A stretch of DNA of 64,000 nucleotides from Candidatus Hydrogenedentes bacterium ADurb.Bin170. GTDB taxonomy: Bacteria; Hydrogenedentota; Hydrogenedentia; Hydrogenedentales; CAITNO01. The position numbers were made by a program, and so were the translations under genes. The notes under the pieces were generated by a model. It was not told the DNA's origin, made no database searches, and saw nothing but the letters and a program-made list of their open reading frames with translations. The stretch is from the NCBI GenBank assembly GCA_002070275.1, contig MWCY01000007.1, forward strand, positions 3,704 to 67,703, in the 5' to 3' direction. Positions within the stretch are counted from its first letter, which is position 1; each line of letters begins with the position of its first letter. Shown piece after piece: positions 1 through 64,000 of the stretch.

Positions 1-620
1 CCAATAGCGGCATGATGAACAGCAATACATGCACGGGCACCCTGTTTCAATCGAATGAGGCACCGTTCGTGAATTGCCGAAGCATCTTCTGCAGCACCGG
101 TGAGACAGACAATATGCAAGGTGTGATCCAGTTTTACATTTTCTTCTAAAAGGATGGCAGTCCCATCGCTAAGAAAAGCGTCATTTAAGGCGAGAAAAGC
201 GTGAGCCGGATAAGCACTTCTCTGGAGAAGATCGGTGAATGTGGCTCCCATGTCCTCTGCAACGGCTTCCTTCAATCCGCCCAGATAGCCATGGCTAACT
301 GATGGCAGCCGGGAATGGCGAAGAGAGAACCGCCCGTTTACCGTAACCAGAAAATAATCATCGGGGCCTATAGGGAGCAAGGCGAGCTGCTTTTTAATTT
401 CAGCGTCGTCTGTTTGAGTTTCGCCGGTAAGAAAAAAAGGATGCGCCAGAATCGGTTTTATATTTGTCTGGCGCCACGCCTCGTCTTTTGTGCCCGGAAA
501 ATCCATCTGCTGAAAGGCAGATTTTCCTCTGCTGCGAATGTGGGTAACAGCCTCCGCTGCGGCCCCGTTTTGGAAACGAGTCATCTCTGCCAGATAGTGC
601 TCTTTTAGAGGAGTAGTCAT
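1..620 (-). CDS. sufD: Fe-S cluster assembly protein SufD (5' portion; the gene continues past the window start)
   Basis: Minus-strand reading frame with an ATG at 620, 10 bp after the sufC stop, preceded by an AAGGCG ribosome-binding site. It runs off the window edge, which is why it has no in-window stop and is missing from the ORF track. The N-terminus MTTPLKEHYLAEMTRFQNG...GTKDEAWRQTNIKPIL resembles the SufD N-terminal region, and the gene sits in the sufB-sufC-sufD order. Confidence 0.7.
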   Translation of the reverse strand, partial: MTTPLKEHYLAEMTRFQNGAAAEAVTHIRSRGKSAFQQMDFPGTKDEAWRQTNIKPILAHPFFLTGETQTDDAEIKKQLALLPIGPDDYFLVTVNGRFSLRHSRLPSVSHGYLGGLKEAVAEDMGATFTDLLQRSAYPAHAFLALNDAFLSDGTAILLEENVKLDHTLHIVCLTGAAEDASAIHERCLIRLKQGARACIAVHHAAI

Positions 621-630
621 AAAGTACGCC

Positions 631-1398
631 TTATGCCGGGAGCGTTTCTTCTGCTTCACGGATCCAGTTATACCCCTGCTCTTCCAGTTTCAAAGCAAGC
701 TCTTTTCCGCCCGATTGTATGAGTTTTCCGTCATAGAGCACATGAACAAAGTCCGGCTGAATATAATCCAGCAGGCGTTGATAGTGTGTGATGAGCAGGA
801 ATGACCTTTGTGGGGAACGGAGCCTGTTTACACCGGAAGCCACGGTGCGTAGTGCATCAATATCGAGGCCGGAATCGGTCTCGTCCAGGATGGCAAGAGC
901 AGGTTCCAGCACGGCGAGCTGCAGGATTTCATTCCGTTTTTTCTCGCCACCCGAAAAGCCGAAATTTACGAAGCGTTCGGCAAAATCTTCCTGCATTTCC
1001 ACCAATTCCATTTTCTTTTTCAAAAATTGTGCAAAATCCAGCGCATCCATTTCCTCCTCTCCCCGGCTTTTCCGAATCTCATTCAGTGCGGTTTGAAGAA
1101 AGCTGCTGTTGGTAATTCCCTGAATCTCCACGGGATACTGAAATGCAAGGAAAAGCCCCTGGCGTGCCCGTTCTTCAGGGGATAACGCTAAAAGATCTTC
1201 CCCCTGGAATACAACACTTCCCCGTGTTTCATCTACCGTGTAGTTTTCATGCCCGGCGAGCACTTGTGCCAAGGTGCTTTTTCCGGAGCCGTTCGGTCCC
1301 ATAATGGCATGCACTTCTCCGGGATTGATTTGAAGATTCAATCCTTTCAGGATCAACTGATCATTTACTGAGGCATACAGATCAACAATACTGAGCAT
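631..1398 (-). CDS. sufC: Fe-S cluster assembly ATPase SufC
   Basis: 255 aa. It has a Walker A motif (GPNGSGKST), an ABC signature (FSGGEKKR) and a Walker B motif (ILDETDSGLDID). Overall similarity to SufC, and its position between sufB and sufD. Confidence 0.93.
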   Translation of the reverse strand: MLSIVDLYASVNDQLILKGLNLQINPGEVHAIMGPNGSGKSTLAQVLAGHENYTVDETRGSVVFQGEDLLALSPEERARQGLFLAFQYPVEIQGITNSSFLQTALNEIRKSRGEEEMDALDFAQFLKKKMELVEMQEDFAERFVNFGFSGGEKKRNEILQLAVLEPALAILDETDSGLDIDALRTVASGVNRLRSPQRSFLLITHYQRLLDYIQPDFVHVLYDGKLIQSGGKELALKLEEQGYNWIREAEETLPA

Positions 1399-2843
1399 TA
1401 TCCGACACTCCCTTCCAGTGTTACACTTAATAAACGTGATGCTTCGACGGCAAATTCCATGGGGAGATGATCGAGCACTTCTTTGCAGAATCCGTTGACG
1501 ACCAGCGAGATGGCGTCTTCCCGGTCAATACCGCGTGACTGACAGTAAAATAACTGATCCTCATTAATCTTTGAGGTGGATGCTTCATGTTCCACCGAAG
1601 CGCTGTCATTGCGGACATCAATATAAGGCCAGGTATGAGCACCGCAATCATTTCCCATGAGCAGACTGTCACATTGGGTGTAGTTGCGCGCATTTTCTGC
1701 TCCCGGCATGACACGTACCAGACCCCGGTAACTGCTGTCGCTTTTTCCTGCTGAGATAGTCTTGGAAATAATGGTACTGCGCGTATCTGCACCCGTATGA
1801 ATCATTTTGGTTCCTGTGTCTGCCTGCTGTTTCCCCTTGGTCAGGGCAACAGAGTAGAACTCTCCTACTGAGCCTTTCCCCTTTAAAAGGCAGCTGGGGT
1901 ATTTCCAGGTGATGGCACTGCCTGTTTCTATCTGGGTCCAGGATATATGGGAACGATCGCCCAAACACGCGCCCCGCTTTGTTACAAAATTATAGATACC
2001 GCCTTTACCGTCATCGTCTCCGGCATACCAGTTCTGCACAGTGGCATAGCGGATAGAAGCATCTTTGTGAGCAACCAATTCCACCACGGCGGCGTGCAGC
2101 TGGTTTTCATCGCGGATAGGCGCCGTGCATCCTTCAAGATAACTTACTTTAGAGCCTTCTTCAGCGATAATCAGTGTCCGTTCAAACTGTCCCGTATGTT
2201 TTGCGTTAATCCGAAAATAGGTTGACAGATCCATCGGACAGGTAACACCTGCAGGAATATAGACAAAGGAACCGCCGCTGAAGACCGCCGAGTTTAAAGA
2301 GGCATAAAAGTTATCGCCCTGAGGAACCACAGAGCCCAAATATTTCTGTACAAGATCCGGGTGTTCCTGGATGGCTTCGGAGATAGGACAGAAGATAATG
2401 CCCTGCCGTTTCAGTATCTGCTGATGAGTTGTTGCGACGGAGACACTGTCAAAAACAGCATCAACAGCGACACCGCTTAACCGTTTCTGTTCTTCCAGCG
2501 GGATTCCGAGTTTAGTGAAAGTTTCCACCAGTTTGGGGTCCACTTCATCCAGACTGCGCGGCGAAACGGCGGATTTAGGAGCTGAGTAGTAGGAGATGTC
2601 CTGAAAGTCCGGATCCGGATACACAAGTTTCGCCCATCGGGGTATTTCCATTTGCTGCCACAGACGAAACGCGTTCAGCCGCCACTCTGTCATCCAGTCC
2701 GGCTCATTTTTGATGCGGGAAAGCGCTACGATGACATCTTCATTGAGACCTTTATCGAAACTGTCCGATTCAATGGCAGTGGTCCATCCATGCTCATAGC
2801 GTTTCCGGACCATTTCCTGTACTTCTATGTTCTTCTGGTTCAC
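1398..2843 (-). CDS. sufB: Fe-S cluster assembly protein SufB
   Basis: 481 aa, with SufB-like length and sequence. Its stop overlaps the sufC start by 1 bp, so the two form an operon. Confidence 0.9.
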
Positions 2844-3197
2844 TTTGCGTTAGATCCTGAATGGTAAGTATGGCGGCAAGCTCGTTTACGGTCTACTCTT
2901 TGCATTTGCAAATCAAACACCAGATCTGATTAAACTCTTGAAAGTATAGCGGTATACTAATGAATAAACATGTATTTCTTTTTTCTTTATTCCAAAGGCT
3001 TTGATTGAACTGTATTTCAATGAGAAAAATACGGGATGCGAGATAAAGTGCGGGAATTATTTGGTTAAGCTGCAAGTTTTAAGTTACGATGGAGGTGACG
3101 ATTTTCAACGAAACATTGTATTTACTGTTTTCTGATATCGTTGCAAGGCATCCGGTTTTTGTTTCCCTGCTGAATTACTGGAAAAGAGATTTTTATT

Positions 3198-4244
3198 ATG
3201 CAGCGCGCTGTAGAAAATGTAAATGTTTTATCTTTGACTCCCCTGCCGCCGCCGGATGAGTTAAAAGCGCAATTTCCGCTTACGGAAAATACGGCGGATA
3301 CGGTTGCCAACTGCAGAGAGCAGCTTGCTGCCATCCTGGACGGGAAAGACAGGCGTTTTCTGGTGATTACGGGTCCCTGCTCGATTCACGACACTGAGGC
3401 CGGTCTGGATTATGCAAGGCGCCTGCATGCACTGAGCCGGGAGTTGTCCGACCGTCTCTTTATCCTGATGCGGGTTTATTATGAAAAACCGCGCACAACT
3501 GTCGGATGGAAGGGTCTTATTAACGATCCGGACATGAATAACAGTTATGACATCCAGAAAGGGCTTCGCAAAGCACGTCGTTTTCTGCTGGATGTTGCTG
3601 AAATGGGCTTGGGAGCGGCAAGTGAAGTGCTGGATCCCATTATTCCCCAGTATCTCGCCGATCTGATGTCTTGGGTTTCTATCGGAGCACGCACCAGCGA
3701 ATCACAGACACATCGTGAAATGGCGAGCGGACTGTCCATGCCCGTCGGATTTAAAAATAATACAAGCGGCAATTTGCAGAGTGCCATCGATGCGCTCATT
3801 GCCGCCGGCCGCCCCCACCATTTTCTTGGTGTTGACGGTGCCGGGCGTTCCTGTGTGGTTCATACCCGGGGCAACAGCTATGGACATGTGATTTTGCGCG
3901 GTGGGCGCTCCGGTCCCAATTATGACCCTGTCAGTGTGATTACAGTAGAAGACCAGATGCGGTCAGCCGGGTTGGAACCGCGAATTATTGTTGATTGCAG
4001 CCATGCCAATTGCGGAAAGCGCCCGCGCCTTCAGGCTCATGTGCTCCGTGACGTGATTCAACAGCGGCTCGAAGGCAACAAGAGCATTTATGGTGTTATG
4101 CTGGAGAGCAATCTTCAGGAGGGCAACCAGAAACTGAGCGGGAACGCATCGGATCTTAGGTATGGCTGCAGCGTTACCGATCCCTGCATAGACTGGGAGA
4201 TGACAGAGCAGCTTCTTCGGGAAGCGCACAGGAAACTGGCATAA
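3198..4244 (+). CDS. 3-deoxy-7-phosphoheptulonate (DAHP) synthase, class I alpha (AroG/F/H-like)
   Basis: 348 aa. The N-terminus (FPLTENTADTVANCREQ...RFLVITGPCSIHD) and core (KPRTTVGWKGLINDP, VDCSHAN) closely resemble E. coli AroG. Confidence 0.9.
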   Translation: MQRAVENVNVLSLTPLPPPDELKAQFPLTENTADTVANCREQLAAILDGKDRRFLVITGPCSIHDTEAGLDYARRLHALSRELSDRLFILMRVYYEKPRTTVGWKGLINDPDMNNSYDIQKGLRKARRFLLDVAEMGLGAASEVLDPIIPQYLADLMSWVSIGARTSESQTHREMASGLSMPVGFKNNTSGNLQSAIDALIAAGRPHHFLGVDGAGRSCVVHTRGNSYGHVILRGGRSGPNYDPVSVITVEDQMRSAGLEPRIIVDCSHANCGKRPRLQAHVLRDVIQQRLEGNKSIYGVMLESNLQEGNQKLSGNASDLRYGCSVTDPCIDWEMTEQLLREAHRKLA

Positions 4245-4258
4245 CCGTTTTTGACACC

Positions 4259-5689
4259 TTATACGCGTACGTCCGAATGCGTATCCAGGCTTGCGGTATG
4301 GCGTTCAAGAAAAGGATTGGCTTCCTGAACAAAGAACTCATCCACCTGTGACGGAGCGCGCCCGACAAATGCATCGAGCTTCAGCTGCTCCTCCATTTCT
4401 TCCCGGGTCATGTTAATTTGAGGGTCGGCAGCCAGCCGATCCAGCAGATCGTTGTCCGCTCCTTCCTCTTTGACCCGGCGTCCTGCTTCCTGAGCATGCT
4501 GCCGGATAACTTCGTGCAGCGTCTGACGGTCTCCTCCCTTTTGTACACACGCCATCAGGATGTTTTCCGATGCCATGAAAGGCAGTTCACTCCAGATTCT
4601 TTTTTCAATTACTTTGGGATAAACCCTGGGTGCTTCCATGACATTCAAGTACAAATTCAAAATGGCATCGGCGGTAAGAAAAGCTTCGGGAAGGCTGAGT
4701 CTGCGTATGGCGGAGTCGTCAAGCGTTCTTTCAAACCATTGTGTTGCCGTAGTGAATGCGCTGTGCAGCGGTGCGGTCATAAGAAAACGTGAAAGCGCAC
4801 AAATCCGCTCACTACGCATGGGATTGCGTTTGTACGGCATGGCGGAGCTGCCTACCTGCGAACGTTCGAAAGGCTCTTCCACCTCCTTGAGATTCTGAAG
4901 GAGGCGCATGTCTGTAGCAAATTTGTGGGCGGATTCTCCTATGCCTGCCAGCGCATTAAGGACCTGTGTATCTATTTTTCTGGTGTACGTTTGCCCGGCA
5001 ATAATGAAAGAACTTTCAAAGCCCAGTTTTTTAGCAACAAGATGATCAAGAGCCTTTACTTTTTCCGCATCCCCATGAAAAAGAGCGAGGAAAGAAGCCT
5101 GTGTTCCTGTCGCACCTTTGACGCCACGGCATCGCATGGATGCCAGAAGTTGTTCAATCTGAAGGCAGTCCAGAAGCAGATCCTGTGCCCAGAGGCATGC
5201 ACGTTTCCCCACAGTTACCAATTGCGCCGGCTGATAATGGGTAAATCCGAGCGTCGGCAGGGACTTGTATTGAAGCGCAAAGGCTTTGATTCGATTTAAT
5301 ACTCCTGCCGCTTTTGCAAGAATCAATTCCAGACCTTCCCGAATCAGAATAAGATCGGTATTATCTCCAACAAAGCAGCTGGTAGCCCCCAGATGGATAA
5401 TCGGACGTGCATTCGGCGCCAGATCGCCAAATGCATGAATGTGTGCCATTACATCGTGTCGCGTTTCTTTTTCATAAGCAGCTGCCTGTTCAAAGTCTAT
5501 CGTGTCAACATGAGCCCGCATCTCCTCTAGCTGCGCATCTGAAATGTCGAGCCCCAGTTCCTGCTCTGCTTCAGCCAGAGCAATCCAGCAGCGCCGCCAG
5601 GTGGAAAACTTTTTCTGTGCACTCCACAAACGTTTCATAGGATCGGTTGCAAAACGCTCAACCAGAGGAGAAACATAGAGATCACTCAT
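4259..5689 (-). CDS. purB: adenylosuccinate lyase (long form)
   Basis: 476 aa with the fumarate-lyase fold and the long PurB C-terminal extension. It carries the SSAMPYKRNP signature. Confidence 0.9.
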   Translation of the reverse strand: MSDLYVSPLVERFATDPMKRLWSAQKKFSTWRRCWIALAEAEQELGLDISDAQLEEMRAHVDTIDFEQAAAYEKETRHDVMAHIHAFGDLAPNARPIIHLGATSCFVGDNTDLILIREGLELILAKAAGVLNRIKAFALQYKSLPTLGFTHYQPAQLVTVGKRACLWAQDLLLDCLQIEQLLASMRCRGVKGATGTQASFLALFHGDAEKVKALDHLVAKKLGFESSFIIAGQTYTRKIDTQVLNALAGIGESAHKFATDMRLLQNLKEVEEPFERSQVGSSAMPYKRNPMRSERICALSRFLMTAPLHSAFTTATQWFERTLDDSAIRRLSLPEAFLTADAILNLYLNVMEAPRVYPKVIEKRIWSELPFMASENILMACVQKGGDRQTLHEVIRQHAQEAGRRVKEEGADNDLLDRLAADPQINMTREEMEEQLKLDAFVGRAPSQVDEFFVQEANPFLERHTASLDTHSDVRV

Positions 5690-5774
5690 GAGGAATTCCC
5701 AACCTTTCGACGATGGTGACGGTTACGAAGAAATGATTTATAAAAGAACGCATGCCGCCAAAGGGGCGCTGTGC

Positions 5775-6422
5775 TTATGCCTGAAAATCCTGAACAGCCA
5801 GAGCGAAACCGCTTTCTTCAGCCAGAGCAGCGACCGCTGTGACCGGATTTGTTCTTTCCGCAAAGACGCCCCCGCTTAGCATATACGCACAAGCACTCTC
5901 CGCAGATGTTGCCGGAAATGCATCAAAACGTTCCGGGCAGATGAAATTTTCTTCATAGGTGGCAAGATGCCACTGGAAGCCGTTTTTCAGCGCTATCCGC
6001 TCTACCTGAAGTCCGTCATGACGCACAACAGCAAGCCACCCCTCGTCACTGCGCTTGTCGACAACGGCGCTGATGCGTGGCGTATTGTAGTCATCTTTTT
6101 CATAGTCCATAGAAAAAGAGGTCAGAATCAGGGCATCCCGTGCGGACATCCCTCCTGCCATCTTTTCCGCGATGAAGTCAGTCTGTCCGCCGTTGGTAAC
6201 AACAGCAACAGCACCGTCACAAACAATGCGCACACAGTTGTAGGCGATATAGGGATTTTTAAAAATATCACTTTCAAACCCCGGCTTGGGCACGATGCTG
6301 ACTTTTCCATTACCCACAACAGCGCTCCGATTGGGAAAAGAGCGGCTTGACACACGATAGGCGGCGCAGAGCTGCCCGTCTGCTGTTTTTCCGACACTTA
6401 CAATTCTTCCTACATACATCAT
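5775..6422 (-). CDS. purO: IMP cyclohydrolase, archaeal PurO-type (PF07826-like)
   Basis: The N-terminus MYVGRIVSVG...YRVSSRSFPNR matches my recollection of PurO N-termini (MYLGRI.AVG...YRVSSRSFPNR). The start was moved to the internal Met at 6422, which has a GGGAGA ribosome-binding site; the ORF track extends it to 6452. The gene lies between an adenosine-kinase-like gene and purB. Confidence 0.6.
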   Translation of the reverse strand: MMYVGRIVSVGKTADGQLCAAYRVSSRSFPNRSAVVGNGKVSIVPKPGFESDIFKNPYIAYNCVRIVCDGAVAVVTNGGQTDFIAEKMAGGMSARDALILTSFSMDYEKDDYNTPRISAVVDKRSDEGWLAVVRHDGLQVERIALKNGFQWHLATYEENFICPERFDAFPATSAESACAYMLSGGVFAERTNPVTAVAALAEESGFALAVQDFQA

Positions 6423-6474
6423 ATGTATCTCCCGTTGTTGCCCGGACTTCATAACAGCGGCCAGGCTAAAAAAG

Positions 6475-7482
6475 TTATCTGTTTTTAAGAGTTGCTTCCG
6501 CCTGTCGGATGCGCGTCCAGCCTTGCGCGTCCGGAGAGGCTCCCAGAGAACGAACAGTTTCTGCTCCTACGTGAGACGCAAATTCCCCGCACATCTCCGG
6601 AGACCAGCCATTTAGATATCCGTAAAGAAATCCGGCCGCCCAGCAGTCACCAGCACCGGTTGTGTCTATTACCCGGGTTACAGGAACGGCATCGACTTTG
6701 CAGCAGGCGTCTTTTGTCCGGATAAGTGCGCCATCTTTACCCAGTTTCACAGCGGCAACCGGTGAACAGGCGTGCAAAGCCCGCAATCCTTCTTCCGGAT
6801 CCGGATTTCCAGAAAATGCTGCTGCTTCATCTTCATTGGCAAAGACAATTTCGACATAGTGTTTCAGGAGATCCGGCAGGACATCCATGCTGTCCCGAAC
6901 CACTTCAAAGGAGGCAAGATCTATGCTTACTGTGCAGCCGGCTGCTTTTGCCATTTGCAGCAGATGGAACACATATTCACAGTTAAACAGCCCGTAGCCT
7001 TCCAGGTGCACATGTCTGCACTGCTGAAAATCCCGGTCGCTGACATCGGACTTCCCTATCAGCATGGCTGCGCCCAGATCAGTACGCATCGTGCGCTCTC
7101 CATCGGGAGTGATCAGGCTCAGGCATCGGCCTGTAGGGCTGGTGTCATCATACTTGAAGCTGTCTTCAACACCGCCCGAAGCTGTAAAAGCAGCTCGATA
7201 TGCATCACCGTCCGCATCTCTGCCGATTTTTCCAAGAAGTGCCACCGGCATGCCCAGCCGCCCTAAAGCAGCGACGGTGTTTGCCGCACTGCCGCCCAGG
7301 GCACGCTGTGGCGGTTCAGGCATTTGCGCCAGAAGCGCATCCATTTCATCGTGCTTTATCCATTCCATGCCACCTTTAGCTCCTGAAATCTTTTCAAGAA
7401 AAGAATCGGGAACCGGGGCAAGGATGTCCATGATGGGTGAGCCAACCCCCAGAATTCGGGATGCCGTAGGGGTGTCTGTCAT
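6475..7482 (-). CDS. PfkB-family ribokinase-like sugar/nucleoside kinase, possibly adenosine kinase
   Basis: 335 aa with the PfkB signature DTTGAGD near the C-terminus. Its stop overlaps the metK start by 4 bp (ATGA). The adenosine-kinase guess is an inference from its position between metK and the purine genes. Confidence 0.65.
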   Translation of the reverse strand: MTDTPTASRILGVGSPIMDILAPVPDSFLEKISGAKGGMEWIKHDEMDALLAQMPEPPQRALGGSAANTVAALGRLGMPVALLGKIGRDADGDAYRAAFTASGGVEDSFKYDDTSPTGRCLSLITPDGERTMRTDLGAAMLIGKSDVSDRDFQQCRHVHLEGYGLFNCEYVFHLLQMAKAAGCTVSIDLASFEVVRDSMDVLPDLLKHYVEIVFANEDEAAAFSGNPDPEEGLRALHACSPVAAVKLGKDGALIRTKDACCKVDAVPVTRVIDTTGAGDCWAAGFLYGYLNGWSPEMCGEFASHVGAETVRSLGASPDAQGWTRIRQAEATLKNR

Positions 7483-8666
7483 TTTCCGACTGCCTGACGC
7501 AAGGCATCGGCCTTGTCTGTTTTTTCCCAGGGGAAAAGATCACGTCCGAAATGACCGTAATTGGAGGTGTCACGGTAGCACCAGCCCTGCGGCTTTGCCA
7601 GACTCAGTTCAGCCATAATCTGGGCAGGCCGGAAATCAAAGAGACCGGAGTTCTCGAGTACACGCTGGAGCACAGTGTCCTCGACTTTGCCAGTGCCGAA
7701 AGTTGACACGTTAATGCTCATAGGCTCGGCAACACCGATCGCATAAGCCACTTGAATCTCACATTTTCTGGCAAGTCCGGCCGCGACAATATTTTTGGCT
7801 GCATAGCGGCTGTAATAGGCGGCACTTCTATCAACCTTTGTCGGATCTTTGCCGGAAAAGGCGCCGCCACCATGGGAGCCGACTCCGCCGTAGCTGTCCA
7901 CAATAATCTTACGCCCCGTGAGACCGGAGTCGCCATGGGGACCACCTATGACAAAACGTCCGGTGGGGTTCACATGATACTTTGTGTCGTTGTCGAGAAG
8001 TCCCGTAGCACCCAGAACCTGCTGCGCCACATCAATCATATCTTTACGAATCTGTTCCAGCGGAACATCTTCTGTCTGATGGGAAATTACAACCGTTGTG
8101 ATTTTGGCAGGCTTTCCATTTTCGTACAGAATGGATACCTGAGATTTGGAGTCAGGACGCAAATAAGCAATCTCCCCCGCTTTTCTGATGCGGGCAAGCT
8201 CAATAAGCAGATTGTGGCTGTATTGCAGAGGAGCAGGCATCAGCTGCGGCGTGTCGTCGCAGGCATAACCGAACATCATGCCCTGATCGCCTGCACCCTG
8301 TTCTTTATGTGTTTCTTCGTTTGTATTGACCCCCATGGCGATATCGGCGGATTGCTGATGAAGCCGATTCACATATTGAAAGGTCTTATAAGAGAAACCG
8401 ATATCATCATAAATATAACCAATGTCTTTGACAACAGCCCGTGCCAGACTTTCAGGATCGATGCTGCTCCAGCCTTCACAGCTGATTTCTCCGGCATTTG
8501 CCACGAAATCGGTTGCGGCAAGCGTTTCGCAGCCGACATGGCTGTTTTCGTCTGCGGCAAGGCACGCATCCAGAATCGCATCAGAAATCTGGTCGCAAAC
8601 CTTATCCGGATGTCCCTCGGAAACAGATTCAGAGGTAAAAACATGGGAGCTTAGCAATTTACTCAT
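7479..8666 (-). CDS. metK: S-adenosylmethionine synthetase
   Basis: MetK signatures are present: GHPDK near the N-terminus and the GGGAFSGKDPTKVDRSAAY loop. The start was set to the internal Met at 8666, which has an AGGAAAGAAG ribosome-binding site. The ORF-track start at 8801 would add 45 non-conserved residues. Confidence 0.92.
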   Translation of the reverse strand: MSKLLSSHVFTSESVSEGHPDKVCDQISDAILDACLAADENSHVGCETLAATDFVANAGEISCEGWSSIDPESLARAVVKDIGYIYDDIGFSYKTFQYVNRLHQQSADIAMGVNTNEETHKEQGAGDQGMMFGYACDDTPQLMPAPLQYSHNLLIELARIRKAGEIAYLRPDSKSQVSILYENGKPAKITTVVISHQTEDVPLEQIRKDMIDVAQQVLGATGLLDNDTKYHVNPTGRFVIGGPHGDSGLTGRKIIVDSYGGVGSHGGGAFSGKDPTKVDRSAAYYSRYAAKNIVAAGLARKCEIQVAYAIGVAEPMSINVSTFGTGKVEDTVLQRVLENSGLFDFRPAQIMAELSLAKPQGWCYRDTSNYGHFGRDLFPWEKTDKADALRQAVGK

Positions 8667-8998
8667 GAGAACTTCTTTCCTGTTCTGGTTACTGAAAATA
8701 AAAATCTCGGCAAATGTCGAAACCTGTAAAAAGAAGGTAATGAACCGGTGCCTATCGGAAATACTGTAACGCCGCTCAGCCTTGAAAGATTCGGCGCACA
8801 CTGTACAGCCATTTTATACCATAACATAAGGTGTGGATAAAAGCCGATTTGACAATAACTGCAATCATGTTTCATACTGAAACAAGCACTTTTCGTAAAA
8901 AATGCCCTGTTATATTGTAAGAGACCATGGCAAATGGTTTTCCAGACCTCAAAGTCTTTAAAACTGGCAGTGCCGCTTTAACAATAAGGAAAAGCTCT

Positions 8999-10339
8999 GT
9001 GAAAAAAAACGAAAAAAAGATAATTTCCCGTCGCTCTTTTTTAAACAACGCCGGTCTTGCCATGGCAGCTCCATTGATTGTGCCGTCCACAGTTTTTGGC
9101 GCAAAAGCGCATAAAAGCCCGGGAAGCAAAATCACCATTGGAGTCATCGGTTCCGGCGGTCAGGCAAACGGGCTCACAGAAAATGCGATTAAACACAAAA
9201 ACACCCGCATTGTTGCCGTTTGCGATGTTGATCGCAGGCGCCTTGCCGAGGCAAAGTCAAAAGTGGATCATTATTATGATAATGAAGACTGTACTGTCTA
9301 TACAGACTATCGCGAAGTTCTGGCACGGGAAGACATTGATGCCGTTATTGTCGCTACCCCTGATCATTGGCATGCCCTCATTTGTGTAGAAGCCGCACAT
9401 CGGGGGAAAGATATTTATTGCGAAAAGCCCCTAACCTGGTCACTTGGTGAAGGACAGGCCGTTGTCAAAGCGGTTACAGAGAATAAGCGGGTGTTTCAGA
9501 CAGGCAGCATGCAGCGTTCCGGTAAAGATTTTAAAACTGCCTGTGAACTGGTGCGCAATGGATATCTGGGAAAAATTAAGCACATTCTGGTGGCATTGCC
9601 CAATGGCGGCAATGCGCTTTGGGTGGATGAATTCCCGCCTCCTCCTGCGGAATTGGACTGGGAGTTTTATGTGGGTCCTGCAGAATGGGCGCCTTATCAC
9701 GAAAAACGCTGTCATTGGGACTGGCGCTGGTGGATGGGTTTCGGCGGAAGTCAGATGATGGACTGGATCGGTCACCACGGTGATATCGCTCACATGGCTA
9801 TGAATTGGGATCATACAGGACCGGTTCATGTGCAGGGAGTCGCCTGGGAGATGAGCCCTGAAAGAAACAACTTATACAATGCCCCTCAGAAGTACCAGTT
9901 TGAATGCACTTATGCCGACGGAACAACCATGACTGTAGGCAGCTCCGACAAAATGCCCGATTTATTTAAAGAATGTGGAAGTCTGGGCACCATGTTTTTC
10001 GGTGATAATGATCAGTGGCTTTATGTGGACAGAAGCGGTATCAAGGCGAGCGATCCCGAACTGCTTCAAACGCGTCTGGGTGACACTGCTTTCCGCTTCA
10101 GGAAAGGCACGAACCATATGACCGATTTCCTGCAATGTATTGAAAGCCGTGAAGAATGTATTGCTCCGGTTTATGCCGGACACCGCTCTGCATCAATAGG
10201 ACATCTTGGAAAAATTGCCTGCACTTTGAATGTCGGTTTCAATTGGGATCCTGAAAAAGAAGTGATTACAGATAATCCTGCGATGAATGCATTGCTTACC
10301 CGCCAGTACAGAGGCGGCTGGTCTTTGGATGCTGTTTAA
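8999..10339 (+). CDS. Gfo/Idh/MocA-family NAD-dependent oxidoreductase with a twin-arginine (Tat) signal, GH109-like
   Basis: It has a Tat motif (SRRSFLNNAGLAMAAPLIV) followed by a Rossmann GxGxxG stretch (IGVIGSGGQA) and the Gfo/Idh/MocA core (DAVIVATPDHWH, EKP). The likely start is GTG 8999 with an AAGGAAAAG ribosome-binding site. The ORF-track ATG at 8927 is an alternative. Confidence 0.8.
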   Translation: MKKNEKKIISRRSFLNNAGLAMAAPLIVPSTVFGAKAHKSPGSKITIGVIGSGGQANGLTENAIKHKNTRIVAVCDVDRRRLAEAKSKVDHYYDNEDCTVYTDYREVLAREDIDAVIVATPDHWHALICVEAAHRGKDIYCEKPLTWSLGEGQAVVKAVTENKRVFQTGSMQRSGKDFKTACELVRNGYLGKIKHILVALPNGGNALWVDEFPPPPAELDWEFYVGPAEWAPYHEKRCHWDWRWWMGFGGSQMMDWIGHHGDIAHMAMNWDHTGPVHVQGVAWEMSPERNNLYNAPQKYQFECTYADGTTMTVGSSDKMPDLFKECGSLGTMFFGDNDQWLYVDRSGIKASDPELLQTRLGDTAFRFRKGTNHMTDFLQCIESREECIAPVYAGHRSASIGHLGKIACTLNVGFNWDPEKEVITDNPAMNALLTRQYRGGWSLDAV

Positions 10340-10398
10340 TCAGGCGGCTCCGGCTTTTGCATTCTTAACCGAACTTCTGAGCCGCACTATAAGGCAGT

Positions 10399-13300
10399 AT
10401 GTCTTTGTGTAAAAAGAGTTATTTTCTTTTACTGGCTTTTTTCTGCCTCCTGACAGCGGTGCCGTCCGTAAATGCGCTCCCTTCCTATGGCAAAAAGGCG
10501 GTTCCAGTTCCGGCAGGAACGGCACAGCCCTGGGGCAAGCCACTGGCGGGCGGTGCTGTAAAAGTATTGCTGGTTGCCCCGCAGCATACGTTGCAGGACG
10601 CTGCTGAATTAAAGAAACGTCTGGATGTAGACTGCAGGGTCGTTCCTTTATGGGATGCGGAGCATGCCGGTTACGATCCCATCGCCTATGGAACTATTTC
10701 ATCCGCCGAGACGGATGCGGAAGTTTTTTCACGGCTGGAAAAAGAGCTACGGCAGCCCGCTGATGTCCTGATTCTCGCAAATTTTAACATTTCCCTTCTT
10801 CCGGAGCGGATTTTGTCCGAAGTACTGTTTAAAGTTTCGCAAGGTACCGGGCTTCTAACTGCTTTTGACCGATCTCCCGTCGATGGCCCACTGGCTGCTT
10901 TTTTTGACAACCTTCAGGAGGAAGCGGATACAGATTCAATAAGCGGCGGTATAGGCGAATGTGCTTTTCCGGGCGGGCTGGAGCTTCGCCAGATTATTCG
11001 CTCTTATGTGCATGGTAAAGGGAAGATAGTCTGTCTGGATTATCCCGGTGATTTTCCCCGACGAAACGCTCTGGTTCAGTCCCCCGCCGATCCTTATGAC
11101 CTGGAAAGCGCCTGGGAGGAAAATGCCTGGTCTTTTGTCGTTCGTGCCATCTGTTACGCCGCAGGACGGCGTCCTGAAGTCAGAATAGCGCGTATCGAGG
11201 ACGGTGCACCTTCGGGACCTGCTGAAGATGAGATTCCGCCGGATTTTTACCCTGAATTTATTCAGGCCATGAAAGATTCAGCCGTTTCGCAACCCTCCCG
11301 TCCTTTTGTCATTCGCCTTAACAAACCGGCAGATAAAAAATACAATGTGGAATTGCAGATAAGGCGCCCCGGCAGCAGTACCCGCATCACCTATGAAGAG
11401 GCAAATGCTTTTTCCAAAGATTCCGAGTTTCATATTGTTGAAGTGCCTGCCGGTCCGGGACCCTGTTTATTTGATGTCTGGCTGAAAGACCGCAGCGGAA
11501 TTACCGACTGGTTTACGGCGCTTCTGCAGGTGCCCGGCTGGCCTGATTTTTATCAGCTGGAACTTGAGAAACAGTGGCTCATGCCCAATGACTCTTTGGA
11601 TATTTCTGCCAAAGTGCGTCCCTTTGCCAATCAGTCCCGCCAGGCCTGCCTTTATGCCCGGGCTACAGATGGCTTCGAACGGGTTGTCGCGCAGTCTGTG
11701 GAAAGTGTCGGAAGCGACGGCGGCACTGCAACAGTACGGCTCCATTTTACCGATCTTATTTCGCCGCTGATTCGGCTGGAGGTCTATGCGGTCGAAGGCG
11801 GTCCCCGGAGCTTTTCAGAAACAGAGCTGCATTCCGCCTACCGGGAAGTGCGTTTCCTGAGTGTGCGCCAGCGGCTGGAGCCTCCTCAAATGGAACTGGG
11901 CGCTTCCCTGCCGGCACCCTCTGAATATGGCGATCTGTCTCTGCTGAAAATGTTGGCGCAGGAAGGAGTGCGTACCGTTCATGCTCCCGCCGGAGAAAGT
12001 ACGATCATCCGTGTTTCCGAAAAAGGTCTAACGCTGCTGCCTGAACTGGAGCATATCTCCGTTAATGAGGCATTGGATGGAAAGTACAGAGTCCCCTGCC
12101 TGAATGACCCATCCTACCGGATTTCTCTTGAGGAAACGCTCAAAACGGGAACGCTGCGCCATTGGGCGGGAACCCGTGGGCGCTATTCTTTGGGTAACGG
12201 CAATGTACTGTGTGCTACGGAGGAGGCTGTATGTCGGTGCGGATACTGCCTTGAAGCGTGGCATCAGGTGCTTCGGGAGAAGTACACAAGCCTGGAAGCC
12301 TTGAACCGGCAATGGGGAACGCATTTTTCTGAATGGGAGCAGATCGATACCGTCGACGTTCCTCCTGTCAACGAACAGACCCGGACCGTCTCTTACCAGG
12401 TGGATTTCAGCACTTTTATGGACAGTCAGTTTGCCGGATTTCATCAGTGGCTCCATGAGCAGATACGGCTGATTGATGGCTCAGCTGTCGCCGGAGCACG
12501 TTTTTTTTCAGATACCAACCCTTCTCACGGATACTGCTGGCCTGAGTTATGTCGGGCTCTGGATTTTGTCATTGCCGATTACAGCCCCCTTATTCTCGAG
12601 AAAATCGCCTCTTATACCGCACCGGGCAACTGGAACGGTCTGGTGCTGCACCCTTCTGATGCCGGACAAAACGGTGCGGCATTTCTGCAAATTCCCTGGC
12701 AGATGCTGACCCATCAGATTCCTGTCTTGTGGCTTGAAGCCTTGTCAGGCGAAGCAGAAAAAGCAGACGGGAACACCTGGTTTGATGTACAGGGTTCTCT
12801 CTCTGAAGCGTTGACAGCGATAACCCGTACTGTGCGACAGTTACAGGATATGATTGCCCCTCTGATTCTTGCTTCTGAAAAGAAACCTCCTGCAATCGCT
12901 GTCTATGACAGTCACCCTTCCAGGCATCTTCCAAAATCTGTATCCGGGTATAATACTACCTTTCTGGATTCACAAAATGCTGTGTCCGCCTGTTTGCGCC
13001 GGAGCAACCGGGACTTTGCTTTTATTGATAAAGAACGACTGGACGGTTTGAGGCAGGATACGTTTTCCACTCTGATTCTTCCTTTTTGTGTCGCACTGGA
13101 TGATGAAGAAACGGAGGCGATATTTACTTTTGTTGCCCGGGGCGGAACAGTTGCTGCCGACGTGCTTCCCGGAAATTTTGATACGCATGGAGGAAAACGG
13201 CTGAATAACCGTTTTGCATCTCTTTTTGGCGTTGATCAAAAACCGGACAGTCGCCAGTGTACAGAGCTGCTTGTCACTACGGAAGACGTTGAAGGGAGGA

Positions 13301-14064
13301 CACGTGTATCGGGGCAGGTTGAGGCAGATGCGGGTATCACACCCGACCGCGCCGTGGCCCTTGCCAAAGCCGGCGATCTGCCTGTCTGGTTTATCAGCCG
13401 CTGGGAGCAGGGAAATACGCTGCTGCTCAACCATCCATTTCGCATGCCTGTTGGTGACTTCCTGGCGGAAATGGCATGTCTTAATGAATTCATAACTGAC
13501 AGTTCTGCATCCTCACCACAGCAGGTTCCGACCGATCCCGGTTTTCAGGGCATGGTGTACCATTTTCGTTATGATTCAGCGGTCATCTATGTAATACTTG
13601 CCGCACCATCCGCACCGGTGCAGCCACTGCCCCTTCATTTCACGAAAAAAGACAGCGTATATCTGCCTTTAACAGGAACCAGAGTTGCACACCCACACCG
13701 CCTTAAGATCCGCCTGAATGGCGGAGAAAGTTTGGCTCTCGTTCACCTCCCCAAAGACGCGAAGCCCTTAAAAATACATTCAACGGAAACTGCTGCAGAA
13801 GGTCAGCGCCTGGAGATACGTCTGACAAGTGACGGCGCGGAGGAAGACCCGGTAAAAAGACTGATCCTTCTGGATCTTCTTGGTGCTGATCAGACTGTGA
13901 TACCGTGGTATCGGCATGTCGCTGTCCTTGAAAAAGGGCATGGAGCAAGCTATTTTCCCCTGTCATTGAACCAGCAGCCGGGCCGTTATGTGGTACGTGC
14001 CCGGGATCTTCTTACCGGTGCCGTTGTGGAAAAACCCGTCAAAGTCACTTCGATCATCAACTGA
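10399..14064 (+). CDS. large secreted protein with a GH42 (beta-galactosidase)-like catalytic-domain signature
   Basis: 1221 aa with an N-terminal signal peptide. The segment CRCGYCLEAWHQVLREKYTSLEALNRQWGTHFSEWEQI matches the GH42 Cys-cluster / LNxAWGT.FWS region. An N-terminal region is glutamine-amidotransferase-like, resembling the GH42 trimerisation domain. The overall architecture is non-canonical. Confidence 0.5.
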   Translation: MSLCKKSYFLLLAFFCLLTAVPSVNALPSYGKKAVPVPAGTAQPWGKPLAGGAVKVLLVAPQHTLQDAAELKKRLDVDCRVVPLWDAEHAGYDPIAYGTISSAETDAEVFSRLEKELRQPADVLILANFNISLLPERILSEVLFKVSQGTGLLTAFDRSPVDGPLAAFFDNLQEEADTDSISGGIGECAFPGGLELRQIIRSYVHGKGKIVCLDYPGDFPRRNALVQSPADPYDLESAWEENAWSFVVRAICYAAGRRPEVRIARIEDGAPSGPAEDEIPPDFYPEFIQAMKDSAVSQPSRPFVIRLNKPADKKYNVELQIRRPGSSTRITYEEANAFSKDSEFHIVEVPAGPGPCLFDVWLKDRSGITDWFTALLQVPGWPDFYQLELEKQWLMPNDSLDISAKVRPFANQSRQACLYARATDGFERVVAQSVESVGSDGGTATVRLHFTDLISPLIRLEVYAVEGGPRSFSETELHSAYREVRFLSVRQRLEPPQMELGASLPAPSEYGDLSLLKMLAQEGVRTVHAPAGESTIIRVSEKGLTLLPELEHISVNEALDGKYRVPCLNDPSYRISLEETLKTGTLRHWAGTRGRYSLGNGNVLCATEEAVCRCGYCLEAWHQVLREKYTSLEALNRQWGTHFSEWEQIDTVDVPPVNEQTRTVSYQVDFSTFMDSQFAGFHQWLHEQIRLIDGSAVAGARFFSDTNPSHGYCWPELCRALDFVIADYSPLILEKIASYTAPGNWNGLVLHPSDAGQNGAAFLQIPWQMLTHQIPVLWLEALSGEAEKADGNTWFDVQGSLSEALTAITRTVRQLQDMIAPLILASEKKPPAIAVYDSHPSRHLPKSVSGYNTTFLDSQNAVSACLRRSNRDFAFIDKERLDGLRQDTFSTLILPFCVALDDEETEAIFTFVARGGTVAADVLPGNFDTHGGKRLNNRFASLFGVDQKPDSRQCTELLVTTEDVEGRTRVSGQVEADAGITPDRAVALAKAGDLPVWFISRWEQGNTLLLNHPFRMPVGDFLAEMACLNEFITDSSASSPQQVPTDPGFQGMVYHFRYDSAVIYVILAAPSAPVQPLPLHFTKKDSVYLPLTGTRVAHPHRLKIRLNGGESLALVHLPKDAKPLKIHSTETAAEGQRLEIRLTSDGAEEDPVKRLILLDLLGADQTVIPWYRHVAVLEKGHGASYFPLSLNQQPGRYVVRARDLLTGAVVEKPVKVTSIIN

Positions 14065-14072
14065 CGGCGGTG

Positions 14073-15146
14073 TTATTGCGGAGCAATGCCGCCTTTTTTC
14101 CGTCCTCCGGGCCCGGTTCCGGGAATACGACCGATTCGCCTGATCCTCCCTTTCATACAGGCGTGGCAGTCCTCGGCCGCTTCGTCAATACATGCTTTGG
14201 CTGGGTATATTTCGTAGAGGGCTCTGTATTGGGGCGGCGTGAGGTTGGGCATGACAATGTTTGCACCTCTTGATAACCCCAGTTCCCTGCCCAGCGCCGT
14301 GTTAATGGTGGCGAGAGCGGTCGTGCTGGGTATATTGGCTTCGGGGCATATCAACCGGGTCAACGCCACTGTTTTATAGGTCATGCCTTCCGTATTGGGC
14401 ACCTGCTCTCCATCAGGAGCCGATTCCAGTTCGCCACGTCCCAGAGGAGTTTCGGGATGGGCTATAAACGGGCCGACGCCGATCATATCAAGATCGAGAT
14501 CTTGAAACAGCAGAATATCCCGGGCAAGGATGGAATAATTCTGACCGGGAATACCTACCATTACACCACTGCCCGCTTCATACCCTAATTGCTTAAGGCG
14601 TCTCAGGATAGCAGGTCTGTCACTGATCTCCTGTCCTTTCGCAGGCGGATGAATACGCTCGTAAAGCGCTCTGTCGGAAGTTTCAAAACGAAGAAGATAG
14701 CGATCTGCTCCGGCAGTGCGCCACTCGATCAGGTCTTCGTCCGGGCGTTCCCCCAGACTCAGGGTGACAGCGAGGTTAGTTTCCTTTTTAATGGTTTTTA
14801 TGATTTCAGCCAGCCAGTCGCGCTTGATACCGTAGTCTTCTCCTGCCTGAAGTACCACGGTTCCATATTCAAACCCTACAGCCTTGTGCGCACAGGAAAG
14901 AATTTCGTCCCTGGTGAGGCGGTAGCGCTCTACACTGCCATGTCCTGCGCGCAGTCCGCAATAGGCGCAGGCACGGATACAGTAGTTGGAAATTTCGATC
15001 AGACCGCGAAGGTGTACCTGATCTCCCACATGGCGGCGCCGGGTCTCGTCCGCCGCAGCCCATAACAGTTTTAAACGCTCCGGATCTGTTTCGCGGAGCC
15101 ATCCTTCGATTTCTTCCTGACTTTTATGTTGGAGAAAATCAGACAT
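14073..15146 (-). CDS. hydE: [FeFe]-hydrogenase maturase HydE (radical SAM, BioB-like)
   Basis: 357 aa with a CxxxCxxC motif (CIRACAYCGLR) and BioB/HydE-like length. An extra C-terminal Cys pair is present (DCHAC). It sits immediately downstream of hydF. Confidence 0.7.
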   Translation of the reverse strand: MSDFLQHKSQEEIEGWLRETDPERLKLLWAAADETRRRHVGDQVHLRGLIEISNYCIRACAYCGLRAGHGSVERYRLTRDEILSCAHKAVGFEYGTVVLQAGEDYGIKRDWLAEIIKTIKKETNLAVTLSLGERPDEDLIEWRTAGADRYLLRFETSDRALYERIHPPAKGQEISDRPAILRRLKQLGYEAGSGVMVGIPGQNYSILARDILLFQDLDLDMIGVGPFIAHPETPLGRGELESAPDGEQVPNTEGMTYKTVALTRLICPEANIPSTTALATINTALGRELGLSRGANIVMPNLTPPQYRALYEIYPAKACIDEAAEDCHACMKGRIRRIGRIPGTGPGGRKKGGIAPQ

Positions 15147-15199
15147 AAAACTTGTTCATCCTGTGTTTGCAGAGCATTTGCTGAAGATAGACCGTCGGC

Positions 15200-16456
15200 T
15201 TACGCTTCAGTGTTTTTTGCCTTCAAATACAATTTGTGCTTCTCATAGGCCGCCAGTGCATCAGGAAAAGGCTCAAGAGCCCGTTCAAAGATACCGAGAC
15301 TGTACGCAATAGTCAATCCGTAATTAGTAACAGGAATACCTGCTTTCCTGCAACGGAGAAGCCGGTTCAGCATGGCACGGCGATTGGTGACGCAAGCGCC
15401 ACAATGGATAACCAGTTTGTAAGGGCTGAGATCCATTTTGAAGTCATGTCCCTGTACCGAATCAAAGATAAGTTCGCCTTGAACATATTTCATAAGCCAC
15501 TGTGGAATTTTAACACGGCCTATGTCATCTTCTATCGGATGATGGCTGCATGATTCTGCAATCAGCACCCGGTCGCCCGGTTTGAGACTGTCAATAGCCA
15601 GAGCGCCTTCCACCTGAGTAACCAGATCGCCGCGATATCTTGAAAAAAGAATCGAAAAACCCGTCATTGGAATATGAGAAGGGGTATCTGCCGCTACTTT
15701 TAAAAACGCCTGCGAATCCGTTACTACCAGTTTAGGCGGCTCTTTTAATTTGGCGAGTGTAGCCGCAAGCCCCTTGTCTGTTGTCACCAGGCAGGACGCA
15801 TCTCCGTCCAGAAGGTCCCGGATGCTTTGCACCTGAGGCATAATCAATCGCCCTTTAGGCGCTTCTTTATCGATGGGTGTTACCAGTACTGCCAGCTCAC
15901 CGGCGCCCACCAGGTCACGGAGGATCACCGGTTGCTCGACAAAATCCGCTGGTGCACTATCCAATAAGGCCTGCCTGAAGTCACCCAGTCCTTCTCCGGT
16001 AATAGTGCTGAGGCAGAGCGAAGCAATTTTTCTTGCAGAAAGCATGTTCAGAAGTGCCGTATCCGGGCGTTTTATATCTGATTTATTAAAAACGGCAATA
16101 ACGGGTACTTTCCGCTGGTCCAATTCTGAAAAGAGCATCTCTTCATAAGCGCCCCACTCACCTTCCTGGCAAACGATGACACCGAGATCGACCCGCTCGA
16201 AAACAGCCCTGGTTCTTTCTTTCCTGAGTTCGCCCAGGGTGCCCTCGTCGTCGAGCCCTGCCGTGTCGATAAAAAGGACCGGCCCAAGTGGCAGCAACTC
16301 CATCGCTTTTTCTACCGGATCCGTAGTGGTGCCGGCCACAGGAGAAACAATGGACACCTGCTGTGCCGTTACAGCATTGAGCAGACTGGATTTTCCTGCA
16401 TTGCGCCTTCCGAAAAGACCGATATGAAGACGCATCGATTTAGGGGTGCTTCGCAT
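15200..16456 (-). CDS. hydF: [FeFe]-hydrogenase maturation GTPase HydF
   Basis: N-terminal GTPase P-loop (GRRNAGKSSLLNA). C-terminal cluster motif ESCSHHP...(about 46 aa)...HCGAC, as in HydF. An alternative start at 16435 is possible. Confidence 0.85.
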   Translation of the reverse strand: MRSTPKSMRLHIGLFGRRNAGKSSLLNAVTAQQVSIVSPVAGTTTDPVEKAMELLPLGPVLFIDTAGLDDEGTLGELRKERTRAVFERVDLGVIVCQEGEWGAYEEMLFSELDQRKVPVIAVFNKSDIKRPDTALLNMLSARKIASLCLSTITGEGLGDFRQALLDSAPADFVEQPVILRDLVGAGELAVLVTPIDKEAPKGRLIMPQVQSIRDLLDGDASCLVTTDKGLAATLAKLKEPPKLVVTDSQAFLKVAADTPSHIPMTGFSILFSRYRGDLVTQVEGALAIDSLKPGDRVLIAESCSHHPIEDDIGRVKIPQWLMKYVQGELIFDSVQGHDFKMDLSPYKLVIHCGACVTNRRAMLNRLLRCRKAGIPVTNYGLTIAYSLGIFERALEPFPDALAAYEKHKLYLKAKNTEA

Positions 16457-16709
16457 GAGCTCATCTCAATCAGACAGAAACAAATTCTGTCGCAGTTGCA
16501 GATTTGTGTTTTTCGGTGAATTGGACCTGTTTAAAAGCTTATGGTACCATAATAAAATAAAACCGTGTTGCTTCAAAACAGGGCTTCAGAAGTTTTTGCT
16601 TTCCGGTACGCCCTTCCAGGTGTGTAAACAAAATATCAGGCAAAAAAATTTAGCATTCAAAGAAAATTCTTTCCTCTTTTCTCTAAACACAGATCCAAAA
16701 AGGAATTCC

Positions 16710-17354
16710 ATGAAAACGATTGCTCAGATAATCGGTGCTGTTGTTCTTATTGCCGCTCTGGTTCTTGCAGTGCCGGTGATTCATTACTTTCCCATGTACA
16801 ATTTCCGAACCGTCGAAGAAGGGGCGTTTTATGGGTCTCGTCAGATGGGAGGAAAAGCAATGGAGCGAATCATTAAGAAAAGAGGTATAGGCACTGTCAT
16901 CAATCTTCGAGGCGAGCAAACGGATAGTGACTGGTACGATCGGGAAGTAGCCGCATGCAAGCATATGGGGATTCAGCATGTTAATTTCGGATGGTCGAAA
17001 AACAGCATTCCGGAACCGGAATCGCTTGCCGCTTTTCTTGATCTCATGGAAACAGGGCAAAAGCCTTTTCTAGCTCACTGCCAGGGAGGAACGCATAGAA
17101 CCGGTGTTGCCGCCGCCGTTTATCTTCTTTTGAAAGGCGCAGATACAGCAACAGCACGAAAGCAGTTCCGGATCGGTTTTAACGATGCACCCATCGGCGA
17201 ACTGGTAACGCTTTACGAAGGGAGCCCCAAGCCTTTTAAACAGTGGGTTCTCGAGGACTATCCCGCAAAATATGAACAGTGGAAGAAACAGCGGGAGGCA
17301 CAGAAGGAGGCCGCAAAAGTGCCCGCCCTTCTTGCAGCATCTGCGCTGCGCTAG
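16710..17354 (+). CDS. membrane-anchored protein tyrosine / dual-specificity phosphatase-like protein
   Basis: N-terminal transmembrane helix (IIGAVVLIAALVLAV). CX5R active-site loop (HCQGGTHRTG). The start is the ATG at 16710 with an AAAAAGGAA ribosome-binding site. The ORF-track N-terminal extension from 16446 was rejected. Confidence 0.7.
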   Translation: MKTIAQIIGAVVLIAALVLAVPVIHYFPMYNFRTVEEGAFYGSRQMGGKAMERIIKKRGIGTVINLRGEQTDSDWYDREVAACKHMGIQHVNFGWSKNSIPEPESLAAFLDLMETGQKPFLAHCQGGTHRTGVAAAVYLLLKGADTATARKQFRIGFNDAPIGELVTLYEGSPKPFKQWVLEDYPAKYEQWKKQREAQKEAAKVPALLAASALR

Positions 17355-17366
17355 GCGGTGTCTTTT

Positions 17367-18032
17367 TTATGCTATGGGCGTGAGTACGTAAATAATTACG
17401 GCGAAAAAGTGAATGGCGCTGCCACCCATAACGAAGCAGTGCCAAATTGCGTGATTATAAGGAACGCGCTCATTGGCATAGAAAAAGACGCCAAATGTAT
17501 AAAGCAGCCCGCCTGCAAGCATCATCAGTAAACCGCCGACAGGTATATGGGTAATGGCGGGTTTTATGGCGACCAGAACGATCCAGCCCATGGCAACGTA
17601 CATGGCTGTAGAGACTTTATTGAAGCGTCCCGTGAAGAAGGCTTTGAAGGCACAGCCGACACAGGCAATCCCCCATACGACTCCAAAAAGCGCCCAGCCA
17701 GTGGTTCCTCGGAGCGACACCAGCAGAAAGGGTGTGTAGGTGCCGGCAATCAGCAGATAGATGGCACAATGGTCGAATACCCGCAGGACTTTTTTCACAT
17801 TGAAACAGGGCACAGCATGATAGAGGGTCGATGCCGCATAGAGTGCAATCAGCGAACTGCCGAAAACAATAACAGCAACCAGGCTCATACTGTCTTTAAG
17901 TGATACCGCCCGCAGAATCAGCCAAACCAGCCCGGCAACACTCAATCCGAAACCAACGGCATGGGTGCCGCTGTTCATAATTTCTTCCAGTACAGTATAT
18001 TCTTTATGTGTTTTAGTATTCTGAGTTTTCAT
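17367..18032 (-). CDS. hemolysin-III / PAQR-family membrane protein
   Basis: Seven predicted transmembrane segments, with conserved His and Asp residues in the pattern of Hly-III (YqfA-like) proteins. The start was set at the internal MKTQNT (18032). Confidence 0.7.
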   Translation of the reverse strand: MKTQNTKTHKEYTVLEEIMNSGTHAVGFGLSVAGLVWLILRAVSLKDSMSLVAVIVFGSSLIALYAASTLYHAVPCFNVKKVLRVFDHCAIYLLIAGTYTPFLLVSLRGTTGWALFGVVWGIACVGCAFKAFFTGRFNKVSTAMYVAMGWIVLVAIKPAITHIPVGGLLMMLAGGLLYTFGVFFYANERVPYNHAIWHCFVMGGSAIHFFAVIIYVLTPIA

Positions 18033-18134
18033 TGTTTGCTCCGATTCGTTACAGTAAAGTATAGCATACCTGTCGGAAAAAAATCGTCTCACGAACTTGC
18101 GTTCATCAATAAAAGAAAAGGCAGGCAGATTACT

Positions 18135-19622
18135 TCAGAAAGAAATAAGGTCTGTCTCCTGCAAGTGGCTCAAATGCGCCCGCAGCTGCAACAAAGCAAA
18201 GGGATGCATGGACTCCGGTGTATCGTCATAAGCTTCGGCAAGAAGAGCGGCTTCACTTCGGGCGCCCTGCTCCCAGGCTGTTTTAATTTTTGTTTCGCGC
18301 ATTATCCGGTGCTCCAGAGTTTTCTGAAAAAAAGCGGGCCCTTCCCCCTCCATGAGCGGGGCGCCATGACCGGGCACAGTTAAAGCAGCCGGGATTTTGC
18401 CCAGACGTTCAAGTCCCGCCATGTAGAGCCCCATATCTCCATGCTTATCCGGATTAATCATAATGGTTCCCGGGTTCGCAATCATGTCACCGCAGAGGAG
18501 CGCTCCGGTTGTTTCTTCGAAATAACAGAGATGGCCTGGATGATGACCGGGGGTATGAAGACATCGAACAGACCAGGGGCGGGAGCCCGGAATTTCAATA
18601 AAGTCTCCCTTCTCCAGTGCTTCTGCGTTTTGAAATGAGCCGAGAGACGCCGGATGTCCGTACACTGTGACGTTGTAGCGTTTCGAAAGAGCTTCTGCTG
18701 CGGCACAATGGTCGGGATGATCGTGGGTCAGCAAAATGCCCGCAGGTGTTCCACCAACGTTTTCGCAGACTTCGTCTATATGCGTAAAAAGACGGGAAAT
18801 CTCAGATGTTTCTGAAGCACCGGGATCAACGATATAAATGGACTCTTCGCCGATGAGCACACAGTTTGTATGGGTAGCGGGCGGCAAGGTGCAGCTCTGC
18901 AGCGGTACCAGATGAATGCCGGGAAATGGCTCAATGTAATCCAGCAGAGTGTTGCTGAAACCAGGTGTGTGACGCAGGCGCTTTAATGCTTCCGGAAGCG
19001 GAAAGGTATGCAGCCTTTGCAAAACAAAAACTACCGGTGTGGAGACGTGCATGCTCTTTCCGTCCCGGCGTTTGAGTGCTTCGGCAGGGGTGATCCATTC
19101 GACGCCGACTATTTCAGCATGCGCTCCCATGGGCGCAGCAAAACAGGGCTTCGAGGTGCTGCAGAAAAAATAAGAAGTATCGAAACGGATAGGTGAAAAA
19201 GAGGGCGTCACCCATCGGCCTGCAGGAGAAAAATTCAGGTAGTCAATAAATATGTTCTTTTTTTCGAGAAAGGCTTCAAAAACGGCGGGCTCGCTGACAG
19301 TTTTCTCACGCAGGCTTTGCAGCGATCCGTTTTCCGCTTCCGTCAAATCGGGAAGCAGTATGCCTGTTTCTTCAAAAAGTTCCCGCACAGCTGTGGTGAG
19401 CAGGCGCGCGCTCCTGAGGTCTGGCGCATTGATAACCCGGCTGCCTGTGTCAGCATCTGATAGGCTCCCCCCCGGAAAGGCGTGATGCCCGCCCATAAAA
19501 GGAAGCGATGGGTTTCGTTTTACGAATAAAACACGTTGACGCTGTTGTTCGTACAGTATGATTACAGCAGCGAGGCGTGGCGACGCTCCTTCTGTACTGG
19601 TGTAGCTAAGCCAATTTGCCAT
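18135..19622 (-). CDS. NUDIX hydrolase fused to an MBL-fold metallo-hydrolase
   Basis: The N-terminal Nudix box reads GGSLSDADTGSRV...AVRELFEETGI. The C-terminal metallo-beta-lactamase motifs are THDHPDHC, a downstream HTPGH, and conserved Asp and His residues. Confidence 0.75.
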   Translation of the reverse strand: MANWLSYTSTEGASPRLAAVIILYEQQRQRVLFVKRNPSLPFMGGHHAFPGGSLSDADTGSRVINAPDLRSARLLTTAVRELFEETGILLPDLTEAENGSLQSLREKTVSEPAVFEAFLEKKNIFIDYLNFSPAGRWVTPSFSPIRFDTSYFFCSTSKPCFAAPMGAHAEIVGVEWITPAEALKRRDGKSMHVSTPVVFVLQRLHTFPLPEALKRLRHTPGFSNTLLDYIEPFPGIHLVPLQSCTLPPATHTNCVLIGEESIYIVDPGASETSEISRLFTHIDEVCENVGGTPAGILLTHDHPDHCAAAEALSKRYNVTVYGHPASLGSFQNAEALEKGDFIEIPGSRPWSVRCLHTPGHHPGHLCYFEETTGALLCGDMIANPGTIMINPDKHGDMGLYMAGLERLGKIPAALTVPGHGAPLMEGEGPAFFQKTLEHRIMRETKIKTAWEQGARSEAALLAEAYDDTPESMHPFALLQLRAHLSHLQETDLISF

Positions 19623-19699
19623 AATAGTGATCCTGAACTTATATATGAAAAAGCTATGCTAGGCAATTCAGCTGTAAAAAGCAAACTTCTCCGGAGAGG

Positions 19700-20533
19700 A
19701 TGCTCGTGAATTCATATCATTTTGACGGAACGGACCGCTATCATCTGGATGCAGAACTAAAGGCAGTGGTAAATATTGCGCTTGCCATGGAAAAACCTCT
19801 TCTGTTGACCGGTGAAGCAGGAACAGGAAAGACGCAGCTGGCGCTGGAAACCGCCAGGGCTCTCGGCCTCCCTGTCGAAATCCTACGCTGCAAATCCACG
19901 ATTAAAGGAGAAGAAGCCTGTTACGTACAGGATACAGTGCTGCGGTTGAATGATGCCCGCTTCGGTTCAGGAGAAAGCGGAAGGCGGGTTGACCAGTTTT
20001 ATGACTATGTGATCTGGGGCCCTATAGGAAGGGCCTTTCGCGCCGACAGAAAAGTAGTGCTTCTGCTGGATGAAATTGACAAAACAGAGTCGGACGTGCA
20101 GGACAATCTGCTGGACATTCTTGAAGAATGCCAGTTCACTATCCGTGAGGTGAACGAAACAGTGAAGGCGCAGATCCGACCGGCAATCTTTATCACATCC
20201 AATGCTAAAAGAGAATTGTCCGATCCTTTTCTCCGCAGATGTTTCTGTCACCATATCGCTTTTCCAGCTCCTGAGGAAATGCGTGCCATTCTTGCGCTGC
20301 ATTATCCCAATACGCATCCCGAGCTGATTGAGACAGCGCTTAAAATATTTTATGAGCTTCGGGATCGGGGTTTTGAAAAACCGCCAGCCACAAGCGAACT
20401 GATTGACTGGATTGGCGCACTTGAGCGGGACGGAAAAATGCCTGATCCTGAATTCCCGCCTCTAACCGGACTTCTTTTAAAACGCAGTGCTGATATTCTG
20501 AAATACCGGCAGCGGAGATTCGGCAGGCATTAG
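19700..20533 (+). CDS. MoxR-like AAA+ ATPase, CoxD-like (AAA_5)
   Basis: Walker A motif LLLTGEAGTGKT and Walker B motif VVLLLDEIDK. About 277 aa, which is typical of CoxD-type ATPases. Confidence 0.7.
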   Translation: MLVNSYHFDGTDRYHLDAELKAVVNIALAMEKPLLLTGEAGTGKTQLALETARALGLPVEILRCKSTIKGEEACYVQDTVLRLNDARFGSGESGRRVDQFYDYVIWGPIGRAFRADRKVVLLLDEIDKTESDVQDNLLDILEECQFTIREVNETVKAQIRPAIFITSNAKRELSDPFLRRCFCHHIAFPAPEEMRAILALHYPNTHPELIETALKIFYELRDRGFEKPPATSELIDWIGALERDGKMPDPEFPPLTGLLLKRSADILKYRQRRFGRH

Positions 20534-20536
20534 TAT

Positions 20537-21772
20537 ATGGCGATGCCCTCAAACAGAGATGATAACAGCAAAGGCTATACAGTGCTCTTTGCACCTTTTC
20601 TGTATCTCCTTCGTGATTACGGGCTGCCGGTTGGGCTGCGTGAACTGCTGGAATTGAATCAGGGGCTGCAAAAAGGGATTGTATCGACGCTGGACGACCT
20701 GTTCATTTTTTCGAGGCTGGTTTTTGTAAAACGGGTTGAATATGCCGATGCCTTTGAACGCGCTTTTGCCTTGTACTTTTATGATATCGATATTCCCGCC
20801 GTACAGGAAGGCGACGATGCGCTATTCAGCACAGAGCAATTCCGGCGGTGGCTGGAAGAAGAAATCCGCACAGGGCGTATGCCGAGGCATGCCTTCTGGC
20901 ATTATGAGCCCGAAGAGTTGATGAAACGGTTCTGGGACACGCTTAAACAGCAGATGGAAGAGCATCACGGCGGAAGCCGATGGATAGGGACAGGAGGCAA
21001 CTCCCCTTTCGGTAACAGCGGGAATGCCTCACGGGGAATACGGGTAATGGGCGCTTCAAAAAATCGTTCTGCCTTGCGTGTGATCGGTGACCGTCGTTAC
21101 GTCGAGTATTCCGATAGGAATCAGCTGCGTGAGGAAAACCTCCGGCAGGCACTGGCATCCATGAAACACATGCAGCATGCGGGACCCTTTACGCGCCTGA
21201 ATTTGGATAAAACCGTTACGATGACTGCCCGGAACGGCGGTGAGATAGATCTTGTTTTTGAGCGGGATCTGCGCGATAAAATCAGTGTGCTTCTGCTGAT
21301 TGACAACGGCGGATATTCCATGCTGCCATATATCGAAATCACCCGTATTCTATTTTCTAAAATGCATGAGCGGTTTGAAGATCTGCAATGCCTCTTTTTC
21401 CACAATACCATTTATGAAAAAGTGTGGACAGATTTTCGCCGTACCAGCCCTTTAGATACGGAACAACTGCTATTGAGGCGACCGGATACGAGACTTGTGA
21501 TTGTGGGAGATGCATCCATGGCGCCGGAAGAGCTGGAAGCGCGCGGCGGTGCTCTCTCCAATTTCAGTGACTTCAGCAGCCCGCCCAGCAGTACCTGGCT
21601 GCACAAGCTATCACGCCGTTTCCCATGGTCCTGCTGGCTTAATCCCATACCCCGGGAATACTGGATGCGGACACACGGTGCCTATACCATTGAAAATATT
21701 GGCAGAATTTTCCCTATGGTGGATATGAGTCTCGGAGGCATCAAAGAAATGGTCAGTCGCCTGTCCGGCTGA
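20537..21772 (+). CDS. VWA-domain protein, CoxE-like
   Basis: 411 aa, starting 4 bp after the CoxD-like gene. It has CoxE-like length and a C-terminal VWA-like region. The CoxD/CoxE pairing is an established gene couple. Confidence 0.55.
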   Translation: MAMPSNRDDNSKGYTVLFAPFLYLLRDYGLPVGLRELLELNQGLQKGIVSTLDDLFIFSRLVFVKRVEYADAFERAFALYFYDIDIPAVQEGDDALFSTEQFRRWLEEEIRTGRMPRHAFWHYEPEELMKRFWDTLKQQMEEHHGGSRWIGTGGNSPFGNSGNASRGIRVMGASKNRSALRVIGDRRYVEYSDRNQLREENLRQALASMKHMQHAGPFTRLNLDKTVTMTARNGGEIDLVFERDLRDKISVLLLIDNGGYSMLPYIEITRILFSKMHERFEDLQCLFFHNTIYEKVWTDFRRTSPLDTEQLLLRRPDTRLVIVGDASMAPEELEARGGALSNFSDFSSPPSSTWLHKLSRRFPWSCWLNPIPREYWMRTHGAYTIENIGRIFPMVDMSLGGIKEMVSRLSG

Positions 21773-22592
21773 CAAAGCGTGAATAAGCACTTCCCCACCC
21801 TTTTGCCAGCAGCACGGCATCATGAAGCCGCCCGGTCAGGAGCCGGACAAACAGCCGGATTAGCAGCCAGAGACCATTGCCGGCAGTAAAGAGCAGGACT
21901 CGTCCGAAAGAGTGCCTGTAAAGCATGAGCATGGCGTAAGTGCTGTTGTGTTCCTGCATGCGTATGGTATCGCCCTGCCGGGTGCCGCTGCCTTTATGGC
22001 GTACCCGTGCATCGGAAAGGTAGCGGAAACGGGCTCCATGCCGCCGCGCATGAATGCAGAGAAGACTGTCCTCAAAATAGTACGGGATATCAGGATCAAA
22101 ACCGCCGATTGCAGAAAAAAGCGATGCCGGCAGTGCAAGATTGCAGGAAGAACCGGCATTGGCGTGCCGGGGACTGCAGGGAAGGCTTTTTCCAAGAAAA
22201 GTGGAGCGCCTCGGTCTGTCCTGATCTTTCCCTGTGTGGTAATCCAGAATTCTTCCTATGAGAACAGTGTTCCCGTCGTCACAGAGCAAAAACGTATCCA
22301 GCCACCTGTCTTCCGGGACGGCGTCCGAATCCAGAAAAATCAACAGAGAGCCCCGAGCCACCTTCGCACCCAGATTGCGTGCAAAGGATGGGCCTTTGTT
22401 GTCTTCCAGTCTGAGCGTCTGCACATGGGGAAATTCCTGCGCCGCCATCTCCCTGACGCCATCGGTAGAGCCGTCATCAACGAGAATAACTTCAGTGTTT
22501 TTTTGCGTCAGCTCAGCAACGGGCAGTGCGCTCAGGCACGCATGCACGTCCTCGCGACGATTATAGACCGCTATGATAATAGAAGCATGCAA
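21753..22592 (-). CDS. family-2 glycosyltransferase
   Basis: Motifs IIIAVYNR, a DDGSTD-like stretch and a DSD motif match the GT2 pattern. Confidence 0.8.
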   Translation of the reverse strand: MHASIIIAVYNRREDVHACLSALPVAELTQKNTEVILVDDGSTDGVREMAAQEFPHVQTLRLEDNKGPSFARNLGAKVARGSLLIFLDSDAVPEDRWLDTFLLCDDGNTVLIGRILDYHTGKDQDRPRRSTFLGKSLPCSPRHANAGSSCNLALPASLFSAIGGFDPDIPYYFEDSLLCIHARRHGARFRYLSDARVRHKGSGTRQGDTIRMQEHNSTYAMLMLYRHSFGRVLLFTAGNGLWLLIRLFVRLLTGRLHDAVLLAKGWGSAYSRFVSRTGD

Positions 22593-22626
22593 AGGGACTG
22601 GTTTTCCTGCTCCCCTTCAATGGGCA

Positions 22627-23247
22627 TCAGTGATGCAGCATTTTCCCCTGTTTCATGGAAAGATAGCCGGCAAGAATATGGCCCAGAATGGAAAAAACAT
22701 CCTCGACCGGACCGTATTCATCCAGAGTGGTATCGGCGTGAATCACAACGTCGCAGAGATTTTTCATGGCACCGCCGGTTAAACCGCAAAAGCCGACTGT
22801 GACGGCTTTTTCCGATTTCGCATACTCAAGAGCGCGCAAAATATTGGGACTGTTGCCGCTGACAGACATGGCAAGTACCAGATCGCCGGGGCGAAGCAGC
22901 ACTTTCAATTGGTGGACAAAAATACTCTCATAACCGCTGTCATTGGCAAGAGCGGTGACAGTTGCCAGATTGTCGGCCAGAGAAACAGCGCGGAAAGCAG
23001 GTTTTCCATCCAGATAGGCACCGGCAATCAAATCATTGACCAGATGCGCACAGGAAGCAGCGCTGCCGCCATTACCCATAACATAAATGGCTTTGCCTGA
23101 CTGACGTGCCTCTTCAAAAGCGGTCACTGCTTTGGCGAAGCTATCCCAGTCAAGTGAGGCAAGAACTTCAGACAAACGGGCGTTATACAATTTTGCATAT
23201 TCCTGAATGGATCCGGCTTTTGCAAAAAGTTCAGCGATTTTGTTCAT
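22627..23247 (-). CDS. gmhA: SIS-domain phosphoheptose isomerase (GmhA/DiaA family)
   Basis: 206 aa with the SIS motifs GNGGSAA and SVSGNS. Its length matches GmhA. Confidence 0.8.
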   Translation of the reverse strand: MNKIAELFAKAGSIQEYAKLYNARLSEVLASLDWDSFAKAVTAFEEARQSGKAIYVMGNGGSAASCAHLVNDLIAGAYLDGKPAFRAVSLADNLATVTALANDSGYESIFVHQLKVLLRPGDLVLAMSVSGNSPNILRALEYAKSEKAVTVGFCGLTGGAMKNLCDVVIHADTTLDEYGPVEDVFSILGHILAGYLSMKQGKMLHH

Positions 23248-23471
23248 GAATAGGTTTCTCCAAAAAAAGGGATGGTGGACAGGTTTATTTGCGCTTGTTG
23301 GGAAAATGTACAGAAAGGAGGTCTATCTGTTGTTTTATTTCCGGATCAATGGGTATTATAAGGCTGTTGCGGCAACAATACAAAATGACGTGAAACCTTT
23401 TCTTCTAAAAGTGCCTGCAGTATCTGACTACCCCTGCTGATTCCTGCTGCACTGAACGCAAAAACAGGACA

Positions 23472-24734
23472 ATGATAATGAATAAAGTGTGTGTGCTGGG
23501 TCTCGGCTATATCGGTCTGCCCACAGCGGCTGTACTGTCGGCCCACGACCTCGAAGTAATCGGAGTCGACCTGAACCCTGATGTCGTAAAAACGATCAAC
23601 CAGGGCGCAATTCATATAGAGGAACCCGGGCTGTCAGGATGGGTTCAGGAAGCGGTGTCCTCAGGAAAGCTGCGTGCCACCGGAAGTCCTGTGCCTGCAG
23701 ACGTTTTTATCATTGCGGTGCCGACTCCTATTACTGCAGAATGCAAAGCGGATATGTCCTGCGTGCGCGCTGCCGCACAGAGCATTATTTCGTGCCTGCG
23801 GCCGGGCAATCTGGTTGTACTCGAGTCCACTTCTCCCCCGGGTACATGCCGTGATTTACTTGCTCCGCTTTTTGAGAGTGCCGGTTTTAGGATTGGCACC
23901 GACCTCTTTCTGGCATATTGCCCTGAACGGGTTCTTCCTGGAAAAATTCTTACGGAGCTTGTAGAGAATGACCGGGTAATCGGCGGAATGGATGAATCCA
24001 GCACAAAAAAAGCCATTGCTCTTTATGACCGCTTCGTGCGAGGAAAGCTCATTGCCACCACGGCAACGACAGCGGAGGTGGTCAAATTAATGGAAAATAC
24101 CTACAGAGACGTAAATATTGCACTGGCAAATGAAACGGCACTTCTTTGTGAGGAATTGGGTGTGGATTATTGGGAAATGGCACGCTGTGCCAATCATCAT
24201 CCGCGGGTACATCTGCACAGCCCCGGTCCCGGTGTAGGCGGGCATTGTATCGCTGTCGATCCCTGGTTTCTTGTGGAGGCCAATCCTGAAGGGACTTCCA
24301 TGATTCAGGAGGCACGGCGAAGAAACGATGATATGCCTCGGAAAGTGGCTGAAAAAGCGCTTGCCATGACCGCTAGCATAGAAAAACCGGTTATAGCTGT
24401 TCTGGGTCTGGCCTATAAAGCGGATGTGGACGATTTGCGGGAAAGCCCTGCTTTAAAAGTGACAGAGTTTCTTCAGCAGGCCAGGGTTGACCTTCGGCTG
24501 TGTGATCCTTTTGTAAAGACAGACCGATACCCTGTGCAAAGTCTGGAGAGCTGCCTTCAAGGAGCGGATATGATCCTTCTTCTGACAGATCACAGCGAAT
24601 TTAAGACTGTTTCGCCGGTGCAGGCCTCCGAATGGATGAGAAACCGGAAAGTGTTTGATACCCGCCGGGCACTGCCTCGGGGCAGCTGGGTTCAGGCAGG
24701 CTTTGAATTCACCTGTCTGGGCGTGGGACTTTAA
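23472..24734 (+). CDS. nucleotide-sugar dehydrogenase, UDP-N-acetyl-D-mannosamine dehydrogenase (WecC/Cap5O)-like
   Basis: N-terminal NAD-binding motif VLGLGYIGLPTA and catalytic motif GGHCIAVDP. Its 420-aa length matches this family. Confidence 0.8.
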   Translation: MIMNKVCVLGLGYIGLPTAAVLSAHDLEVIGVDLNPDVVKTINQGAIHIEEPGLSGWVQEAVSSGKLRATGSPVPADVFIIAVPTPITAECKADMSCVRAAAQSIISCLRPGNLVVLESTSPPGTCRDLLAPLFESAGFRIGTDLFLAYCPERVLPGKILTELVENDRVIGGMDESSTKKAIALYDRFVRGKLIATTATTAEVVKLMENTYRDVNIALANETALLCEELGVDYWEMARCANHHPRVHLHSPGPGVGGHCIAVDPWFLVEANPEGTSMIQEARRRNDDMPRKVAEKALAMTASIEKPVIAVLGLAYKADVDDLRESPALKVTEFLQQARVDLRLCDPFVKTDRYPVQSLESCLQGADMILLLTDHSEFKTVSPVQASEWMRNRKVFDTRRALPRGSWVQAGFEFTCLGVGL

Positions 24735-24833
24735 CATCTGAGATTTGTATTATAAATCCGGTATATGTAATTTTATGGAGACATTGCTTTTGAGAAACTG
24801 GATAACAGTGAAGAAGTAAAGGAGGGCACCTTT

Positions 24834-26000
24834 ATGAAAGCACACAGTACGTGTACTGGCTTTGTTATTTTTTTACTTTTATTGTTGGGCGGCATGTATG
24901 CAGGCGCAGAGTCATCTGCACGCACTTTAAAAAAGAATTCAGACAAAAGCAGTTCGCTTAGCCCCATGTCCGACCGCGAAAAAAACTATATTCGGAGAGC
25001 AGAAGAGATTATGCTTTCCAAATCACAAAAGAATGTTGTCTTTAAAGTGCTTCAGGCCATGGAGGACGGCTGTCTGTGCATCGAAGGGGTCTACGATGAA
25101 GAGGATGAAGAAATCTATTTTACTGGGAGCGTCTTCTTTTGGATCGACGCAACAAGCCGTTATACAGCAGACGATGAGACTTTTCTGAAAGACCTTTACT
25201 GGTGCGGTACTTACAGCTACACAACAGTAAAAGATATGCCAAAAACCGTTCACCGTTACTCTTCCGACCGTGCTTTGGCAGTGAGCCTGGTTCGAATAAA
25301 TTTTGATCTCTTCGATGAGGAAGACGAAGAAGACGCCGACGACGATTCGGAAGAAGATGATTTGGAGATAACCGGGAGTGGAACAGGCTTCTTTGTGACT
25401 GAAAACGGCTATCTGCTTACCTGCAGGCATGTGGTCGAAGATGCCGGTGCCGTTGCAGTATTGTTGCCTGACGAGCAAGTGCATGCCGCAAAGATTATTC
25501 ACACCGATAAGGAAAAGGATCTTGCGCTGCTTAAAGTGGACGGTACCTTCACGCCTGTTACTATAGGGATTCCTGACGAGGTACAGCCGGGGAAAACGGT
25601 ATTTGCTTTGGGGTACCCCAATCCGGAGATTCAAGGGTTTGCTCCGAAGGTCACCATGGGAATTATCAGCGCTCTCACTGGTATGCATGATGACGAAAAC
25701 AACTATCAGATCGATGCTGCTGTCCAGCCGGGCAATTCAGGAGGCCCCTTGTTCTTTACCTCAGGAGAGGTGGTCGGTGTGATCAGCGCCCGGGTGAACG
25801 ATGGTTATTATGCTGAGGCAACAGGATCTATTGCACAAAAGATAAACTACGCCGTAAAAATGGAAGCGGTACTATCTTTTCTGAGAGAGGAACCTGCAGC
25901 CTTCCGCCGCCTGAAAAGGGGCACCTCTTCAGCCTCTTCACAGGAGGAGGCTGTCCGGCAAATTACACGCTCTCTTGCTTTGGTCGTAACTTTAAAATGA
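24834..26000 (+). CDS. secreted trypsin-like (S1/S1C) serine protease with an acidic low-complexity linker
   Basis: Signal peptide present. The catalytic triad is in S1 order (His in LTCRHVV, Asp in DLALL, Ser in GNSGGP). A poly-Asp/Glu tract is present (EEDEEDADDDSEEDD). Confidence 0.75.
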   Translation: MKAHSTCTGFVIFLLLLLGGMYAGAESSARTLKKNSDKSSSLSPMSDREKNYIRRAEEIMLSKSQKNVVFKVLQAMEDGCLCIEGVYDEEDEEIYFTGSVFFWIDATSRYTADDETFLKDLYWCGTYSYTTVKDMPKTVHRYSSDRALAVSLVRINFDLFDEEDEEDADDDSEEDDLEITGSGTGFFVTENGYLLTCRHVVEDAGAVAVLLPDEQVHAAKIIHTDKEKDLALLKVDGTFTPVTIGIPDEVQPGKTVFALGYPNPEIQGFAPKVTMGIISALTGMHDDENNYQIDAAVQPGNSGGPLFFTSGEVVGVISARVNDGYYAEATGSIAQKINYAVKMEAVLSFLREEPAAFRRLKRGTSSASSQEEAVRQITRSLALVVTLK

Positions 26001-26035
26001 CCGTTTCAGTGTGTCCGGAAGCAAGATAACAGCGC

Positions 26036-26311
26036 TCAGCTGTGATCAAAAATCATTTCCTGCACTTCTATGCCCTCAATGCTGTTCAGCTTGTCGCGAA
26101 GTGCTTCACACCGGGCGATGTCACCAAACATTTCGAGCAGCAGAATGCCTCCTGTTGCACAGAATTGCTCATCCACCTCGTGCAGACCGAGGCGCGTTTT
26201 AATAAAACATCCGTACTCTGTCAGCAGCTGCTGCACACGCACGGCATTTTCCCCGCGGTTCTGGACGTGTACACCGTAAATAATGTGTCGATCTTTCATA
26301 AAACCTCCCAT
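26036..26311 (-). CDS. small ACT-like protein resembling the TM1266-type 'iron-only hydrogenase system regulator' family
   Basis: About 90 aa, immediately downstream of hydG, which is the known TM1266-hydG linkage. The sequence has beta-alpha-beta ACT-like character. The family assignment is from memory and was not searched. Confidence 0.5.
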   Translation of the reverse strand: MGGFMKDRHIIYGVHVQNRGENAVRVQQLLTEYGCFIKTRLGLHEVDEQFCATGGILLLEMFGDIARCEALRDKLNSIEGIEVQEMIFDHS

Positions 26312-26367
26312 GACCCTTTGGCGGAAAGTAAACTGGTTAAAGCGACAACTTGCGCTTATCCTGCTTA

Positions 26368-27762
26368 TTATACATAAACATCCCGGTCGCCGGCACGTAC
26401 TTTCCTGACAACGGTGCTCGCCCGTTCTTTTCGAGTGGGCGGTTGTTCTTCTATAATCCGGTCAATAAGTTCATTCCCGACTTCTTGTGTAGCCGGTGAT
26501 GCGAAGTGCTCCAGAAATTCTGCGAAAGTGCTCAGGGCATTGATTTCACAATAATGTTTTATGAGCCCCGGCTTGGCGAGATCCATAAAGTCTTTGCCGG
26601 TTCTGCCCAGACGGTAGCAGCCTGTGCAGAAGGAAGGGATATATCCAAGGTGGGCGATATCTTCTACCACTTCATCCAGTGACCGGTGATCTCCGAGAGA
26701 AAACTGGCTCATATCATAGCTTTCCTCGTGATACCCGCCCGGATTGGTGCGGCTTCCCGCAGAAATCTGCGATACACCTAAAGCCAGCGCTTCCCGCCGC
26801 ATTTCCGGATTTTCACGGGTGGAAAGAATGATCCCGGTATAAGGCACGGTTAAACGAAGAATGGCAATCAGTTTTCTGAAATCCTTGTCGCTCACAGGAA
26901 CAGGAGGGTGTTCTGACAGATCAGAGCCCACAGCCGGTTCAATGCGGGGTACGCTGATGGTATGACAGCCTACGCCAAATCGCTCTTCCAGATGGGTGTT
27001 ATGCTGAAGTAAAGCCAGCAATTCAAAGCGCCAGTCATACAGTCCGAAAAGCACGCCGATTCCGACATCATCAATGCCGGCGAGCATGGCACGATCCATC
27101 GCCGTGATTCTCCAGTCAAAGTCCCGTTTTTTCCCTGAGAGGTGTACTTTGCTGTACGTGTCCCGATGGTAGGTTTCCTGAAAGAGCTGGTAGGTGCCTA
27201 TGCGCCGGTCTTTAAGCCCCTGAAATTCATCAAGAGTAAGAGGTGCCAGGTTGACATTGATGCGGCGCACTTCTCCCCACTCTGATTTCGTGTTATAGAT
27301 AGTATCGATACACTTAAAGGCGTATTCGATACCTTCCCGCGGATAGGACTCCCCGGCAACGAGCAGAATGCGTTTATGCCCCTGATTGATGATGATGCGC
27401 GTTTCTTCCGCTACTTCTTCCTGAGACAGAGCGCGGCGTTTTACGGCTTTATTTTTTGATCGAAACGCGCAGTAGGTGCAGTCATTGGCACAAAGATTGG
27501 ACACATACAGAGGGGCAAATAAAACCAGGCGCCGTCCGTATATTTCCATTTTTGCTTTGCGGGCAGTTTCAAAAAGTTCTTCTTCCAGCTCCTGGGACTG
27601 AATGCGCATCAGAGCGGCAACATCATCCGCATTAAGCCCCTTCAACTCAAGGGCCTTGGCAAGTACTTCCCGAATATGGGCATGATCCTCGCTGGAATGA
27701 TCCAATGCATTTTGAATGGCATCTTCGTCAATTGTTACTGTTCCATACAGTTCATCGCTCAT
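26368..27762 (-). CDS. hydG: [FeFe]-hydrogenase maturase HydG (radical SAM tyrosine lyase, ThiH-like)
   Basis: N-terminal CANDCTYCAF radical-SAM motif. A C-terminal CTGCYR...(22 residues)...HYC second-cluster motif distinguishes HydG from ThiH. Confidence 0.88.
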   Translation of the reverse strand: MSDELYGTVTIDEDAIQNALDHSSEDHAHIREVLAKALELKGLNADDVAALMRIQSQELEEELFETARKAKMEIYGRRLVLFAPLYVSNLCANDCTYCAFRSKNKAVKRRALSQEEVAEETRIIINQGHKRILLVAGESYPREGIEYAFKCIDTIYNTKSEWGEVRRINVNLAPLTLDEFQGLKDRRIGTYQLFQETYHRDTYSKVHLSGKKRDFDWRITAMDRAMLAGIDDVGIGVLFGLYDWRFELLALLQHNTHLEERFGVGCHTISVPRIEPAVGSDLSEHPPVPVSDKDFRKLIAILRLTVPYTGIILSTRENPEMRREALALGVSQISAGSRTNPGGYHEESYDMSQFSLGDHRSLDEVVEDIAHLGYIPSFCTGCYRLGRTGKDFMDLAKPGLIKHYCEINALSTFAEFLEHFASPATQEVGNELIDRIIEEQPPTRKERASTVVRKVRAGDRDVYV

Positions 27763-27888
27763 AAAAAAGTCTCCAGCATACCCCTAAGTTTCTGCATTGT
27801 TGGCAAAAACACAGCTCACGATTCAACTAACATCATTTTAGAAAATAATATGCCTGTTCTTATTCCAAATGCAATTTTTCCGGAAAGA

Positions 27889-28680
27889 TCAGAAGGCACC
27901 AATCGGTGACAGCGCAGCTGTCTGCTTCCAGTAGTCGCTTCCGCGGAGGACAGTACCTTTCTGCCGCCAAAAGAAATCTACGTGCGCAGAATGACGCATG
28001 TCACGGCGTTTAAAAATGGTGAAGGGATAGTGTTGATCTTTCACAGCCGTCGTTGCATCTTCAAATTCGGCAGAGCTGATCGACAATTCTTCAGCCGACT
28101 TTGCCCCTCCCCTGCCCGCCGGAAGAAAACGGTAAAGATGCCAGGCATGAAGTATTCCGCCTGTCTGTACATAATCCGCAAGAAACGCACCGAGGGTATG
28201 CAGATTGGCAACGGTATGACGTGTAACAACAGTGGATACAGTGACAGACCGTTCTGCTTCTTTCAATTGGGCAAGGCGGTTCATAATAATTTGAAAATGC
28301 CCCCCGATCTGATGAGGAAAATGGCGTACACGGTTGTGCTCTGTCCGGGTGGTACCATCCAGAGGAAGCACATAACGGTCAACACAGTCGGGGTAGGCAG
28401 CGCCATCAGGCATTTTAATTCCGTTGGTGCCCACCTGAACAAGAAAGCCTTTGCTTTTTGCAATTTTTGCCGCATTGTGAAGTCCGTAGGGCCAGGTAAA
28501 GGGCTCGCCGCCACCGATTACAATATTTGTAAATCCTGCTTTTTCTAGTACAGTCAGTGTTTCAGCGAAATCATCCGGTGTCATGCATTCAACTGCATTA
28601 TCTGTAATGCAAAATTTGCAAAACATATCGCACGACCCGTGCAGCATAACAACAGCTATATTTTTTTCGTGAAGGTGCAT
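27889..28680 (-). CDS. small radical-SAM protein of PflA/NrdG-activase size, without a SPASM domain
   Basis: CxxxCxxC motif (CDMFCKFC), with GGGEPF and VGTNG motifs. Only 263 aa, with no C-terminal Cys clusters. It lies directly upstream of hydG on the same strand. Confidence 0.7.
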   Translation of the reverse strand: MHLHEKNIAVVMLHGSCDMFCKFCITDNAVECMTPDDFAETLTVLEKAGFTNIVIGGGEPFTWPYGLHNAAKIAKSKGFLVQVGTNGIKMPDGAAYPDCVDRYVLPLDGTTRTEHNRVRHFPHQIGGHFQIIMNRLAQLKEAERSVTVSTVVTRHTVANLHTLGAFLADYVQTGGILHAWHLYRFLPAGRGGAKSAEELSISSAEFEDATTAVKDQHYPFTIFKRRDMRHSAHVDFFWRQKGTVLRGSDYWKQTAALSPIGAF

Positions 28681-28736
28681 AGTAAAATCTCAAGGCTTGT
28701 CAAAGAGGACCGGGGCTGGTGTGCAGTCTGTGCAGT

Positions 28737-30032
28737 CTATTCTGCAGCAGTCTGCACCGCTTCTGCTGCGGCAGGGGTTGAGGAGGCAACCGTTGGCGCC
28801 TGCTGTGTGTTGGGATCCAAAGTCTCCACGATTTCAACGGGCGTGGCGCGTACCACGAGATCGTACAGTTCTTCCACATCTTCATTCAGCATACGCGCAC
28901 AACCTTTGGACGCAAAAGAGCCTATTGTTTCCGGAGCGATTGTTCCGTGTATCCCGAGATCTCTGGGAAGGCCTTCTGCTGCCGGTTCAAGAGGCATCCA
29001 TCGGGTACCCAACTCATTATCAGGGGCATTGGCTGCAATAGGACCCGCCCCGGGCTTATGCCAAACGGGGTCTTTCTGCTTGGTTCCAATCGTATATTTT
29101 CCCAAAGTCGTCTCATGTCCTGGTTTGCCCAGGCCGGTTTTATAGCGCTTGAAAATACCTTTATTATCCATCAGGTAAAGAGAGCAGGTACTTCTTTCAA
29201 TAATGATGGAAAAATCTTTTGGTGTATATTTTAAACGCTGTCCGAGAGACAGTTTTTCTGGGGATGTAATGGAATTGGCTTCCATTAAGAGCCCCTGTGT
29301 GGTATTCAGTTTAATACCTATACTGTTGAGATTATCCCCTTTTTCTACCGTGTAAATCTTACTTTCCGGGGTTTCCTGGGGCGAAAAAATGAGTGCCACA
29401 TTCAGCGGTCCCAGCATGTCGATCGCTTCGTTCCATACGACAGTGCCCCATGGTGAGTCTTCAGCAGCACGCCGTGCCAGATCTCTTGCTCCAACGAGGT
29501 TTCCCGCCCGCTGATCAAGTCGCGCCAGACCCAGATAGCCGAGCGAACGGATTTCTGCAGGAGCATGATCTCGGATGGATTCGTAGATATCCCGGGCTTC
29601 TGCTGTTCGGCTCATTTCTTCAAGTTGCCGTGCTTTTCTTGCCTGCAGGTAGGGATATTCAGGACTGCTTTTAAAAGCATCACAAGCTGCGGTAAGATTT
29701 GCCAGCGCTGTTTCCGGCTGGTTCTTGTAGTGCAGAATATCTGCTTCCAGAATAATGGCTCGGGGTGTTGTCAGAGGATTCCGTCCTTTAAGAAGCGGTT
29801 TTATTTGTGCCATTGCTTCGTCATAGTTGCCGGATGCCACATTTTTTTGCGCCTGCTGCAGGACTTCCAGTCCGTCACTGCTTACTGGCAGGACTACAGG
29901 AAAGGCCTCTTTTGTTTTAGAGAGGAGATAAGGGGCGGCAATAATCACAGCCATGACGGCAGCAACGACCAGAGCGATAATAAAAAGTCCGGGTTCCCAA
30001 CGTGATTTTTTACTGAAAATCCGTTTTTTCAT
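28737..30032 (-). CDS. membrane-anchored L,D-transpeptidase (YkuD) with TPR and LysM domains
   Basis: N-terminal transmembrane helix, TPR-like repeats, a LysM motif (YTVEKGDNLNSIGIKLNTTQGLL), and the YkuD catalytic motif (GIHGT...SKGCARM). Confidence 0.8.
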   Translation of the reverse strand: MKKRIFSKKSRWEPGLFIIALVVAAVMAVIIAAPYLLSKTKEAFPVVLPVSSDGLEVLQQAQKNVASGNYDEAMAQIKPLLKGRNPLTTPRAIILEADILHYKNQPETALANLTAACDAFKSSPEYPYLQARKARQLEEMSRTAEARDIYESIRDHAPAEIRSLGYLGLARLDQRAGNLVGARDLARRAAEDSPWGTVVWNEAIDMLGPLNVALIFSPQETPESKIYTVEKGDNLNSIGIKLNTTQGLLMEANSITSPEKLSLGQRLKYTPKDFSIIIERSTCSLYLMDNKGIFKRYKTGLGKPGHETTLGKYTIGTKQKDPVWHKPGAGPIAANAPDNELGTRWMPLEPAAEGLPRDLGIHGTIAPETIGSFASKGCARMLNEDVEELYDLVVRATPVEIVETLDPNTQQAPTVASSTPAAAEAVQTAAE

Positions 30033-30037
30033 AAAAG

Positions 30038-30985
30038 TCAGATCCTTGAACCGGACACGCGTGTAATGTCCAGCAACATTTCCGTACAGGATTGATAGCG
30101 TGTGTCAAGATTGCGGCGCAGCGCTTTTAAAATAACCCGATCCATCCGCTCGGGCACTTCTCTGTTAATAGAGGAAGGTGCCGGGAATCTGTACTTCGAA
30201 CTTAATAATTGTTTTTGAATTTCCCGCGGATTGTTGCCCGCACAGGGGTGCCGGCCTGTAAAAAGTTCAAACATGGTGATGCCGAAAGAGAAAATGTCTG
30301 AACGGGCATCAAGCGTTTGCTTTCTCAGCTGCTCTGGAGACATGTAAAGACGTGTTCCGCCTTTCTCTTTCAGCCAGCGGGTGCGCCAGGTTGCACTTGA
30401 TTTTGAAAGCCCGAAGTCGCATATTTTCACCTGACTCATATCTCTGGAGATCAAAAAGTTGGCGGGCTTTATATCCCTGTGCACCACACCGTTCTGGTGC
30501 AGAAAGTCAAGACCTTCCGCCAGACGGATTGTCAGGTTGGTCATTTGTTTTATTGTCAGGATCCGGTTGTCGATAAAATGCTTTAAATTGTACCCGTCAA
30601 TGAATTCCATTATCAGGCAGCGGCGCAGATTGCCCTCAACATCTTCCTGATTAATGATCTCCTTTTCCATTTTAATGACGGTAGGATGATTGAGAGATGC
30701 CGCAATAAGAACTTCCCGTCCGAGATAGTCCTGTTTACTTTTTTTCTTGTCAAGGTCATAGCGACGGTCAAGTACTTTTATGGCAACTGTCACGTCGCGG
30801 GCGGGATCCAGGGCTTTATAAACAGTGCCCATACCGCCGCTGCCGATGGGTGCCTGTATTTGATAGGGGCCCACGTGGGACAGCTCAAATTCGCTGCTGT
30901 GCAAACCTGCAGCGCCACCCAACTGGCCCGGAGAAGCCGTTTTTGCAGACCCTTTATGCAGACCGAGTTTTGACATAATCCCCAT
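30038..30985 (-). CDS. Hanks-type Ser/Thr protein kinase (catalytic domain only)
   Basis: Gly-rich loop (GSGGMGTVY), VAIK, HRDIKPANFL, DFG and SPE motifs. No transmembrane or sensor domain. Its stop lies 5 bp before the L,D-transpeptidase start. Confidence 0.88.
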   Translation of the reverse strand: MGIMSKLGLHKGSAKTASPGQLGGAAGLHSSEFELSHVGPYQIQAPIGSGGMGTVYKALDPARDVTVAIKVLDRRYDLDKKKSKQDYLGREVLIAASLNHPTVIKMEKEIINQEDVEGNLRRCLIMEFIDGYNLKHFIDNRILTIKQMTNLTIRLAEGLDFLHQNGVVHRDIKPANFLISRDMSQVKICDFGLSKSSATWRTRWLKEKGGTRLYMSPEQLRKQTLDARSDIFSFGITMFELFTGRHPCAGNNPREIQKQLLSSKYRFPAPSSINREVPERMDRVILKALRRNLDTRYQSCTEMLLDITRVSGSRI

Positions 30986-31086
30986 GACTCATGACTCCAT
31001 CGACTGCTTTTTAAAAACAATCATTAAATAGTGGAATAACAACATATAGTGTAACATCAAAAGGATTCGCAAATCTACCACTACAG

Positions 31087-32046
31087 CTATGCATTAAGAG
31101 TCCTAGTTGATTCCTGAGGAACAGGAATTTCCTGAATCAGCTCTTTGAGCACAGATTCGGTCGAAACCCGGCGCAGCCTGCTTTCAGGGTGCAGCAGAAG
31201 CCGGTGCTCGAGAACGGGGCGTGCCAGAGATTTGACATCATCAGGCAGCACGTAGTTTCGTCCCTGAATTGCGGCGAAAGCCTGGCATGCCCGGAAAAGC
31301 ATCATGGAGGCTCGGGGACTGGCGCCCAGGCTTAAATGGGTGCAGTCGCGGGTCCGGTTAATGAGTTTAAGCATATAATGTCGTACTTTTTCATGGAAGT
31401 GCACTTCTTTAATAGCAGCCTGCATTTTTAAAAGTGTTTTTGGATCACACACTTTTTTGACAGCGTCTATCGGATGGGTAAGCCTCGTGTTTTCAAGGAG
31501 TTTTGCTTCCGCCAGCAAGCCGGGATAGCCAAGAGAAAGGCGCATCATGAAACGGTCAAGCTGTGCTTCAGGCAGCGGGAAAGTGCCTTCATGCTCTACA
31601 GGGTTTTGCGTGGCGAATACAATAAACGGCTGCTCCAGCTGATATGTGTGCCCGTCGATGGTTACTTGTTTTTCCGCCATTGCTTCCAGCAGAGCGGATT
31701 GGGTGCGCGGTGTTGCCCGGTTGATTTCATCGGCGACCAGAATCTGTGAGAAAACGGGACCTTCCCGGAAGGAAAATTCCTGTGTTTTTGGGTTGTAAAT
31801 GGAAACGCCGGTAATGTCTGAAGGCAGCAGATCGGGTGTGCACTGGATACGATTGAAAGCGCAGCCGCTTGCTACTGCAAGGGTTCTGGCTAGCATTGTT
31901 TTTGCCACACCGGGAACATCTTCCAGAAGGACATGCCCGCCTGAAAGAACAGCGGTGAGTGCGAGTTTGATTACAGGACCTTTATCCAGAATCACTTCAT
32001 CCAGTGCGTTCGTCAGTGCGTTAACCTGCTCTCTGAAATTATTCAT
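31087..32046 (-). CDS. MoxR-family AAA+ ATPase
   Basis: 319 aa with the classic MoxR layout: Walker A (GVAKT), Walker B, and a C-terminal lid domain. Confidence 0.85.
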   Translation of the reverse strand: MNNFREQVNALTNALDEVILDKGPVIKLALTAVLSGGHVLLEDVPGVAKTMLARTLAVASGCAFNRIQCTPDLLPSDITGVSIYNPKTQEFSFREGPVFSQILVADEINRATPRTQSALLEAMAEKQVTIDGHTYQLEQPFIVFATQNPVEHEGTFPLPEAQLDRFMMRLSLGYPGLLAEAKLLENTRLTHPIDAVKKVCDPKTLLKMQAAIKEVHFHEKVRHYMLKLINRTRDCTHLSLGASPRASMMLFRACQAFAAIQGRNYVLPDDVKSLARPVLEHRLLLHPESRLRRVSTESVLKELIQEIPVPQESTRTLNA

Positions 32047-32068
32047 ACTGTCTCCTGATTCAAAGGAA

Positions 32069-33049
32069 TTACCATCCCCTGCTCTTCATTGCTGCAAGCG
32101 GTTCCCGGTCGGTTGCATGAGGCGGCTCCGGCGAGAGAGCAGAAAGGGCGGCTCTTTCTTCCGGGTCTAATACAATATCCAGACAGCCCAGGGTGTCCTG
32201 CAGCTGCTCTATTGTTCTGGCGCCGATGATGGGCGCTGAAACGGAAGGATGCGATTTGACCCAGGCAGCGGCAAGCGCCGCCGGTGAATATCCCTTTTGT
32301 GATGCATAGGCGATAAAACGCCTGGTTACATCTTCATATTGAGGGTTTGCATAGCGCTGCCGGTACATTTCCGCTTCTTTAAGACGGCCTGATCCGCCTG
32401 TTAAATATTTGCCGGTAAGTAAACCGGCACCGATGACGTTGTACGGAAAAACCGCAAGTCTTTCATACTCCGCCAAAGGAAGGAGTTCCACTTCCGCCTG
32501 CCTTTTCACAAGGCTGTACATCGGCTGTATGCAGCTCACAGGAGCAAAGGACTTGATCCGGGTGATGCCCATCGCTGTTGCCACCTGCCAGGCGGAAAAA
32601 TTAGAAATGCCAAGGTAATGTACTTTCCCCTGCTCTACAAGTGTATTCACTGCGGCCAGGGAAGACTCCAGGCTGCAGTTTTCATCCCAATGATGCAGGT
32701 AGAGAATATCAACATAATCCGTCTGGAGACGGCGGAGTGATCGTTCAAGAGACGCGAGGATATTACGGCGGGAAAGCCCCTGATCGTTTCTGCCGCCGCC
32801 ATAAGGAAAAAATACTTTCGTGGCGAGAATAAACTCGTCCCGCCTGCCCTTCAGCCAGCGCCCGACGATTTCCTCCGTCAGTCCCTTATTATAATTATGG
32901 GCACAGTCAAAAAAGTTGATCCCCAGCGAAGCGGCATAATCCATGATGGAAAAGGATACCGCTTCATCGGCTTCATTGCCGAAGGTCATGGTGCCCAGAC
33001 ATATTTCAGAAATCTCCAGTCCCGTGCTGCCGAACTGAACGTACTTCAC
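32069..33049 (-). CDS. aldo/keto reductase
   Basis: 326 aa with the aldo/keto reductase N-terminus (LGTMTFG) and catalytic tetrad context. Confidence 0.85.
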   Translation of the reverse strand: MKYVQFGSTGLEISEICLGTMTFGNEADEAVSFSIMDYAASLGINFFDCAHNYNKGLTEEIVGRWLKGRRDEFILATKVFFPYGGGRNDQGLSRRNILASLERSLRRLQTDYVDILYLHHWDENCSLESSLAAVNTLVEQGKVHYLGISNFSAWQVATAMGITRIKSFAPVSCIQPMYSLVKRQAEVELLPLAEYERLAVFPYNVIGAGLLTGKYLTGGSGRLKEAEMYRQRYANPQYEDVTRRFIAYASQKGYSPAALAAAWVKSHPSVSAPIIGARTIEQLQDTLGCLDIVLDPEERAALSALSPEPPHATDREPLAAMKSRGW

Positions 33050-33136
33050 GCTCTTATGCTCCCTTCTTGTCTTTACAAAGGATGTTCATGTTATTGTATA
33101 GCCTTTATGGATAGAGGTTCCAATTACGAGCGGGAA

Positions 33137-34609
33137 ATGAAACAGCAATCAAAAGCAAATACGGAGAAAAAAGCACAAGTTTTTTCTGCACTGTACGGGG
33201 ATTGTCAGGAACGTGCTTTTGAGCAGACAGTACTGCAGGAAACGCCTGAAAGTGATTTGCAGGCACTTTGGCAGGGACTGATTCTTCCGACTACTCAGAA
33301 TACGGTTGAAGGACATCCTTTCCGAATCATTGCTCCGGGGTGGTGGAACAAACTGAAGGGCCCCGATTTCATAAATGCCCAGATTGAATTTAACGGAAAA
33401 CTGATCACGGGCGATGTGGAGATTCATCGTCACAACCGTGACTGGTTTCATCACGGACATCATGAGGACCCCGCATACAATAATGTTGTTTTACATGCCG
33501 TGGAAACAGAGGGAGCCCCTGCGGCGGTGACCCAGTCAGGTCGCACTGTTCCGACCTGGGTTTTTCCGCCGACTTCACAGAGCGATCTGGATATGAAGCG
33601 CCAGATAAGCAGACAGCAGTGCGGTGAATGCGCTAAATCTTATGCATTTCGCAATCCAGCTCTGCTTGAGCATTTTCTGGATATTGCCGGTGACTGGCGG
33701 ATTCGGGAAAAAGAACGGCGTATACGAAAACGCGCCGAAGAAGTCGGGTTTGACCAGACCGTCTACGAGAGAGTGCTGGAATCTTGCGGCTACAGTGCTT
33801 TTAAAAAAGAGTTTGAACTCCTTGGAAAAGCGCTGCCTTACGAACGGGCACTGCAGTTGGGGCGTGAGGACAAGATGGCGCTTGAAGCCGCTTATTTAAG
33901 GCTGGGCGGCTTTCTTCCTGTGGAATGGATGGTGCCGGATACAAAGGCGCCCGCTCATTTTACCCGGCTGGTGCAGGCCTATGAACAGTACCTTCATCCC
34001 ATGGAAAGCCTGGGAATCAGCTGGAAAAAGCAGGCAGTCCGACCTGCCAACAGACCGGAGAGAAGGCTTGCAGGGATGGCAGGCTTCATGTGCAAAGTCA
34101 CCGACCGGGGGCTTGAAAGGCAGCTGGATTTTTTGTGGAGACAGCCTGTTTCTGTCCGGGAGCGTATAGATAATTTCTGTGCCCTCTTCGGAAAGAATCT
34201 AAGCTACTGGGCAAACCATTACACCTGGGGAGGAAAAGAACTGGGGAAAGCGGCTGCCGTACTGGGAGAAGGAAGAGCGCGCTCCATCCTGGGCAACATT
34301 TTTGTTCCGGCAGGTTTATTTCTGGCACGCCAGGACGCAGCTGGATCCCTGCTTGAAAATAACGTTCATGAATTGTTCAGAACAATGAAGGCTGAGCCCA
34401 AAAACAACGTGTATGAATCCATGCTAAAGTGGATCGTACCGCCCGGTGTCAAAATTAAAATGAATTTCAGACGACAGCAAGGACTTCTGCAGCTGAGTGC
34501 GGACTGGTGCGAGCGCAATCCTTCGTGTCACAACTGTATTCTTCCTGTTTTCCTGCAGGTAATAGACGAAGGCGCATACCAGTCTGTATTTGATTCAGGT
34601 CTCTTGTAA
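33137..34609 (+). CDS. DUF2851-family protein
   Basis: The N-terminal region LQALWQ...GPDFINAQIEF...GDVEIHRHNRDWFHHGHHEDPAYNNVVLHAV matches my recollection of DUF2851 (LHFIWQ...GPDFFNA...IEIH..SDW..H.H..D.AY.NVILHVV). The start was set at 33137; the ORF-track extension would overlap the reductase gene. Confidence 0.55.
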   Translation: MKQQSKANTEKKAQVFSALYGDCQERAFEQTVLQETPESDLQALWQGLILPTTQNTVEGHPFRIIAPGWWNKLKGPDFINAQIEFNGKLITGDVEIHRHNRDWFHHGHHEDPAYNNVVLHAVETEGAPAAVTQSGRTVPTWVFPPTSQSDLDMKRQISRQQCGECAKSYAFRNPALLEHFLDIAGDWRIREKERRIRKRAEEVGFDQTVYERVLESCGYSAFKKEFELLGKALPYERALQLGREDKMALEAAYLRLGGFLPVEWMVPDTKAPAHFTRLVQAYEQYLHPMESLGISWKKQAVRPANRPERRLAGMAGFMCKVTDRGLERQLDFLWRQPVSVRERIDNFCALFGKNLSYWANHYTWGGKELGKAAAVLGEGRARSILGNIFVPAGLFLARQDAAGSLLENNVHELFRTMKAEPKNNVYESMLKWIVPPGVKIKMNFRRQQGLLQLSADWCERNPSCHNCILPVFLQVIDEGAYQSVFDSGLL

Positions 34610-34789
34610 CAAGGTGTGCCTTCAGGATGCAGACCTATTTCAGAATCTTTCCTTTTTAGGGGAGTAGCGCTTTTCCCGGACGACGGTACGCGCTGGATGA
34701 TTTTCCGAAAATAACTTACTTTGCATTTAGGTGTCCCAACTCTTATGCTTTATGCATATACGGAATCGTTCCTTCTATGAAAGACCGTT

Positions 34790-36412
34790 ATGCGCCTGAA
34801 TAACCTCCAAAAACAGAGCTCCATCGGGGGGATGCTAATTCTGCTCTTCCTCACTTCCGGATGCTTTTCAAACGTCACCCGGGAAGCCGGTGTACTGCAG
34901 GTTGGCAACGGGGCGGAAGTACAGGAGCTGGATCCTCATATTGTGACAGGTGTGACGGAACACCGTGTTCTCACTTCGCTTTTCGAAGGACTTACAGACT
35001 GCGATTCATCCACTCTGGAGCCGGTGCCCGGCGTGGCAGAAAACTGGGAAGTGAGCGAGGACGGGCTGCATTATCGCTTTACTCTTCGCAAGGATGCCCG
35101 ATGGTCTAATGGTGACCCGGTAACGGCAGAGGATTTTTCTTATGCCTGGCAGCGTATTCTATCCCCTGCTTTGGCTTCAGAATATGCCTACATGCTTTAT
35201 TGTTTGAAAAACGCCCGGGCATTCAATGAAGGAACAATCACTGATTTTGCTGAGGTAGGGGTTTGTGCTGTTGATTCCTGGACTCTGGATGTTTTTCTCG
35301 ACAACCCTACTCCTTACTTCTTATCCATGCAAAACCACTATGCCTGGTTTCCAGTGCATCGCAAAACGATAGAATCTCACGGAAGCATGGATGAACGTGG
35401 CACACGATGGACGCAACCCGGACATCTTGTCAGCAATGGACCTTTTCTTCTTCAGGCGTGGCTGCCCAACGAAATACTGAGCGTCCGGAAAAATCCCTTT
35501 TACTGGGATAAGGAGCATGTGCAGCTTTCCGGGATTGATTATCTGCCTATAGACAATCTGCAAACAGAAGAACGGGCTTTCAGATCCGGGTTAATTCAAC
35601 TGACCTCAACCATTCCGCTGCAGCGTGTTGAGAGCTACCGGAAAAAACACCCGGAACTGCTTTGCCTGCTTCCCTACTATGGCAGCTATTTTTACAGGTT
35701 GAATGTGACCCGCCCTCCTTTTGACAATGCAGACGTGCGAAAAGCCTTTGCTCTGTCTCTTGATCGTCAGGAAATCGTTGATAATGTGCTTAAGAGCGGT
35801 GAAACCGCTGCGTTCAGTTATGTTCCTGAAGGCGCTGGCGATTATACCTGCACCCATCCGCTGCGCTTTGATGTCGCCAAGGCGCGCGCGCTGCTTGCGT
35901 CTGCCGGGTATCCGTCCGGCCGGGGTTTTCCTCCTGTGGAGATCCTCTACAATACCAGTGAAGCGCATCGAATTATTGCGGAGACCGTTCAGCGCATGTG
36001 GCATGACAATCTGGGCGTGGAAGTTCGGTTGTTAAATCAGGATTGGAAGGTCTATCTCTCAGCACTCAATACGCTGGACTACTCGATTTCCCGCTCTTCC
36101 TGGGTTGGAGATGTGGCAGATCCCATTAATTTTCTCGAATGCTTTCAGACAGATGTGGGAAATAACAGAACGGGCTGGTCGTCACAGCATTATGATACGC
36201 TCATTAAGGAAGCGCATCAGTGTCCTGATAAGGAAAAACGCATTGCCTTACTGCAGGCAGCGGAAACAGTGCTTTTGGATGAATGTCCTATTGTGCCCGT
36301 TTATTTTTACACCTGGAAATTCTTGAAAGCTCCTGAAGTGAAGGGGCTTACCCCCAATATATTGGGTTACATTCGCTGGAAAGACCTGTCACTCGATACG
36401 GCGGAAGGGTAA
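34790..36412 (+). CDS. ABC transporter substrate-binding lipoprotein, peptide/nickel family (OppA/DppA, SBP family 5)
   Basis: Lipobox (LTSGC). Length and motifs fit the family-5 solute-binding proteins. Confidence 0.85.
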   Translation: MRLNNLQKQSSIGGMLILLFLTSGCFSNVTREAGVLQVGNGAEVQELDPHIVTGVTEHRVLTSLFEGLTDCDSSTLEPVPGVAENWEVSEDGLHYRFTLRKDARWSNGDPVTAEDFSYAWQRILSPALASEYAYMLYCLKNARAFNEGTITDFAEVGVCAVDSWTLDVFLDNPTPYFLSMQNHYAWFPVHRKTIESHGSMDERGTRWTQPGHLVSNGPFLLQAWLPNEILSVRKNPFYWDKEHVQLSGIDYLPIDNLQTEERAFRSGLIQLTSTIPLQRVESYRKKHPELLCLLPYYGSYFYRLNVTRPPFDNADVRKAFALSLDRQEIVDNVLKSGETAAFSYVPEGAGDYTCTHPLRFDVAKARALLASAGYPSGRGFPPVEILYNTSEAHRIIAETVQRMWHDNLGVEVRLLNQDWKVYLSALNTLDYSISRSSWVGDVADPINFLECFQTDVGNNRTGWSSQHYDTLIKEAHQCPDKEKRIALLQAAETVLLDECPIVPVYFYTWKFLKAPEVKGLTPNILGYIRWKDLSLDTAEG

Positions 36413-36415
36413 AAA

Positions 36416-37333
36416 ATGGCCGCCTTTATTACAAAACGCCTGCTTGAATTTATTCCTGTACTGCTGGCTATTATTACCATTACTTTTTTTCTTATAAGAC
36501 TTGCGCCGGGCGGTCCTTTTGATACGGAAAAACGGGTGTCTCCGGAGGTGCTGGCGCAACTGGAAGCGCATTACCAGATGGATCGACCGCTGCACGCACA
36601 ATACTTTCAGTATTTGAAAGGGCTGATACGTCTCGACTTCGGACCGTCTTACAAAAAACCGGCGCGGACAGTGGCGCAATGGCTGCTGCTCCGCTTGCCT
36701 GTGTCTATTGAGCTGGGACTCTACGGGCTGGCCTTTGCCCTGTTTTTGGGTCTGGGTGCAGGCGTACTGGCGGCACTGAAGCCGAATTCCTGGCTGGACC
36801 ATACCGTTATGTCGGTCGCCATGCTGGGCATTTGTGTTCCTGCCTTTGTTCTGGGACCGCTTCTTGTCCTGGTCTTTGCTCTGTGGACAGACTGGCTCCC
36901 GGTGATGGGATGGATTTCTCCCGCCCATAAGATTCTGCCTTCCATCACACTGGGAGCAGGCTATGCAGCGTACATTGCACGGATGGCGCGGGGCGGTATG
37001 CTGGAAACACTGGCACAGGATTTTATTCGAACAGCACGGGCAAAGGGCATGAAAGAAAGCCGTGTTGTCTTGAAACACGGGCTGCGTGCCGGTCTTCAGC
37101 CGGTTGTTTCATTTCTCGGGCCTGCTGTTGCGGGTTTGCTGACAGGCTCTTTTGTCGTGGAAACCATTTTTATGATACCCGGTCTGGGCAGAGAGTTTGT
37201 GGAGTCCGCTTTTAACAGGGATTACACCATGATAAGCGGCGCCGTACTGGTTTACGCTGTGCTTGTCATGAGCCTGAATCTGGTTTCCGACATACTGCTG
37301 GGACTGCTGGATCCGCGCATTCGGGGACAATGA
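36416..37333 (+). CDS. ABC transporter permease, OppB/DppB-like
   Basis: The N-terminus (ITKRLLEFIPVLLAIITITFFLIRLAPGGPF) and the EAA-loop region are typical of OppB/DppB permeases. Confidence 0.88.
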   Translation: MAAFITKRLLEFIPVLLAIITITFFLIRLAPGGPFDTEKRVSPEVLAQLEAHYQMDRPLHAQYFQYLKGLIRLDFGPSYKKPARTVAQWLLLRLPVSIELGLYGLAFALFLGLGAGVLAALKPNSWLDHTVMSVAMLGICVPAFVLGPLLVLVFALWTDWLPVMGWISPAHKILPSITLGAGYAAYIARMARGGMLETLAQDFIRTARAKGMKESRVVLKHGLRAGLQPVVSFLGPAVAGLLTGSFVVETIFMIPGLGREFVESAFNRDYTMISGAVLVYAVLVMSLNLVSDILLGLLDPRIRGQ

Positions 37334-37358
37334 TGACTGATCGCCGCAGCAATGCTGT

Positions 37359-38363
37359 TCAGAACAATTCCAGATTTTCCGGAGGGGGCGGCGGCTCAAA
37401 ATGCCTGTGGAGCCGGATCATAACTTCCGCATCGGCTGCCGCATAGTCTATTTGCTCAGGCATAAGCGGTCGACGTGTCCAATCCGATGTCTGATAGTGT
37501 TTGTCCAGATAGATATTGAGAGCGCGAACACACACATCATCGAGGCGGTAACTGCCGACGTCAGTTTTTTTGTAGTGCTTTCTTGCATGAACCAGTGTAT
37601 CGTAAATGTTGTGGATGGCAATGCCCTTCTCTCCGAGGATCTGCTGTTCAAAATCCTTGTTATGAATAATTTTTAGGATTTCTTCGTTTTCCATCAGATG
37701 CTTCAGCGGCTCAAGATCGGTGATCTTGAGAGCATCAAAAACATAAACCTCATGTGGGCTGGCAAGCTGTACCGTACAAAGAGTTCGTGGCTCTTCAAGG
37801 GTCGTTTCCACATCAAGTCCCAGCAGCGTTTCTTTATGCAGAGCCGTGCAAATTGCATTGAATTCCTCCTGAATATCCACATAGCGTACCTGCAGCTGCG
37901 ATTTGTATACACCGCTTTTCTGGATTAAGTGGAGGACGTGCCCGTGCGTTACAGACACCTTGGACGGCTTGATCTGCAGAACAGGCAGTCCTTTAAGCAC
38001 GATGCCCACTTCTTCTGTAATTTTGTCTGCCGGTACAGCCCCGGCCTTTTCGCTGAAACTGGAGACAAGAAGCATGCGGCCGCCGGGGCGGACATAATTA
38101 AACCCGTCTCTAAGTATTTCTTTATTTTGCTCTGAAAGGGCTCCCGCATCTCTGATCTGATCAATGAGCACCAGATCATAGTACCGGCGGACATTCTGCA
38201 AAGTACTCCCCGCTTTCTTTTCCGGTTCCGGCCCTTCGACATTATAGCGTCGGGTGCGCAGCCAGGAAAGCGCAGTATCCTCTGCAGGACGGTAACAAAG
38301 GATCCGTTGTTTTTTGCTGAAAAGCAGTGTCGGGCGCAAGCGCACCAGAATGGAAGAATTCAT
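37359..38363 (-). CDS. fusion protein: methyltransferase-like N-domain (no clear GxGxG) + DnaQ/RNase D-like 3'-5' exonuclease domain
   Basis: The C-terminal half carries Exo I (LGLDVETT) and Exo III (YAAADAEV) motifs of the DEDDy 3'-5' exonuclease fold. The N-terminal half has YDLVLID and VRPGGRMLLVS, reminiscent of methyltransferase motifs IV and post-II, but I did not see a motif I. Confidence 0.6.
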   Translation of the reverse strand: MNSSILVRLRPTLLFSKKQRILCYRPAEDTALSWLRTRRYNVEGPEPEKKAGSTLQNVRRYYDLVLIDQIRDAGALSEQNKEILRDGFNYVRPGGRMLLVSSFSEKAGAVPADKITEEVGIVLKGLPVLQIKPSKVSVTHGHVLHLIQKSGVYKSQLQVRYVDIQEEFNAICTALHKETLLGLDVETTLEEPRTLCTVQLASPHEVYVFDALKITDLEPLKHLMENEEILKIIHNKDFEQQILGEKGIAIHNIYDTLVHARKHYKKTDVGSYRLDDVCVRALNIYLDKHYQTSDWTRRPLMPEQIDYAAADAEVMIRLHRHFEPPPPPENLELF

Positions 38364-38439
38364 TAGTATAAAACACTTGTTCTATTGTCAGTAGTAATTA
38401 AAACAGATGTATATAGTGTCGTAATGAATTGAACAGATT

Positions 38440-39438
38440 TCAGACCGGATCACCTAAAGCCAGCGCATCGCGGCGCATGCGCTCAGCATCGTTTTTATCC
38501 AGCGCAACATTGCCGGCACCGGCGTTGTCCAGTGCCTGCGCAACAGTGCGCATGCCGCACAGGACATGGGTAACTCCGGGCTGAACCAGTGTCCAGGCTA
38601 TCACCAATTGTGCAAGGCTGCATTCGTATTTTTCAGTCAAATCCGACCATCCGGCGAGCATATCCAGGACTTTAGGCCGGTTCTCAGCTTTAAACCAGGG
38701 ATTCCAGTCCGTATTGGTTCGAAATTCGCCTTCTTTAAACGAGCGGCTCAGACCGACTTTGCCGGTGAGGAGGCCTTGTTCCAGAGACATATATGTGAGG
38801 GTAGCAAGATTGTTTTTCTGACAGAAAGGAAGAATATCGCTTTCCGGATCCCGGTAGAGCATGCTGTAGCGGAATTGATCGGAAGCGATATCACCGCATG
38901 CGCAATAGCATTCGAGCTGTTCAACAGATACATTCGAAACGCCGATAGATCTGATTTTTCCTTCTTCCTGCAGCTTCAGCAGGCATCCCATTGTTTCCGG
39001 AATGGGTGTGTTTTCCGGATCTTTGGCGGGCCAGTGAACCTGATACAAATCGATATAATCGGTTTGCAGGCGCTGGAGGCTGTTTTCTATTTCCTCCGCA
39101 ATGGTGTCCGGACGTAAACTGATGAAGGTGTCCTTTCCATTCAGATGGTAATGAAATGAGCCACGGTTATCCTGCCACCAGATACCGCACTTGGTCGCCA
39201 AAACAACCTTATCCCGTTTGCCTTTAATGGCCTGTCCCACAATTTCCTCGGCATGCCCCCAGCCGTAAGAAGCGGCTGTATCAATAAAATTAATGCCCTG
39301 ATCCAAAGCGGCGTCGATGGAGCGGATCGATTCTGCATCGTCTACGCCGCCCCAACTTTCGCCGCCGCCTGTCACCCAGGTGCCGATGGCGATCACAGAT
39401 GCTTCAATACCGGATTTTCCCAGTGCTTTGTATTGCAT
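38440..39438 (-). CDS. aldo/keto reductase
   Basis: Aldo/keto reductase motifs present. The start was set at the internal Met 39438 (MQYKALGKSG), which has a GGAAAAGGAAC ribosome-binding site. Confidence 0.85.
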   Translation of the reverse strand: MQYKALGKSGIEASVIAIGTWVTGGGESWGGVDDAESIRSIDAALDQGINFIDTAASYGWGHAEEIVGQAIKGKRDKVVLATKCGIWWQDNRGSFHYHLNGKDTFISLRPDTIAEEIENSLQRLQTDYIDLYQVHWPAKDPENTPIPETMGCLLKLQEEGKIRSIGVSNVSVEQLECYCACGDIASDQFRYSMLYRDPESDILPFCQKNNLATLTYMSLEQGLLTGKVGLSRSFKEGEFRTNTDWNPWFKAENRPKVLDMLAGWSDLTEKYECSLAQLVIAWTLVQPGVTHVLCGMRTVAQALDNAGAGNVALDKNDAERMRRDALALGDPV

Positions 39439-39569
39439 AGTTCCTTTTCCTTTGTATTTTTGGAGAATTGCTCTGCTGGTTTGAAATCGGAGTAATGATA
39501 CCACCCTTTTTCTGTAAAACCAAAGCATGTTTTTCTGAAATCTCTCTTCGCACAGTGAAAACAGCAGAA

Positions 39570-39598
39570 AGTTGCATTTTATATCTGCATTTGCTACA
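39570..39598 (+). promoter_or_regulatory. sigma70-type promoter for rpmB (TTGCAT-N17-TACAAT)
   Basis: A near-consensus -35 hexamer at 39570-39575 and a -10 hexamer at 39593-39598, with a 17-nt spacer. It lies about 80 nt upstream of the rpmB start. Confidence 0.55.
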
Positions 39599-39677
39599 AT
39601 CTGGCTTCCATCTGAAAACTATCCCTCCAGAGTGCTGTGCAGGCACGGTACTTTTTATTTTTTACAAGGAGACAATC

Positions 39678-39950
39678 ATGGCAAGAGTATGTCAATACAG
39701 CGGAAAACGCCCTCAAGTCGGAAACCGTGTCGTTCGTCGCGGTAAAGCAAAACGCGAAGGCGGTATCGGACAGAATGTAACCGGGCTTTCCAAGCGTCGC
39801 TGGAATCCCAATCTGCAGACGATCCGTGTGCTTGATGAAAACGGCACCGTCCGTCGCGTTAAAGTCTGTGCCAAGTATATCAAGGCCGGAAAGTTCGTGA
39901 AAGCCCCTCGTGGTACCCATGCTGCATGGAAAGCCGCTGAAGGAAAATAA
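39678..39950 (+). CDS. rpmB: 50S ribosomal protein L28 (long form)
   Basis: MARVCQYSGKRPQVGNRV...RRWNPNLQ matches the L28 consensus. 90 aa. Confidence 0.85.
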   Translation: MARVCQYSGKRPQVGNRVVRRGKAKREGGIGQNVTGLSKRRWNPNLQTIRVLDENGTVRRVKVCAKYIKAGKFVKAPRGTHAAWKAAEGK

Positions 39951-39970
39951 TTTTAACTGCTGATTACAAT

Positions 39971-40010
39971 GCCCCGGACCGGCGCCAACCCGGCTCGGGG
40001 CATTTTTTTT
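39971..40010 (+). terminator. rho-independent terminator after rpmB
   Basis: A GC-rich hairpin (GCCCCGGACCGG...CCGGCTCGGGGC) followed by TTTTTTTT. Confidence 0.6.
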
Positions 40011-40031
40011 CAGCCTCCGGGAACCAAAGAA

Positions 40032-41216
40032 ATGGCACAATTAACCGATTTAACGACGGATAGCCTTGTAGAATTACAGATTGACAGTGTCGCCCACGGC
40101 GGAGATGGAGTCGGTCGCCTGTCGGGTCTCGTGTTCTTTGTCACTGGTGCTTTTCCGGGTGATCGGGTACGGGCACGGGTGACCCATAAAGGCAGGCGTG
40201 CTGTCTGGTGCTCTCTTGAGGAAATCATGGAGAGCGGCCCCTGCCGCGCACTAACAGGTATTTCGGACACGCTGGCGTGTGCTTCCTCATGCTTGTGGCA
40301 TGACTTTCTGTACCCTGCTCAGGCGGAATGGAAGTGCAGAATCGTGGAGGATAATCTGAAACGAATCGGCGGGCTGAGCGCTGAGATAAAGTGGCTGGAA
40401 GACCCGCAATTACGTACAGGTTACAGGACGCGTGCTGTTTTTCATGGCGATGGCAAAGTGCTGGGCTGTTACGCCCGCCGCACTAGAGAAATTAAAACAG
40501 CAACGCCCTGCCCTTCCAATCACCAGCGACTGCTTCATGCCTTTCAATCACTTCAATCTGCGGGTATTTATGGAGATGTCCAGATAACTGTCAATCCTGA
40601 AGGTGATGAAGTACTGGTGCATCTGCAAAAAGACTCTCCGGAGGCCAGACTTCGTTTTCCGCTGGTGAATACCGGAGATGACAAAAAACGGCACCACTTT
40701 GTTTTTGACGGCGTCCCTGTAGTGAACAATTCTTTTTCACAAGCAAGTCTGCTCCTGAACCGTATACTCAGAAAAAAAGTGGATACCTGTATCGCTGGGG
40801 CGGGCAGTCTGCTGGATTTATACTGCGGCAGCGGGAATTTCAGTTTGCATTATTGCGACTCTGCAAAAGTTCTGGGCGTGGATTCCAATGTGCATGCGAT
40901 AAAAGCAGCGCAGAAACATGCGCCGGGGAGTTATGAGTGTGGCACGGAAACGCTTATGAAAAAGCTGATTCAGGAATCGGTATGGGACGTTATTCTTCTG
41001 GACCCTCCGCGAACCGGTGCACAGCAGCTCATCCACTGTCTGAAAGAAGCGCGGGCAAAGCGGATTGTCTATATTTCATGCGATCCGGCGACACTGGCCC
41101 GTGATTTGAAAATACTGTCTTCATCAATGAGATGGCACCTGAAAGAAGTGACTGCAATCGACATGTTCCCCGGTACGCCTCACGTGGAAACCGTGACGCT
41201 TCTTGAAACAGACTAA
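40032..41216 (+). CDS. 23S rRNA (uracil-C5)-methyltransferase, RlmD/RumA family (TRAM + Fe-S + MTase)
   Basis: N-terminal TRAM domain, then four Cys residues placed as in RumA. SAM-binding motif I (LLDLYCGSGNF) and motif IV (ILLDPPRTG). Confidence 0.8.
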   Translation: MAQLTDLTTDSLVELQIDSVAHGGDGVGRLSGLVFFVTGAFPGDRVRARVTHKGRRAVWCSLEEIMESGPCRALTGISDTLACASSCLWHDFLYPAQAEWKCRIVEDNLKRIGGLSAEIKWLEDPQLRTGYRTRAVFHGDGKVLGCYARRTREIKTATPCPSNHQRLLHAFQSLQSAGIYGDVQITVNPEGDEVLVHLQKDSPEARLRFPLVNTGDDKKRHHFVFDGVPVVNNSFSQASLLLNRILRKKVDTCIAGAGSLLDLYCGSGNFSLHYCDSAKVLGVDSNVHAIKAAQKHAPGSYECGTETLMKKLIQESVWDVILLDPPRTGAQQLIHCLKEARAKRIVYISCDPATLARDLKILSSSMRWHLKEVTAIDMFPGTPHVETVTLLETD

Positions 41217-41252
41217 ACCGGGCACAGTCCGGAAAAGATCAGGAAGATAAAA

Positions 41253-41828
41253 GTGACTATTAGCAAGATTTGTGTATATGCGGCGAGCAGTAATGTAATC
41301 GCACCTGTGTACAAAGCGGCAGCGGAAGAGCTAGGTGTTTTATTTGCCGAACATGGGAAAACGCTGGTCTATGGCGGTGGCAATGTAGGGCTTATGGGTG
41401 TGTGTGCCCGGGCAGTCCACACCCGTGGCGGTAAAGTTATTGGCGTAATTACAGACAAGCTGGTCGATCTCGAATTGGTTTATGAAAAGGCAGATGAACT
41501 GGTTATTACCACGACCATGAGTGAGCGGAAGCGGATTATGGCAGACCGCGCCGATGCTTTTGTTGCTCTCCCCGGAGGTCTGGGCACTCTGGATGAAATA
41601 ATTGAGATACTGGTGCTGAAACAACTCTGGTATCATCATAAAGCCTGTGTGTTTTTAAACACCAACGGCATTTATGATTCTCTCTTTCGTTTTCTTGATG
41701 ACTTGACCAGAGACGGTTTTTCACCTGCTTCCCACCGCAGCTTCTACCATGTTTGCAGCACGCCTGCGGAGGTCATGTCCTATCTTGAGGCGTTTGAACC
41801 GGAACCTGCACACGAAAAATGGTTTTGA
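41253..41828 (+). CDS. LOG-family cytokinin riboside 5'-monophosphate phosphoribohydrolase-like protein (TIGR00730)
   Basis: 191 aa with LOG motifs YGGGNVGLMG and PGGLGTLDE. Confidence 0.8.
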   Translation: MTISKICVYAASSNVIAPVYKAAAEELGVLFAEHGKTLVYGGGNVGLMGVCARAVHTRGGKVIGVITDKLVDLELVYEKADELVITTTMSERKRIMADRADAFVALPGGLGTLDEIIEILVLKQLWYHHKACVFLNTNGIYDSLFRFLDDLTRDGFSPASHRSFYHVCSTPAEVMSYLEAFEPEPAHEKWF

Positions 41829-41962
41829 TTTTCACCACCATTTGTTGCCAGCCCCGGTTTGAAGGTGATGGCAGCATCTTGCCATACTTAGAGAGGGCGC
41901 AGGTCTTCATTTTTCAGAGAACGGTTTGAGCGACAACAAGAATTAGTCCCGGGAGAAGATGA

Positions 41963-44692
41963 TTGGCAACCTCGGATTCTAAAGACAAAAAGGAATTGTC
42001 CTTTTTTATTCTTTTTCTAGTGCTGGGTCTGTTTTTCCTGTCGGGTGCCTGCTCCCTTGTGTATCAGGTCGTATGGACCCGGAAGCTGGCACTGCTTTTC
42101 GGTGTCACCTCCCATGCTGTAAGCACCGTCCTGAGTGTTTTTTTTCTGGGGCTTGGTGCAGGCAGTTTTGCTGGCGGACGGATTGCCGACCGAAGCAGGC
42201 ATCCGCTGCGGCTTTACGGTCTTTTTGAATGCATTGTCGGGGTGAGCGCTGTCCTGGTGCTTTTGCTGCTCTCTGTCAGTGAGTCCTGGATCCCGACTGC
42301 ACTCCGGCTCTTTGATTTTTCCAGAACCACAGGCGTTCTTTTACGCGCAATACTGAGCTTTCTTCTTCTCTTTATTCCTGTAAGTCTCATGGGCGCAACC
42401 CTGCCTCTCTTAACACGCTTCGCTGTGCGCGCTCAGGAGAAAACCGGGTTTCACGTCAGTATTCTCTATGCAGTGAATACTTTCGGCGCAGTTGCCGGGT
42501 GCGCCACAGCAGGCTTCGTGCTGATTGCGTCTCTGGGATTTTCAAAAACTGTATATCTTGCCGCTGCCCTTAATATAGGCGCCGGACTGGCTGCCGTTCT
42601 GCTCTCTCTGTTGAAGGAGCCTTTAACGCAATCGGCGGTTCCCGAAAACGATAATGCTACACCGGGGTGTGGCAGCCGGGGTGGTGCCGGTCCGATGCGG
42701 CTGCTGATATTTGCAACGGCACTTTGCGGCTTTTGCGGGCTTGCCGCTGAAGTAGTGTACACGCGGCTCCTTTCCATTGTTTTTCTGGGAACCACTTACG
42801 CCTTCACCACTATGCTGACAGCATTTCTTTGCGGTATTGGCGCTGGTGGCGGTTGCGCCGCTCTGATCCAGCGGAAAATGCGCAAAGAAAATGCGCTGCT
42901 TCTTGTGGGGCTTATTTCGGGCGGTATAGCTGTTGCCATGCTCTGGAGTCTTCCGTGGATTGCTGGACTTCCGGACCGTTTTCTTGACCTTCAGCGCAGC
43001 ACCGGGCTTGTGTGGGATGCCACACTGCGCGGCACCTTTTTTCTTGCCTTTCTAACATTATTTCCCATGACTTTTCTTTTTGGAGTGGCATTTCCTCTGG
43101 TCATCGGGGCGGGCGGATTATGGCGAAAATCAGTGGGCAGTCTGGTGGGACTGATGAACGGCGCCAATACGCTGGGCGGTGTTGCCGGTGCGATGGCGGG
43201 CGGCTTTTTTCTTCTGCCTTTGCTGGGGAGCCAGAACAGCATAACCTTCCTCGCAGTTCTTTTGCTGGTAAATGGTCTTGCCTTGATTGTACTGGGCAGA
43301 ACATCGGGTAAAAGTATCCGGGTCTCAATCGCTTCAATACTTCTTCTTTGTTTTTTTGTTACATTCCTTTTTTTGCCTGCGGACGTGAATCTGGCTTTAA
43401 ATAAAGGATATATGCCCCGGGATCATGAAGTGCTTTATATGAAGGAAGGCACAGAAGGAACCGTTGCCGTGAGCGGTCCCGTTGGTGCACAGCATGGCGA
43501 AGACCGGGTTTTATGGATTAACCGGGTGCAGGCGACCACTTCCATTGAACGGGGCGTTAAAATGAACCGTTTGCAGGGCGTTTTGCCGCTTCTTTTTGAT
43601 CGAACCTGCGAGCGGGTTCTCTTCATGTGCTTTGGATCCGGCATTACCTGCGGTACGCTCGCACTCTCGCCCTTTGAACAGATCGATGCGGTAGAGATTA
43701 GTCCGGAAGTACTCGCAGTAGCTCCATACTTTGATAAAGACAATCTGGGTGTCCTCTACAATCCGGCTGTTTCTTTTCATATTGATGACGGCAGAAATTA
43801 TCTGCTCAGAACAGACCGGAAATATGACCTCATTACCTTTGAACCCATGCCACTGGCGCTGGCAGGTGTCTCCACTTTTTACACAGAAGAGTACTATCGT
43901 TTGTGCCGAAAATGTCTTGCTTCTGGCGGCATCGTATCTCAATGGATCCCTTTGCACAGCAATGACCCTGAAATGGTGAGATCGCTGGTGTTTACTTTTA
44001 TCTCCGCTTATCCTGAATATTGTGCGTTTTTTGTCAATGCGGATCTTTTTCTGCTGGGGTCGGACATGCCGTTGCGCCTGAATTATGCCAAGGCAAAGGA
44101 ACGGCTGAAAAATTCTGTTCTTGCAGATGCGCTGGAAAAATCCGGGCTTGGTGATCTCGCTGAAATTATGTCCTTCTATCTCTTTGATAAACAGGCACTG
44201 GATGCTTACGTATCCGGGGGTGTCAGTATGAGCGATGATCTGCCCTGGGCGGAGTTTACCGCGCCCCGGCTTGTCTATGCCCGTCTTGTGCCTGAAGCGG
44301 TAGATACTCTTTTGCCTTTTATCAGCAATCCGCTGGAAGCAGTGATTCCCGGGAGTATTACTGCTGAAGAACGCCAGCGCCTGGAAAGACGCTGCCACTC
44401 CCGCCGCCTTGATTTTCCTGCATTGAAAGAATATTACGGAGGCAGCATGTTTGATGACAGGGCGGCCGATGGTTTCGCTGCCTCTCTCGAAGCTGATCCG
44501 GAAAATCTGAATGCGCGCTATTACCTGAAAACGATTGTGCTGGCACAGGGAGAGCGTTTTCTTCAGTGGGATGACTGGGAGCGGGTTATAGCCCTTACGG
44601 GGAAAGCACTTCGCTTCATGCCGGATGATAAGGATTTGACTGAACTTTATCAGGCGGCGGAGCAAAAGAGAGACTTGTCTGCGGGCAGATAA
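41963..44692 (+). CDS. fused polytopic membrane (MFS-like) / spermidine-synthase-like / TPR protein
   Basis: At least 12 N-terminal transmembrane helices. The central region (VLFMCFGSGITCGTLA...EISPEVL...DLITFEP) resembles the PABS/SpeE fold. The C-terminal repeats are TPR-like. The likely start is TTG 41963 with a GGGAG ribosome-binding site. Confidence 0.7.
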   Translation: MATSDSKDKKELSFFILFLVLGLFFLSGACSLVYQVVWTRKLALLFGVTSHAVSTVLSVFFLGLGAGSFAGGRIADRSRHPLRLYGLFECIVGVSAVLVLLLLSVSESWIPTALRLFDFSRTTGVLLRAILSFLLLFIPVSLMGATLPLLTRFAVRAQEKTGFHVSILYAVNTFGAVAGCATAGFVLIASLGFSKTVYLAAALNIGAGLAAVLLSLLKEPLTQSAVPENDNATPGCGSRGGAGPMRLLIFATALCGFCGLAAEVVYTRLLSIVFLGTTYAFTTMLTAFLCGIGAGGGCAALIQRKMRKENALLLVGLISGGIAVAMLWSLPWIAGLPDRFLDLQRSTGLVWDATLRGTFFLAFLTLFPMTFLFGVAFPLVIGAGGLWRKSVGSLVGLMNGANTLGGVAGAMAGGFFLLPLLGSQNSITFLAVLLLVNGLALIVLGRTSGKSIRVSIASILLLCFFVTFLFLPADVNLALNKGYMPRDHEVLYMKEGTEGTVAVSGPVGAQHGEDRVLWINRVQATTSIERGVKMNRLQGVLPLLFDRTCERVLFMCFGSGITCGTLALSPFEQIDAVEISPEVLAVAPYFDKDNLGVLYNPAVSFHIDDGRNYLLRTDRKYDLITFEPMPLALAGVSTFYTEEYYRLCRKCLASGGIVSQWIPLHSNDPEMVRSLVFTFISAYPEYCAFFVNADLFLLGSDMPLRLNYAKAKERLKNSVLADALEKSGLGDLAEIMSFYLFDKQALDAYVSGGVSMSDDLPWAEFTAPRLVYARLVPEAVDTLLPFISNPLEAVIPGSITAEERQRLERRCHSRRLDFPALKEYYGGSMFDDRAADGFAASLEADPENLNARYYLKTIVLAQGERFLQWDDWERVIALTGKALRFMPDDKDLTELYQAAEQKRDLSAGR

Positions 44693-44735
44693 AAAGGAAC
44701 AGCGCTTTGGCACCGAAAAAGCTCGGAGAACACTC

Positions 44736-45845
44736 ATGAAGTCTTTCTGGAAAAGAGGGCGACTGCGGGCGGCAGTAGCTTGTGTACTTCTTATTATCTT
44801 TTCCGGGGTTCTGCTGAAAAAGGCCGGCAGAGATGAGAACAGAGCGCCCGATTTTGCGCCTGCCACTCCCCCGTTTTCGTCACAATCTTATGTTCAGTCC
44901 GGCAGCTGTGCCAGTCTGCCAACAGAGAGCATACAGGTTTTTTTTACGACGCCCGGGATTGAAGCCGCCCCGCCTATCCTTCACGCTTTTCTGCAGCTGA
45001 TTGATTCCGCTTCCGTACAGATTTGCTGTGCTTTTTATGACCTGGAAAATGAGGATGTTGCCCGGGCACTGATAAACAAGCATCATGCAGGGGTACAGGT
45101 TGCCATTGTTTCCGACTCCAATTATGACCGCAGAAAAGCAGTAAAGCAATGCCTCCGTGCAGGAATACCTGTGGTTTTTGATACAAGCAAAGCCTTTATG
45201 CACAACAAATTCTGTGTAGTTGACGGCCGCTTCGTCTGGACCGGTTCAACAAATATAACGCAAAACGGCTTTTATAAAAATAACAATAACGCCCTGCTGA
45301 TCAATTCTCAGGAGTTGGCAGTCAATTATATTAATGAGTTTGAAGAGATGTTCCTTCACCGGCTTTTTGGTGCAGGATCTCCCAAAAACACAGCCTTTCC
45401 CCTTCTGTCCGTTTCGGGTATTTCCATAGAGTGCTATTTTGCACCGGAAGACGGCGCAGCACAAAGAATCATCGATTGCATTCAGACTGCAAAGACCAGC
45501 ATTGACTTTATGGCCTTTTCTTTCACTTCCGTGCCCATTGCTGAAGCAATGGCTCAAAGGATGCGTCATGGCGTAAAAGTCCGCGGATTGTTTGAAAAGC
45601 GCGATGCGGACAGCCAGCATAGCCGTTACCGGTTTTTAAAAGAGAATGGCGCTGAGGTACATCTGGATATCAACCCGAATAATATGCATCACAAGGTCAT
45701 TGTGGTGGATCGGGAGCATGTAATTACGGGCAGCTACAATTTTTCTAAAAGTGCCGAAACCAGAAATGATGAAAACATTCTGATCCTCCACAGCCGGAAT
45801 ATTGCGGATTGTTATGTGCAGGAGCTGGAAAGACAGGTGTCCTAA
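44736..45845 (+). CDS. phospholipase D-family protein (two HKD motifs), N-terminally anchored or secreted
   Basis: Two HxK(x4)D motifs: HNKFCVVDG and HHKVIVVD. An N-terminal hydrophobic segment is present. Confidence 0.8.
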   Translation: MKSFWKRGRLRAAVACVLLIIFSGVLLKKAGRDENRAPDFAPATPPFSSQSYVQSGSCASLPTESIQVFFTTPGIEAAPPILHAFLQLIDSASVQICCAFYDLENEDVARALINKHHAGVQVAIVSDSNYDRRKAVKQCLRAGIPVVFDTSKAFMHNKFCVVDGRFVWTGSTNITQNGFYKNNNNALLINSQELAVNYINEFEEMFLHRLFGAGSPKNTAFPLLSVSGISIECYFAPEDGAAQRIIDCIQTAKTSIDFMAFSFTSVPIAEAMAQRMRHGVKVRGLFEKRDADSQHSRYRFLKENGAEVHLDINPNNMHHKVIVVDREHVITGSYNFSKSAETRNDENILILHSRNIADCYVQELERQVS

Positions 45846-45863
45846 CGGAAGCTGCTTTGCTCT

Positions 45864-47222
45864 TCAAATTTCTGTTGCAGGCCGGGCGACCATGTCGTAA
45901 AGTTCCGTCCGCATAAGGCGGACATCTATAAAACTTCCCTGTTTCAGCGGTGTTTTGCTTTCAACAAAAATGACTCCGTCCACTTCCGGCGCTTCCGATG
46001 CACTTCGCGCAATCCAGCAGTTTCTTTCATCGTCGTATCCCTCAATAAGCGCCCGGACGGTCTTGTTCTCTCTGGACATGTTAAAGGCTTCAGTGATAAA
46101 TGCCTGAAGCTCCAGCACTTCATTGCACCGTCTTGTAATGGTATCCCGGCGGAGCTGCTTTTTCATTAGTGTCGCTTCGGTTCCCTCTTCCCTGCTGTAA
46201 GGGAAAGCGCCCAGCCATTCAAAAGGCATGCTTTCCATGAATCTGAGCAGGTGTCTGTGGTCAGTCAGGCTTTCCCCGGGAAAGCCGATCAGCATGGTTG
46301 TCCGAAGTGTAATGCCCGGCACTTTCTCCCGGATTTGACAGATCAGATCGCCGATATTCAGGGCGTGGGCCGGACGCTGCATTGCTTTCAGGACTTTGGG
46401 CGCCGTGTGCTGCAGCGGAATGTCCAGGTAAGGAACGATTTTCGGCTGTGCGGTAATTTCTTCCAGAAGAGCCTCTGTAATGCCTCCGGGATAACAGTAA
46501 AGACAGCGGATCCAGAAATCGCCGGGAATGGCGCAGAGATCAGCCAGTAAATGCTGAAGTCTGTACTCTGCGTAGAGGTCGCGCCCGTAGGCAGTGCAGT
46601 CCTGCGCTACCAGATTTAATTCACGTACACCTGACTCAATGAGGACTTTGGCTTCGTCCAGAATCTCTTGGGAAGGTCTGGAATGAAGGCGTCCTTTAAT
46701 GGCGGGGATAATGCAGAAGCTGCAGGCATGATCGCACCCGTCACCAATTTTTAAAAATGCATAGGGCTTGTTGTCCAGCCGTTTTCTTGATCCGGAAGAG
46801 CAAGAGGATACGGCGCAGTAAGTGCGTGGTGCTTTTTCAAGCAGCAGCGCCTTGAGTTTTTGAAGATCACTGATCCCTACCCAGGCATCGACTTCGGGTA
46901 TTTCCTTCTTCAACTCGTCCGCATATCGTTGTGACAGGCATCCGGCGACATAAATTTGCCGGGGGAACCCGAACGCTTCACGATGGTTTACCCAGCGGAG
47001 GATAGCCTCCACGGACTCTTCTTTCGCATCATGAATGAATGCGCAGGTAAAGAGGACGACGGCATCCAGATGAGGCAGATCGTCTTCGGGAAATCCAGGG
47101 CATAAAACAGTTATTTCCCTGCCGGCATCGAGATCCAGAAGACCGGCAAAGTGTTCGGCATCTGCCGTATTCTTGTCACATCCCAAAACAGCAATGCCGC
47201 ATTGAAAACTCGGTACTGTCAT
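45864..47222 (-). CDS. rimO: ribosomal protein S12 methylthiotransferase
   Basis: N-terminal MTTase domain, radical-SAM motif CDHACSFC, and a C-terminal TRAM domain. The segment FCIIPAIKGRLHSRPSQEILDEAKVLIESGVRELNLVAQDCTAYG is close to E. coli RimO. Confidence 0.75.
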   Translation of the reverse strand: MTVPSFQCGIAVLGCDKNTADAEHFAGLLDLDAGREITVLCPGFPEDDLPHLDAVVLFTCAFIHDAKEESVEAILRWVNHREAFGFPRQIYVAGCLSQRYADELKKEIPEVDAWVGISDLQKLKALLLEKAPRTYCAVSSCSSGSRKRLDNKPYAFLKIGDGCDHACSFCIIPAIKGRLHSRPSQEILDEAKVLIESGVRELNLVAQDCTAYGRDLYAEYRLQHLLADLCAIPGDFWIRCLYCYPGGITEALLEEITAQPKIVPYLDIPLQHTAPKVLKAMQRPAHALNIGDLICQIREKVPGITLRTTMLIGFPGESLTDHRHLLRFMESMPFEWLGAFPYSREEGTEATLMKKQLRRDTITRRCNEVLELQAFITEAFNMSRENKTVRALIEGYDDERNCWIARSASEAPEVDGVIFVESKTPLKQGSFIDVRLMRTELYDMVARPATEI

Positions 47223-47251
47223 AGCCGTTACAATCCTGTCTAATTAAAAAA

Positions 47252-47291
47252 GGCGCAGAGTAAAAAAGAAAAAGGCTTTTTACTCTGCGCC
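47252..47291 (-). terminator. rho-independent terminator (perfect 15-bp stem) after the MFS transporter gene
   Basis: GGCGCAGAGTAAAAA-(10 nt loop)-TTTTTACTCTGCGCC, followed on the minus strand by a T-run. Confidence 0.6.
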
Positions 47292-47310
47292 GGGGAAAAT
47301 CACGATGCCA

Positions 47311-48474
47311 TCACGAAACGTTGGGTACGAACCGCCACAACACGGTGCCGATAATCATAAGCGCTACAGAAACGCCCAGTGCAATTTTGAGGCCCTGACG
47401 TATGGAAGTTTTTGCCGTGTAATTGCCGATAATGGGCGGAATAAAAATACCGCCGAACAGTCCGATGGCAAAAATGAGCCCGAAGACACTGCCGGCTGTG
47501 CCCTGATTGATGGCGTCTGTTTTGCCGAAGCAGACACCGACCAGTGTCGGGAAAACAGGGCCGAAAGAAAATCCTGCCAGAAGCGTTCCGAAAACACCTG
47601 TCGCAGGGTTTGGCGCGATGATCATGAGGCCGATGGCAAGGGCAGCGATGAGCGCCAGCACAGGCACAAGAACCGCCGGATCCAGACCTGTGAGAAAGAT
47701 AGCGGTAATCAGGCGCGCCACCATAAGAGCGATCCAGAAGCCGCTTAGAAAAGAGGTGGCTTTTTCATCGGAAAATTGGTGCGATTTAAGGTAGGTGGAG
47801 ACGAAACCTGCCATGGAGGATTCCAGTGCTATATAGCAGAAAAGCGCAAGACCGCCGACAAGCACTACAGGATTGGAGAGCAGTCCCAGTGTTTTCGCAA
47901 CGTTGAAGCCTGCTTCAGGCTGAGGCAATTGCTTCATAGTGAGCGCAACGAGGATGATCGGCAGAAAAAGGATAGCGCCGATCAGACTGACTGTCTTTTT
48001 GTACCCCATGTTGCTAAGAAGAAGCGCAATGATCAGAGGCGTGATAAACGCACCGATGCCGAAGAAAACATTGAGCAGGTTGGAGGCGCGGGGTGCATTC
48101 TGCCCTTCAAAAAGAACTGTGGGCCCCAGTGTGTTTCCGATGGTGTTGGCGCACATGGCGGCAATACCCAGTACAAGGCAGGCTATCAGTGCAGTAGTGT
48201 AATTGCGTGCGGAAGCGAGCACAAGGACACTGACGCATGCCAGCCCGAAACCGATGAGCGCAACCATGCCATAACCGACTGTATCGGTAAGAGGACCAAC
48301 AATCAGCACCGCTATAAGGCAGGTGAACATCATGGCGGAAATCAGGCTGCCGACTTTGGTGTCGTCTATGTTTAACGTTTCTGCCAGTTTGAGTTTGACG
48401 CTTCCTAAAATGGAAAAAAGAACACCCAGTGTAAAAACGCCGGAAAAAGCGACAAATGACGGTCCGGTAAACAT
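47311..48474 (-). CDS. MFS transporter
   Basis: 387 aa with 12 predicted transmembrane helices and MFS-like loops. Confidence 0.75.
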   Translation of the reverse strand: MFTGPSFVAFSGVFTLGVLFSILGSVKLKLAETLNIDDTKVGSLISAMMFTCLIAVLIVGPLTDTVGYGMVALIGFGLACVSVLVLASARNYTTALIACLVLGIAAMCANTIGNTLGPTVLFEGQNAPRASNLLNVFFGIGAFITPLIIALLLSNMGYKKTVSLIGAILFLPIILVALTMKQLPQPEAGFNVAKTLGLLSNPVVLVGGLALFCYIALESSMAGFVSTYLKSHQFSDEKATSFLSGFWIALMVARLITAIFLTGLDPAVLVPVLALIAALAIGLMIIAPNPATGVFGTLLAGFSFGPVFPTLVGVCFGKTDAINQGTAGSVFGLIFAIGLFGGIFIPPIIGNYTAKTSIRQGLKIALGVSVALMIIGTVLWRFVPNVS

Positions 48475-48570
48475 TACATCTCCTTCCGTTGCGCCCTCTC
48501 AGGTTGGAATAAGGGCTGTTGGTATAAGACATTTACTCAAAGCATCTTTTGCCTTGAAATTTGGTAACGC

Positions 48571-50517
48571 TTATCTTATATGTTTTGCGCTGCAGTTGCA
48601 ACTTAGTTTGTCGAAAAATTCCGACCATGAACGGAACATGAATCCGGTCTTATTCTTTTTGAGGTATTGCCTGTATAGCCCGAAAAAAGTATAGGGATCG
48701 CAAAAGACCCAGTCATCGCCCTTATGCCGTTCTTGTACAGCGGCAATAACTTTTTTCATCGTGGAGGGTGACTGCAGAATCCAGCGAAAGATCAGAAATT
48801 GCGGTGTTTCCGCTTTTCCGAAAGCGATCATCTGATCCGCTGCTTTTTCCGGATGATTTCTGTCCGGGTAGATATCGGAGCTGTGTCTCAGAAAGGGTGT
48901 ATTGTTTACCAGGCTTTTTTCCATTCCCAACTGCATGCCGACACCTTCCGGGGAAAAACGGCTGTACGCGTCCTGTATTACCAAAGGCATTTCTCCATGA
49001 AAACCGTTAATCACAAAGCCGGTAATGGAGTAGTCGAAGCGTCTGTAATACTTTTCGTTATGCGAAACCCACAATTCTAATGCTTCGGGAAGACCGCTGC
49101 CTGCACGGTCACCTATAAGAAGGTTAGGGTTCAGATACCCTGCTCCTGAGTCTCCGGCAATAAACCAGTCCTGCGGTGATGCCGTGCCGTAAAAATGGTC
49201 GAACACATGAGGCACTCTGTCGGACAGGTTGGGGTTGAATGCCCACGCTATGGGCAAGGTGCCTCTGTTCGGATCATCCCAAAATAAGGGCACATGCCGG
49301 GAAAGCCAGGCGGCAGAATCATAATCTCCCATATAAATCAGCACATAATGCTTGTTTTCGAGAGGGGGCAAAGCGGGCCGTGGTTGCTGGCTGTATTTCT
49401 TTTTTAGCGGATAATGCCTGTAAGCGGACGCATTCGTAAGACACGCCAGTCCCAGCGCATCTGCATCAAGAAAGGCGTTATATCTGCTGAAGAGGGAAAC
49501 ATATTCCCATTCCGTCGGGACAGGTTCATGCAAACCACCGGCTGCGCCGTGATTAGTATACTTCAGATCCCACGATACAAAACCGCCAATGGAAGTAAAA
49601 CACTTACCGTGGTTTTGGTGGTACTGGCTGTTGAGCAAAGCGACGAGTGTTTCATAATCGGTACCCGGGGACTGTGCTGGATCATCCACCGGGAGTTCAT
49701 CCTTCCAAGCCAGCAGATCAAAGAAAAACGCACGATTAGCAATGAAATAATCGTGATTTGTTACCATGGAGTTGGGAAGATCCCTGTAGTGAAATCCGGG
49801 CTTTCCAGGCTGCTGTGAATAAGCGTCAATATAAAAAGCCATCAGAGCAGGATTGCATTTCCCTTTATCCAGATACTCTCTTTTCGCCCAGAGATAAGCA
49901 TCGCATTTTGCACTGCCGCTTTCCGCTCCTGTAAAAAGTCCGCACAGATTCCTGCCTTTATTCGTTTCAAAGCCGGATTCCTGCAGAAATGGAAGCAAGG
50001 GGCTGTCGGCGCGCAGTGGCAGAAGCTTTTCTACGCCGCAAATAGTAGCCGCCACGTTGGCAGTAGCAGGAACAGCTGGATCCCAGAGAACAAAACCATT
50101 GTAGAATTCCTTAAAGCGCTGAAGCACCACACGTAAAGAACGAACGTTTTCTGTATGCTGCAGTACTTTCCACTGTTCTTTTGTAATTTGCAGCCAGTAG
50201 TCATCCAGATTTATACGGCCACCCTGCCCTTCTCCTTCAAGAAAACGAATCAGCATGCGGGGGGCATCACGGTTGACGAGACCCTGTAGAGATGCCACCA
50301 GCTTCAACGCATCATAACGCGCAACCGAATCGTCGGGAATCTCTTTGAAAATTTCATCAACCCATACATATACAATCGGAACCTCTCCATCATCAGGAGA
50401 ATGGTGGGCAGTATACACATCTGGTCTTTTATGCTCCTCAGCATCCAGTTCTTTTGCTTCACAGCAGTTCGCCAAGGCGATGCACATAAAAACCAGGATT
50501 CCCGTGAATTTAACCAT
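48571..50517 (-). CDS. secreted hypothetical protein, possibly GxGYxYP-family (putative glycoside hydrolase-like)
   Basis: Signal peptide on MVKFTGILVFMCIALA. The start was set at 50517, which has an AGGAACA ribosome-binding site. A GDSGAGYLNP motif resembles the GxGYxYP signature. This assignment is weak. Confidence 0.4.
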   Translation of the reverse strand: MVKFTGILVFMCIALANCCEAKELDAEEHKRPDVYTAHHSPDDGEVPIVYVWVDEIFKEIPDDSVARYDALKLVASLQGLVNRDAPRMLIRFLEGEGQGGRINLDDYWLQITKEQWKVLQHTENVRSLRVVLQRFKEFYNGFVLWDPAVPATANVAATICGVEKLLPLRADSPLLPFLQESGFETNKGRNLCGLFTGAESGSAKCDAYLWAKREYLDKGKCNPALMAFYIDAYSQQPGKPGFHYRDLPNSMVTNHDYFIANRAFFFDLLAWKDELPVDDPAQSPGTDYETLVALLNSQYHQNHGKCFTSIGGFVSWDLKYTNHGAAGGLHEPVPTEWEYVSLFSRYNAFLDADALGLACLTNASAYRHYPLKKKYSQQPRPALPPLENKHYVLIYMGDYDSAAWLSRHVPLFWDDPNRGTLPIAWAFNPNLSDRVPHVFDHFYGTASPQDWFIAGDSGAGYLNPNLLIGDRAGSGLPEALELWVSHNEKYYRRFDYSITGFVINGFHGEMPLVIQDAYSRFSPEGVGMQLGMEKSLVNNTPFLRHSSDIYPDRNHPEKAADQMIAFGKAETPQFLIFRWILQSPSTMKKVIAAVQERHKGDDWVFCDPYTFFGLYRQYLKKNKTGFMFRSWSEFFDKLSCNCSAKHIR

Positions 50518-50776
50518 TGTTCCTGCCTGTTTTGGGTGGAGACCACGCGTTTTTGGTGTTAAAAGTGGATGAAAACGCATTATTCATATAATTGTCAACT
50601 GCACTTTAAAAGGACACATGTCAGCCCTTTTGAGACAGAGAAAAATAACTTGATATATCAATTGACTTATGTTATACTTGTTATGGTCAGTGCCATATAT
50701 GGCGTTTCTCCTTCCGCGGAGGCCTGGTGCGAACGAGCGTCAGGCCTCTTTTATATTGCCGGATTTTCTGTCCTGT

Positions 50777-51310
50777 TCAGGACTTCCCCCCTTCTGCGTG
50801 GCTTTGCTGTTTAATCCCCCAGTACAGTTCGTGACCGATGACCAGAAACAGCCCTGCCATAATTGCCAGATCTGCAACATTGAAAATGCCTGTCCGTAGC
50901 GAATACCCTCCGATTTGTACGCCCATATTCATAAAATCGACTACAGACCCATCACGAAAGATTCTGTCGATCAGATTTCCGATACCGCCACCGGTGATGG
51001 TTGCAAAGGCGACAAATGGCAGTGGTTTAATTAATTTCGCAAGAAGAAGATAAGCGACCAGGACCCCCAAAATCAGAGCATTGACTCCTACCATAATCAA
51101 GGATCGGGTTGCCGTCGGTAAAGCAGCACCCAGACTCAGGAAAGCTCCTTTATTTTCGGCGTATTGAATGCGGATCATATCACCCAGAAAAGAATAACAG
51201 TTTCCTGAATGTTTCAATGTTCTGATGGCATGCCATTTTGTCCCGTGATCCAAAAGAAGAACGGTTGCAACAATGGCTATGATGATAATTATTTTGCGTT
51301 TAATTGTCAT
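50777..51310 (-). CDS. lspA: lipoprotein signal peptidase II
   Basis: 177 aa with four transmembrane helices. Conserved Asn and Asp boxes are placed as in LspA. Confidence 0.85.
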   Translation of the reverse strand: MTIKRKIIIIIAIVATVLLLDHGTKWHAIRTLKHSGNCYSFLGDMIRIQYAENKGAFLSLGAALPTATRSLIMVGVNALILGVLVAYLLLAKLIKPLPFVAFATITGGGIGNLIDRIFRDGSVVDFMNMGVQIGGYSLRTGIFNVADLAIMAGLFLVIGHELYWGIKQQSHAEGGKS

Positions 51311-51606
51311 ACTAACTGCCTTTTATAGTAAAAAACATTTGACCTCTTCTGTTTCAACTGTCTTAAACCAATGCGGTTGAGGCATGGAGACATTTCAAAC
51401 CCTGAATTCGGGCGGCAACGAGCATGAACTGACAGTTAATAGGCAGTCCCACAGGTACTGAATTGAATCTGTTTTGAAGTCCATACAGCAAATACGGGTT
51501 TATTCACCTGTGCAAATGGCTGATCGGTAGACAAAGGTCCCGGCGTGCCGCATAAACCGTCAGGCTACAAGTCACCGGTTGGCGGAATCGGTGGCTTCAG
51601 CATTAA

Positions 51607-52485
51607 TTAAGACTCTCCTTTTTCAGAAGCCCCTACTCTTTGCTGAATGTCGGCAAGAACGGTGCGTGCAAAAGACTCCATATTGGGATTCTTTGTCCAG
51701 TCAATAAACTTCTGGATGCTTTCGCATTGAGCGGCGGTACCATGGGTTTTCAATATCTGCAGTGCATGATAATGAACGGCTTCTTCCAGTCCAGTCCGCG
51801 CCAGTGCATCGGCAAACAAATCCAGATGATCTGCTGCGAAAATTTCCGGAAATCCGTAGATAATTTCTGTTCTGTCCGCATCCGTTGCTTCAGGCAGAAA
51901 CCAAAGTTTTGCCGCATCCTCCACCGCTTTTCCATCTCCTTTGCGCATCAGAACAAGAATGGCAATTTTCCGGACATGCAGTGCTTCATCCTGTGACAAC
52001 TGCTTCAGTAGATCGAAAGCCTCAGGAGTTTCAATGGAGCCGATCAGGTGTGCCGCACAGCCACGGGTGGCAATATCTTTATCCGGCGCAGTCAATTCCT
52101 TTAAACGGTTAAAGTCTTCTTTTTTTACATGGGTTCCAAGAGAGACGACAGCAAGCATTTTGGCGCTTGCCGGCTGCTCAGGATCAGCCAGAACAGCGAA
52201 GATTCCTTCAAGTCCTTCGCCGCCGGGTGCTGCCATCTGCTGGGCAAGCATAAAGCCTTTGTGCAGATCCATGGTTTTAGGATCCATAGTGGCAACAGCG
52301 GTCCACTGCTCCATGAGGCTGGTCCCGGAAGAAATCCCTTCGGCGACCTTGGTTTCCTGTGCGGCAGCAACAACATTAGTATTAGCGCCGCTGTCTCCCG
52401 GCTGCGGCTTAATGCAGCCGTAAAGACACAGCAACGGAAAAAGAAGTGCCAGCGTTTTAATTTTCAACAGTGGTGAAAGAGACAT
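51607..52485 (-). CDS. lipoprotein with HEAT/ARM-like repeats (hypothetical)
   Basis: Lipobox (LYGC). A repetitive alpha-helical sequence. Confidence 0.45.
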   Translation of the reverse strand: MSLSPLLKIKTLALLFPLLCLYGCIKPQPGDSGANTNVVAAAQETKVAEGISSGTSLMEQWTAVATMDPKTMDLHKGFMLAQQMAAPGGEGLEGIFAVLADPEQPASAKMLAVVSLGTHVKKEDFNRLKELTAPDKDIATRGCAAHLIGSIETPEAFDLLKQLSQDEALHVRKIAILVLMRKGDGKAVEDAAKLWFLPEATDADRTEIIYGFPEIFAADHLDLFADALARTGLEEAVHYHALQILKTHGTAAQCESIQKFIDWTKNPNMESFARTVLADIQQRVGASEKGES

Positions 52486-52637
52486 GAGAAACCTCCAGTT
52501 AATTGATGTCGTGTTGAATATCAGTTATTTGCACCTATTGTATTCATGAGAGCCGTAAAAGAACAATGTTTTTTTAATACCCTCCGGATTGCTATTATAG
52601 TCGAAATGCAAAACCATAAGCGCCGGAAGCGGTATGA

Positions 52638-53504
52638 GTGCGGAGTTTTTACATGGATGACTATCAGAAACAGTTCAATCAGATTATAGATGAGGTGCGC
52701 CTGCTTGCAAAAAAACATGCTCGAGGAAGACCGCCCCATATCCTGTTATCCAAAGAAACAGCAGAGAAACTGCTGCAGATTGACGCATTGAAAATGCGGA
52801 CTGAGAAAGAGGCGTGTGCCGCAAATATGCCTCCGGAACAGGAGTCCTGTAATAAGGCGCAGGACAGCGCAGGAATGCCTGCAGTATCAGGAAAAGATAC
52901 TGATGCCCTTGCCATTTCTGTATCTTCGCAGGCAGCGCTGGAAGCGATTGCTGAAGAAATTCTTATCTGTAAAAAGTGCCATCTTAGCGAAAAGCGAACC
53001 AAAGCGGTTCCGGGCGAAGGCTCTGTAAATGCTTCGCTGGTCTTTGTTGGCGAAGCGCCCGGTGCCTCCGAAGATGCCCAGGGCAGGCCCTTTGTCGGGA
53101 GATCGGGACAATTACTGACAGATATTATAGAAAAAGGCATGCAGTTGACGAGGCAGGATGTTTTTATCTGCAATGTGGTGAAATGCCGTCCTCCGGACAA
53201 CCGTGTGCCTTCTCCCGACGAGGTGCGTATATGTGAGCCTTATCTGCTGCGCCAGTTGGAGATTCTCAAGCCTAAGGTGATTTGCGCATTGGGCTCAGTT
53301 GCGGCACAGACACTGCTGAAAACCACCGATCCCATTTTTAAATTGCGTGGCCTTTGGCATGACTACCATGGCATCGCCTGTCGCGTTACCTATCATCCGG
53401 CGTATCTGCTGCGTAATCCTCCTGATAAAAAGAAGGCGTGGGAAGACATTCAGGAAATCATGCGCTTTATGAGAGAGAATGAAATTCCCCTGTCGCCCCA
53501 ATGA
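52638..53504 (+). CDS. uracil-DNA glycosylase, family 4 (Fe-S type) with an N-terminal extension of about 90 aa
   Basis: Motifs GEAPGASED...GRPFVGRSGQLL and Cys ligands (CKKCHL, VVKCRPP, CEPY). Its stop overlaps the start of the next gene. Confidence 0.8.
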   Translation: MRSFYMDDYQKQFNQIIDEVRLLAKKHARGRPPHILLSKETAEKLLQIDALKMRTEKEACAANMPPEQESCNKAQDSAGMPAVSGKDTDALAISVSSQAALEAIAEEILICKKCHLSEKRTKAVPGEGSVNASLVFVGEAPGASEDAQGRPFVGRSGQLLTDIIEKGMQLTRQDVFICNVVKCRPPDNRVPSPDEVRICEPYLLRQLEILKPKVICALGSVAAQTLLKTTDPIFKLRGLWHDYHGIACRVTYHPAYLLRNPPDKKKAWEDIQEIMRFMRENEIPLSPQ

Positions 53505-54895
53505 CTTCCAGAACAGCCACCATGACCAATGCATCTTTTGTCGCCCCTCCCTTACGCTGGAGACGCTCATTGTTTTTCCGGGTTGTCCTCCTGTGCGCCG
53601 TACTGCTGATTTGCCTTCTGGCATCGGTCATCGTGATCACCCACCACTTTTTTCAGGAAATCATGCGTCAGATGGAAACGCAGGCTATGGAGATCGCGCA
53701 CAGTCTGGAGATTCAAATCGAAGAGGGATTTGACGGCGATTACGAAGCGCTGGGCAGTAAATTAATGGATCTGTATCACGGAGTGGACATTAAACTGGAT
53801 GAACAAACCGGAGACTTGGGTGCGGCAACCTTTACGCTGCAAAGGCTTGATGATGGTTCTATTGTTCGCATGGCGCGTGTGCCGATCGTCAATAATGATC
53901 AGCCAATGGTCATGACTGTCATTATGAATATTGCGCCCAAAACGGAAATATTGCGGGCATTCCGCAATCGTAATCTGGTTATTCTGATAATTGTTTTTCT
54001 GGTAACTTTAGGGTTTATGGTCTATTTCATCGGCAAAGCACTGCGCCCTCTTGCTGTTCTATCTGAAAGCTGCGCTGCTGTCACTGAAGGGCATTTGCGG
54101 CCTGTCAATACGCAAGGGGCTGTCGGAGAAGTGCTTCTTCTCGAAAATACCTTTAACCGTATGATCACCAGTCTCCACGAAAAGGAGCTGATGGAAGCGA
54201 AGCTCCGTCAGGCGCAAAGGCTTTCGGCGCTGGGCAATCTTGCTGCCGGCATCGCCCACGATGTCCGCAATCCTTTAAATGCTATCAAACTGCTGTCAAG
54301 TCACGCTGCAGCGCTTCTGGAAAATGACAACCACCCTGCCGAAAAATCATTGAAGACCGTGAGCCGGGAAGTTGACCGGCTGGAAGAAATTGTTTCCAGT
54401 TTTTTGTCGCTTGCCCGCGAGACTGAAATGCATCGTGAGTTTGTTGAAATTGACGGTCTTGTGGCGGAATGTGTTCGTTTATTTCAAAAAGAGGCGGAGT
54501 CACGGAGCGTCAGACTGACTCATGATCTCCGCTGTTCCGGGCTGAACCTTTATCTGGATGCGAAACAGTGTACGCGTGCTGTTTTAAACGTGCTGATGAA
54601 TGCGATCGATGCCTGTCCGCCCGATGGTAGAGTACGTGTGTTTACGCGTCGAACAACAACGCACTGTGAAATTGAGATAAGAGATGATGGCCCGGGTATC
54701 CCGAAAGAGGTGATGGATACTGTTTTCGATCCCTATTTCACTACCAAGCCGGGAGGTACAGGGCTGGGGCTGTCCATTACTCGCAGTATTGTTGAAGAAC
54801 ATGGCGGCACCATTCAACTTTCGGCTTCCTCAGACAGAGGATGTCAGGTGCTCATCGTTTTTCCTCTGGATAAAGCTGCTGGAGTAGTTCAATAG
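53501..54895 (+). CDS. sensor histidine kinase (2 TM, periplasmic loop, HisKA, HATPase_c)
   Basis: H-box (AAGIAHDVRNPLNAI) and G-boxes (DDGPGIP, GGTGLGLSI). The ATG overlaps the UDG stop (ATGA). Confidence 0.85.
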   Translation: MTSRTATMTNASFVAPPLRWRRSLFFRVVLLCAVLLICLLASVIVITHHFFQEIMRQMETQAMEIAHSLEIQIEEGFDGDYEALGSKLMDLYHGVDIKLDEQTGDLGAATFTLQRLDDGSIVRMARVPIVNNDQPMVMTVIMNIAPKTEILRAFRNRNLVILIIVFLVTLGFMVYFIGKALRPLAVLSESCAAVTEGHLRPVNTQGAVGEVLLLENTFNRMITSLHEKELMEAKLRQAQRLSALGNLAAGIAHDVRNPLNAIKLLSSHAAALLENDNHPAEKSLKTVSREVDRLEEIVSSFLSLARETEMHREFVEIDGLVAECVRLFQKEAESRSVRLTHDLRCSGLNLYLDAKQCTRAVLNVLMNAIDACPPDGRVRVFTRRTTTHCEIEIRDDGPGIPKEVMDTVFDPYFTTKPGGTGLGLSITRSIVEEHGGTIQLSASSDRGCQVLIVFPLDKAAGVVQ

Positions 54896-54900
54896 AAAAC

Positions 54901-56286
54901 ATGCAGAAACAAAGAATTCTTGTAACAGAAGATGATCAGGTGCAGCGGGAGATCATCGCCGATATACTCGAATATGCCGGTTATGAAGTGCGGCCCTGCT
55001 CCTCAGGAGCGGAGGCGCTTAAAGCGTTGCAGGAGGAAAATTTTCATGTCCTGCTTACCGACATGAAAATGCCGGGCATGGACGGGTTGGAATTGTTGCA
55101 GCAGGCAAAAAGGCAGTGTCCTGATCTGGATACTGTGGTGATGACGGCGCACGCCACCATCAAAACGGCTGTGACTGCCATTAAAGAGGGTGCTGCTGAT
55201 TATCTTGAAAAGCCTTTTGGAAAAGATGAGCTGTTGCTTGTGATGGATCGGACGCTCGAGAGAGGACGGCTCAGGCGCGAGAATGCCCTTCTTTCCCGGC
55301 TTGTAGATGATTCTGTTTCTCTCGGTAATATCATCGGTCAAAGTCATGCAATGCGGGAAGTGTATGAGCGCACCAGGCGTGCTGTGCAGGTGCCGAGTAC
55401 GGTGCTGATACAGGGCGAGTCCGGTACTGGTAAAGAACTGATAGCCCGCCATATCCACTTCACGGGTCCCCGGGCGAAGAAGCCATTTATAGTTGTCAAT
55501 TGCGCAGCTATTCCTGATATGCTGGTAGAATCGGAACTTTTCGGCCATGAAAAAGGCTCGTTTACAGGCGCTGACAGCATGCGCACCGGAAAATTCGAAT
55601 TAGCGGATGGTGGCACGCTGTTCCTGGATGAGATTGGCGACATGCGTCTGGAAAGCCAGGCAAAGCTGCTGCGAGTACTCCAGGACGGACTGATAGAAAA
55701 AGTAGGAGGCTCAAAAAGCCGGAAAGTTGATGTGCGCGTCATTGTTGCGACCAATCAGGATTTGAAACGATGCGTTGCCGAGGGGACTTTCCGTCAGGAT
55801 CTTTATTACCGTCTGGAAGTGCTTTCCATTACCATGCCGCCTCTTCGGGAACGTATGGAAGACCTTCCTTTGCTGATCAATCATTTCAAAAATAAAATTG
55901 GCAGGAAACTGAATATTTCTGTTCCGGAAGTGGGGCCGGATGTGCTGGAAGCCTTCCGGTGTTATCGCTGGCCCGGTAATGTGCGAGAGCTGGAGAATAC
56001 CCTGGAGGAAGCATTTATCCTTGCCCGTTCTCCCCTGCTTCGAAAGCAGGATCTGGCTTCGAAATTTCAAAGCCCGGAGCCCGAGGTCTCAGACATCAAA
56101 CTGCCGCCGGGGGGACTTGATCTTGAAGAGCTGGAGCAGGAACTGATCCGTCAGGCACTGGAACGCAGCGGAGGCAGCATTAAAGCGGCTGCTCCTGTTC
56201 TCGGTATGACTTATAAAACGCTGCAATACCGTCTTAAAAAATACAATATCGACCCGAAAGGCGATGCCGAAGACACCGGAGAATAA
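54901..56286 (+). CDS. sigma-54-dependent response regulator (NtrC family: REC + AAA+ + Fis-type HTH)
   Basis: REC domain Asp (LLTDMKMPGMDG), Walker A (GESGTGKE), GAFTGA-like motif (GSFTGA), and a C-terminal helix-turn-helix. Confidence 0.9.
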   Translation: MQKQRILVTEDDQVQREIIADILEYAGYEVRPCSSGAEALKALQEENFHVLLTDMKMPGMDGLELLQQAKRQCPDLDTVVMTAHATIKTAVTAIKEGAADYLEKPFGKDELLLVMDRTLERGRLRRENALLSRLVDDSVSLGNIIGQSHAMREVYERTRRAVQVPSTVLIQGESGTGKELIARHIHFTGPRAKKPFIVVNCAAIPDMLVESELFGHEKGSFTGADSMRTGKFELADGGTLFLDEIGDMRLESQAKLLRVLQDGLIEKVGGSKSRKVDVRVIVATNQDLKRCVAEGTFRQDLYYRLEVLSITMPPLRERMEDLPLLINHFKNKIGRKLNISVPEVGPDVLEAFRCYRWPGNVRELENTLEEAFILARSPLLRKQDLASKFQSPEPEVSDIKLPPGGLDLEELEQELIRQALERSGGSIKAAAPVLGMTYKTLQYRLKKYNIDPKGDAEDTGE

Positions 56287-56309
56287 ATGACGCGATCAGG
56301 AAAAAAGAA

Positions 56310-56338
56310 GCGGGAGCGTTATATTTCAACGCTCCCGC
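56310..56338. terminator. bidirectional rho-independent terminator between convergent genes
   Basis: A perfect 11-bp stem (GCGGGAGCGTT-ATATTTC-AACGCTCCCGC) flanked by A/T runs. Confidence 0.55.
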
Positions 56339-56362
56339 AGTAAATTTAACCTGATGAAGAAA

Positions 56363-57310
56363 TTATTGGGCAAGCAGACCGATAGCGTTGGCGATTAGAG
56401 CATTGCAGGGAATATCACCTTGCGCCTCATACTTCTGGAACGCAACGTGGCCATCCATAAACAGCACATTGCAGCCGCCGGGAATATGATTGAACAGCTG
56501 ATCCGCTCCTGTGTTGGAGAGAAGGTCGGACATAATCAGGATCTCACTCTGCGCTTTATTGCTTGCCGCAGGGTTGTTAATGTCCGTGATCATAAAACGT
56601 TCCACACCTTCGCGAAGCCTGTAAATAGTATCTGAAGTGCCGTTGCCGCTGTTGGGATAGGCGAAGGGACCTTTGAGATCAGAGTCCAGCGCTTCCGGTT
56701 TCGGTTTCCAGTCGTCTCCGACCGCAGTGATTTTAAAATAGGCAGATGCAACCTGGTTGGATACTTCCAGAGTTTTACTGCCAACAGTAAGCTGGAACAC
56801 ATCAGAGGGGCTGATGGTCTTCATGCTGGCTTTATCTACAATAAAACCAAGATAGAAATAACTCATGTCGGGCTGGGCGATCATCCCTTCATACTGAAGG
56901 CAACCCGGTTCCTGGGCTGAGATTTCGGGCGTCATCATTTTAACGCCACCTTGACGGGCACTGGATGGACAGTTAAGAACGTTGATGTCCGTAAGGTATT
57001 CAGGGTAAATAGCAATGCCGGAAGGGCCGAGCGCCGGATAATCGTAATGCTTGTTGCATGTGGGATCCGGGTCAATAACGGGTCCGTCCCAGATCGGATA
57101 TCCCTGCATGGGCGGGAACTTGTTGGACGGTGATTCACCGGCGTACATTTTATAAATAATGCCCATTTGCTTCAGGTTGTTCGCACAGGAAGAACGACGC
57201 GCCGCTTCCCTTGCCCGCGCAAGGGCGGGCAGTAAAATTGCTGCAAGAATGCCGATAATGGCAATAACGACCAATAATTCAATCAGAGTAAAACCATGCC
57301 GTTTGTTCAT
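56363..57310 (-). CDS. prepilin-type N-terminal cleavage/methylation domain protein with a DUF1559 (H-X9-DG) domain
   Basis: N-terminus [43 protein letters not shown]. The start was set at 57310, which has an AAGGGA ribosome-binding site. This protein family is hugely expanded in Planctomycetes, Lentisphaerae and Verrucomicrobia. Confidence 0.85.
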
Positions 57311-57549
57311 ACTTCCATCCCTTGTGTTTTGTGAATAAATAAAAGTTAATGAAAACGCACAATACCTCATTTCACTAATTTGAAGTACAAACAAAAGTGT
57401 ATCATAGCGTAGGGTGCCTGTCAAGCATTTTAAAACGACTGCATAAAAGGATAACAGTGTTCAGAAAACTTTTTATTGCAGAAATGCGGTGCATAATCCA
57501 TTGTGCTATAATTCATGAATAATGTTTTTTCTGCGAATTTAAGTTGACC

Positions 57550-57579
57550 TTGACAGAACTTTAATTTATCTGGTAGTAT
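57550..57579 (+). promoter_or_regulatory. sigma70-type promoter (TTGACA-N18-TAGTAT) for the PA14/C-type-lectin gene
   Basis: -35 hexamer TTGACA at 57550-57555 and -10 hexamer TAGTAT at 57574-57579, about 90 nt upstream of the ATG at 57672. Confidence 0.5.
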
Positions 57580-57671
57580 CATTGTGTGCAGGCATGTATT
57601 CTTTTATAACCTATTCACAATGGTGGTAACACAACAGCAAACTGGCAGGTCAGTAAACCCGGAGAGTGCAA

Positions 57672-59687
57672 ATGAAAAAGATATTATTATCCAGTCTTCT
57701 TCTCTTATGCCTTTCATTGTCTTTTCTCATGCCTCAAGCGGAAAGCGAGGCGCTTCAAATCAACTTTGATCAGAAGATGCTTAATCTTTGGACTAAATCA
57801 GCGTGGTGGGATATTATTATTGCAACAGACTACCTGCCAGAGGCTTTCTCGCTTCATCCTGACGTATGTGACATCAATGGCGGCTTTGATATTTCGGTAA
57901 AGCCGATTGAACTGTACCCGAACAATATGCTGGAGAGCGACGAATTTGCGCTGTTTGCTGCTATTCTTGCAGACCCATCGTATGATGCCACCGCCCGGGG
58001 CGGCGTTTCTCACCAGATGGTCTATGATGCCTGGACACAAAATTTCAACCAGATCAGACTTGATCTGGGATGCTGTGTCGGTGGACCGGAAAATGTATTT
58101 ACCATGTTTCCGGATATTGACTATCTGATTGCCGCACTGATCACGCTCGGCGATCAGGATAGTCTCGCCTTTCCCATGATTCTATTGGACCTGGTTGTAA
58201 ATAACGATACTGTAGCGCAGCTGGTGCACGATCCGAATGTACGCATGATCGACTTGGATAATTACAAGCTGATGCGTGAGTATCTTGCCTGGTGCGGGGA
58301 TGCGGATGGAGACGGCTGCTCCAATTTTTCAGAATACAGTCATTTTAAAGCCCAGGGCGGCCGGGCAGCGTATCTTAATGCGGCGATGAATTTTGCACAA
58401 AGACCGCCAGGCTGCACGGGCAAAGATCGGCTTTGCGATGGAACAGGCGGACTGCATGCCGAATATTTTAATACCCGTTTTATGACTGACCTGGCAATGA
58501 CGCGTATTGATCAGCAGGTTACCTTTAATTGGGGACGGAGTGCTCCTAGCTCGCGAGTGAATGCCAACGACTTTACCGTCTGCTGGACGGGCTGGGTGAT
58601 CCCGGACTATACAGAAAACTACACTTTTTATACACGTACCGATGACGGTGTGCGCCTTTGGGTTGACAACGAACTGTTAGTTGACCAGTGGAAGGCGCAA
58701 AGCTCCACGACATATACGGCCGTCAAAGATCTGGCTCTGGTAGCCGGGAAAAAATACCCTATCCGCATGGATTATTATGAGCAGGGCGGAGATGCCGTAG
58801 CCTGGCTCGGATGGTCAAGTCCCCGGCAGACAAACGGAAAAGCAAAAGCCATATATGAAATCAATACAAAACCGGGCATTGGTCTTGGCGATCGCGCTTC
58901 CGCCTGGATTCAGAATCCCAATAATGGGCATATGTACAAATTAACGGAACCTCTGAGCTGGTTCGACGGGCGTACCCGGGCGGATTCTTTAGGCGTGTAC
59001 ATGGTCACGGTGAATGATGAGCGGGAAAACCAGTGGATCAGACATACTTTTGGCGTGCTCGATAAAAGCATTTACATCGGTGCCAATGATATTGATGAGG
59101 AAGGACGCTGGGTGTGGCAGGAAAACGGCACTCAGTTCTGGAGTGGAGTCGCCGACGGAAGTGCAGTAAATGGTCGCTACAGCAATTGGAACAGCAACGA
59201 GCCCAACAACTACAATGATCACGAAGACTGCGGGATGATGTACGGTTCCTCCGGAAAGTGGAACGACCTGTCCGGCACGGCGCTAAATCCTGTACTCCTG
59301 GAGAAAAATGCAGGTGTGGTCATTGTCGAAGGACCCTTCCCGGCAAATGCTACGATACGTGCCGGAAAGAAATTCCAGTTTCAAGTGGATGTTCTTCAAT
59401 CCTGGGGCACAATATCCTACCAATGGACGCATAACGGCGTGGATATTCCCGGTGCAACTTCGGACGTGCTGAATTTTGACCCTGTGGTCGAAGAAGACGC
59501 GGGACTGTATGCCTGCAGACTGACAGACGGCACGGGCGCCCATGCGGAAACAGGGACAGCGGCACTTTCCGTGACACCCGGCGGCGTCATGCCGTTGCTG
59601 CATTCAGCTTCCTTGCTGCTTTTGGTTGCGCTTCTTATGAGTATTGTTGGTGCCGGCGCACTCTACCGGAGAAATGCTGCCTTATAA
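57672..59687 (+). CDS. secreted multidomain protein: unknown N-domain + PA14 + C-type lectin CRD (EPN/WND) + Ig-like domain + C-terminal hydrophobic/Arg anchor
   Basis: Signal peptide present. PA14-like region (GLHAEYFN...DFTVCWTGWV...YEQGGDAVAWLGW). C-type lectin domain with EPN and WND calcium/sugar-site motifs (NSNEPNNYNDHEDCGMMYGSSGKWNDLSG). An Ig-like region (GLYACRL). The tail is PGGVMPLL + about 20 hydrophobic residues + YRRNAAL. The start was set at ATG 57672, which has a GGAGAG ribosome-binding site. Confidence 0.7.
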   Translation: MKKILLSSLLLLCLSLSFLMPQAESEALQINFDQKMLNLWTKSAWWDIIIATDYLPEAFSLHPDVCDINGGFDISVKPIELYPNNMLESDEFALFAAILADPSYDATARGGVSHQMVYDAWTQNFNQIRLDLGCCVGGPENVFTMFPDIDYLIAALITLGDQDSLAFPMILLDLVVNNDTVAQLVHDPNVRMIDLDNYKLMREYLAWCGDADGDGCSNFSEYSHFKAQGGRAAYLNAAMNFAQRPPGCTGKDRLCDGTGGLHAEYFNTRFMTDLAMTRIDQQVTFNWGRSAPSSRVNANDFTVCWTGWVIPDYTENYTFYTRTDDGVRLWVDNELLVDQWKAQSSTTYTAVKDLALVAGKKYPIRMDYYEQGGDAVAWLGWSSPRQTNGKAKAIYEINTKPGIGLGDRASAWIQNPNNGHMYKLTEPLSWFDGRTRADSLGVYMVTVNDERENQWIRHTFGVLDKSIYIGANDIDEEGRWVWQENGTQFWSGVADGSAVNGRYSNWNSNEPNNYNDHEDCGMMYGSSGKWNDLSGTALNPVLLEKNAGVVIVEGPFPANATIRAGKKFQFQVDVLQSWGTISYQWTHNGVDIPGATSDVLNFDPVVEEDAGLYACRLTDGTGAHAETGTAALSVTPGGVMPLLHSASLLLLVALLMSIVGAGALYRRNAAL

Positions 59688-59709
59688 AAAAAGCGGTGGC
59701 ATGAATGCT

Positions 59710-61794
59710 TTAATCAGCTGAGGCGTTGCGAAGGCGGCGCCTCAGTTCTTTTGCACTGGAGATGGGTGGCAGACAACTTCGATGCAAACAGAGGTATACG
59801 GCGCTGTGTGTGCTCTGATTTGTCTGTGGAGGGGCTGTGGCATCATCAGAAGATTCAGGATCTCTTTCGAGTTTAAGCAGAGTATTCAGCGGCGCCTCCT
59901 GTCGCAGCACTTCCAGTAACGCTTCCAAATCCGCAGCAGTGCATCCAGGGCGAAGGGTTGCTTCTGTAAATCCGTGCTGCAGTGTGTCGGCAAAGAGTGC
60001 CAGATGCAGGTGGCCCTGAACGGCATTTTGTGCGCTCGGAGCGCCTGTCTGCCACACAGTTAGTGCAGCGTTTTCAAAAGCAGGTTCATCACAGTGCCAT
60101 GCCAGTTTCATAAGTCCCAGTGCCGCTGTGCTTGCAGCAGATACTTCCGCTGCATCATGCACTGTCTTCATGCGTGCGAAAAGATGCTTATGCTGCTCGC
60201 CGGTAGTGAAAAAACCGCCATTCTTTTTATCCAGAAAAAGATGAATCATACGCTCCCCTGTTCCCTTTGCAAGAGCAAGCCACCGCCTGTTAAAAGTGCA
60301 TTGGTAGAGATCTAAAAAGGCATTGGTTACCGTGGCGTAATCTTCCAGATAAGCCGGATGCGATGCCTTGCCGTCACTCCATATCCTGAAGAGCCCTTCA
60401 TCGGACAGCAGATGCGTTTCTACAAAGTGCCCCGCTTTTTCTCCGGCATCCCGGTAAACATCATTTTTCAGATAAAAGGCTGCCTTTGCCAGAGCCGTTA
60501 TCATGAGTCCATTCCACGAGGCTATGACTTTGGTGTCAAGACCTGGACGGATCCGGCGGCTTCGTTTTTCTAAAAGTATTTTTCTGATTGTGTCCCACGG
60601 TTCTCCGATGATCCACGCCTTTGCAGAAAGAATATTCAATCCCTCATGCCCCGGTTCATGAGACTCAAAATTGCCTTTTTCGCTGACAGAAAAATGCTTT
60701 TTCAAAAATGCCAGATGCTCTGCGCTGAGCCCCTTTTGCAGCTCCTCATAAGACCACAGATAAAATTTACCTTCCAAGCCTTCACTGTCTGCATCTTCTG
60801 AACTGTAAAAAGCGCCTTCCGGACTGGTCAGATCTCGAAGTACATAGTTTAAAATGGACTCAGTAATATGCCTGTGCTTCTCTTTTGCAGTACTCTGCCA
60901 CGCTTCAAGGTAAGACAAAACAAGGTGGGCGTTGTCATAAAGCATCTTTTCGAAGTGTGGCACTTGCCATTGCGCATCAACAGAATAACGATGAAAACCG
61001 CCGCCCAGATGGTCGTGTATCCCCCCTGCCGCCATACACTCCAGCGTTTTTTCCGCCATATGAAGATAATGAGGTATCTCTCGCCTTTTCCCGTTTCGAA
61101 GCAAAAGGGCAACCGCTGCATGCGACGGAAACTTGGGGGCGTCGCCCCACCCGCCCCATTGGGAATCAAAAGTTGCCGCAAGCACAGCCAATGCCTGATC
61201 GACCAGTGTTTCAGGTTCGACCATATGGCTGGCTGGGACTACCGTAAAATGATGTTTTAAACGGTCTGTCAGTGCCGCTGCCTGAGTCTGTATGCGGCTT
61301 CTATCAGAACGCCACAGGCGGGCGATTTCCTCGAGTATCTGGCTGAATCCGGGTATGCCATATCGGCTTGTTGGCGGGAAATAAGTCCCGGCATAAAATG
61401 GCTCCAGATCAGGAGTCAGAAAAATGCTCGCAGGCCACCCGCCCCTGCCGGTCAGTGCCACGACTGCGCTCATATACAGATCGTCCAGATCCGGTCTTTC
61501 TTCCCGGTCAACTTTTATATTGACGAAGAAACGATTCATCAGAGAGGCGATTTCAGGATTATCGAAAGATTCGTGCGCCATTACATGGCACCAATGACAG
61601 GCGGCATAGCCGATAGACAAAAAAATGGGCTTATCTTCCAGCTGCGCCTTCAGAAGTGCTTCCTCGTCCCACGGCTGCCATGCAACGGGCTGAAGCGCAT
61701 GCTGCCGAAGGTACGGGCTGGATGCACCGGAGAGCCGGTTTAAATCGGACAGGACTTTGTCTGAGGTTGAATCTGAATCCGTAAGGGATACCAT
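59710..61794 (-). CDS. thioredoxin-domain protein of the YyaL/DUF255 family (thioredoxin-like N-domain + six-hairpin glycosidase-like C-domain)
   Basis: The N-terminal region [23 protein letters not shown]...[15 protein letters not shown] is typical of DUF255. About 690 aa, as for YyaL. Confidence 0.8.
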
Positions 61795-61850
61795 AAGCTA
61801 CGCTCCTGTTTACGCAGAACATCTGCTGCTTTAAAGCTTTAACAGAGAGA

Positions 61851-63257
61851 TCAGCGGCAGCATTCCTCTTTGAGTTCGTCAAAGCGATTCCGCATGCGCT
61901 TCAGCAGCGGTTCATATTCCTCTTTGCCTGCCAGATTAATTACCTCATCCGGATCTGCATTCAGGTCAAACAACTCTTCATACAAAGGATTCTGCTCATG
62001 ATACCGCAGATACTTGTATTCCCGGGAAACGACTCCTTCCGACTTCGGGATTCCGGGGTGATGGAAGTTGTGTTCGTAGAAAAAATCGCTACGCCACATC
62101 GATTTTTCTCCTTGCATCCGGGACACAAGGCTTTTCCCCTGCATTGTATCAGGAATAGGAATATTAGCAAGTTCAAGGATAGTGGGAGCTATGTCAATAT
62201 TCAGTACGGGAATGTAATGTCGTACGTCCTGTTCTTTTCTGCTGCTCCGGGGGTCATAAATAATAAGAGGCACCCGGATGGACGCTTCATAGCCGTACCA
62301 CTTCCCTGCCAGACCGCTGTCCCCCAGAAAAAAGCCATTATCTGAGGTAAAAATGAAAAGAGTATTTTCGCCAAAGCCCAGAGCGTCCACTTTATCGCGT
62401 ATCTCGCCGGCTACTCTGTCCAGACCGGTAATCAGACGGTAGTATTTTCGAATACTTTCCTGCTGCATTTCAGGCGTGGCGAAGCGGAGTTTCCACCGGC
62501 GGCGTGCTTCGTTGTTGTCTCTGAAAAACTCGGGGAACCTGTCCTCATAAGAGACCGTGTTTGAAGCGGGCACCGGCATGATCAAATCCGCATATAAATC
62601 ATTATATTCCTCTTCATGGATAAATTGCCGTGCATCGCCGTCCTGACAATGGGGCGCTTTAAAACTGACATTCAGGCAGAAGGGTCTGTCTTTCGGGCAA
62701 TTTTCCAGAAAAGCCAAACTATCCTCTGCTGTGATACGGTTCAGATGCCTGAATGTGCCTGCTTCATCGAAATTCTCATAGTTGCCCTGGCCGCCGAAAC
62801 CGCGCCAGAAGTCGAATGCTTTTTCCGGAAGCTCAGTGCCGACGCCGTATTTGCCCACAAAACCTGTGTAATAACCATGATTTCGCAGCAGAGCCGGGTA
62901 GCATTGGGCAAAGGCTTCCGGAGTGAAGGTTTTAGCAAAATCATCAATGCCGTGGCGGCAGACATATTGCCCGGACAGTATGGAAGCACGACTTGAGCAG
63001 CAGATAGACGTTGTAACTCTGCACTGATCAAACACCTGTCCTTCGGCCGCCAGCCGATCCAAATGAGGTGTTTGAATCACTGGATTGCCCATACAGCCCA
63101 GGGTGTCCCACCGCATATCATCGGCCAGAAGAAAGACTATATTCGGGCGAATGGTTTCTTCTGCCTTAATCCTGCTGCTGAGGGTCTGCGAAAGCACAAG
63201 CCCCGCCCCGGCGGCGAGGCACTGATTGAAACGGCGTCTGCTTATTGTACTCATCAT
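61851..63257 (-). CDS. Cys-type sulfatase with a Tat signal
   Basis: Tat motif (SRRRFNQCLAAGAGL). Sulfatase N-domain with the active-site segment TTSICCSSRASILSGQY and metal ligands (LLADDMRWD). The start was set at 63257, which has an AGGGAGAAA ribosome-binding site. Confidence 0.85.
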   Translation of the reverse strand: MMSTISRRRFNQCLAAGAGLVLSQTLSSRIKAEETIRPNIVFLLADDMRWDTLGCMGNPVIQTPHLDRLAAEGQVFDQCRVTTSICCSSRASILSGQYVCRHGIDDFAKTFTPEAFAQCYPALLRNHGYYTGFVGKYGVGTELPEKAFDFWRGFGGQGNYENFDEAGTFRHLNRITAEDSLAFLENCPKDRPFCLNVSFKAPHCQDGDARQFIHEEEYNDLYADLIMPVPASNTVSYEDRFPEFFRDNNEARRRWKLRFATPEMQQESIRKYYRLITGLDRVAGEIRDKVDALGFGENTLFIFTSDNGFFLGDSGLAGKWYGYEASIRVPLIIYDPRSSRKEQDVRHYIPVLNIDIAPTILELANIPIPDTMQGKSLVSRMQGEKSMWRSDFFYEHNFHHPGIPKSEGVVSREYKYLRYHEQNPLYEELFDLNADPDEVINLAGKEEYEPLLKRMRNRFDELKEECCR

Positions 63258-63388
63258 TTTCTCCCTGCTTGCCTGATTATCCGCTTTTACCTTATTTGCT
63301 TCAAGAGCGGTCTGTGATAGACTGGTAGACATACTGTAAACCTGTGTTGTCTGCAAGTGTATAAAAGGTTTTTCTTGTGAATTCCAAA

Positions 63389-64000
63389 ATGCTTTTCCTC
63401 TTATGGTTCTCTGCCCTTTTCACGCTTCCTTTCAGCGGTCTGTATGCTCAGGAAGAGAACACGCTTCTATATTCTGCCCGGGACTTCGGAGTGGTTCCTG
63501 ATACGGAAGAAGATATGGGCCCTGTATTCCGGGCTCTTATTAAAGAAGCCATTGATTCAGGCCGGCCCTCTGTGATTCTTCTGGAAAAAGGGTGTTACAG
63601 GATCAGCGGCGGTGACAGGCATTATTCCGCACTGGTCATCGAAAAAGCCAGAAACATGACTGTTCGGGGCGAAGGAGACGACACAGAACTGATTTTCACG
63701 GATCCGCGGCAGGGTGCTTTTTTTGTCGGGCAAAGCGAAAATGTGTTTATTGAAAGTCTTTCCATAGATTATGATCCGCTTCCTTTTACCCAGGGAACCG
63801 TTCTTGCCTTGTCACGTTCGGAAGGGTGGTTTGATTTGGCGGTTCAGGAAAACTTTCCGCTTTTGAGTGAGACCTGGTTTTCTGATGCCCCGAAACCGCA
63901 TGGGCAATGGGGTATGATTTTCGACAGAAACACAAAAACTGTCAAGGCAGGTGCGGCGGACTTTATCTTTATGGAGCTGTGGAAACAGATAAGCCGTCGT
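63389..64000 (+). CDS. secreted right-handed beta-helix (pectin-lyase-fold) protein, 5' portion only
   Basis: Open frame from the ATG at 63389 to the window end. Signal peptide present. The N-terminus (DFGVVPDTEEDMGPVFRALIKEAIDSGRPSVILLEKGCYRIS) follows the pattern of GH28 / pectate-lyase-superfamily N-termini. Confidence 0.4.
   Translation, partial: MLFLLWFSALFTLPFSGLYAQEENTLLYSARDFGVVPDTEEDMGPVFRALIKEAIDSGRPSVILLEKGCYRISGGDRHYSALVIEKARNMTVRGEGDDTELIFTDPRQGAFFVGQSENVFIESLSIDYDPLPFTQGTVLALSRSEGWFDLAVQENFPLLSETWFSDAPKPHGQWGMIFDRNTKTVKAGAADFIFMELWKQISRR

Follow-up and report, generated by a model that had tools for sequence, protein, structure and literature searches.

A bacterial protein joining a NUDT19-family Nudix domain to a LACTB2-type MBL domain, with a possible role in the breakdown of acyl-CoA-type molecules

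The window, a 64,000-nucleotide stretch of contig MWCY01000007.1 from Candidatus Hydrogenedentes bacterium ADurb.Bin170, carries a gene in which a Nudix domain, a metallo-beta-lactamase-fold (MBL) domain and a winged-helix tail are encoded in one polypeptide (Table 1). Translation of the gene gives one unbroken frame of 495 codons from an ATG start, and neither a stop nor a frameshift was found inside it when the frame was read through. The sequence AGGA lies 8 nt before the ATG, and a weak sigma-70-like match, which is a match to the consensus only, is found in the spacer on the minus strand (19649..19621). In databases the fusion protein is labelled only 'MBL fold metallo-hydrolase', and some of its homologues have been named 'endoribonuclease LACTB2' by JGI annotators.

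On the other side of the spacer lies a divergent pair of genes. The first encodes a MoxR/CoxD-type AAA+ ATPase, whose start is placed 6 nt later in the gene calls on a 99%-identical public contig, and which scores 118 bits against the NCBIfam model of MadB-family AAA proteins, below the cut-off of 475 bits. The second encodes a protein of 411 residues that has no Pfam match (VWA included) or PDB match of its own. It matches the N-terminus of the MadC VWA protein weakly (E 0.003), PF05762 is assigned to about a third of its homologues at 56-80% identity, and its MIDAS-like stretch, read by eye, is D-N-G-G-Y-S and not the canonical DxSxS. A reading of the sequence alone had described a CoxD-like/CoxE-like couple divergent from the fusion gene across 77 bp. 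Of that description the spacer and the AAA protein stand, and the CoxE-like nature of the 411-residue protein comes by way of its PF05762 homologues only. Neither this protein nor the fusion protein matched any of the PADLOC defence models, and the ATPase gave generic AAA matches only.

Table 1. Features at the fusion locus, in window coordinates
Feature	Position	Strand	Basis or detail
Nudix-MBL-winged-helix fusion gene, complete	18135..19622	-	495 aa; ORF list and translation, Pfam
Stop codon of the fusion gene	18135-18137	-	
C-terminal helical/winged-helix domain (BLACT_WH), residues 426-495	18138..18347	-	Pfam, LACTB2 alignment
MBL-fold domain, residues ~230-425	18348..18935	-	Pfam Lactamase_B, five motifs, LACTB2 alignment
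HxHxDH zinc-binding signature, H300-H305	18708..18725	-	Sequence, conservation
Inter-domain connector, residues 217-229	18936..18974	-	AF2 secondary structure
Enlarged Nudix domain, residues ~15-216	18975..19580	-	AF2 (pLDDT 95.7 and 92.4); 3QSJ and NUDT19 alignments
Nudix box with 14-residue insertion, G52-x5-D58-x21-R80 E81 L F E84 E85 T G87 I88	19359..19469	-	Sequence
Pre-Nudix-box motif L32-G52 (LFVKRNPSLPFMGGHHAFPGG)	19467..19529	-	Alignments, hhalign column matches
Divergent intergenic spacer, fusion gene/AAA gene	19623..19699	.	77 bp
MoxR/CoxD-type AAA+ ATPase gene	19700..20533	+	Pfam AAA_5 8e-13; AAA domains clear
Gene for the 411-aa protein paired with the AAA protein, VWA_CoxE-like only through its homologues	20537..21772	+	

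Three Pfam domains of the fusion protein score above their gathering thresholds, namely NUDIX at residues 16-182 (34.9 bits against 21.1), Lactamase_B at residues 250-419 (70.4 bits against 22.7; E 2.6e-19) and BLACT_WH (PF17778) at residues 459-493 (27.9 bits against 22.8). Together with the intact frame, these domains bear out the proposal that a NUDIX hydrolase and an MBL-fold hydrolase are fused in a single polypeptide. AF2 modelled the whole chain as a single unit with a pLDDT of 95.7 and a pTM of 0.93, and its secondary structure contains no disordered segment. Its layout runs from the Nudix domain over a connector of ~13 residues to the MBL domain and the helical/winged-helix tail. The uncharacterised linker of ~100 residues that had been placed between the two domains does not hold up: residues ~160-216 are conserved helices of the Nudix subfamily, the first strands of the MBL fold take up residues ~230-250, and what AF2 leaves between them is the short connector, with which the alignments to PDB 3QSJ and to NUDT19 agree. 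Joined in this way, the two domains should, according to the model, form a single rigid unit.

The architecture is not peculiar to this genome. A protein of 99% identity (P0001) comes from a Candidatus Hydrogenedentes MAG, with independent assemblies in NCBI and ENA, and fusions of ~490 residues are present in at least 504 GTDB species representatives from several phyla, including Hydrogenedentota, Planctomycetota, Acidobacteriota, Myxococcota and Sumerlaeota. Full-length homologues fall into more than 120 protein clusters, and relatives of the Nudix domain into 691 clusters at 50% identity (E<=1e-10). The Nudix-MBL fusion is an old architecture that has been retained in hundreds of species. 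Two fusions are truncated at contig ends (P0263, P0301), and at one locus (L083) the fusion gene looks split. The contig of the latter has a split Pirin gene as well, and the split is probably due to a frameshifted contig and not to fission. Three true stand-alone Nudix proteins (P0362, P0332, P0351) have no LACTB2-like neighbour.

Conservation was judged on 81 fusion proteins, i.e. the window protein and those of 80 loci, with identities down to 33%. G51, G52, R80, E81, E84 and E85 in the Nudix half, and D266, H300, H302, D304, H305, H360, D379 and H419 in the MBL half, are invariant in all 81, as are R439 and R442 near the start of the C-terminal domain, where H438 is kept in 79. This pattern indicates that both catalytic centres are under selection. 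Moreover, since both active sites are strictly co-conserved and the predicted packing is rigid, a coupled function of the two sites is suggested.

The Nudix half belongs to the Nudix superfamily by its REUxEExGU helix, its Pfam score and its fold as seen by AF2 and Foldseek. The box that had been recognized in it is present (R80-E81-L-F-E84-E85-T-G87-I88), with a spacing that departs from the canonical 23 residues of Gx5Ex7REUxEExGU: 21 residues, not 7, precede R80. G52-x5-D58 is kept, position 58 is acidic (D/E) in all aligned sequences, and the distance from GG to R is 26-27 in 79 of the 81 proteins, against a canonical 13. By these residues the Nudix half appears catalytically intact. The domain is enlarged by a helical insert (residues 98-121) and by C-terminal helices (residues 179-216), both of which are common to 3QSJ and NUDT19. 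3QSJ is the closest solved Nudix structure, with an E of 8e-12 when the single protein is the query, an E of 8e-29 when the family profile is, and a TM of 0.75. Apart from it, the profile matches just one solved Nudix, the CoA pyrophosphatase 1NQY (E 2e-6).

Profile comparison identifies the family. Against a profile of vertebrate NUDT19, made from database sequences named acyl-CoA diphosphatase NUDT19 (NCBI/UniRef), hhalign gave a probability of 99.6% and an E of 8.9e-25 with full profiles, and 99.8% and 2.9e-28 over 178 columns with the Nudix parts only. On this profile evidence the Nudix half is a member of the NUDT19 (acyl-CoA diphosphatase) family. The stretch L32-G52 before the Nudix box is similar to the form that the CoA-Nudix signature takes in NUDT19, LLLLQRSxxSGFMPGAHVFPGG, and is covered by weak matches to CoA pyrophosphatases (NF007980 at residues 14-60, 1NQY at 11-67). 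The CoA-Nudix signature in its PROSITE-type form is LLTxR[SA]x3[RK]x3Gx3FPGG; set against it by eye, L32-F-V-K-R36-N-PSL-P-FMG-G45-HHA-FPGG52 has the right spacing and agrees at six of the nine specified positions. A fold search with the Nudix domain did not single out CoA diphosphatases: after 3QSJ the matches are generic, and NUDT7 ranks 45th. We also considered whether the C-terminal extension of NUDT19 is a vestige of the N-terminal half of an MBL domain. The full-profile alignment had extended into that region before the profiles were trimmed; with trimmed profiles hhalign gave E 0.01-0.06 and a probability below 4%, which does not support the idea.

The MBL half shows the five motifs of its superfamily, i.e. 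D266, H300xH302xD304H305, H360, D379 and H419, among them the complete HxHxDH signature (H300-D-H302-P-D304-H305) that had been read from the sequence. Its best solved relative is human LACTB2 (PDB 4AD9), which the single protein matches with an E of 3e-15 and the profile with one of 1e-32; Foldseek gave an E of 1e-18 and a target TM of 0.77 over 284 columns. The alignment to 4AD9 continues to residue 490, so that the BLACT_WH domain follows the MBL core as in LACTB2. This C-terminal domain opens with a conserved H438-R439-x-x-R442-E443 motif, in which H438, R439 and R442 align with H216, R217 and R220 of LACTB2; N116 and E118 of LACTB2 fall in a loop that is variable, gapped and not conserved in the fusion family. 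By sequence, then, this half is a di-metal MBL domain of the LACTB2 type that appears catalytically intact. Among MBL structures the family profile matches the YcbL/GloB type at 3e-23 and PqsE at 7e-15, and RNase J at only 7.5e-8 over the signature motif, a pattern that places the domain in the glyoxalase-II-like branch and not with RNase J or RNase Z. The protein is not a glyoxalase II itself, because it fails the cut-off of the GloB equivalog (61 bits against 200.8 for TIGR03413; 41.9 against 421 for NF007597).

What the fusion does beyond its domain assignment is read from its homologues. On that footing we tentatively infer a bifunctional enzyme that dismantles (acyl-)CoA-type molecules, and it is quite possible, though somewhat short of probable, that the protein is a cytoplasmic hydrolase with two functions and two metal centres. 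In this proposal a single (acyl-)coenzyme-A-type molecule would be the substrate of both sites. The Nudix site would split its diphosphate, as NUDT19 does, to give 3',5'-ADP and (acyl-)4'-phosphopantetheine. At the MBL site a thioester or ester bond would be hydrolysed, either in that molecule or in what the Nudix site releases from it, a reaction of the type catalysed by the related MBL thioesterases GloB, PqsE and MBLAC2. Together the two steps, in whichever order, would irreversibly remove acyl-CoA or CoA-like thioesters that are aberrant or in surplus, and their parts would be recycled. The sequence-only reading had suggested pyrophosphate cleavage followed by (thio)ester or phosphodiester cleavage of one nucleotide-derived substrate, and had named CoA derivatives among the compounds to assay. 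That suggestion fits a NUDT19-family Nudix domain combined with an MBL branch that contains thioesterases, and an RNA-directed reading stands beside it. Across the 80 loci no neighbour from CoA or lipid metabolism recurs in different phyla. Two single loci lend the acyl-CoA reading anecdotal support. At one (L092), the fusion gene is followed after 35 bp by an AMP-binding gene of the acyl-CoA-ligase type. The other (L085) is the only locus found where a stand-alone Nudix gene of the fusion type and a Lactamase_B+WHD_BLACT gene stand as separate, convergent genes.

Against the CoA reading count the signature that agrees only in part, the failed GloB cut-off, the unselective fold search and the lack of a cross-phylum neighbour from CoA or lipid metabolism at the 80 loci. 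It also counts against it that the sole measured activity of LACTB2 is that of a single-strand endoribonuclease, and that the residues it needs, as judged from the inactive H216A::R217T and R220T mutants, correspond to the invariant or nearly invariant H438, R439 and R442 (PMC4770246). The alternative is a surveillance of RNA 5' ends, in which the Nudix domain would remove a cap-like group (dephospho-CoA, a nucleotide-metabolite cap or pyrophosphate) and the MBL domain would then cut the RNA. In vitro, RNA with an m7G, Gppp or dpCoA cap is decapped by mouse Nudt19 (PMC7337524, Table 1), and the name given by the JGI annotators points the same way. The gene that lies directly downstream of the fusion gene in 9-13 Blastocatellia loci encodes a kinase of AAA_33, a family that includes polynucleotide kinases. 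Nevertheless, several observations make this explanation unlikely. N116 and E118, which LACTB2 also needs for its RNase activity (PMC4770246), are not conserved in the fusion family; the MBL domain is far nearer to the glyoxalase-II type than to RNases of the beta-CASP or RNase Z type; the Pfam scan of the fusion protein revealed no RNA-binding domain (KH, S1); no gene of RNA metabolism is a conserved cross-phylum neighbour at the 80 loci; and the physiological role reported for NUDT19 is CoA degradation (PMC12894707).

It is also conceivable that the chain links two chemically unrelated activities, or that its substrate is neither CoA nor RNA, e.g. a derivative of ADP-ribose or an NDP-sugar, a dinucleoside polyphosphate or a nucleotide-linked secondary metabolite. 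Specificities of Nudix and MBL enzymes are notoriously hard to predict by homology at 25-30% identity, and homology to NUDT19 and LACTB2 would on this account not predict specificity. The function of 3QSJ, the closest structure, is entered as 'Undetermined' (PMC5389931), the fold matches that follow it are generic, and the gene neighbourhoods are uninformative. We regard this alternative as distinctly unlikely, as the co-conserved active sites and the rigid predicted packing favour a coupled function and the profiles indicate the NUDT19 family specifically and no other Nudix family.

A further suggestion, which could be added to any of the substrate readings, would make the fusion enzyme a client or partner of the AAA+/VWA_CoxE-like pair, e.g. 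for metal loading or exchange at the di-metal centre. MoxR-VWA pairs load or exchange metals in other metalloenzymes. Next to the fusion gene, the divergent pair occurs in the window, at four further loci (L001-L004, with an ATPase of 81-85% identity) and at L091, in surroundings that otherwise differ; these five loci have spacers of 40-85 bp. The fusion protein of L091 (P0040) is only 44% identical to the window protein and lies outside its clade in an NJ tree. Moreover, 7-8 Pyrinomonadaceae loci have, downstream of the fusion gene, a non-orthologous pair of a Mg-chelatase-like AAA protein and a VWA_2 protein. On the other side, the pair is missing at the other 76 genome loci, many of them from Hydrogenedentota, and at P0006, which is inside the window protein's own clade, and the Pyrinomonadaceae pair is not detectably homologous to that of the window. 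With 1408 homologues, AAA+VWA pairs are frequent in these genomes, so that a chance adjacency in two clades is plausible. A partnership with the fusion enzyme is therefore very improbable. The pair is a patchy neighbour restricted to some Hydrogenedentota lineages, and neither a required nor a family-wide partner; the check for a conserved neighbourhood turned out negative.

The wider neighbourhood survey points to the same conclusion. ORFs within 6 kb of the fusion gene at the 80 loci were clustered all against all, and 144 immediate neighbours were scanned against Pfam. No neighbour is conserved across phyla in this set, and recurrent partners are clade-specific only (DnaJ-TM in 16 loci, AAA_33 in 9-13, LolA/ABC, and polyphosphate kinase in 3). 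The fusion gene looks like that of an ordinary, single-copy, stand-alone housekeeping enzyme. Finally, that a sequencing or assembly error joined two adjacent genes, a frameshift or artefact being what the sequence-only reading had raised against its own proposal, is practically excluded: nothing was found in its favour, the locus with the split gene shows the opposite, and it is refuted by the continuous frame, the 99% identical protein on independent assemblies, the recurrence in more than 120 clusters and at least 504 species-level genomes, and the confident single-chain AF2 model.

The fusion may say something about two human proteins. Among bacterial proteins, its two halves are the nearest relatives of human NUDT19, which is peroxisomal, and of human LACTB2, which is mitochondrial and has in addition a predicted PTS1 and a record in peroxisome proteomes (PMC8919083). 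Hundreds of bacterial species carry the two as one protein, a hint of a common substrate for both enzyme types. It is rather doubtful that this holds generally, so that the halves, as bacterial counterparts of NUDT19 and LACTB2, would stand for two enzyme types acting on one substrate or pathway. Either the physiological substrate of LACTB2 would then be a CoA or phosphopantetheine thioester and not RNA, or NUDT19-type enzymes would primarily decap CoA-capped RNA and feed a LACTB2-type nuclease. In that case the fusion would serve as a 'Rosetta stone' for two poorly understood human organellar enzymes. As the activity of LACTB2 rests on in vitro RNase assays and the function of the NUDT19 insertion is obscure, the substrate of the fusion would provide a testable hypothesis that connects the two. 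The family is a tractable target for function assignment, because it is large and both active sites are strictly conserved. In the full-text literature searched we found no description of the fusion or of a link between NUDT19 and LACTB2; both domain families are known, and it is their pairing that is new to this literature, the fusion being an unstudied variant of known enzyme kinds.

Among known systems, the Nudix half is best compared with NUDT19 (RP2p), the vertebrate peroxisomal acyl-CoA diphosphatase. The two share profile homology over the entire Nudix domain, the FM(G/P)G(H/A)H(V/A)FPGG motif that precedes the Nudix box, the site of the insertion within the box, a W-x-T-P...R-F-D-T motif, the helical insert and the C-terminal helices. 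They differ in the length of the insertion, which is 14 residues in the fusion and 45-49 in NUDT19 (PMC12894707), and in what follows the Nudix domain, the ~100-residue C-terminal extension of NUDT19 (~272-375) being replaced by the MBL domain. The fusion protein is also bacterial, predicted to be cytoplasmic, and without a PTS1. PDB 3QSJ, a stand-alone Nudix protein of Alicyclobacillus acidocaldarius from structural genomics, has the expanded Nudix box and the C-terminal helices but no MBL domain.

The MBL half compares in the same way with human LACTB2, the reported mitochondrial endoribonuclease. It shares with LACTB2 the five MBL motifs, the TPGHxxxH motif, and the C-terminal BLACT_WH domain with an HRxxR(E) motif at its start. 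The identity is only ~26%, N116 and E118 are not conserved, and LACTB2 stands alone, whereas in the fusion a whole Nudix domain precedes the LACTB2-type N-terminal strands. Thioesterases of the MBL fold, such as GloB/YcbL, PqsE (a 2-aminobenzoylacetyl-CoA thioesterase) and MBLAC2, belong to the same branch and have the same di-metal site. Human MBLAC2 is an acyl-CoA hydrolase, and the fold hydrolyses thioesters of CoA and of glutathione (PMC7949124). The fusion differs from these enzymes in that it scores below the GloB cut-off and has another C-terminal domain.

The closest likeness in RNA metabolism is the bacterial path in which two proteins, RppH and RNase J or E, act one after the other, the Nudix enzyme converting the 5' end and the nuclease then cleaving the RNA; it serves as the model for the RNA-directed reading. 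As in the fusion, a Nudix enzyme is paired with a second activity, which in RNase J resides in an MBL fold. RNase J is, however, a beta-CASP MBL protein that matches the fusion only at the signature motif, and RppH gives only a generic match to its Nudix domain in the fold search. In that path the two enzymes are separate proteins, whereas in the fusion the Nudix and MBL domains share one chain.

The fusion gene is a single uninterrupted ORF of 495 codons (window ORF list and translation) with an ATG start and the sequence AGGA 8 nt upstream of it, and the three Pfam domains called on its product all exceed the curated gathering scores. That a Nudix and an MBL domain lie on one polypeptide, as a sequence-only reading had proposed, is confirmed by the unbroken ORF and the NUDIX and Lactamase_B matches. 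The Nudix box and the HxHxDH motif (H300-H305) which that reading described are both present, while its domain map had left out BLACT_WH and is corrected here. The suspicion that a frameshift had joined two genes does not hold: the same architecture recurs in more than 120 full-length homologous clusters (~490 aa, same three Pfam domains, 36-99% identity in the homology search), and a relative is encoded in at least 504 species when one genome was scanned for each GTDB species. A protein 99% identical to it, with the same neighbours, occurs in a Candidatus Hydrogenedentes MAG (contig DAONZQ010000002.1) and in an independent ENA assembly.

Positions of the genes in the window and of the domains in the fusion protein (residues)
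Feature	Position	Strand	Remarks
Radical-SAM protein	14073-15146	(-)	
HydF	15200-16456	(-)	GTPase + HydF dimer and tetramer domains
DSP-type phosphatase	16446-17354	(+)	
TrhA/HlyIII-family membrane protein	17367-18092	(-)	42 bp downstream of fusion gene; 102 bp by public gene call
Fusion gene	18135-19622	(-)	
AAA+ ATPase	19700-20533	(+)	divergent from fusion gene
411-aa protein	20537-21772	(+)	
Glycosyltransferase, SIS, UDP-glucose dehydrogenase genes	from 21753 onwards		
909-aa ORF	41963-44692	(+)	
NUDIX (Pfam)	residues 16-182		E 1.9e-8; 34.9 bits vs cut-off 21.1
Lactamase_B (Pfam)	residues 250-419		E 2.6e-19; 70.4 bits vs cut-off 22.7
BLACT_WH (Pfam)	residues 459-493		E 2.3e-6; 27.9 bits vs cut-off 22.8
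Nudix domain (model)	residues ~15-216		enlarged: helical insert 98-121 + three C-terminal helices 179-216
Connector (model)	residues 217-229		~13 residues
MBL core (model)	residues ~230-425		near-invariant LPPATHTNC (246-254) belongs to first strands
Helical/winged-helix tail (model)	residues 426-495		starts with HRxxRE motif

The AlphaFold2 model of the whole chain (input alignment of 117 sequences) has a pLDDT of 95.7, a pTM of 0.93 and no disordered segment. A compact single-chain architecture is predicted, and the high pTM suggests that the Nudix and MBL domains pack rigidly against each other. The uncharacterised linker of about 100 aa previously placed between them does not exist, because this anatomy leaves only the short connector; most of the supposed linker is Nudix-subfamily structure, which aligns with PDB 3QSJ (query 27-211) and NUDT19.

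The architecture is conserved widely and anciently. The best 80 of the at least 504 matches, kept as genome loci, match across nearly the whole protein and come from Hydrogenedentota, Planctomycetota, Acidobacteriota (Blastocatellia, Pyrinomonadaceae and Chloracidobacterium), Myxococcota, Sumerlaeota, Eisenbacteria and others. When the proteins reconstructed from these loci are aligned with the window protein (81 sequences, identity down to 33%), G51, G52, R80, E81, E84 and E85 on the Nudix side, D266, H300, H302, D304, H305, H360, D379 and H419 on the MBL side, and R439 and R442 in the C-terminal tail are invariant in 81/81. Purifying selection thus acts on both catalytic centres. Judged from these residues, the protein should be a true bifunctional enzyme with neither half dead. 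H356, at first sight a candidate for the motif-III histidine, is variable (Y or F in 11 sequences, Y in LACTB2); the motif-III ligand is H360.

The Nudix box reads G52-x5-D58-x21-R80-E81-L-F-E84-E85-T-G87-I88, where the aligned sequences retain D or E at the acidic position of 'Gx5E'. There are 21 residues, not 7, before the REUxEExGU helix, i.e. a 14-residue insertion, which is constant across the family (GG-to-R distance of 26-27 residues in 79/81 proteins). The best solved relative is 3QSJ (E 8e-12 with the single sequence, 8e-29 with the family profile, TM 0.75), a stand-alone Alicyclobacillus Nudix protein listed with undetermined function (PMC5389931). Apart from it, the family profile finds just one solved Nudix protein, the CoA pyrophosphatase 1NQY (2e-6, residues 11-67). 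A fold search with a Nudix-only model was not discriminating, returning generic Nudix folds after 3QSJ, with NUDT7 in 45th place.

A human NUDT19 query sequence, 95-99% identical to database entries named 'acyl-coenzyme A diphosphatase NUDT19' in NCBI and UniRef, aligned colinearly with fusion residues 30-207 (E 2e-14). Profile-profile comparison, in which only database NUDT19 sequences were used, gave 99.6% (E 8.9e-25) with the full profiles; restricted to the Nudix parts, it gave 99.8% (E 2.9e-28, 178 columns). The two share the pre-box motif (VLLxRRNxxLxFMGGHHVFPGG in the fusion family, LLLLQRSxxSGFMPGAHVFPGG in NUDT19), the site of the insertion inside the Nudix box, the helical insert, the W-x-T-P...R-F-D-T motif and the C-terminal helices.

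Human LACTB2 (4AD9) is the best solved relative of the MBL half in both sequence and fold, and its match spans residues 249-488 including the winged helix (E 3e-15 with the single sequence, 1e-32 with the family profile; Foldseek E 1e-18, target TM 0.77). The next-best solved relatives by family profile are YcbL (E 3e-23), whose deposited name is hydroxyacylglutathione hydrolase (glyoxalase II), Thermus TTHA1429 (2.5e-20), Burkholderia structural-genomics proteins (~1e-16 to 1e-17), the 2-aminobenzoylacetyl-CoA thioesterase PqsE (7e-15) and, in the signature motif only, RNase J (7.5e-8). Glyoxalase II identity is rejected since the GloB equivalog cut-offs were missed.

How often the two domains occur apart was seen in a Nudix-domain search of 1.84 billion cluster representatives, which gave 691 clusters at E<=1e-10. 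Among the best 150 of these, about a third (49 of the 145 checked) have a near-complete MBL domain, and the rest are stand-alone proteins of 130-400 aa, fragments or truncated fusions. In one contig (L085, 623-1791), a complete stand-alone NUDT19-like Nudix protein of 234 aa (P0289) converges on a separate Lactamase_B+WHD_BLACT gene with a 27-bp overlap, so that the domain types are adjacent yet unfused; as the genes lie on opposite strands, a frameshift artefact is impossible there. Three other true stand-alone Nudix proteins have no such neighbour, and the Nudix-MBL link therefore rests mainly on the fusion itself. A candidate natural split on an ENA contig (L083) was set aside as probably frameshifted. 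Its Pirin and Nudix-MBL genes (2348-2946 and 4001-5565) are each in two ORFs, suggesting indel errors in that assembly and caution over 'split' fusions there.

The gene neighbourhood is not conserved family-wide. The 77-bp spacer to the divergent ATPase gene is borne out (19623..19699), and of the CoxD/CoxE-like couple proposed there, the AAA+ ATPase stands. The 411-aa partner has no Pfam or PDB match of its own, and 'CoxE-like' is backed only indirectly, because PF05762 VWA_CoxE is found in about one-third of its 56-80% identical homologues. The best NCBIfam match of the ATPase, 'MadB family AAA-type ATPase', stays below the cut-off at 118 bits; the N-terminus of the 411-aa protein weakly matches 'MadC family VWA' (E 0.003), and its MIDAS-like stretch is DNGGYS, not DxSxS. 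Among the 80 loci, this pair adjoins the fusion gene in four only (L001-L004), where the ATPase is 81-85%, the 411-aa protein 72-73% and the fusion gene ~50% identical to the window's, the pair thus being far more conserved than the gene beside it. It also adjoins the fusion gene of P0040 (locus L091, 53-bp spacer), which is 44% identical and in a quick NJ tree lies outside the clade of the window protein, and is absent beside P0006 (inside that clade), P0029 and all other loci examined.

In 7-8 Pyrinomonadaceae loci (L048, L057, L059, L072, L074, L075, L076 and L079, Pyrinomonadaceae/Acidobacteriota; about 9500-13000 in each), a Mg-chelatase-like AAA gene (~490 aa) and a VWA_2 gene (~445 aa) lie downstream on the same strand, with no detectable homology to the window's pair; this second, independent adjacency is curious, yet such pairs are abundant in these genomes. 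In Blastocatellia (L037, L039, L041, L043, L045-L047, L050, L056, L060, L062, L064, L066, L071, L078), the fusion gene is part of a conserved block, with a divergent DnaJ-domain membrane protein upstream beyond LolA-like and ABC-transporter genes; directly downstream, 9-13 loci have a gene for an AAA_33 (polynucleotide-kinase-like) P-loop kinase. On the contig of P0006, a close relative (L092, 5541-7180), an AMP-binding (acyl-CoA-ligase-type) gene lies 35 bp downstream on the same strand; gene calling splits it into two ORFs of 120 and 300 aa, and it may be frameshifted. It is the sole neighbour seen that hints at acyl-CoA metabolism. A Pfam scan of 144 immediate neighbours gave no cross-phylum partner, and no defence-system model matches the fusion protein. 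The fusion gene behaves as an independent housekeeping gene.

Elsewhere in the window, the HydF and radical-SAM genes, with two further radical-SAM genes (one with a BATS domain) on a 99%-identical public contig (L081), look like an [FeFe]-hydrogenase maturase set, which fits a Hydrogenedentes origin. The 909-aa ORF lies at the window's strongest AT skew (-0.267 at 42001-44000), an ordinary codon-composition effect and no special element. As read from its translation, the product starts with a long hydrophobic stretch, probably a polytopic membrane region, and its C-terminal part is soluble.

With the domain identities and intact catalytic residues in both domains established, we infer that two hydrolytic steps on a single molecule are coupled in the fusion. 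We tentatively prefer, at somewhat less than even confidence, that (acyl-)CoA-type thioesters are disposed of or recycled: the Nudix site would cleave the diphosphate of such a molecule and the MBL site a thioester or ester, in either order. The earlier proposal of pyrophosphate cleavage, then (thio)ester or phosphodiester cleavage, of one substrate agrees with this in outline, and its interpretation is partly supported. CoA thioesters are hydrolysed by other MBL enzymes: PqsE, which falls in the same MBL branch by family profile, and human MBLAC2, an acyl-CoA hydrolase (PMC7949124).

The main rival, removal of an RNA 5'-cap and then an endonucleolytic cut, is unlikely in our judgement, and draws on what both human relatives do in vitro and on the conserved HRxxR motif. 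Mouse Nudt19 strips m7G, Gppp and dpCoA caps off RNA in vitro (PMC7337524), and the sole demonstrated activity of LACTB2 is that of a single-strand endoribonuclease, lost in the H216A::R217T and R220T mutants (PMC4770246). These residues align with H438/R439/R442, invariant or nearly so in the 81 proteins; N116 and E118, also needed for that activity (PMC4770246), are not conserved in the fusion family, where they fall in a variable loop. Another nucleotide-linked substrate, unpredicted by homology, seems quite unlikely. That the AAA/VWA pair acts as a chaperone or in metallation, an add-on to the other readings, is improbable.

The N-terminal half is homologous to NUDT19 and the C-terminal half to LACTB2, and each probably works like its relative. 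The peroxisome is the compartment of NUDT19. LACTB2 has a predicted PTS1 and is present in peroxisome proteomes (PMC8919083). The literature searched holds no description of a Nudix-MBL fusion and no functional NUDT19-LACTB2 link; taken as a Rosetta stone, the fusion could place the two human enzymes in one pathway, which we regard as rather doubtful. Stand-alone bacterial NUDT19-like proteins of 250-300 aa (P0320, P0357, P0362, P0368, P0332, P0333 and others) have recurring endings, '...R(V/F)(L/I)(L/M)PGE(P/T)GY...' and '...G(T/E)RW...', several with '...LLPGExGY...'. These recall the 'HLLPGDELY' ('LLPGDELY') stretch that vertebrate NUDT19 has in its C-terminal extension, and from this resemblance the extension may be of bacterial origin.

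We would point out that the fusion protein is not a NUDT19 or LACTB2 in the strict sense, because it lacks the NUDT19 C-terminal extension, has a much shorter box insertion (45-49 aa in NUDT19, function unknown; PMC12894707) and is fused. It is a widespread, database-visible, uncharacterised combination of two known enzyme kinds. Its chemistry is not strange, and it is a clean lead, open to testing, on what a large bacterial family does and on the roles of two poorly understood human enzymes.

Follow-up and report, generated by a model that had tools for sequence, protein, structure and literature searches.

What is a gene for a small radical-SAM protein doing immediately upstream of hydG? In the window (the whole 64,000-nucleotide stretch of DNA that was analyzed, from Candidatus Hydrogenedentes bacterium ADurb.Bin170), the minus strand carries, in this order, a gene for a 263-aa radical-SAM protein (hereafter rSAM), a spacer of 126 bp, hydG, a gap of 56 bp, and a gene for a 91-aa TM1266-like protein. 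A first-pass annotation of this DNA had left two explanations side by side, a fourth accessory enzyme of H-cluster biosynthesis and an unrelated passenger gene. If rSAM were a maturation factor, the current view that HydE, HydF, and HydG make up the whole pathway would need revising. The features that bear on the question are as follows.

27889..28680, minus strand: gene for the 263-aa single-cluster radical-SAM protein (rSAM), with CX3CX2C at C17/C21/C24; unnamed family, viperin-like fold
27763..27888, minus strand: 126-bp rSAM-hydG spacer, from the rSAM stop to the hydG start, with a GGAG ribosome-binding site before the hydG ATG
26368..27762, minus strand: hydG, radical-SAM maturase of the [FeFe]-hydrogenase H-cluster, 464 aa (TIGR03955; Radical_SAM and BATS domains)
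26036..26311, minus strand: gene for the CPF_0552-family (TM1266-like) small protein, 91 aa (NF052672)
26043..26029: terminator-like hairpin after the 91-aa gene, from the terminator scan
28737..30032, minus strand: gene for a TPR-LysM-YkuD L,D-transpeptidase (Ldt; Pfam YkuD, LysM, TPR)
15200..16456, minus strand: hydF, GTPase scaffold of H-cluster assembly (PF18133, PF18128, MMR_HSR1)
14073..15146, minus strand: hydE, second radical-SAM maturase of the H-cluster (Radical_SAM domain; identity to HydE of locus L011)

Organization of the hydG locus

The rSAM gene is intact and lies where it was first annotated, on the same strand as hydG. Because several metagenomes yielded the same contig independently, the arrangement is no assembly accident. 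On the other side, the Ldt gene ends 56 bp upstream of rSAM as the final member of a block of MoxR, Ser/Thr kinase (STK), and Ldt genes. The promoter and terminator scan gave no signal in either spacer; on the minus strand, the 126-bp spacer lacks both sigma-70-like and terminator-like sites, and Rfam returned zero matches in the window, this spacer included. The spacer aligns with locus L007 only and not with the hydG leaders of group B (defined below); an alignment of hydG leader regions from six loci contained no conserved element outside the window/L007 pair.

HydG of the window scores 502.8 bits against TIGR03955 (cutoff 312.15) and is thereby a member of that family. Its N-terminal CX3CX2C motif reads CANDCTYC, and the C-terminal cluster that had been recognized earlier is present as CTGC-X22-C, the CX2CX22C dangler-cluster motif. 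The 91-aa protein passes the cutoff of NF052672 CPF_0552_fam (97.9 bits, cutoff 85) and stays under those of TIGR03959 TM1266 (26.9 bits, cutoff 60.8) and Pfam PF21699 (21 bits, cutoff 27). Judged by these profile scores, the protein is TM1266-like only in a broad sense, so the earlier label stands as a general likeness and not as membership in the TM1266 family. A CPF_0552-type gene follows hydG in all hydG-linked relatives whose contig extends past hydG, as well as in three of the four sister operons. Approximately 10 kb from hydG, the window also harbors hydF, whose product is 73% identical to HydF of L011; the window HydE is 71% identical over 350 aa to HydE of the intact L011 operon. The hyd system of the organism is ordinary, with hydG and the small CPF_0552 protein at this site and hydF-hydE 10 kb off.

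Sequence, family, and fold of rSAM

rSAM contains the motifs C17-D-M-F-C21-K-F-C24, GGGEPF, and VGTNG, all of which had been read correctly from the sequence (the first as CDMFCKFC). It scores 39.4 bits against Pfam PF04055 (cutoff 29.5), which places it in the radical-SAM superfamily. Searches against Pfam and NCBIfam, which the first-pass annotation had proposed, lead to the superfamily and stop there: PF04055 is the sole Pfam model that passes, none of the curated family cutoffs (NrdG, PflA-type, QueE, HydE, MoaA, viperin) is reached, and the best NCBIfam matches, to AhbD, NirJ2, viperin, and MoaA, are partial and well under cutoff. Of its five cysteines, only C17, C21, and C24 are conserved across 28 family members. 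A SPASM or twitch domain is absent, as had been noted, since PF13186 gives no match and the protein ends at 263 aa.

The proteins most closely related to rSAM form a discrete, unnamed family of ~250 to 290 aa with one CX3CX2C cluster, and literature searches returned no description of it. The family profile collects ~40 full-length clusters (at 50% identity) that score above 235 bits, whereas the next radical-SAM proteins score ~120 bits. Members are found in Hydrogenedentota, Planctomycetota, Acidobacteriota, Omnitrophota, and other phyla. The invariant basic and polar residues of the family are R102, H115, R119, H128, R135, H178, H181, Y183, R190, K224, R225, and H230. The window protein retains all family-invariant residues, so neofunctionalization is not indicated. 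The gene is under purifying selection, with dN/dS being a rough estimate at saturated dS. Compared with L007, rSAM is 66% identical with a dN of 0.27, whereas the neighboring genes are 80 to 85% identical with a dN of 0.10 to 0.16; the rSAM gene has thus evolved two to three times faster than its neighbors.

rSAM takes on a partial-barrel fold that most resembles viperin, in which a conserved C-terminal β-hairpin and helix close the barrel; both the partial barrel and the C-terminal extension that are expected of a viperin fold are therefore present. Viperin is the best match by fold and the best PDB profile match. Taken together, sequence profile and fold put rSAM closest to viperin and to MoaA/AhbD-type cores. 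PflA-AE and QueE, with which a fold comparison had been suggested, rank lower, and the initial view of rSAM as a PflA/NrdG-sized activase is not supported.

Linkage of rSAM and hydG in relatives

Genome and metagenome scans yielded 169 rSAM loci with 145 distinct sequences. hydG occurs in the flanks (within 10 kb) only at loci whose rSAM shares 49% identity or more with the window protein, and it is absent from the surroundings of all 128 loci where this identity falls below 47%. In a neighbor-joining tree, the hydG-linked loci fall into one monophyletic Hydrogenedentota clade of 13 distinct sequences, 11 of which show the proximity; the two without hydG are L089 and L092. Two gene orders can be differentiated in the clade. 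In group A, the order is MoxR-STK-Ldt-rSAM-hydG-CPF0552, with rSAM and hydG on the same strand and 99 to 349 bp apart; the block precedes rSAM in L007, L010, L087, L088, and L093 to L098. In group B, the order is rSAM, a reverse-strand methyltransferase gene, and hydG-...-hydE. The opposite-strand methyltransferase gene stands between rSAM and hydG in L008, L009, L011, and L172, where the hyd operon hydG-CPF0552-aspA-hydF-hydE begins at hydG.

The next-closest Hydrogenedentota hydG loci (68 to 70% identity; L170, L171, and L173) are organized as hydG-aspA-hydF(-hydE). A small ORF comes after hydG in two of them, L170 and L171, and the region upstream contains hydA or hox genes in L173 and L171. 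The rSAM gene is absent from all three of these sister operons. Two of the genomes keep a family member elsewhere: in JADHEF01 it lies ~39 kb from hydG on one contig (L108 versus L170), and in JBMFRC01 the two genes are on separate contigs (L059 versus L173). A dedicated maturation gene would be expected to show conserved linkage to, or co-occurrence with, hydE, hydF, or hydG across lineages that have [FeFe]-hydrogenase; the linkage is confined to one clade. The neighborhood comparison that had been proposed as a check therefore turned out against a hydG-associated family.

Other neighbors of the family

An all-versus-all BLASTP clustering of the ORFs from 81 loci gave no neighbor family common to more than six loci. 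Among 117 immediate neighbors scanned with Pfam, class-I methyltransferases alone were enriched (14 genes), and an HMM derived from the neighbors detected a methyltransferase at 35 of the 169 loci, nearly always on the opposite strand. The methyltransferases of three lineages are ~30% identical over the Rossmann core and match differing generic NCBIfam models, for which reason they are not taken as a single orthologous partner, and this candidate was set aside.

The tight same-strand neighbors in other clades are heterogeneous and include a 709-aa rSAM protein, PFOR, an RNB (RNase II/R-type) exoribonuclease, a HemN-like protein, a hexapeptide transferase, and an AAA_14/DUF4143 protein.

Competing explanations

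An accessory role would make rSAM a lineage-specific fourth radical-SAM component of H-cluster maturation that is co-transcribed with hydG and CPF_0552, with a task such as the synthesis or repair of a ligand precursor or of a HydG substrate. The shared strand, the spacer without a terminator-like site, and a proximity that is kept in most of the clade and in two flanking contexts speak for this role. The same observations weigh against a passenger gene, as drift might erode more of the order, and the short same-strand distances of group A are compatible with co-transcription. An accessory role is nonetheless improbable. hydG is missing near all distant family members, an opposite-strand gene splits the pair in group B, sister operons do without rSAM even where the genome keeps it, and the unchanged set of invariant residues gives no sign of a new function. 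Moreover, a fully defined in vitro system of HydE, HydF, HydG, glycine-cleavage components, and NfuA yields fully active [FeFe]-hydrogenase, so maturation works without a fourth radical-SAM enzyme (PMC12501116). A published analysis of hyd neighborhoods points to ammonia-lyases (PMC11736057). It is very unlikely that rSAM instead works with the upstream block of MoxR ATPase, Ser/Thr kinase, and Ldt, for example in envelope functions or signaling, with its gene at the end of that operon. The gap between Ldt and rSAM measures 48 to 56 bp in the window and in L007 and L010, and all group-A loci (rSAM 49 to 67% identical to the window protein) share the order MoxR-STK-Ldt-rSAM, but the block is missing upstream of rSAM in group B, L089, and all other clades, and YkuD, kinase, and MoxR genes are not enriched among the neighbors elsewhere.

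The remaining alternatives start from the protein itself. A true prokaryotic viperin, that is, an antiviral enzyme making ddh-nucleotides, would agree with the best fold and PDB profile matches and with the PADLOC pVip models (53.8 bits in a library without curated cutoffs; E 5e-15). However, rSAM scores 40.6 bits against NF038283 viperin_w_prok, for which the cutoff is 180, and TIGR04278 (viperin) does not appear in its list of 25 NCBIfam families. The low identity and altered substrate-facing strands described below, together with a gene that is conserved in single copy and sits in stable housekeeping neighborhoods, not in defense islands or beside nucleotide kinases, make this assignment highly doubtful. 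That rSAM is an activase of the PflA/NrdG type or QueE, with its partner gene elsewhere in the genome, is barely credible: its size and N-terminal CX3CX2C resemble activases, and weak matches to NrdG2 (22 bits) and QueE (18.8 bits) exist, but neither an assignment to TIGR02495 and relatives with an accompanying glycyl-radical enzyme nor one to TIGR03963 or TIGR04349 with que context was found. Among the window ORFs scanned, glycyl-radical enzymes, nrdD, and que genes are absent, as had been observed before. The first-pass annotation had named, as evidence against an accessory role, a confident match to NrdG, PflA, or QueE in combination with homologs beside nrdD, pfl, or que genes and not conserved beside hydG. 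Half of this was found: there is no such match and the homologs do not sit beside those genes, but the hydG linkage is indeed not conserved outside one lineage.

Given the linkage in one clade and the sister operons without the gene, the adjacency is best read as lineage-specific synteny. rSAM is probably a functional stand-alone enzyme of a discrete, uncharacterized family that stands next to hydG by inherited gene order and not through a role in H-cluster assembly; the passenger gene is thus the favored one of the two original alternatives.

Proposed function and implications

As in viperin, BlsE, and MoaA, the stand-alone enzyme would reductively cleave SAM to the 5′-deoxyadenosyl radical, which would then abstract a hydrogen from the substrate, a small soluble molecule inside the barrel. 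The fold and the invariant basic and polar residues, and these only, suggest that the substrate is anionic, perhaps phosphate-bearing or nucleotide-like. The class-I SAM methyltransferase that lies tail-to-tail or head-to-head with rSAM in several lineages may share its metabolite. The family, often accompanied by such a methyltransferase, may be the source, in Hydrogenedentota, Planctomycetota, and Acidobacteriota, of a modified small molecule or nucleotide that has yet to be described.

With the evidence opposing a maturation role, hydrogenase biology is essentially unaffected. The result that remains is a compact, well-conserved single-cluster radical-SAM family from several poorly studied phyla, with a viperin-like fold and outside all curated models. 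Such “minimal viperin-like” enzymes are places to look for new radical chemistry on nucleotides or small molecules. The locus also illustrates that adjacency conserved within one clade is weak evidence for a common function.

Comparison with known radical-SAM enzymes

Viperins (RSAD2 and the prokaryotic pVips; PDB 5vsl, 6q2p, 9dfn, and 7n7i) are 16 to 19% identical to rSAM. In the profile alignment, rSAM has VTVSTVV and HAWHLYR where a viperin-like enzyme has the strands FKLNTVV and RWKVFQ; in viperin, these strands presumably carry the Lys and Arg residues that bind the triphosphate. The substrate-facing strand motifs of rSAM (VTVSTVV, HAWHLYRFxPxGRGG, and KRxDMxHSxxVDFFW) differ from those of viperin. 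Unlike viperin, the family has no defense-island or kinase context and is a single housekeeping-type gene with a wide, vertical-looking distribution.

PflA and NrdG activases and QueE are, like rSAM, small, single-domain radical-SAM proteins, but rSAM scores well under their family cutoffs and they rank lower by fold; none of their partner genes occurs in the neighborhoods examined. BlsE (cytosylglucuronate decarboxylase) and the MoaA/AhbD/NirJ-type cores continue into a C-terminal SPASM/twitch domain or a second cluster, whereas the rSAM family stops at ~260 aa and has no additional conserved cysteines. HydE (TIGR03956) is likewise not in the list of 25 NCBIfam families for rSAM, and the PDB profile match to HydE covers residues 9 to 122 only (E 5e-4). 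What rSAM has in common with HydE and HydG is the radical-SAM superfamily and, in this lineage, genomic proximity.

Organization of the hydG locus

The first-pass annotation described three genes, a small radical SAM (rSAM) gene, hydG and a small TM1266-like gene, and all three are re-found exactly at their positions, on the minus strand.

Genes and spacer of the locus in the window
27889..28680, minus strand: 263-aa rSAM ORF
27763..27888: spacer between the rSAM gene and hydG, 126 bp
26368..27762, minus strand: hydG (TIGR03955; Radical_SAM and BATS domains)
26036..26311, minus strand: 91-aa ORF of the CPF_0552 family, 56 bp beyond hydG
15200..16456, minus strand: hydF, 10 kb from hydG
14073..15146, minus strand: hydE, 10 kb from hydG

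The same gene arrangement is found again in independent ENA, JGI, and Logan metagenome assemblies and is therefore no assembly artefact. Relatives with names put the organism in Candidatus Hydrogenedentota. By its sequence, the window HydG is unambiguous, scoring 502.8 bits on TIGR03955 (cutoff 312) and carrying a C-terminal CTGC-X22-C motif. The description of the 91-aa protein as "TM1266-like" holds loosely, but the protein stays below the cutoffs of TIGR03959 (TM1266; 26.9 bits, cutoff 60.8) and Pfam PF21699 (21 bits, cutoff 27). It passes NCBIfam NF052672, the CPF_0552 family, with 97.9 bits versus a cutoff of 85. Gene callers differ in the start of its gene (91 aa versus 87 aa).

A discrete radical SAM family with a viperin-like fold

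The motifs quoted for the 263-aa protein are present (C17-DMF-C21-KF-C24, GGGEPF, and VGTNG). Its other cysteines, C32 and C98, are not conserved among relatives, and the protein therefore has a single radical SAM cluster without a SPASM or twitch domain. Pfam yields PF04055 only (39 bits), and the 29 NCBIfam matches are weak. The best of them, all partial, are AhbD (53.8 bits, cutoff 500), TIGR04053, NirJ2, prokaryotic viperin (40.6 bits, cutoff 180), and MoaA; HydE is absent among the best 25 of the 29 families.

A search of 5.8 billion proteins (E <= 1e-5) returns 301 relatives, with lengths of 227-316 aa among the 120 listed; among the matches listed, the source names are "radical SAM protein" or "MoaA/NifB/PqqE/SkfB family" only. 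The alignment of 28 diverse members has 43 invariant columns and the invariant motifs CxMxCxFC, GGGEP, VQxGTNG, DRYVLPLD, VTxSTVV, HAWHLYRFxPxGRGG, and KRxDMxHSxxVDFFW. Of 1.84 billion 50%-identity representatives searched with the family profile, ~40 full-length clusters exceed 235 bits, and other rSAM proteins then follow at ~120 bits. For several of the next-nearest small proteins, the best NCBIfam match is prokaryotic viperin, below cutoff. The best nonfamily matches also include giant proteins of 650-1400 aa with two to four tandem rSAM core matches each (P0173, P0175-P0177, P0180, P0182, and similar); of these, P0173 and P0182 were checked and match many SPASM-type maturase models.

AlphaFold2, run on the 28-member alignment, gives a confident model (mean pLDDT 92.1, pTM 0.88). 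Foldseek places mouse viperin and fungal viperin-like enzymes on top of the PDB (TM 0.71-0.73, E ~1e-11, 16-19% identity). A profile search of PDB sequences finds viperin-like enzymes at 1e-11, BlsE at 1e-10, HydE at 5e-4 over the N terminus only, and QueE at 0.02, and the PADLOC pVip models match at 53.8 bits. The 263-aa gene belongs to a discrete, unnamed rSAM family with a viperin-like fold, the discreteness following from the drop from 235 to ~120 bits. The earlier suggestion of a PflA/NrdG-sized activase is not supported, as the NrdG2 (22 bits, cutoff 131) and QueE (18.8 bits, cutoff 260) scores are negligible and viperins are the top fold matches.

Linkage to hydG

The neighborhoods of the family were compared at 169 loci (80 from species-representative genomes, 80 from metagenomes, and look-ups), which represent 145 distinct protein sequences. 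The sources are Hydrogenedentota, Planctomycetota/Phycisphaerae, Acidobacteriota (Holophagaceae, Solibacteraceae, and Vicinamibacteraceae), Omnitrophota, Schekmanbacteria, Fibrobacteria, Spirochaetia, and others. In a tblastn search with the window HydG, flanking hydG genes occur only at loci whose rSAM protein shares at least 49% identity with that of the window; the 128 loci with more distant proteins have none. A neighbor-joining tree unites the hydG-linked loci in one clade, which holds 13 distinct sequences.

Gene order in the hydG-linked clade and at sister Hydrogenedentota hydG loci
Group A (window, L007/L091, L010/L095-97, L087, L088/L128, L093, L094, L098): MoxR - Ser/Thr kinase - TPR/LysM/YkuD L,D-transpeptidase (Ldt) - rSAM - hydG - CPF_0552, single strand throughout
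Group B (L008, L009, L011, L172): rSAM, opposite-strand methyltransferase, then hydG - CPF_0552 - aspA - hydF - hydE
Clade members without hydG (L089, L092): in L089, rSAM, reverse-strand methyltransferase, then rnpA-yidC-jag-mnmE
Sister L170: hydG - 85 aa - aspA - hydF
Sister L171: hox [NiFe] genes - response regulator - hydG - two small ORFs - aspA - hydF - hydE
Sister L173: NuoF-like - hydA - response regulator - hydG - aspA - hydF - hydE

The hyd operon of group B has to begin with hydG; its layout, with aspA, is one already described for hyd operons (PMC11736057). In the reverse direction, HydG relatives of at least 72% identity all seem to belong to the hydG-linked clade, as do those assigned to loci (matched loci P0270/L007, P0279/L088, and P0284/L011, and the looked-up P0283/L172); identity then drops to 65-70%. 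None of the three sister hydG loci inspected in that range has the rSAM gene. Two of these assemblies carry a family gene elsewhere, ~39 kb from hydG on the same 352-kb contig in JADHEF01 (L108 versus L170) and on a different contig in JBMFRC01 (L059 versus L173). The small CPF_0552-type gene is present in two tandem copies at L171 and in none at L173.

The most economical account of the rSAM-hydG adjacency has four steps. In the clade ancestor, an ordinary hydG-CPF0552-aspA-hydF-hydE operon would have been closely preceded by the rSAM gene and its convergent methyltransferase gene, an arrangement that group B would have kept. In group A, the methyltransferase gene and the distal hyd genes would have disappeared from the locus and the MoxR-kinase-Ldt block would have been added upstream. 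L089 and L092 would have lost the whole hyd neighborhood. The adjacency would thus be inherited synteny.

In the window genome, the break in the ancestral hyd operon lies after CPF_0552; the methyltransferase gene once between the rSAM gene and hydG is lost. The operon is intact in the relatives L008, L009, L011, and L172; in the window, hydF and hydE lie ~10 kb from hydG-CPF_0552, and the unrelated genes between encode phosphatase-like, HlyIII, NUDIX/MBL, AAA, GT2, SIS, UDP-glucose dehydrogenase, and trypsin-like protease proteins. A tblastn search with the L011 AspA finds no aspA in the window, and no hydA is present among the large window ORFs scanned with Pfam, a part of all ORFs. A few kb from hydE/hydF, a same-strand run (5775..8801, minus) encodes an IMP-cyclohydrolase-like protein, a PfkB-family kinase, and the SAM synthetase MetK; a link to the recycling of SAM or adenosine is possible, as is coincidence. 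A 909-aa ORF (41963..44692, plus) joins a spermidine/spermine-synthase-like domain to an MFS transporter domain that scores just under the Pfam cutoff.

Other neighbors of the family

A class I SAM methyltransferase gene (~270 aa) abuts the family gene on the opposite strand, tail-to-tail or head-to-head, at 35 of 169 loci in three phyla, among them almost all well-flanked loci in a large clade of Holophagaceae type.

Positions of the methyltransferase gene
L008:1909-2712
L009:2691-3500
L011:10792-11598
L089:8844-9629
L172:4980-5786
Also at L067, L073, L082-L086, L033, L040, and others

The Hydrogenedentota methyltransferase scores best, below cutoff, on a daptide-type RiPP methyltransferase model, and those of Holophagaceae and Planctomycetota on DVU_1556/CpaM. 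Identity between lineages is only ~30%, and orthology is not demonstrable from the sequences. The two enzymes may form a two-step pathway; their neighborhood could be a recurrent pairing or chance.

The other neighbors are heterogeneous. Upstream of the rSAM gene, L172:1748-4971 holds a RiPP-like set (a reverse-strand methyltransferase gene, a 79-aa ORF, a 371-aa radical SAM/SPASM protein, and a 62-aa ORF) that is not seen in the other group B loci. A 709-aa rSAM gene (L044:6941-9070; equivalents in L051, L052, L055, L059, and L063) precedes the family gene in the low-GC Candidatus Hydrogenedens clade, and aspS is convergent downstream. The two rSAM genes lie on the same strand, 3-7 bp apart, and are therefore probably co-transcribed.

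Role of the gene beside hydG

The 263-aa gene is probably a passenger encoding an uncharacterized viperin-fold enzyme, an alternative that the first-pass annotation had raised and that both the forward and the reverse neighborhood tests support. The other proposal of that annotation, a fourth accessory enzyme of H-cluster biosynthesis, is not supported: linkage to hydG is confined to one clade, and the inspected sister hydG loci do without the gene. A defined in vitro system of HydE, HydF, HydG, and general factors gives full [FeFe]-hydrogenase activity (PMC12501116), a reason to expect no fourth dedicated rSAM enzyme.

A hyd role specific to this lineage is very unlikely. Co-transcription of the rSAM gene and hydG may occur in group A, because on the coding strand both spacers lack promoter-like and terminator-like sites and a terminator-like hairpin lies 3′ of the 91-aa gene; Rfam gives no match. 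Among the proteins of the block, the rSAM protein differs most between the window and L007 (66% identity, versus 80-85% for HydG, Ldt, kinase, and MoxR; dN 0.27 versus 0.10-0.16). Its dN/dS of ~0.1, with dS saturated, indicates that purifying selection continues. All family-invariant residues are kept in the window protein, which therefore gives no sign of a new function. The gene matters little for hydrogenase maturation, and its own interest is modest.

Proposed chemistry and comparison with viperin

The enzyme combines one [4Fe-4S]/SAM site with a viperin-type partial barrel that is closed by a conserved C-terminal hairpin and helix. Reductive cleavage of SAM would generate 5′-dA•, which would take a hydrogen from a small substrate inside the barrel. 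The invariant Arg/Lys/His set (R102, R119, R135, R190, K224, R225, H115, H128, H178, H181, and H230) suggests an anionic ligand, which may bear phosphate or resemble a nucleotide.

The scaffold is viperin-like, yet the enzyme is very probably no viperin. In the HMM alignment, the strands FKLNTVV and RWKVFQ of a fungal viperin-like enzyme align with VTVSTVV and HAWHLYR. The equivalents of these two strands in viperin presumably carry the triphosphate-binding Lys and Arg. Set beside these residues, the strand differences suggest that the ligand is probably not bound in the way viperin binds CTP.

Follow-up and report, generated by a model that had tools for sequence, protein, structure and literature searches.

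A gene in Candidatus Hydrogenedentes encodes a 671-aa protein in which a cysteine-poor C-type lectin domain (CTLD) is joined to a PA14 domain, an Ig-like region and an undescribed N-terminal module. We judge, with moderate confidence, that this protein is a lineage-specific (Candidatus Hydrogenedentes/Hydrogenedentota), Ca-dependent and bivalent lectin of the cell envelope. Real as it is, it is rather unremarkable within the large class of bacterial proteins with lectin domains, and a bacterial protein combining Lectin_C with PA14 is of a kind already annotated automatically in public databases.

Gene, neighborhood and homologs

The coding sequence occupies 57672–59687 on the + strand of the window (the whole 64,000-nucleotide stretch of DNA analyzed), with its stop codon at 59685–59687. 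The reading frame could open at GTG 57666 or ATG 57672, both on the + strand and ending at 59687. It is a real gene, and its translation holds exactly both the lectin peptide (...NWNSNEPNNYNDHEDCGMMYGSSGKWNDLSG...) and the tail (...TPGGVMPLLHSASLLLLVALLMSIVGAGALYRRNAAL) quoted in the earlier note. A GGAG ribosome-binding site read directly from the sequence (57661–57664, +) lies 7 nt 5′ of ATG 57672. Farther upstream, a sigma-70-type promoter-like site (57550–57579, +; TTGACA, 18 nt, TAGTAT with a TG extension) agrees with the consensus at 10 of 12 positions; this is a consensus match only, and the regional count of such sites is not above that in shuffled sequence. No GG-N10-GC sigma-54 promoter was seen by eye upstream of the gene.

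A histidine kinase and a sigma-54 response regulator are encoded next to the lectin gene (53501–56286). They were considered as a PEP-CTERM regulatory pair and rejected, as the PrsK and PrsR models scored 102 bits (cut-off 300) and 382.7 bits (cut-off 502.6), respectively; models for AtoS/AtoC and NtrC scored better, which makes the pair a generic one. The window also carries a sulfatase gene, a GH42-like gene and a GxGYxYP gene. A conserved operon was ruled out by the unrelated neighborhood of the homolog P0016. The lectin gene therefore stands alone, and its context, not being conserved among homologs, lends no functional support.

Sequences at least 90% identical to the protein are already deposited in NCBI, including one (P0001) that is 99% identical. 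Twenty-nine full-length homologs share 42–69% identity with it. The full architecture is taxonomically restricted to Candidatus Hydrogenedentes/Hydrogenedentota: the only MAGs in which it turned up are of Hydrogenedentes type, and these hold several paralogs apiece. To our knowledge, Hydrogenedentota is a phylum without a cultured representative, and the literature searched held no paper on lectins from Hydrogenedentes.

A C-type lectin domain without the canonical disulfides

The CTLD spans aa 412–545 (58905–59306, +), and is supported by Pfam, AlphaFold (AF2) and Foldseek. Lectin_C (PF00059) scores 46 bits over aa 428–541, above its cut-off of 22.6 (E = 9.5e-12), and a family profile searched against the PDB reached E values down to 1e-25 for CTLDs of the mannose-receptor family. 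The AF2 model of the lectin region (pLDDT 91.4, pTM 0.85) places the EPN/WND segment within a C-type lectin fold. When the CTLD model was compared to the PDB with Foldseek, all of the top 50 matches were CTLDs, and the leading ones were exclusively sugar-binding carbohydrate-recognition domains of animals (CRDs; E 1e-10 to 1e-8, with target-normalized TM scores of 0.7–0.87 for single-domain CRDs). The profile, sequence and structure searches thus bear out the earlier note in its central claim of a genuine CTLD, and the domain is predicted to adopt the alpha/beta double-loop fold.

The conserved cysteine pattern that the same note described around the motifs was not found. The CTLD region of the query (aa 405–548) contains a single Cys, C520, at the C2 position. 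Across the 29 family members, the CTLD holds between zero and four cysteines, none of them in a conserved column: every member lacks C1 and C3, and the C4 position is occupied by Val in the query and by a lone Cys in 17 of the 29. Both conserved disulfides of the CTLD (C1–C4 and C2–C3) are accordingly lost from the query. The earlier note had held that a missing disulfide framework would speak against the domain; because the fold prediction holds in spite of that loss, this standard was too strict. Since the canonical disulfides are absent, the stability and loop geometry of the domain rest on prediction.

PA14 and Ig-like domains

Fusion of the CTLD to a PA14 domain and a probable Ig-like domain is likewise supported. 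The PA14 domain (aa 260–388; 58449–58835, +) is matched by Pfam PF07691 at 95.4 bits (cut-off 24; E = 3.6e-27). The two carbohydrate-binding models, PA14 and Lectin_C, both score above their cut-offs, at values that chance would not produce. A TDDG sequence (D324 and D325) sits at the position of the DcisD motif, in which two consecutive Asp residues coordinate the sugar-binding Ca of PA14 domains (PMC8092209); D324 is present in 28 and D325 in all 29 of the homologs. Judged by these residues, the PA14 domain may bind both Ca and sugar. Its nearest match in the PDB is the PA14 domain of RsgI3 from Clostridium thermocellum (6qe7; E 1.8e-61 to 7e-58). Both RsgI3 and MpPA14, from the Marinomonas ice-binding adhesin, share the PA14 fold family and the Asp-Asp pair with the query, and both use PA14 in an extracytoplasmic glycan-recognition context, as the query presumably does. 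RsgI3, however, is an anti-sigma factor that pairs a polysaccharide-sensing PA14 with an N-terminal cytoplasmic signaling domain, whereas the query is predicted to leave about seven residues in the cytoplasm. MpIBP is a 1.5-MDa RTX adhesin, whereas the query has no RTX or T1SS features.

The putative Ig-like domain (aa 555–636; 59334–59579, +) scores 20.9 bits with Ig_3 (PF13927) over aa 558–617, below the cut-off of 30. Either PF13927 or PF13895 is recorded for many homologs, and an Ig-like domain protein in the PDB (9ncf_S) matches the region with an E value of 6e-14. The domain is probably a stalk.

Predicted export and the C-terminal tail

The protein begins with a Sec-type signal peptide at about aa 1–25 (57672–57746, +), read from the sequence as MKK, a hydrophobic stretch and PQAES, with a cleavage site placed by inspection rather than computed. 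All 29 homologs have a hydrophobic N-terminal leader ending in A-x-A-like residues. A lipoprotein signal (LLLC at aa 10–13) was considered and rejected, given Leu at −1 and a Cys in only 4 of the 29 homologs. The C terminus (59580–59684, +) consists of PGGVMP-LLHS, a hydrophobic helix some 22 residues long (LLHSASLLLLVALLMSIVGAGAL) and the basic end YRRNAAL; a helix followed by a basic cluster is found in all 29 homologs. We propose that the protein would be exported by Sec through its cleavable signal peptide and then held by the C-terminal helix, with the short YRRN end in the cytoplasm. It could stay anchored there or, more speculatively, be passed to a sorting enzyme that recognizes the Pro-containing motif before the helix. 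Given a signal peptide, a CTLD/PA14/Ig fusion and a helix with a basic end, the earlier suggestion of a cell-surface lectin or adhesin is a reasonable one when read as cell-envelope location.

The tail had been described as a PEP-CTERM-like anchor made of PGG, a hydrophobic stretch and YRRN. These elements stand, in the sequence of the tail and in the family-wide helix and basic cluster, but membership of PEP-CTERM does not. The Pro-Glu-Pro motif before the helix is missing, the query reading V-M-P-L-L-H where true PEP-CTERM proteins with a CTLD read V-P-E-P. A Pfam search of the query gave no PF07589 (PEP-CTERM) match at E ≤ 1, an NCBIfam search of its tail gave no match to any curated sorting-domain model at E ≤ 10, and the PEP-CTERM model TIGR02595 scored 12–14 bits on the tails of homologs, below its cut-off of 16. 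When curated sorting models were run on eight family tails and ten consensus-like tails, all scored below cut-off except for one marginal IPTL-CTERM match (P0013, 21.3 against 20.5).

What the family has instead is a near-invariant proline (P641 in the query) within the logo [LM]-P-[AVL]-[AL]-[SG], which contains no Glu. In 64 other proteins bearing the N-terminal module, the logo is [LV]-P-[VA]-[AT]-G-G-L-G-L, set at a constant spacing from the helix that follows, and a recurrent tail of [LVM]-P-[VA]-[AT]-G, helix and RRKK is shared by numerous different proteins from a single lineage. The query tail, the most diverged in its family (VMPLLHS, and YRRN instead of RRKK), is a diverged form of this recurrent tail. 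The design of motif, helix and basic cluster is that of the known tripartite signals (PEP-CTERM/exosortase, IPTL-CTERM, MYXO-CTERM/myxosortase, GlyGly-CTERM/rhombosortase and LPXTG/sortase), from which the tail differs in having no PEP, invariant Cys, GlyGly or LPxTG.

If the helix were an inner-membrane anchor only, the lectin of a diderm cell would face the periplasm and not the outside. The protein would then be a periplasm-facing glycan binder with an unprocessed type I anchor, whose ligands could be oligosaccharides that the cell has taken up, or precursors of its own envelope or exopolysaccharide. We regard this as unlikely, while ranking it first among the alternatives. It would account for the degenerate pre-helix motif of the query relative to the family logo and for the lack of a match to curated sorting signals. 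It also fits the gene searches: no exosortase-like gene occurs among the five polytopic ORFs of the window, and neither the window nor the DNA up to 10 kb from four relatives with the tail (P0016, P0187, P0134 and P0148) yielded a gene for an exosortase, sortase, rhomboid or CPBP protein, in a search that covered a tiny fraction of any genome. A fixed signature motif before the helix is typical of tripartite sorting signals, however, and the Pro motif, conserved at constant distance both among the homologs and in the 64 further proteins with the N-terminal module, would be unexpected for a mere anchor.

An undescribed N-terminal module

Between the signal peptide and PA14 lies a helical module of an undescribed family (aa 26–256; 57747–58439, +). 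The earlier note could assign no function to the N-terminal ~250 residues, and indeed no Pfam or NCBIfam model covers aa 1–255. The module (230 aa, confidently modeled) found no fold match in the PDB. It recurs in 368 cluster representatives, and all of the named ones are Hydrogenedentes/Hydrogenedentota. An invariant loop, WCGDADGDGCxNxxEY, lies at aa 207–222.

The module could be a new glycan-active catalytic domain, for which PA14 and the CTLD would serve as targeting carbohydrate-binding modules. PA14 and lectin-type modules often accompany glycosidases; several database matches contain PA14 alongside a glycoside hydrolase or a glucose dehydrogenase domain, some relatives join the N-terminal module to GDSL-lipase-like regions, and certain acidic and His residues of the module are invariant (D67, E91, H114, D161 and D163). 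Several features nevertheless make an enzyme quite improbable. The best-conserved element of the module is a DxDxDG calcium-loop motif, and no enzyme of solved structure resembles the module in fold. Its core occurs in about 12 tandem copies in P0121, and in P0136 and P0148 its only partners are Ig or PKD domains and the tail, which is how a structural or binding repeat behaves.

Under the lectin reading that we prefer, the exposed chain would comprise four modules: the N-terminal module with its DxDxDG-type calcium loops, PA14, the CTLD and the Ig-like stalk. Two different Ca-dependent sugar sites per chain would allow bivalent attachment to polysaccharides, with low affinity and high avidity. 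Particles, matrix or other cells are possible targets, in an organism with neighboring sulfatase and putative glycoside hydrolase genes. If correct, this would give a handle on glycan attachment in a phylum known from anaerobic digesters and microbial mats but not from culture.

The more original leads are the N-terminal module, as a possible new fold, and the non-PEP tail, as a possible new sorting signal. Taken together, they raise a broader idea that we offer tentatively, as less probable than the lectin reading itself: the lectin may be one client of a surface-protein system specific to Hydrogenedentota. Such a system would combine the undescribed helical DxDxDG module (~170–230 aa, with no Pfam model or solved fold relative), which stands first or is repeated in exported proteins numbering in the hundreds, with a new [LVM]-P-[VA]-[AT]-G-G-L-G-L/helix/RRKK sorting signal that an enzyme would process. 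As part of the same idea, the cysteine-free EPN/WND domain, if it is a Ca-dependent sugar binder, would be the first characterized bacterial canonical C-type lectin that we have found; none of the literature searched characterizes a bacterial EPN-type CTLD.

The putative calcium and sugar site of the CTLD

The putative Ca/sugar site lies in the segment EPNNYNDHEDCGMMYGSSGKWND (aa 510–532; 59199–59267, +), delineated by family conservation and alignment to animal CRDs. The EPN and WND motifs pointed out in the earlier note are confirmed. Among the 29 homologs, E510 and N512 are each present in 28, P511 and E518 in all, D519 in 23, and W530, N531 and D532 each in all. Together with the positions of site 1 (D473, E477, N/D513 and D519), the ligands of site 2 (E510, N512, E518, N531 and D532) are conserved in 23–29 of the 29. 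The assignment of query residues to Ca-site ligands follows the MBP-A ligand numbering (Weis et al. 1992). On this alignment the CTLD has all ligands of both calcium sites, and by analogy to animal CRDs we infer Ca-dependent carbohydrate binding. The EPN triplet would predict sugars with equatorial 3-/4-OH groups (mannose, glucose, GlcNAc and fucose).

Animal Ca-dependent CRDs of PF00059 (mincle, Endo180/uPARAP CTLD2, CD23, collectins and DC-SIGN) have the same predicted fold and share the EPN, Glu and WND ligands of site 2 and the site-1 positions; EPN, EDC and WND of the query align in register with Endo180 CTLD2 and bovine mincle. They differ from the query in having two canonical disulfides where it has neither, in lacking the 10–13 extra residues that the query family carries before the EPN loop, and in their collagen, neck and transmembrane contexts, as opposed to a bacterial chain of PA14, Ig and novel modules. 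Should the CTLD bind sugar, a C-type Ca-dependent site would work without the disulfide framework long regarded as a hallmark of the fold, and lectin engineers would gain a simple scaffold that is free of cysteine.

In CTLDs that do not bind sugar, the ligands of EPN/QPD and WND have generally been lost. That the domain binds protein, mineral or ice, with EPN/WND holding only structural calcium, is the least probable alternative: the insertion before the EPN loop and the precedent of the characterized bacterial CTLDs found in the literature searched, intimin/invasin and Legionella Lcl-CTD, which use no Ca/carbohydrate motifs (PMC11162425), would fit it, but the nearest sequence relatives of solved structure are CRDs that bind sugar, and every ligand is kept among sequences only 42–69% identical overall, a degree of retention that speaks for selection on the sugar site.

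Bacterial relatives of the CTLD

The earlier note considered canonical CRDs to be rare in bacteria, which overstates the case. The pattern EPN...E[DNH]x...WND is present in 58 of 103 non-eukaryotic relatives of the query CTLD, and such domains are already annotated automatically. Recent transfer from animals is unsupported, as the best eukaryotic CTLD match scores 82 bits against 100–175 bits for bacterial and environmental ones. CTLD-type folds are classic scaffolds of diversity-generating retroelements; a role as such a target was rejected, since blastn and tblastn against the whole window returned the gene itself only, with no template repeat or paralog.

The nearest CTLD relatives outside the family are PEP-CTERM-tailed proteins of Planctomycetota, Pirellulales, Phycisphaerales, Poribacteria and cyanobacteria. 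In common with the query, they have a signal peptide, a cysteine-poor Lectin_C domain with EPN...E[DNH]x...WND, and a C-terminal helix with a basic cluster. They are mostly single-domain proteins of 160–280 aa with a true VPEP motif, whereas the query, at 671 aa, adds PA14, Ig-like and N-terminal modules and has [LM]-P-x-x-[SG] without Glu. Environmental bacteria commonly have cysteine-poor EPN/WND CTLDs, and the proteins often end in a genuine PEP-CTERM tail; if the query CTLD does bind sugar, the C-type site would be in wide use among these bacteria and not in animals alone. In public records, bacterial EPN/WND CTLDs carry automatic names such as 'lectin-like protein' or 'C-type lectin domain-containing protein'.

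Domain architecture of the lectin protein

The ORF lies on the forward strand, from 57666 (GTG) or 57672 (ATG) to 59687, and its translation contains the peptide quoted in the earlier note, NWNSNEPNNYNDHEDCGMMYGSSGKWNDLSG, with TPGGVMPLLHSASLLLLVALLMSIVGAGALYRRNAAL as the C terminus. Translation probably begins at the ATG at 57672. GGAG is found at 57661–57664, 7 nt before this ATG, and a promoter-like TTGACA-18-TAGTAT with a TG extension, a consensus match only, at 57550–57579. As read from the sequence, the 671-residue product begins with a putative signal peptide (aa ~1–25; MKK, a hydrophobic stretch and PQAES). This is followed by an N-terminal helical module (N module, aa 26–256) with no Pfam or NCBIfam match, a PA14 domain (aa 260–388; Pfam 95.4 bits, cut-off 24), a Lectin_C domain (aa 428–541; Pfam 46 bits, cut-off 22.6), an Ig-like region (aa 558–617; Ig_3 20.9 bits, under the cut-off of 30) and a tail made of a hydrophobic helix and YRRN (aa 637–671). 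PA14 and Lectin_C, both proposed earlier from the sequence alone, are therefore each above the Pfam cut-off.

A phmmer search of PDB sequences returned three groups of matches: the two PA14 domains of RsgI3, an anti-sigma factor from Clostridium thermocellum (6qe7, E = 7e-58), to which the PA14 domain is nearest; animal C-type lectins, led by Endo180/mannose receptor 2 (4e-13) and followed by mincle, CD23, collectins and DC-SIGN; and Ig-like domains of phage and bacteria (E = 6e-14). Within PA14, T-D-D-G is kept (D324 in 28/29 and D325 in 29/29 homologs) where PA14 lectins have the DcisD motif that holds their sugar-binding calcium (PMC8092209).

The C-type lectin domain retains its predicted calcium ligands

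The structure of the C-type lectin domain (CTLD) predicted from 25 family sequences places the EPN/WND region in a C-type lectin fold (pLDDT 91.4, pTM 0.85). When this model was searched against the PDB with Foldseek, the best 50 matches were all C-type lectin domains with no other fold among them, including Endo180, CL-K1, SRCL, MGL, CEL-I, CD23, DC-SIGN, mincle, SP-D and MBP (E values of 1e-10 to 1e-8; target-normalized TM of 0.7–0.87 for single-domain CRDs). In residue-level alignments, EPN, EDC and WND coincide with the EPN, EDC and WND of Endo180 CTLD2 and bovine mincle.

In rat MBP-A, calcium site 1 is formed by D161, E165, N188 and D194, and site 2 by E185, N187, E193, N205 and D206. 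Conservation was counted over 29 full-length homologs with only 42–69% shared identity. At site 2, EPN (E510, P511 and N512; 28/29, 29/29 and 28/29), the downstream Glu E518 (29/29) and WND (W530, N531 and D532; 29/29 each) are kept. The residues that we take to be site 1 on the basis of the MBP-A ligand set are D473 and E477 (29/29 each), position 513 (N or D in 28/29) and D519 (23/29). Because these ligands persist among such diverged homologs, the predicted sugar and calcium site appears intact and under selection. By analogy with animal CRDs, the EPN site would favor Man, Glc, GlcNAc or Fuc. HMM, predicted fold and ligand conservation thus agree with the C-type lectin call and the EPN and WND motifs of the earlier note. 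The overall finding is real, while its cysteine framework, PEP-CTERM likeness and rarity in bacteria fail.

Loss of the disulfide framework

The CTLD has a single Cys, C520 (59229–59231), at the C2 position. Across the family, the number of Cys in this domain varies from 0 to 4 with none conserved; C1 (helix alpha-1) and C3 (WNDxxC) are each missing from 29/29, so the conserved Cys pattern described earlier is wrong. In the family alignment A1, a Cys occupies C2 in 6/29 and a lone Cys occupies C4 in 17/29, where the protein studied here has Val (V541, 59292–59294). The partner positions C1 and C3 are absent from every CTLD with a lone Cys at C4 or C2, and these residues look like relic half-cystines of a disulfide-bonded ancestor. 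The earlier note held that a missing disulfide framework would refute its reading; the framework is indeed missing, yet HMM match, predicted fold and ligands still show a CTLD. General cysteine avoidance as the cause of the loss was ruled out, as Cys 66, 208, 216, 248 and 255 of the N module are invariant or near-invariant in the family alignment.

Canonical-looking lectin domains in bacteria

Searching the family CTLD profile against 5.8 billion proteins gave 158 relatives at E ≤ 1e-5. Non-eukaryotic proteins made up 103 of the 120 matches listed, and 58 of these 103 carry EPN...E[DNH]x...WND. Over their full length the EPN/WND relatives mostly have 0–3 Cys, and a true PEP-CTERM tail of the VPEP type is present at the end of many. 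Relatives are already named ‘lectin-like protein’ in Pirellulales, Phycisphaerales and Dolichospermum, ‘C-type lectin domain-containing protein [Planctomycetota]’ or ‘Lectin C-type domain/PEP-CTERM motif’. The 90% cluster of our protein is ‘PA14 domain-containing protein [Candidatus Hydrogenedentes bacterium]’ in NCBI (HOR49972.1; OQB33882.1, the ADurb.Bin170 entry), with fragments named ‘lectin-like protein’. Given these relatives and names, and contrary to what had been supposed, CRDs of canonical appearance are no rarity among environmental bacteria, and the gene was already auto-annotated. [quoted passage not shown] The protein is one more member of a class already annotated in databases.

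Recent acquisition of the CTLD from animals is unsupported, since the closest relatives among the matches listed are bacterial or environmental (100–175 bits) and outscore the best animal match (82 bits). All full-length relatives found, with several paralogs per MAG, come from MAGs that bear the name Hydrogenedentes, Hydrogenedentota, Hydrogenedens or Hydrogenedentales or an uninformative label, apart from three labeled ‘uncultured Nitrospirales’. Among homolog-search matches, PF00059 and PF07691 occur together only in this family. The Nitrospirales label sits on contigs L005, L011 and L015, which carry family or N-module genes, and is probably a binning or labeling inconsistency; every other named contig with such genes is assigned to Hydrogenedentes/Hydrogenedentota.

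An undescribed N-terminal module

The most original material lies beyond the focus of the earlier note, in the N module and a non-PEP tail common to many Hydrogenedentota proteins. Over the N module (57747–58439), Pfam and NCBIfam gave no family match, only a 13-bit ‘flexitail’ hint at the GDADGDG loop, and the PDB gave no fold match. Its strongest conservation is W-C-G-D-A-D-G-D-G-C-x-N-x-x-E-Y (aa 207–222, invariant or nearly so), which reads as a DxDxDG-type calcium loop between two Cys; the module is probably calcium stabilized. Among 1.84 billion representatives, its profile matched 368 proteins with E ≤ 1e-3, of which 136 reached E ≤ 1e-10. Every source-named member is a ‘hypothetical protein’ of Candidatus Hydrogenedentes/Hydrogenedentota, one of them on the 5.1-Mb chromosome OY782877.1, and the module is an undescribed family.

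In the relatives P0121–P0266 the module is placed N-terminally, internally or in tandem, with partners that include Ig, PKD, Kre9_KNH, BACON, GDSL-like regions and EF-hand plus dockerin; the simplest layout is signal peptide, module, Ig and tail (P0136, 333 aa). P0121 (2,051 aa) has ~12 tandem copies of the core (profile positions 55–227), and such repetition favors a structural or binding module over an enzyme. Tail-less N-module proteins often end in a conserved ...LSELLRLIQFFNSGGYHxC...EDGFCPG (P0124–P0128, P0131, P0133, P0139, P0149, P0171, P0208, P0227, P0248 and P0250).

A recurrent C-terminal tail

No curated model (PF07589; NCBIfam) matched the tail. Homolog tails scored 12–14 bits with PEP_CTERM against a cut-off of 16, and that of the related protein P0013 was barely over the IPTL-CTERM cut-off (21.3 versus 20.5). 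The tail is still no random sequence: P641 is near-invariant in the family, and a similar tail ends 74 of 146 N-module proteins and also the closest short CTLD proteins (P0129–P0265 and P0267–P0269; window 59580–59684). The 64 N-module proteins alignable on the Pro gave the logo x-G-x-[LV]-P-[VA]-[AT]-G-G-L-G-L-A-L-L-A...RR[KR]K, clearly unlike the V-P-E-P-[AGS]-[ST]-L of PEP-CTERM CTLD proteins; none of ten consensus-like tails reached any curated cut-off. Judged by sequence, V-M-P-L-L-H-S...YRRN is a diverged copy of the N-module tail.

No exosortase-like polytopic ORF was present in the window, and a search up to 10 kb from four relatives that bear the tail turned up no gene for an exosortase, sortase, rhomboid or CPBP protein. 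With no model match, a different logo and no exosortase at these loci, ‘PEP-CTERM-like’ describes the tail only loosely, by its motif, helix and basic cluster, and the tail is not a member of that class. The histidine kinase and sigma-54-dependent response regulator just upstream of the lectin gene (53501–56286, +) were rejected as PrsK/PrsR, being generic and under the curated cut-offs (102 bits against 300 and 382.7 against 502.6, respectively). The recurrent [LVM]-P-[VA]-[AT]-G-G-L-G-L, helix and RRKK could represent a novel sorting signal or could act as a membrane anchor only.

Proposed function and genomic surroundings

In the mechanism we propose, Sec would export the protein, with cleavage of the signal peptide, and the C-terminal helix would retain it in the membrane with ~7 residues in the cytoplasm; outward transfer by some sorting enzyme could possibly follow. 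The ectodomain would show two differing calcium-dependent sugar sites, the PA14 Asp-Asp site and the CTLD EPN site, carried on an Ig-like stalk and capped by the helical calcium-loop module. Through avidity, the protein would attach to polysaccharide substrates, matrix or other cells. The analysis establishes the domain identities, predicted fold, conserved motifs, disulfide loss and taxonomic range; export, topology, binding, specificity and target are inferred.

The lectin gene has no paralog or DNA repeat anywhere in the 64-kb window, and comparison with a homolog locus showed that gene order around it is not conserved. A convergent gene ending at 59710 encodes a DUF255 thioredoxin-like protein (59710–61794, −), followed by a sulfatase with an SGSH_C domain (61851–63356, −). 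Farther away are a GH42-like region in a 1,221-aa protein (10399–14064, +) and a GxGYxYP putative glycosidase (48571–50580, −). The glycan-degradation neighbors fit a glycan-scavenging heterotroph, in agreement with MAG-based predictions published for the phylum (PMC10866078), and link no specific pathway to the lectin. The divergently transcribed neighbor of the lectin gene (56363–57310, −) encodes a type II secretion pseudopilin-like DUF1559 protein that bears a methylation/cleavage motif of the prepilin type at its N terminus; this adjacency is not kept beside homologs. Elsewhere in the window, AT skew is strongly negative (−0.267) at 42001–44000, overlapping a 13-helix MFS and spermidine-synthase-like ORF (41963–44692, +), whose T-rich hydrophobic codons are sufficient to account for it.
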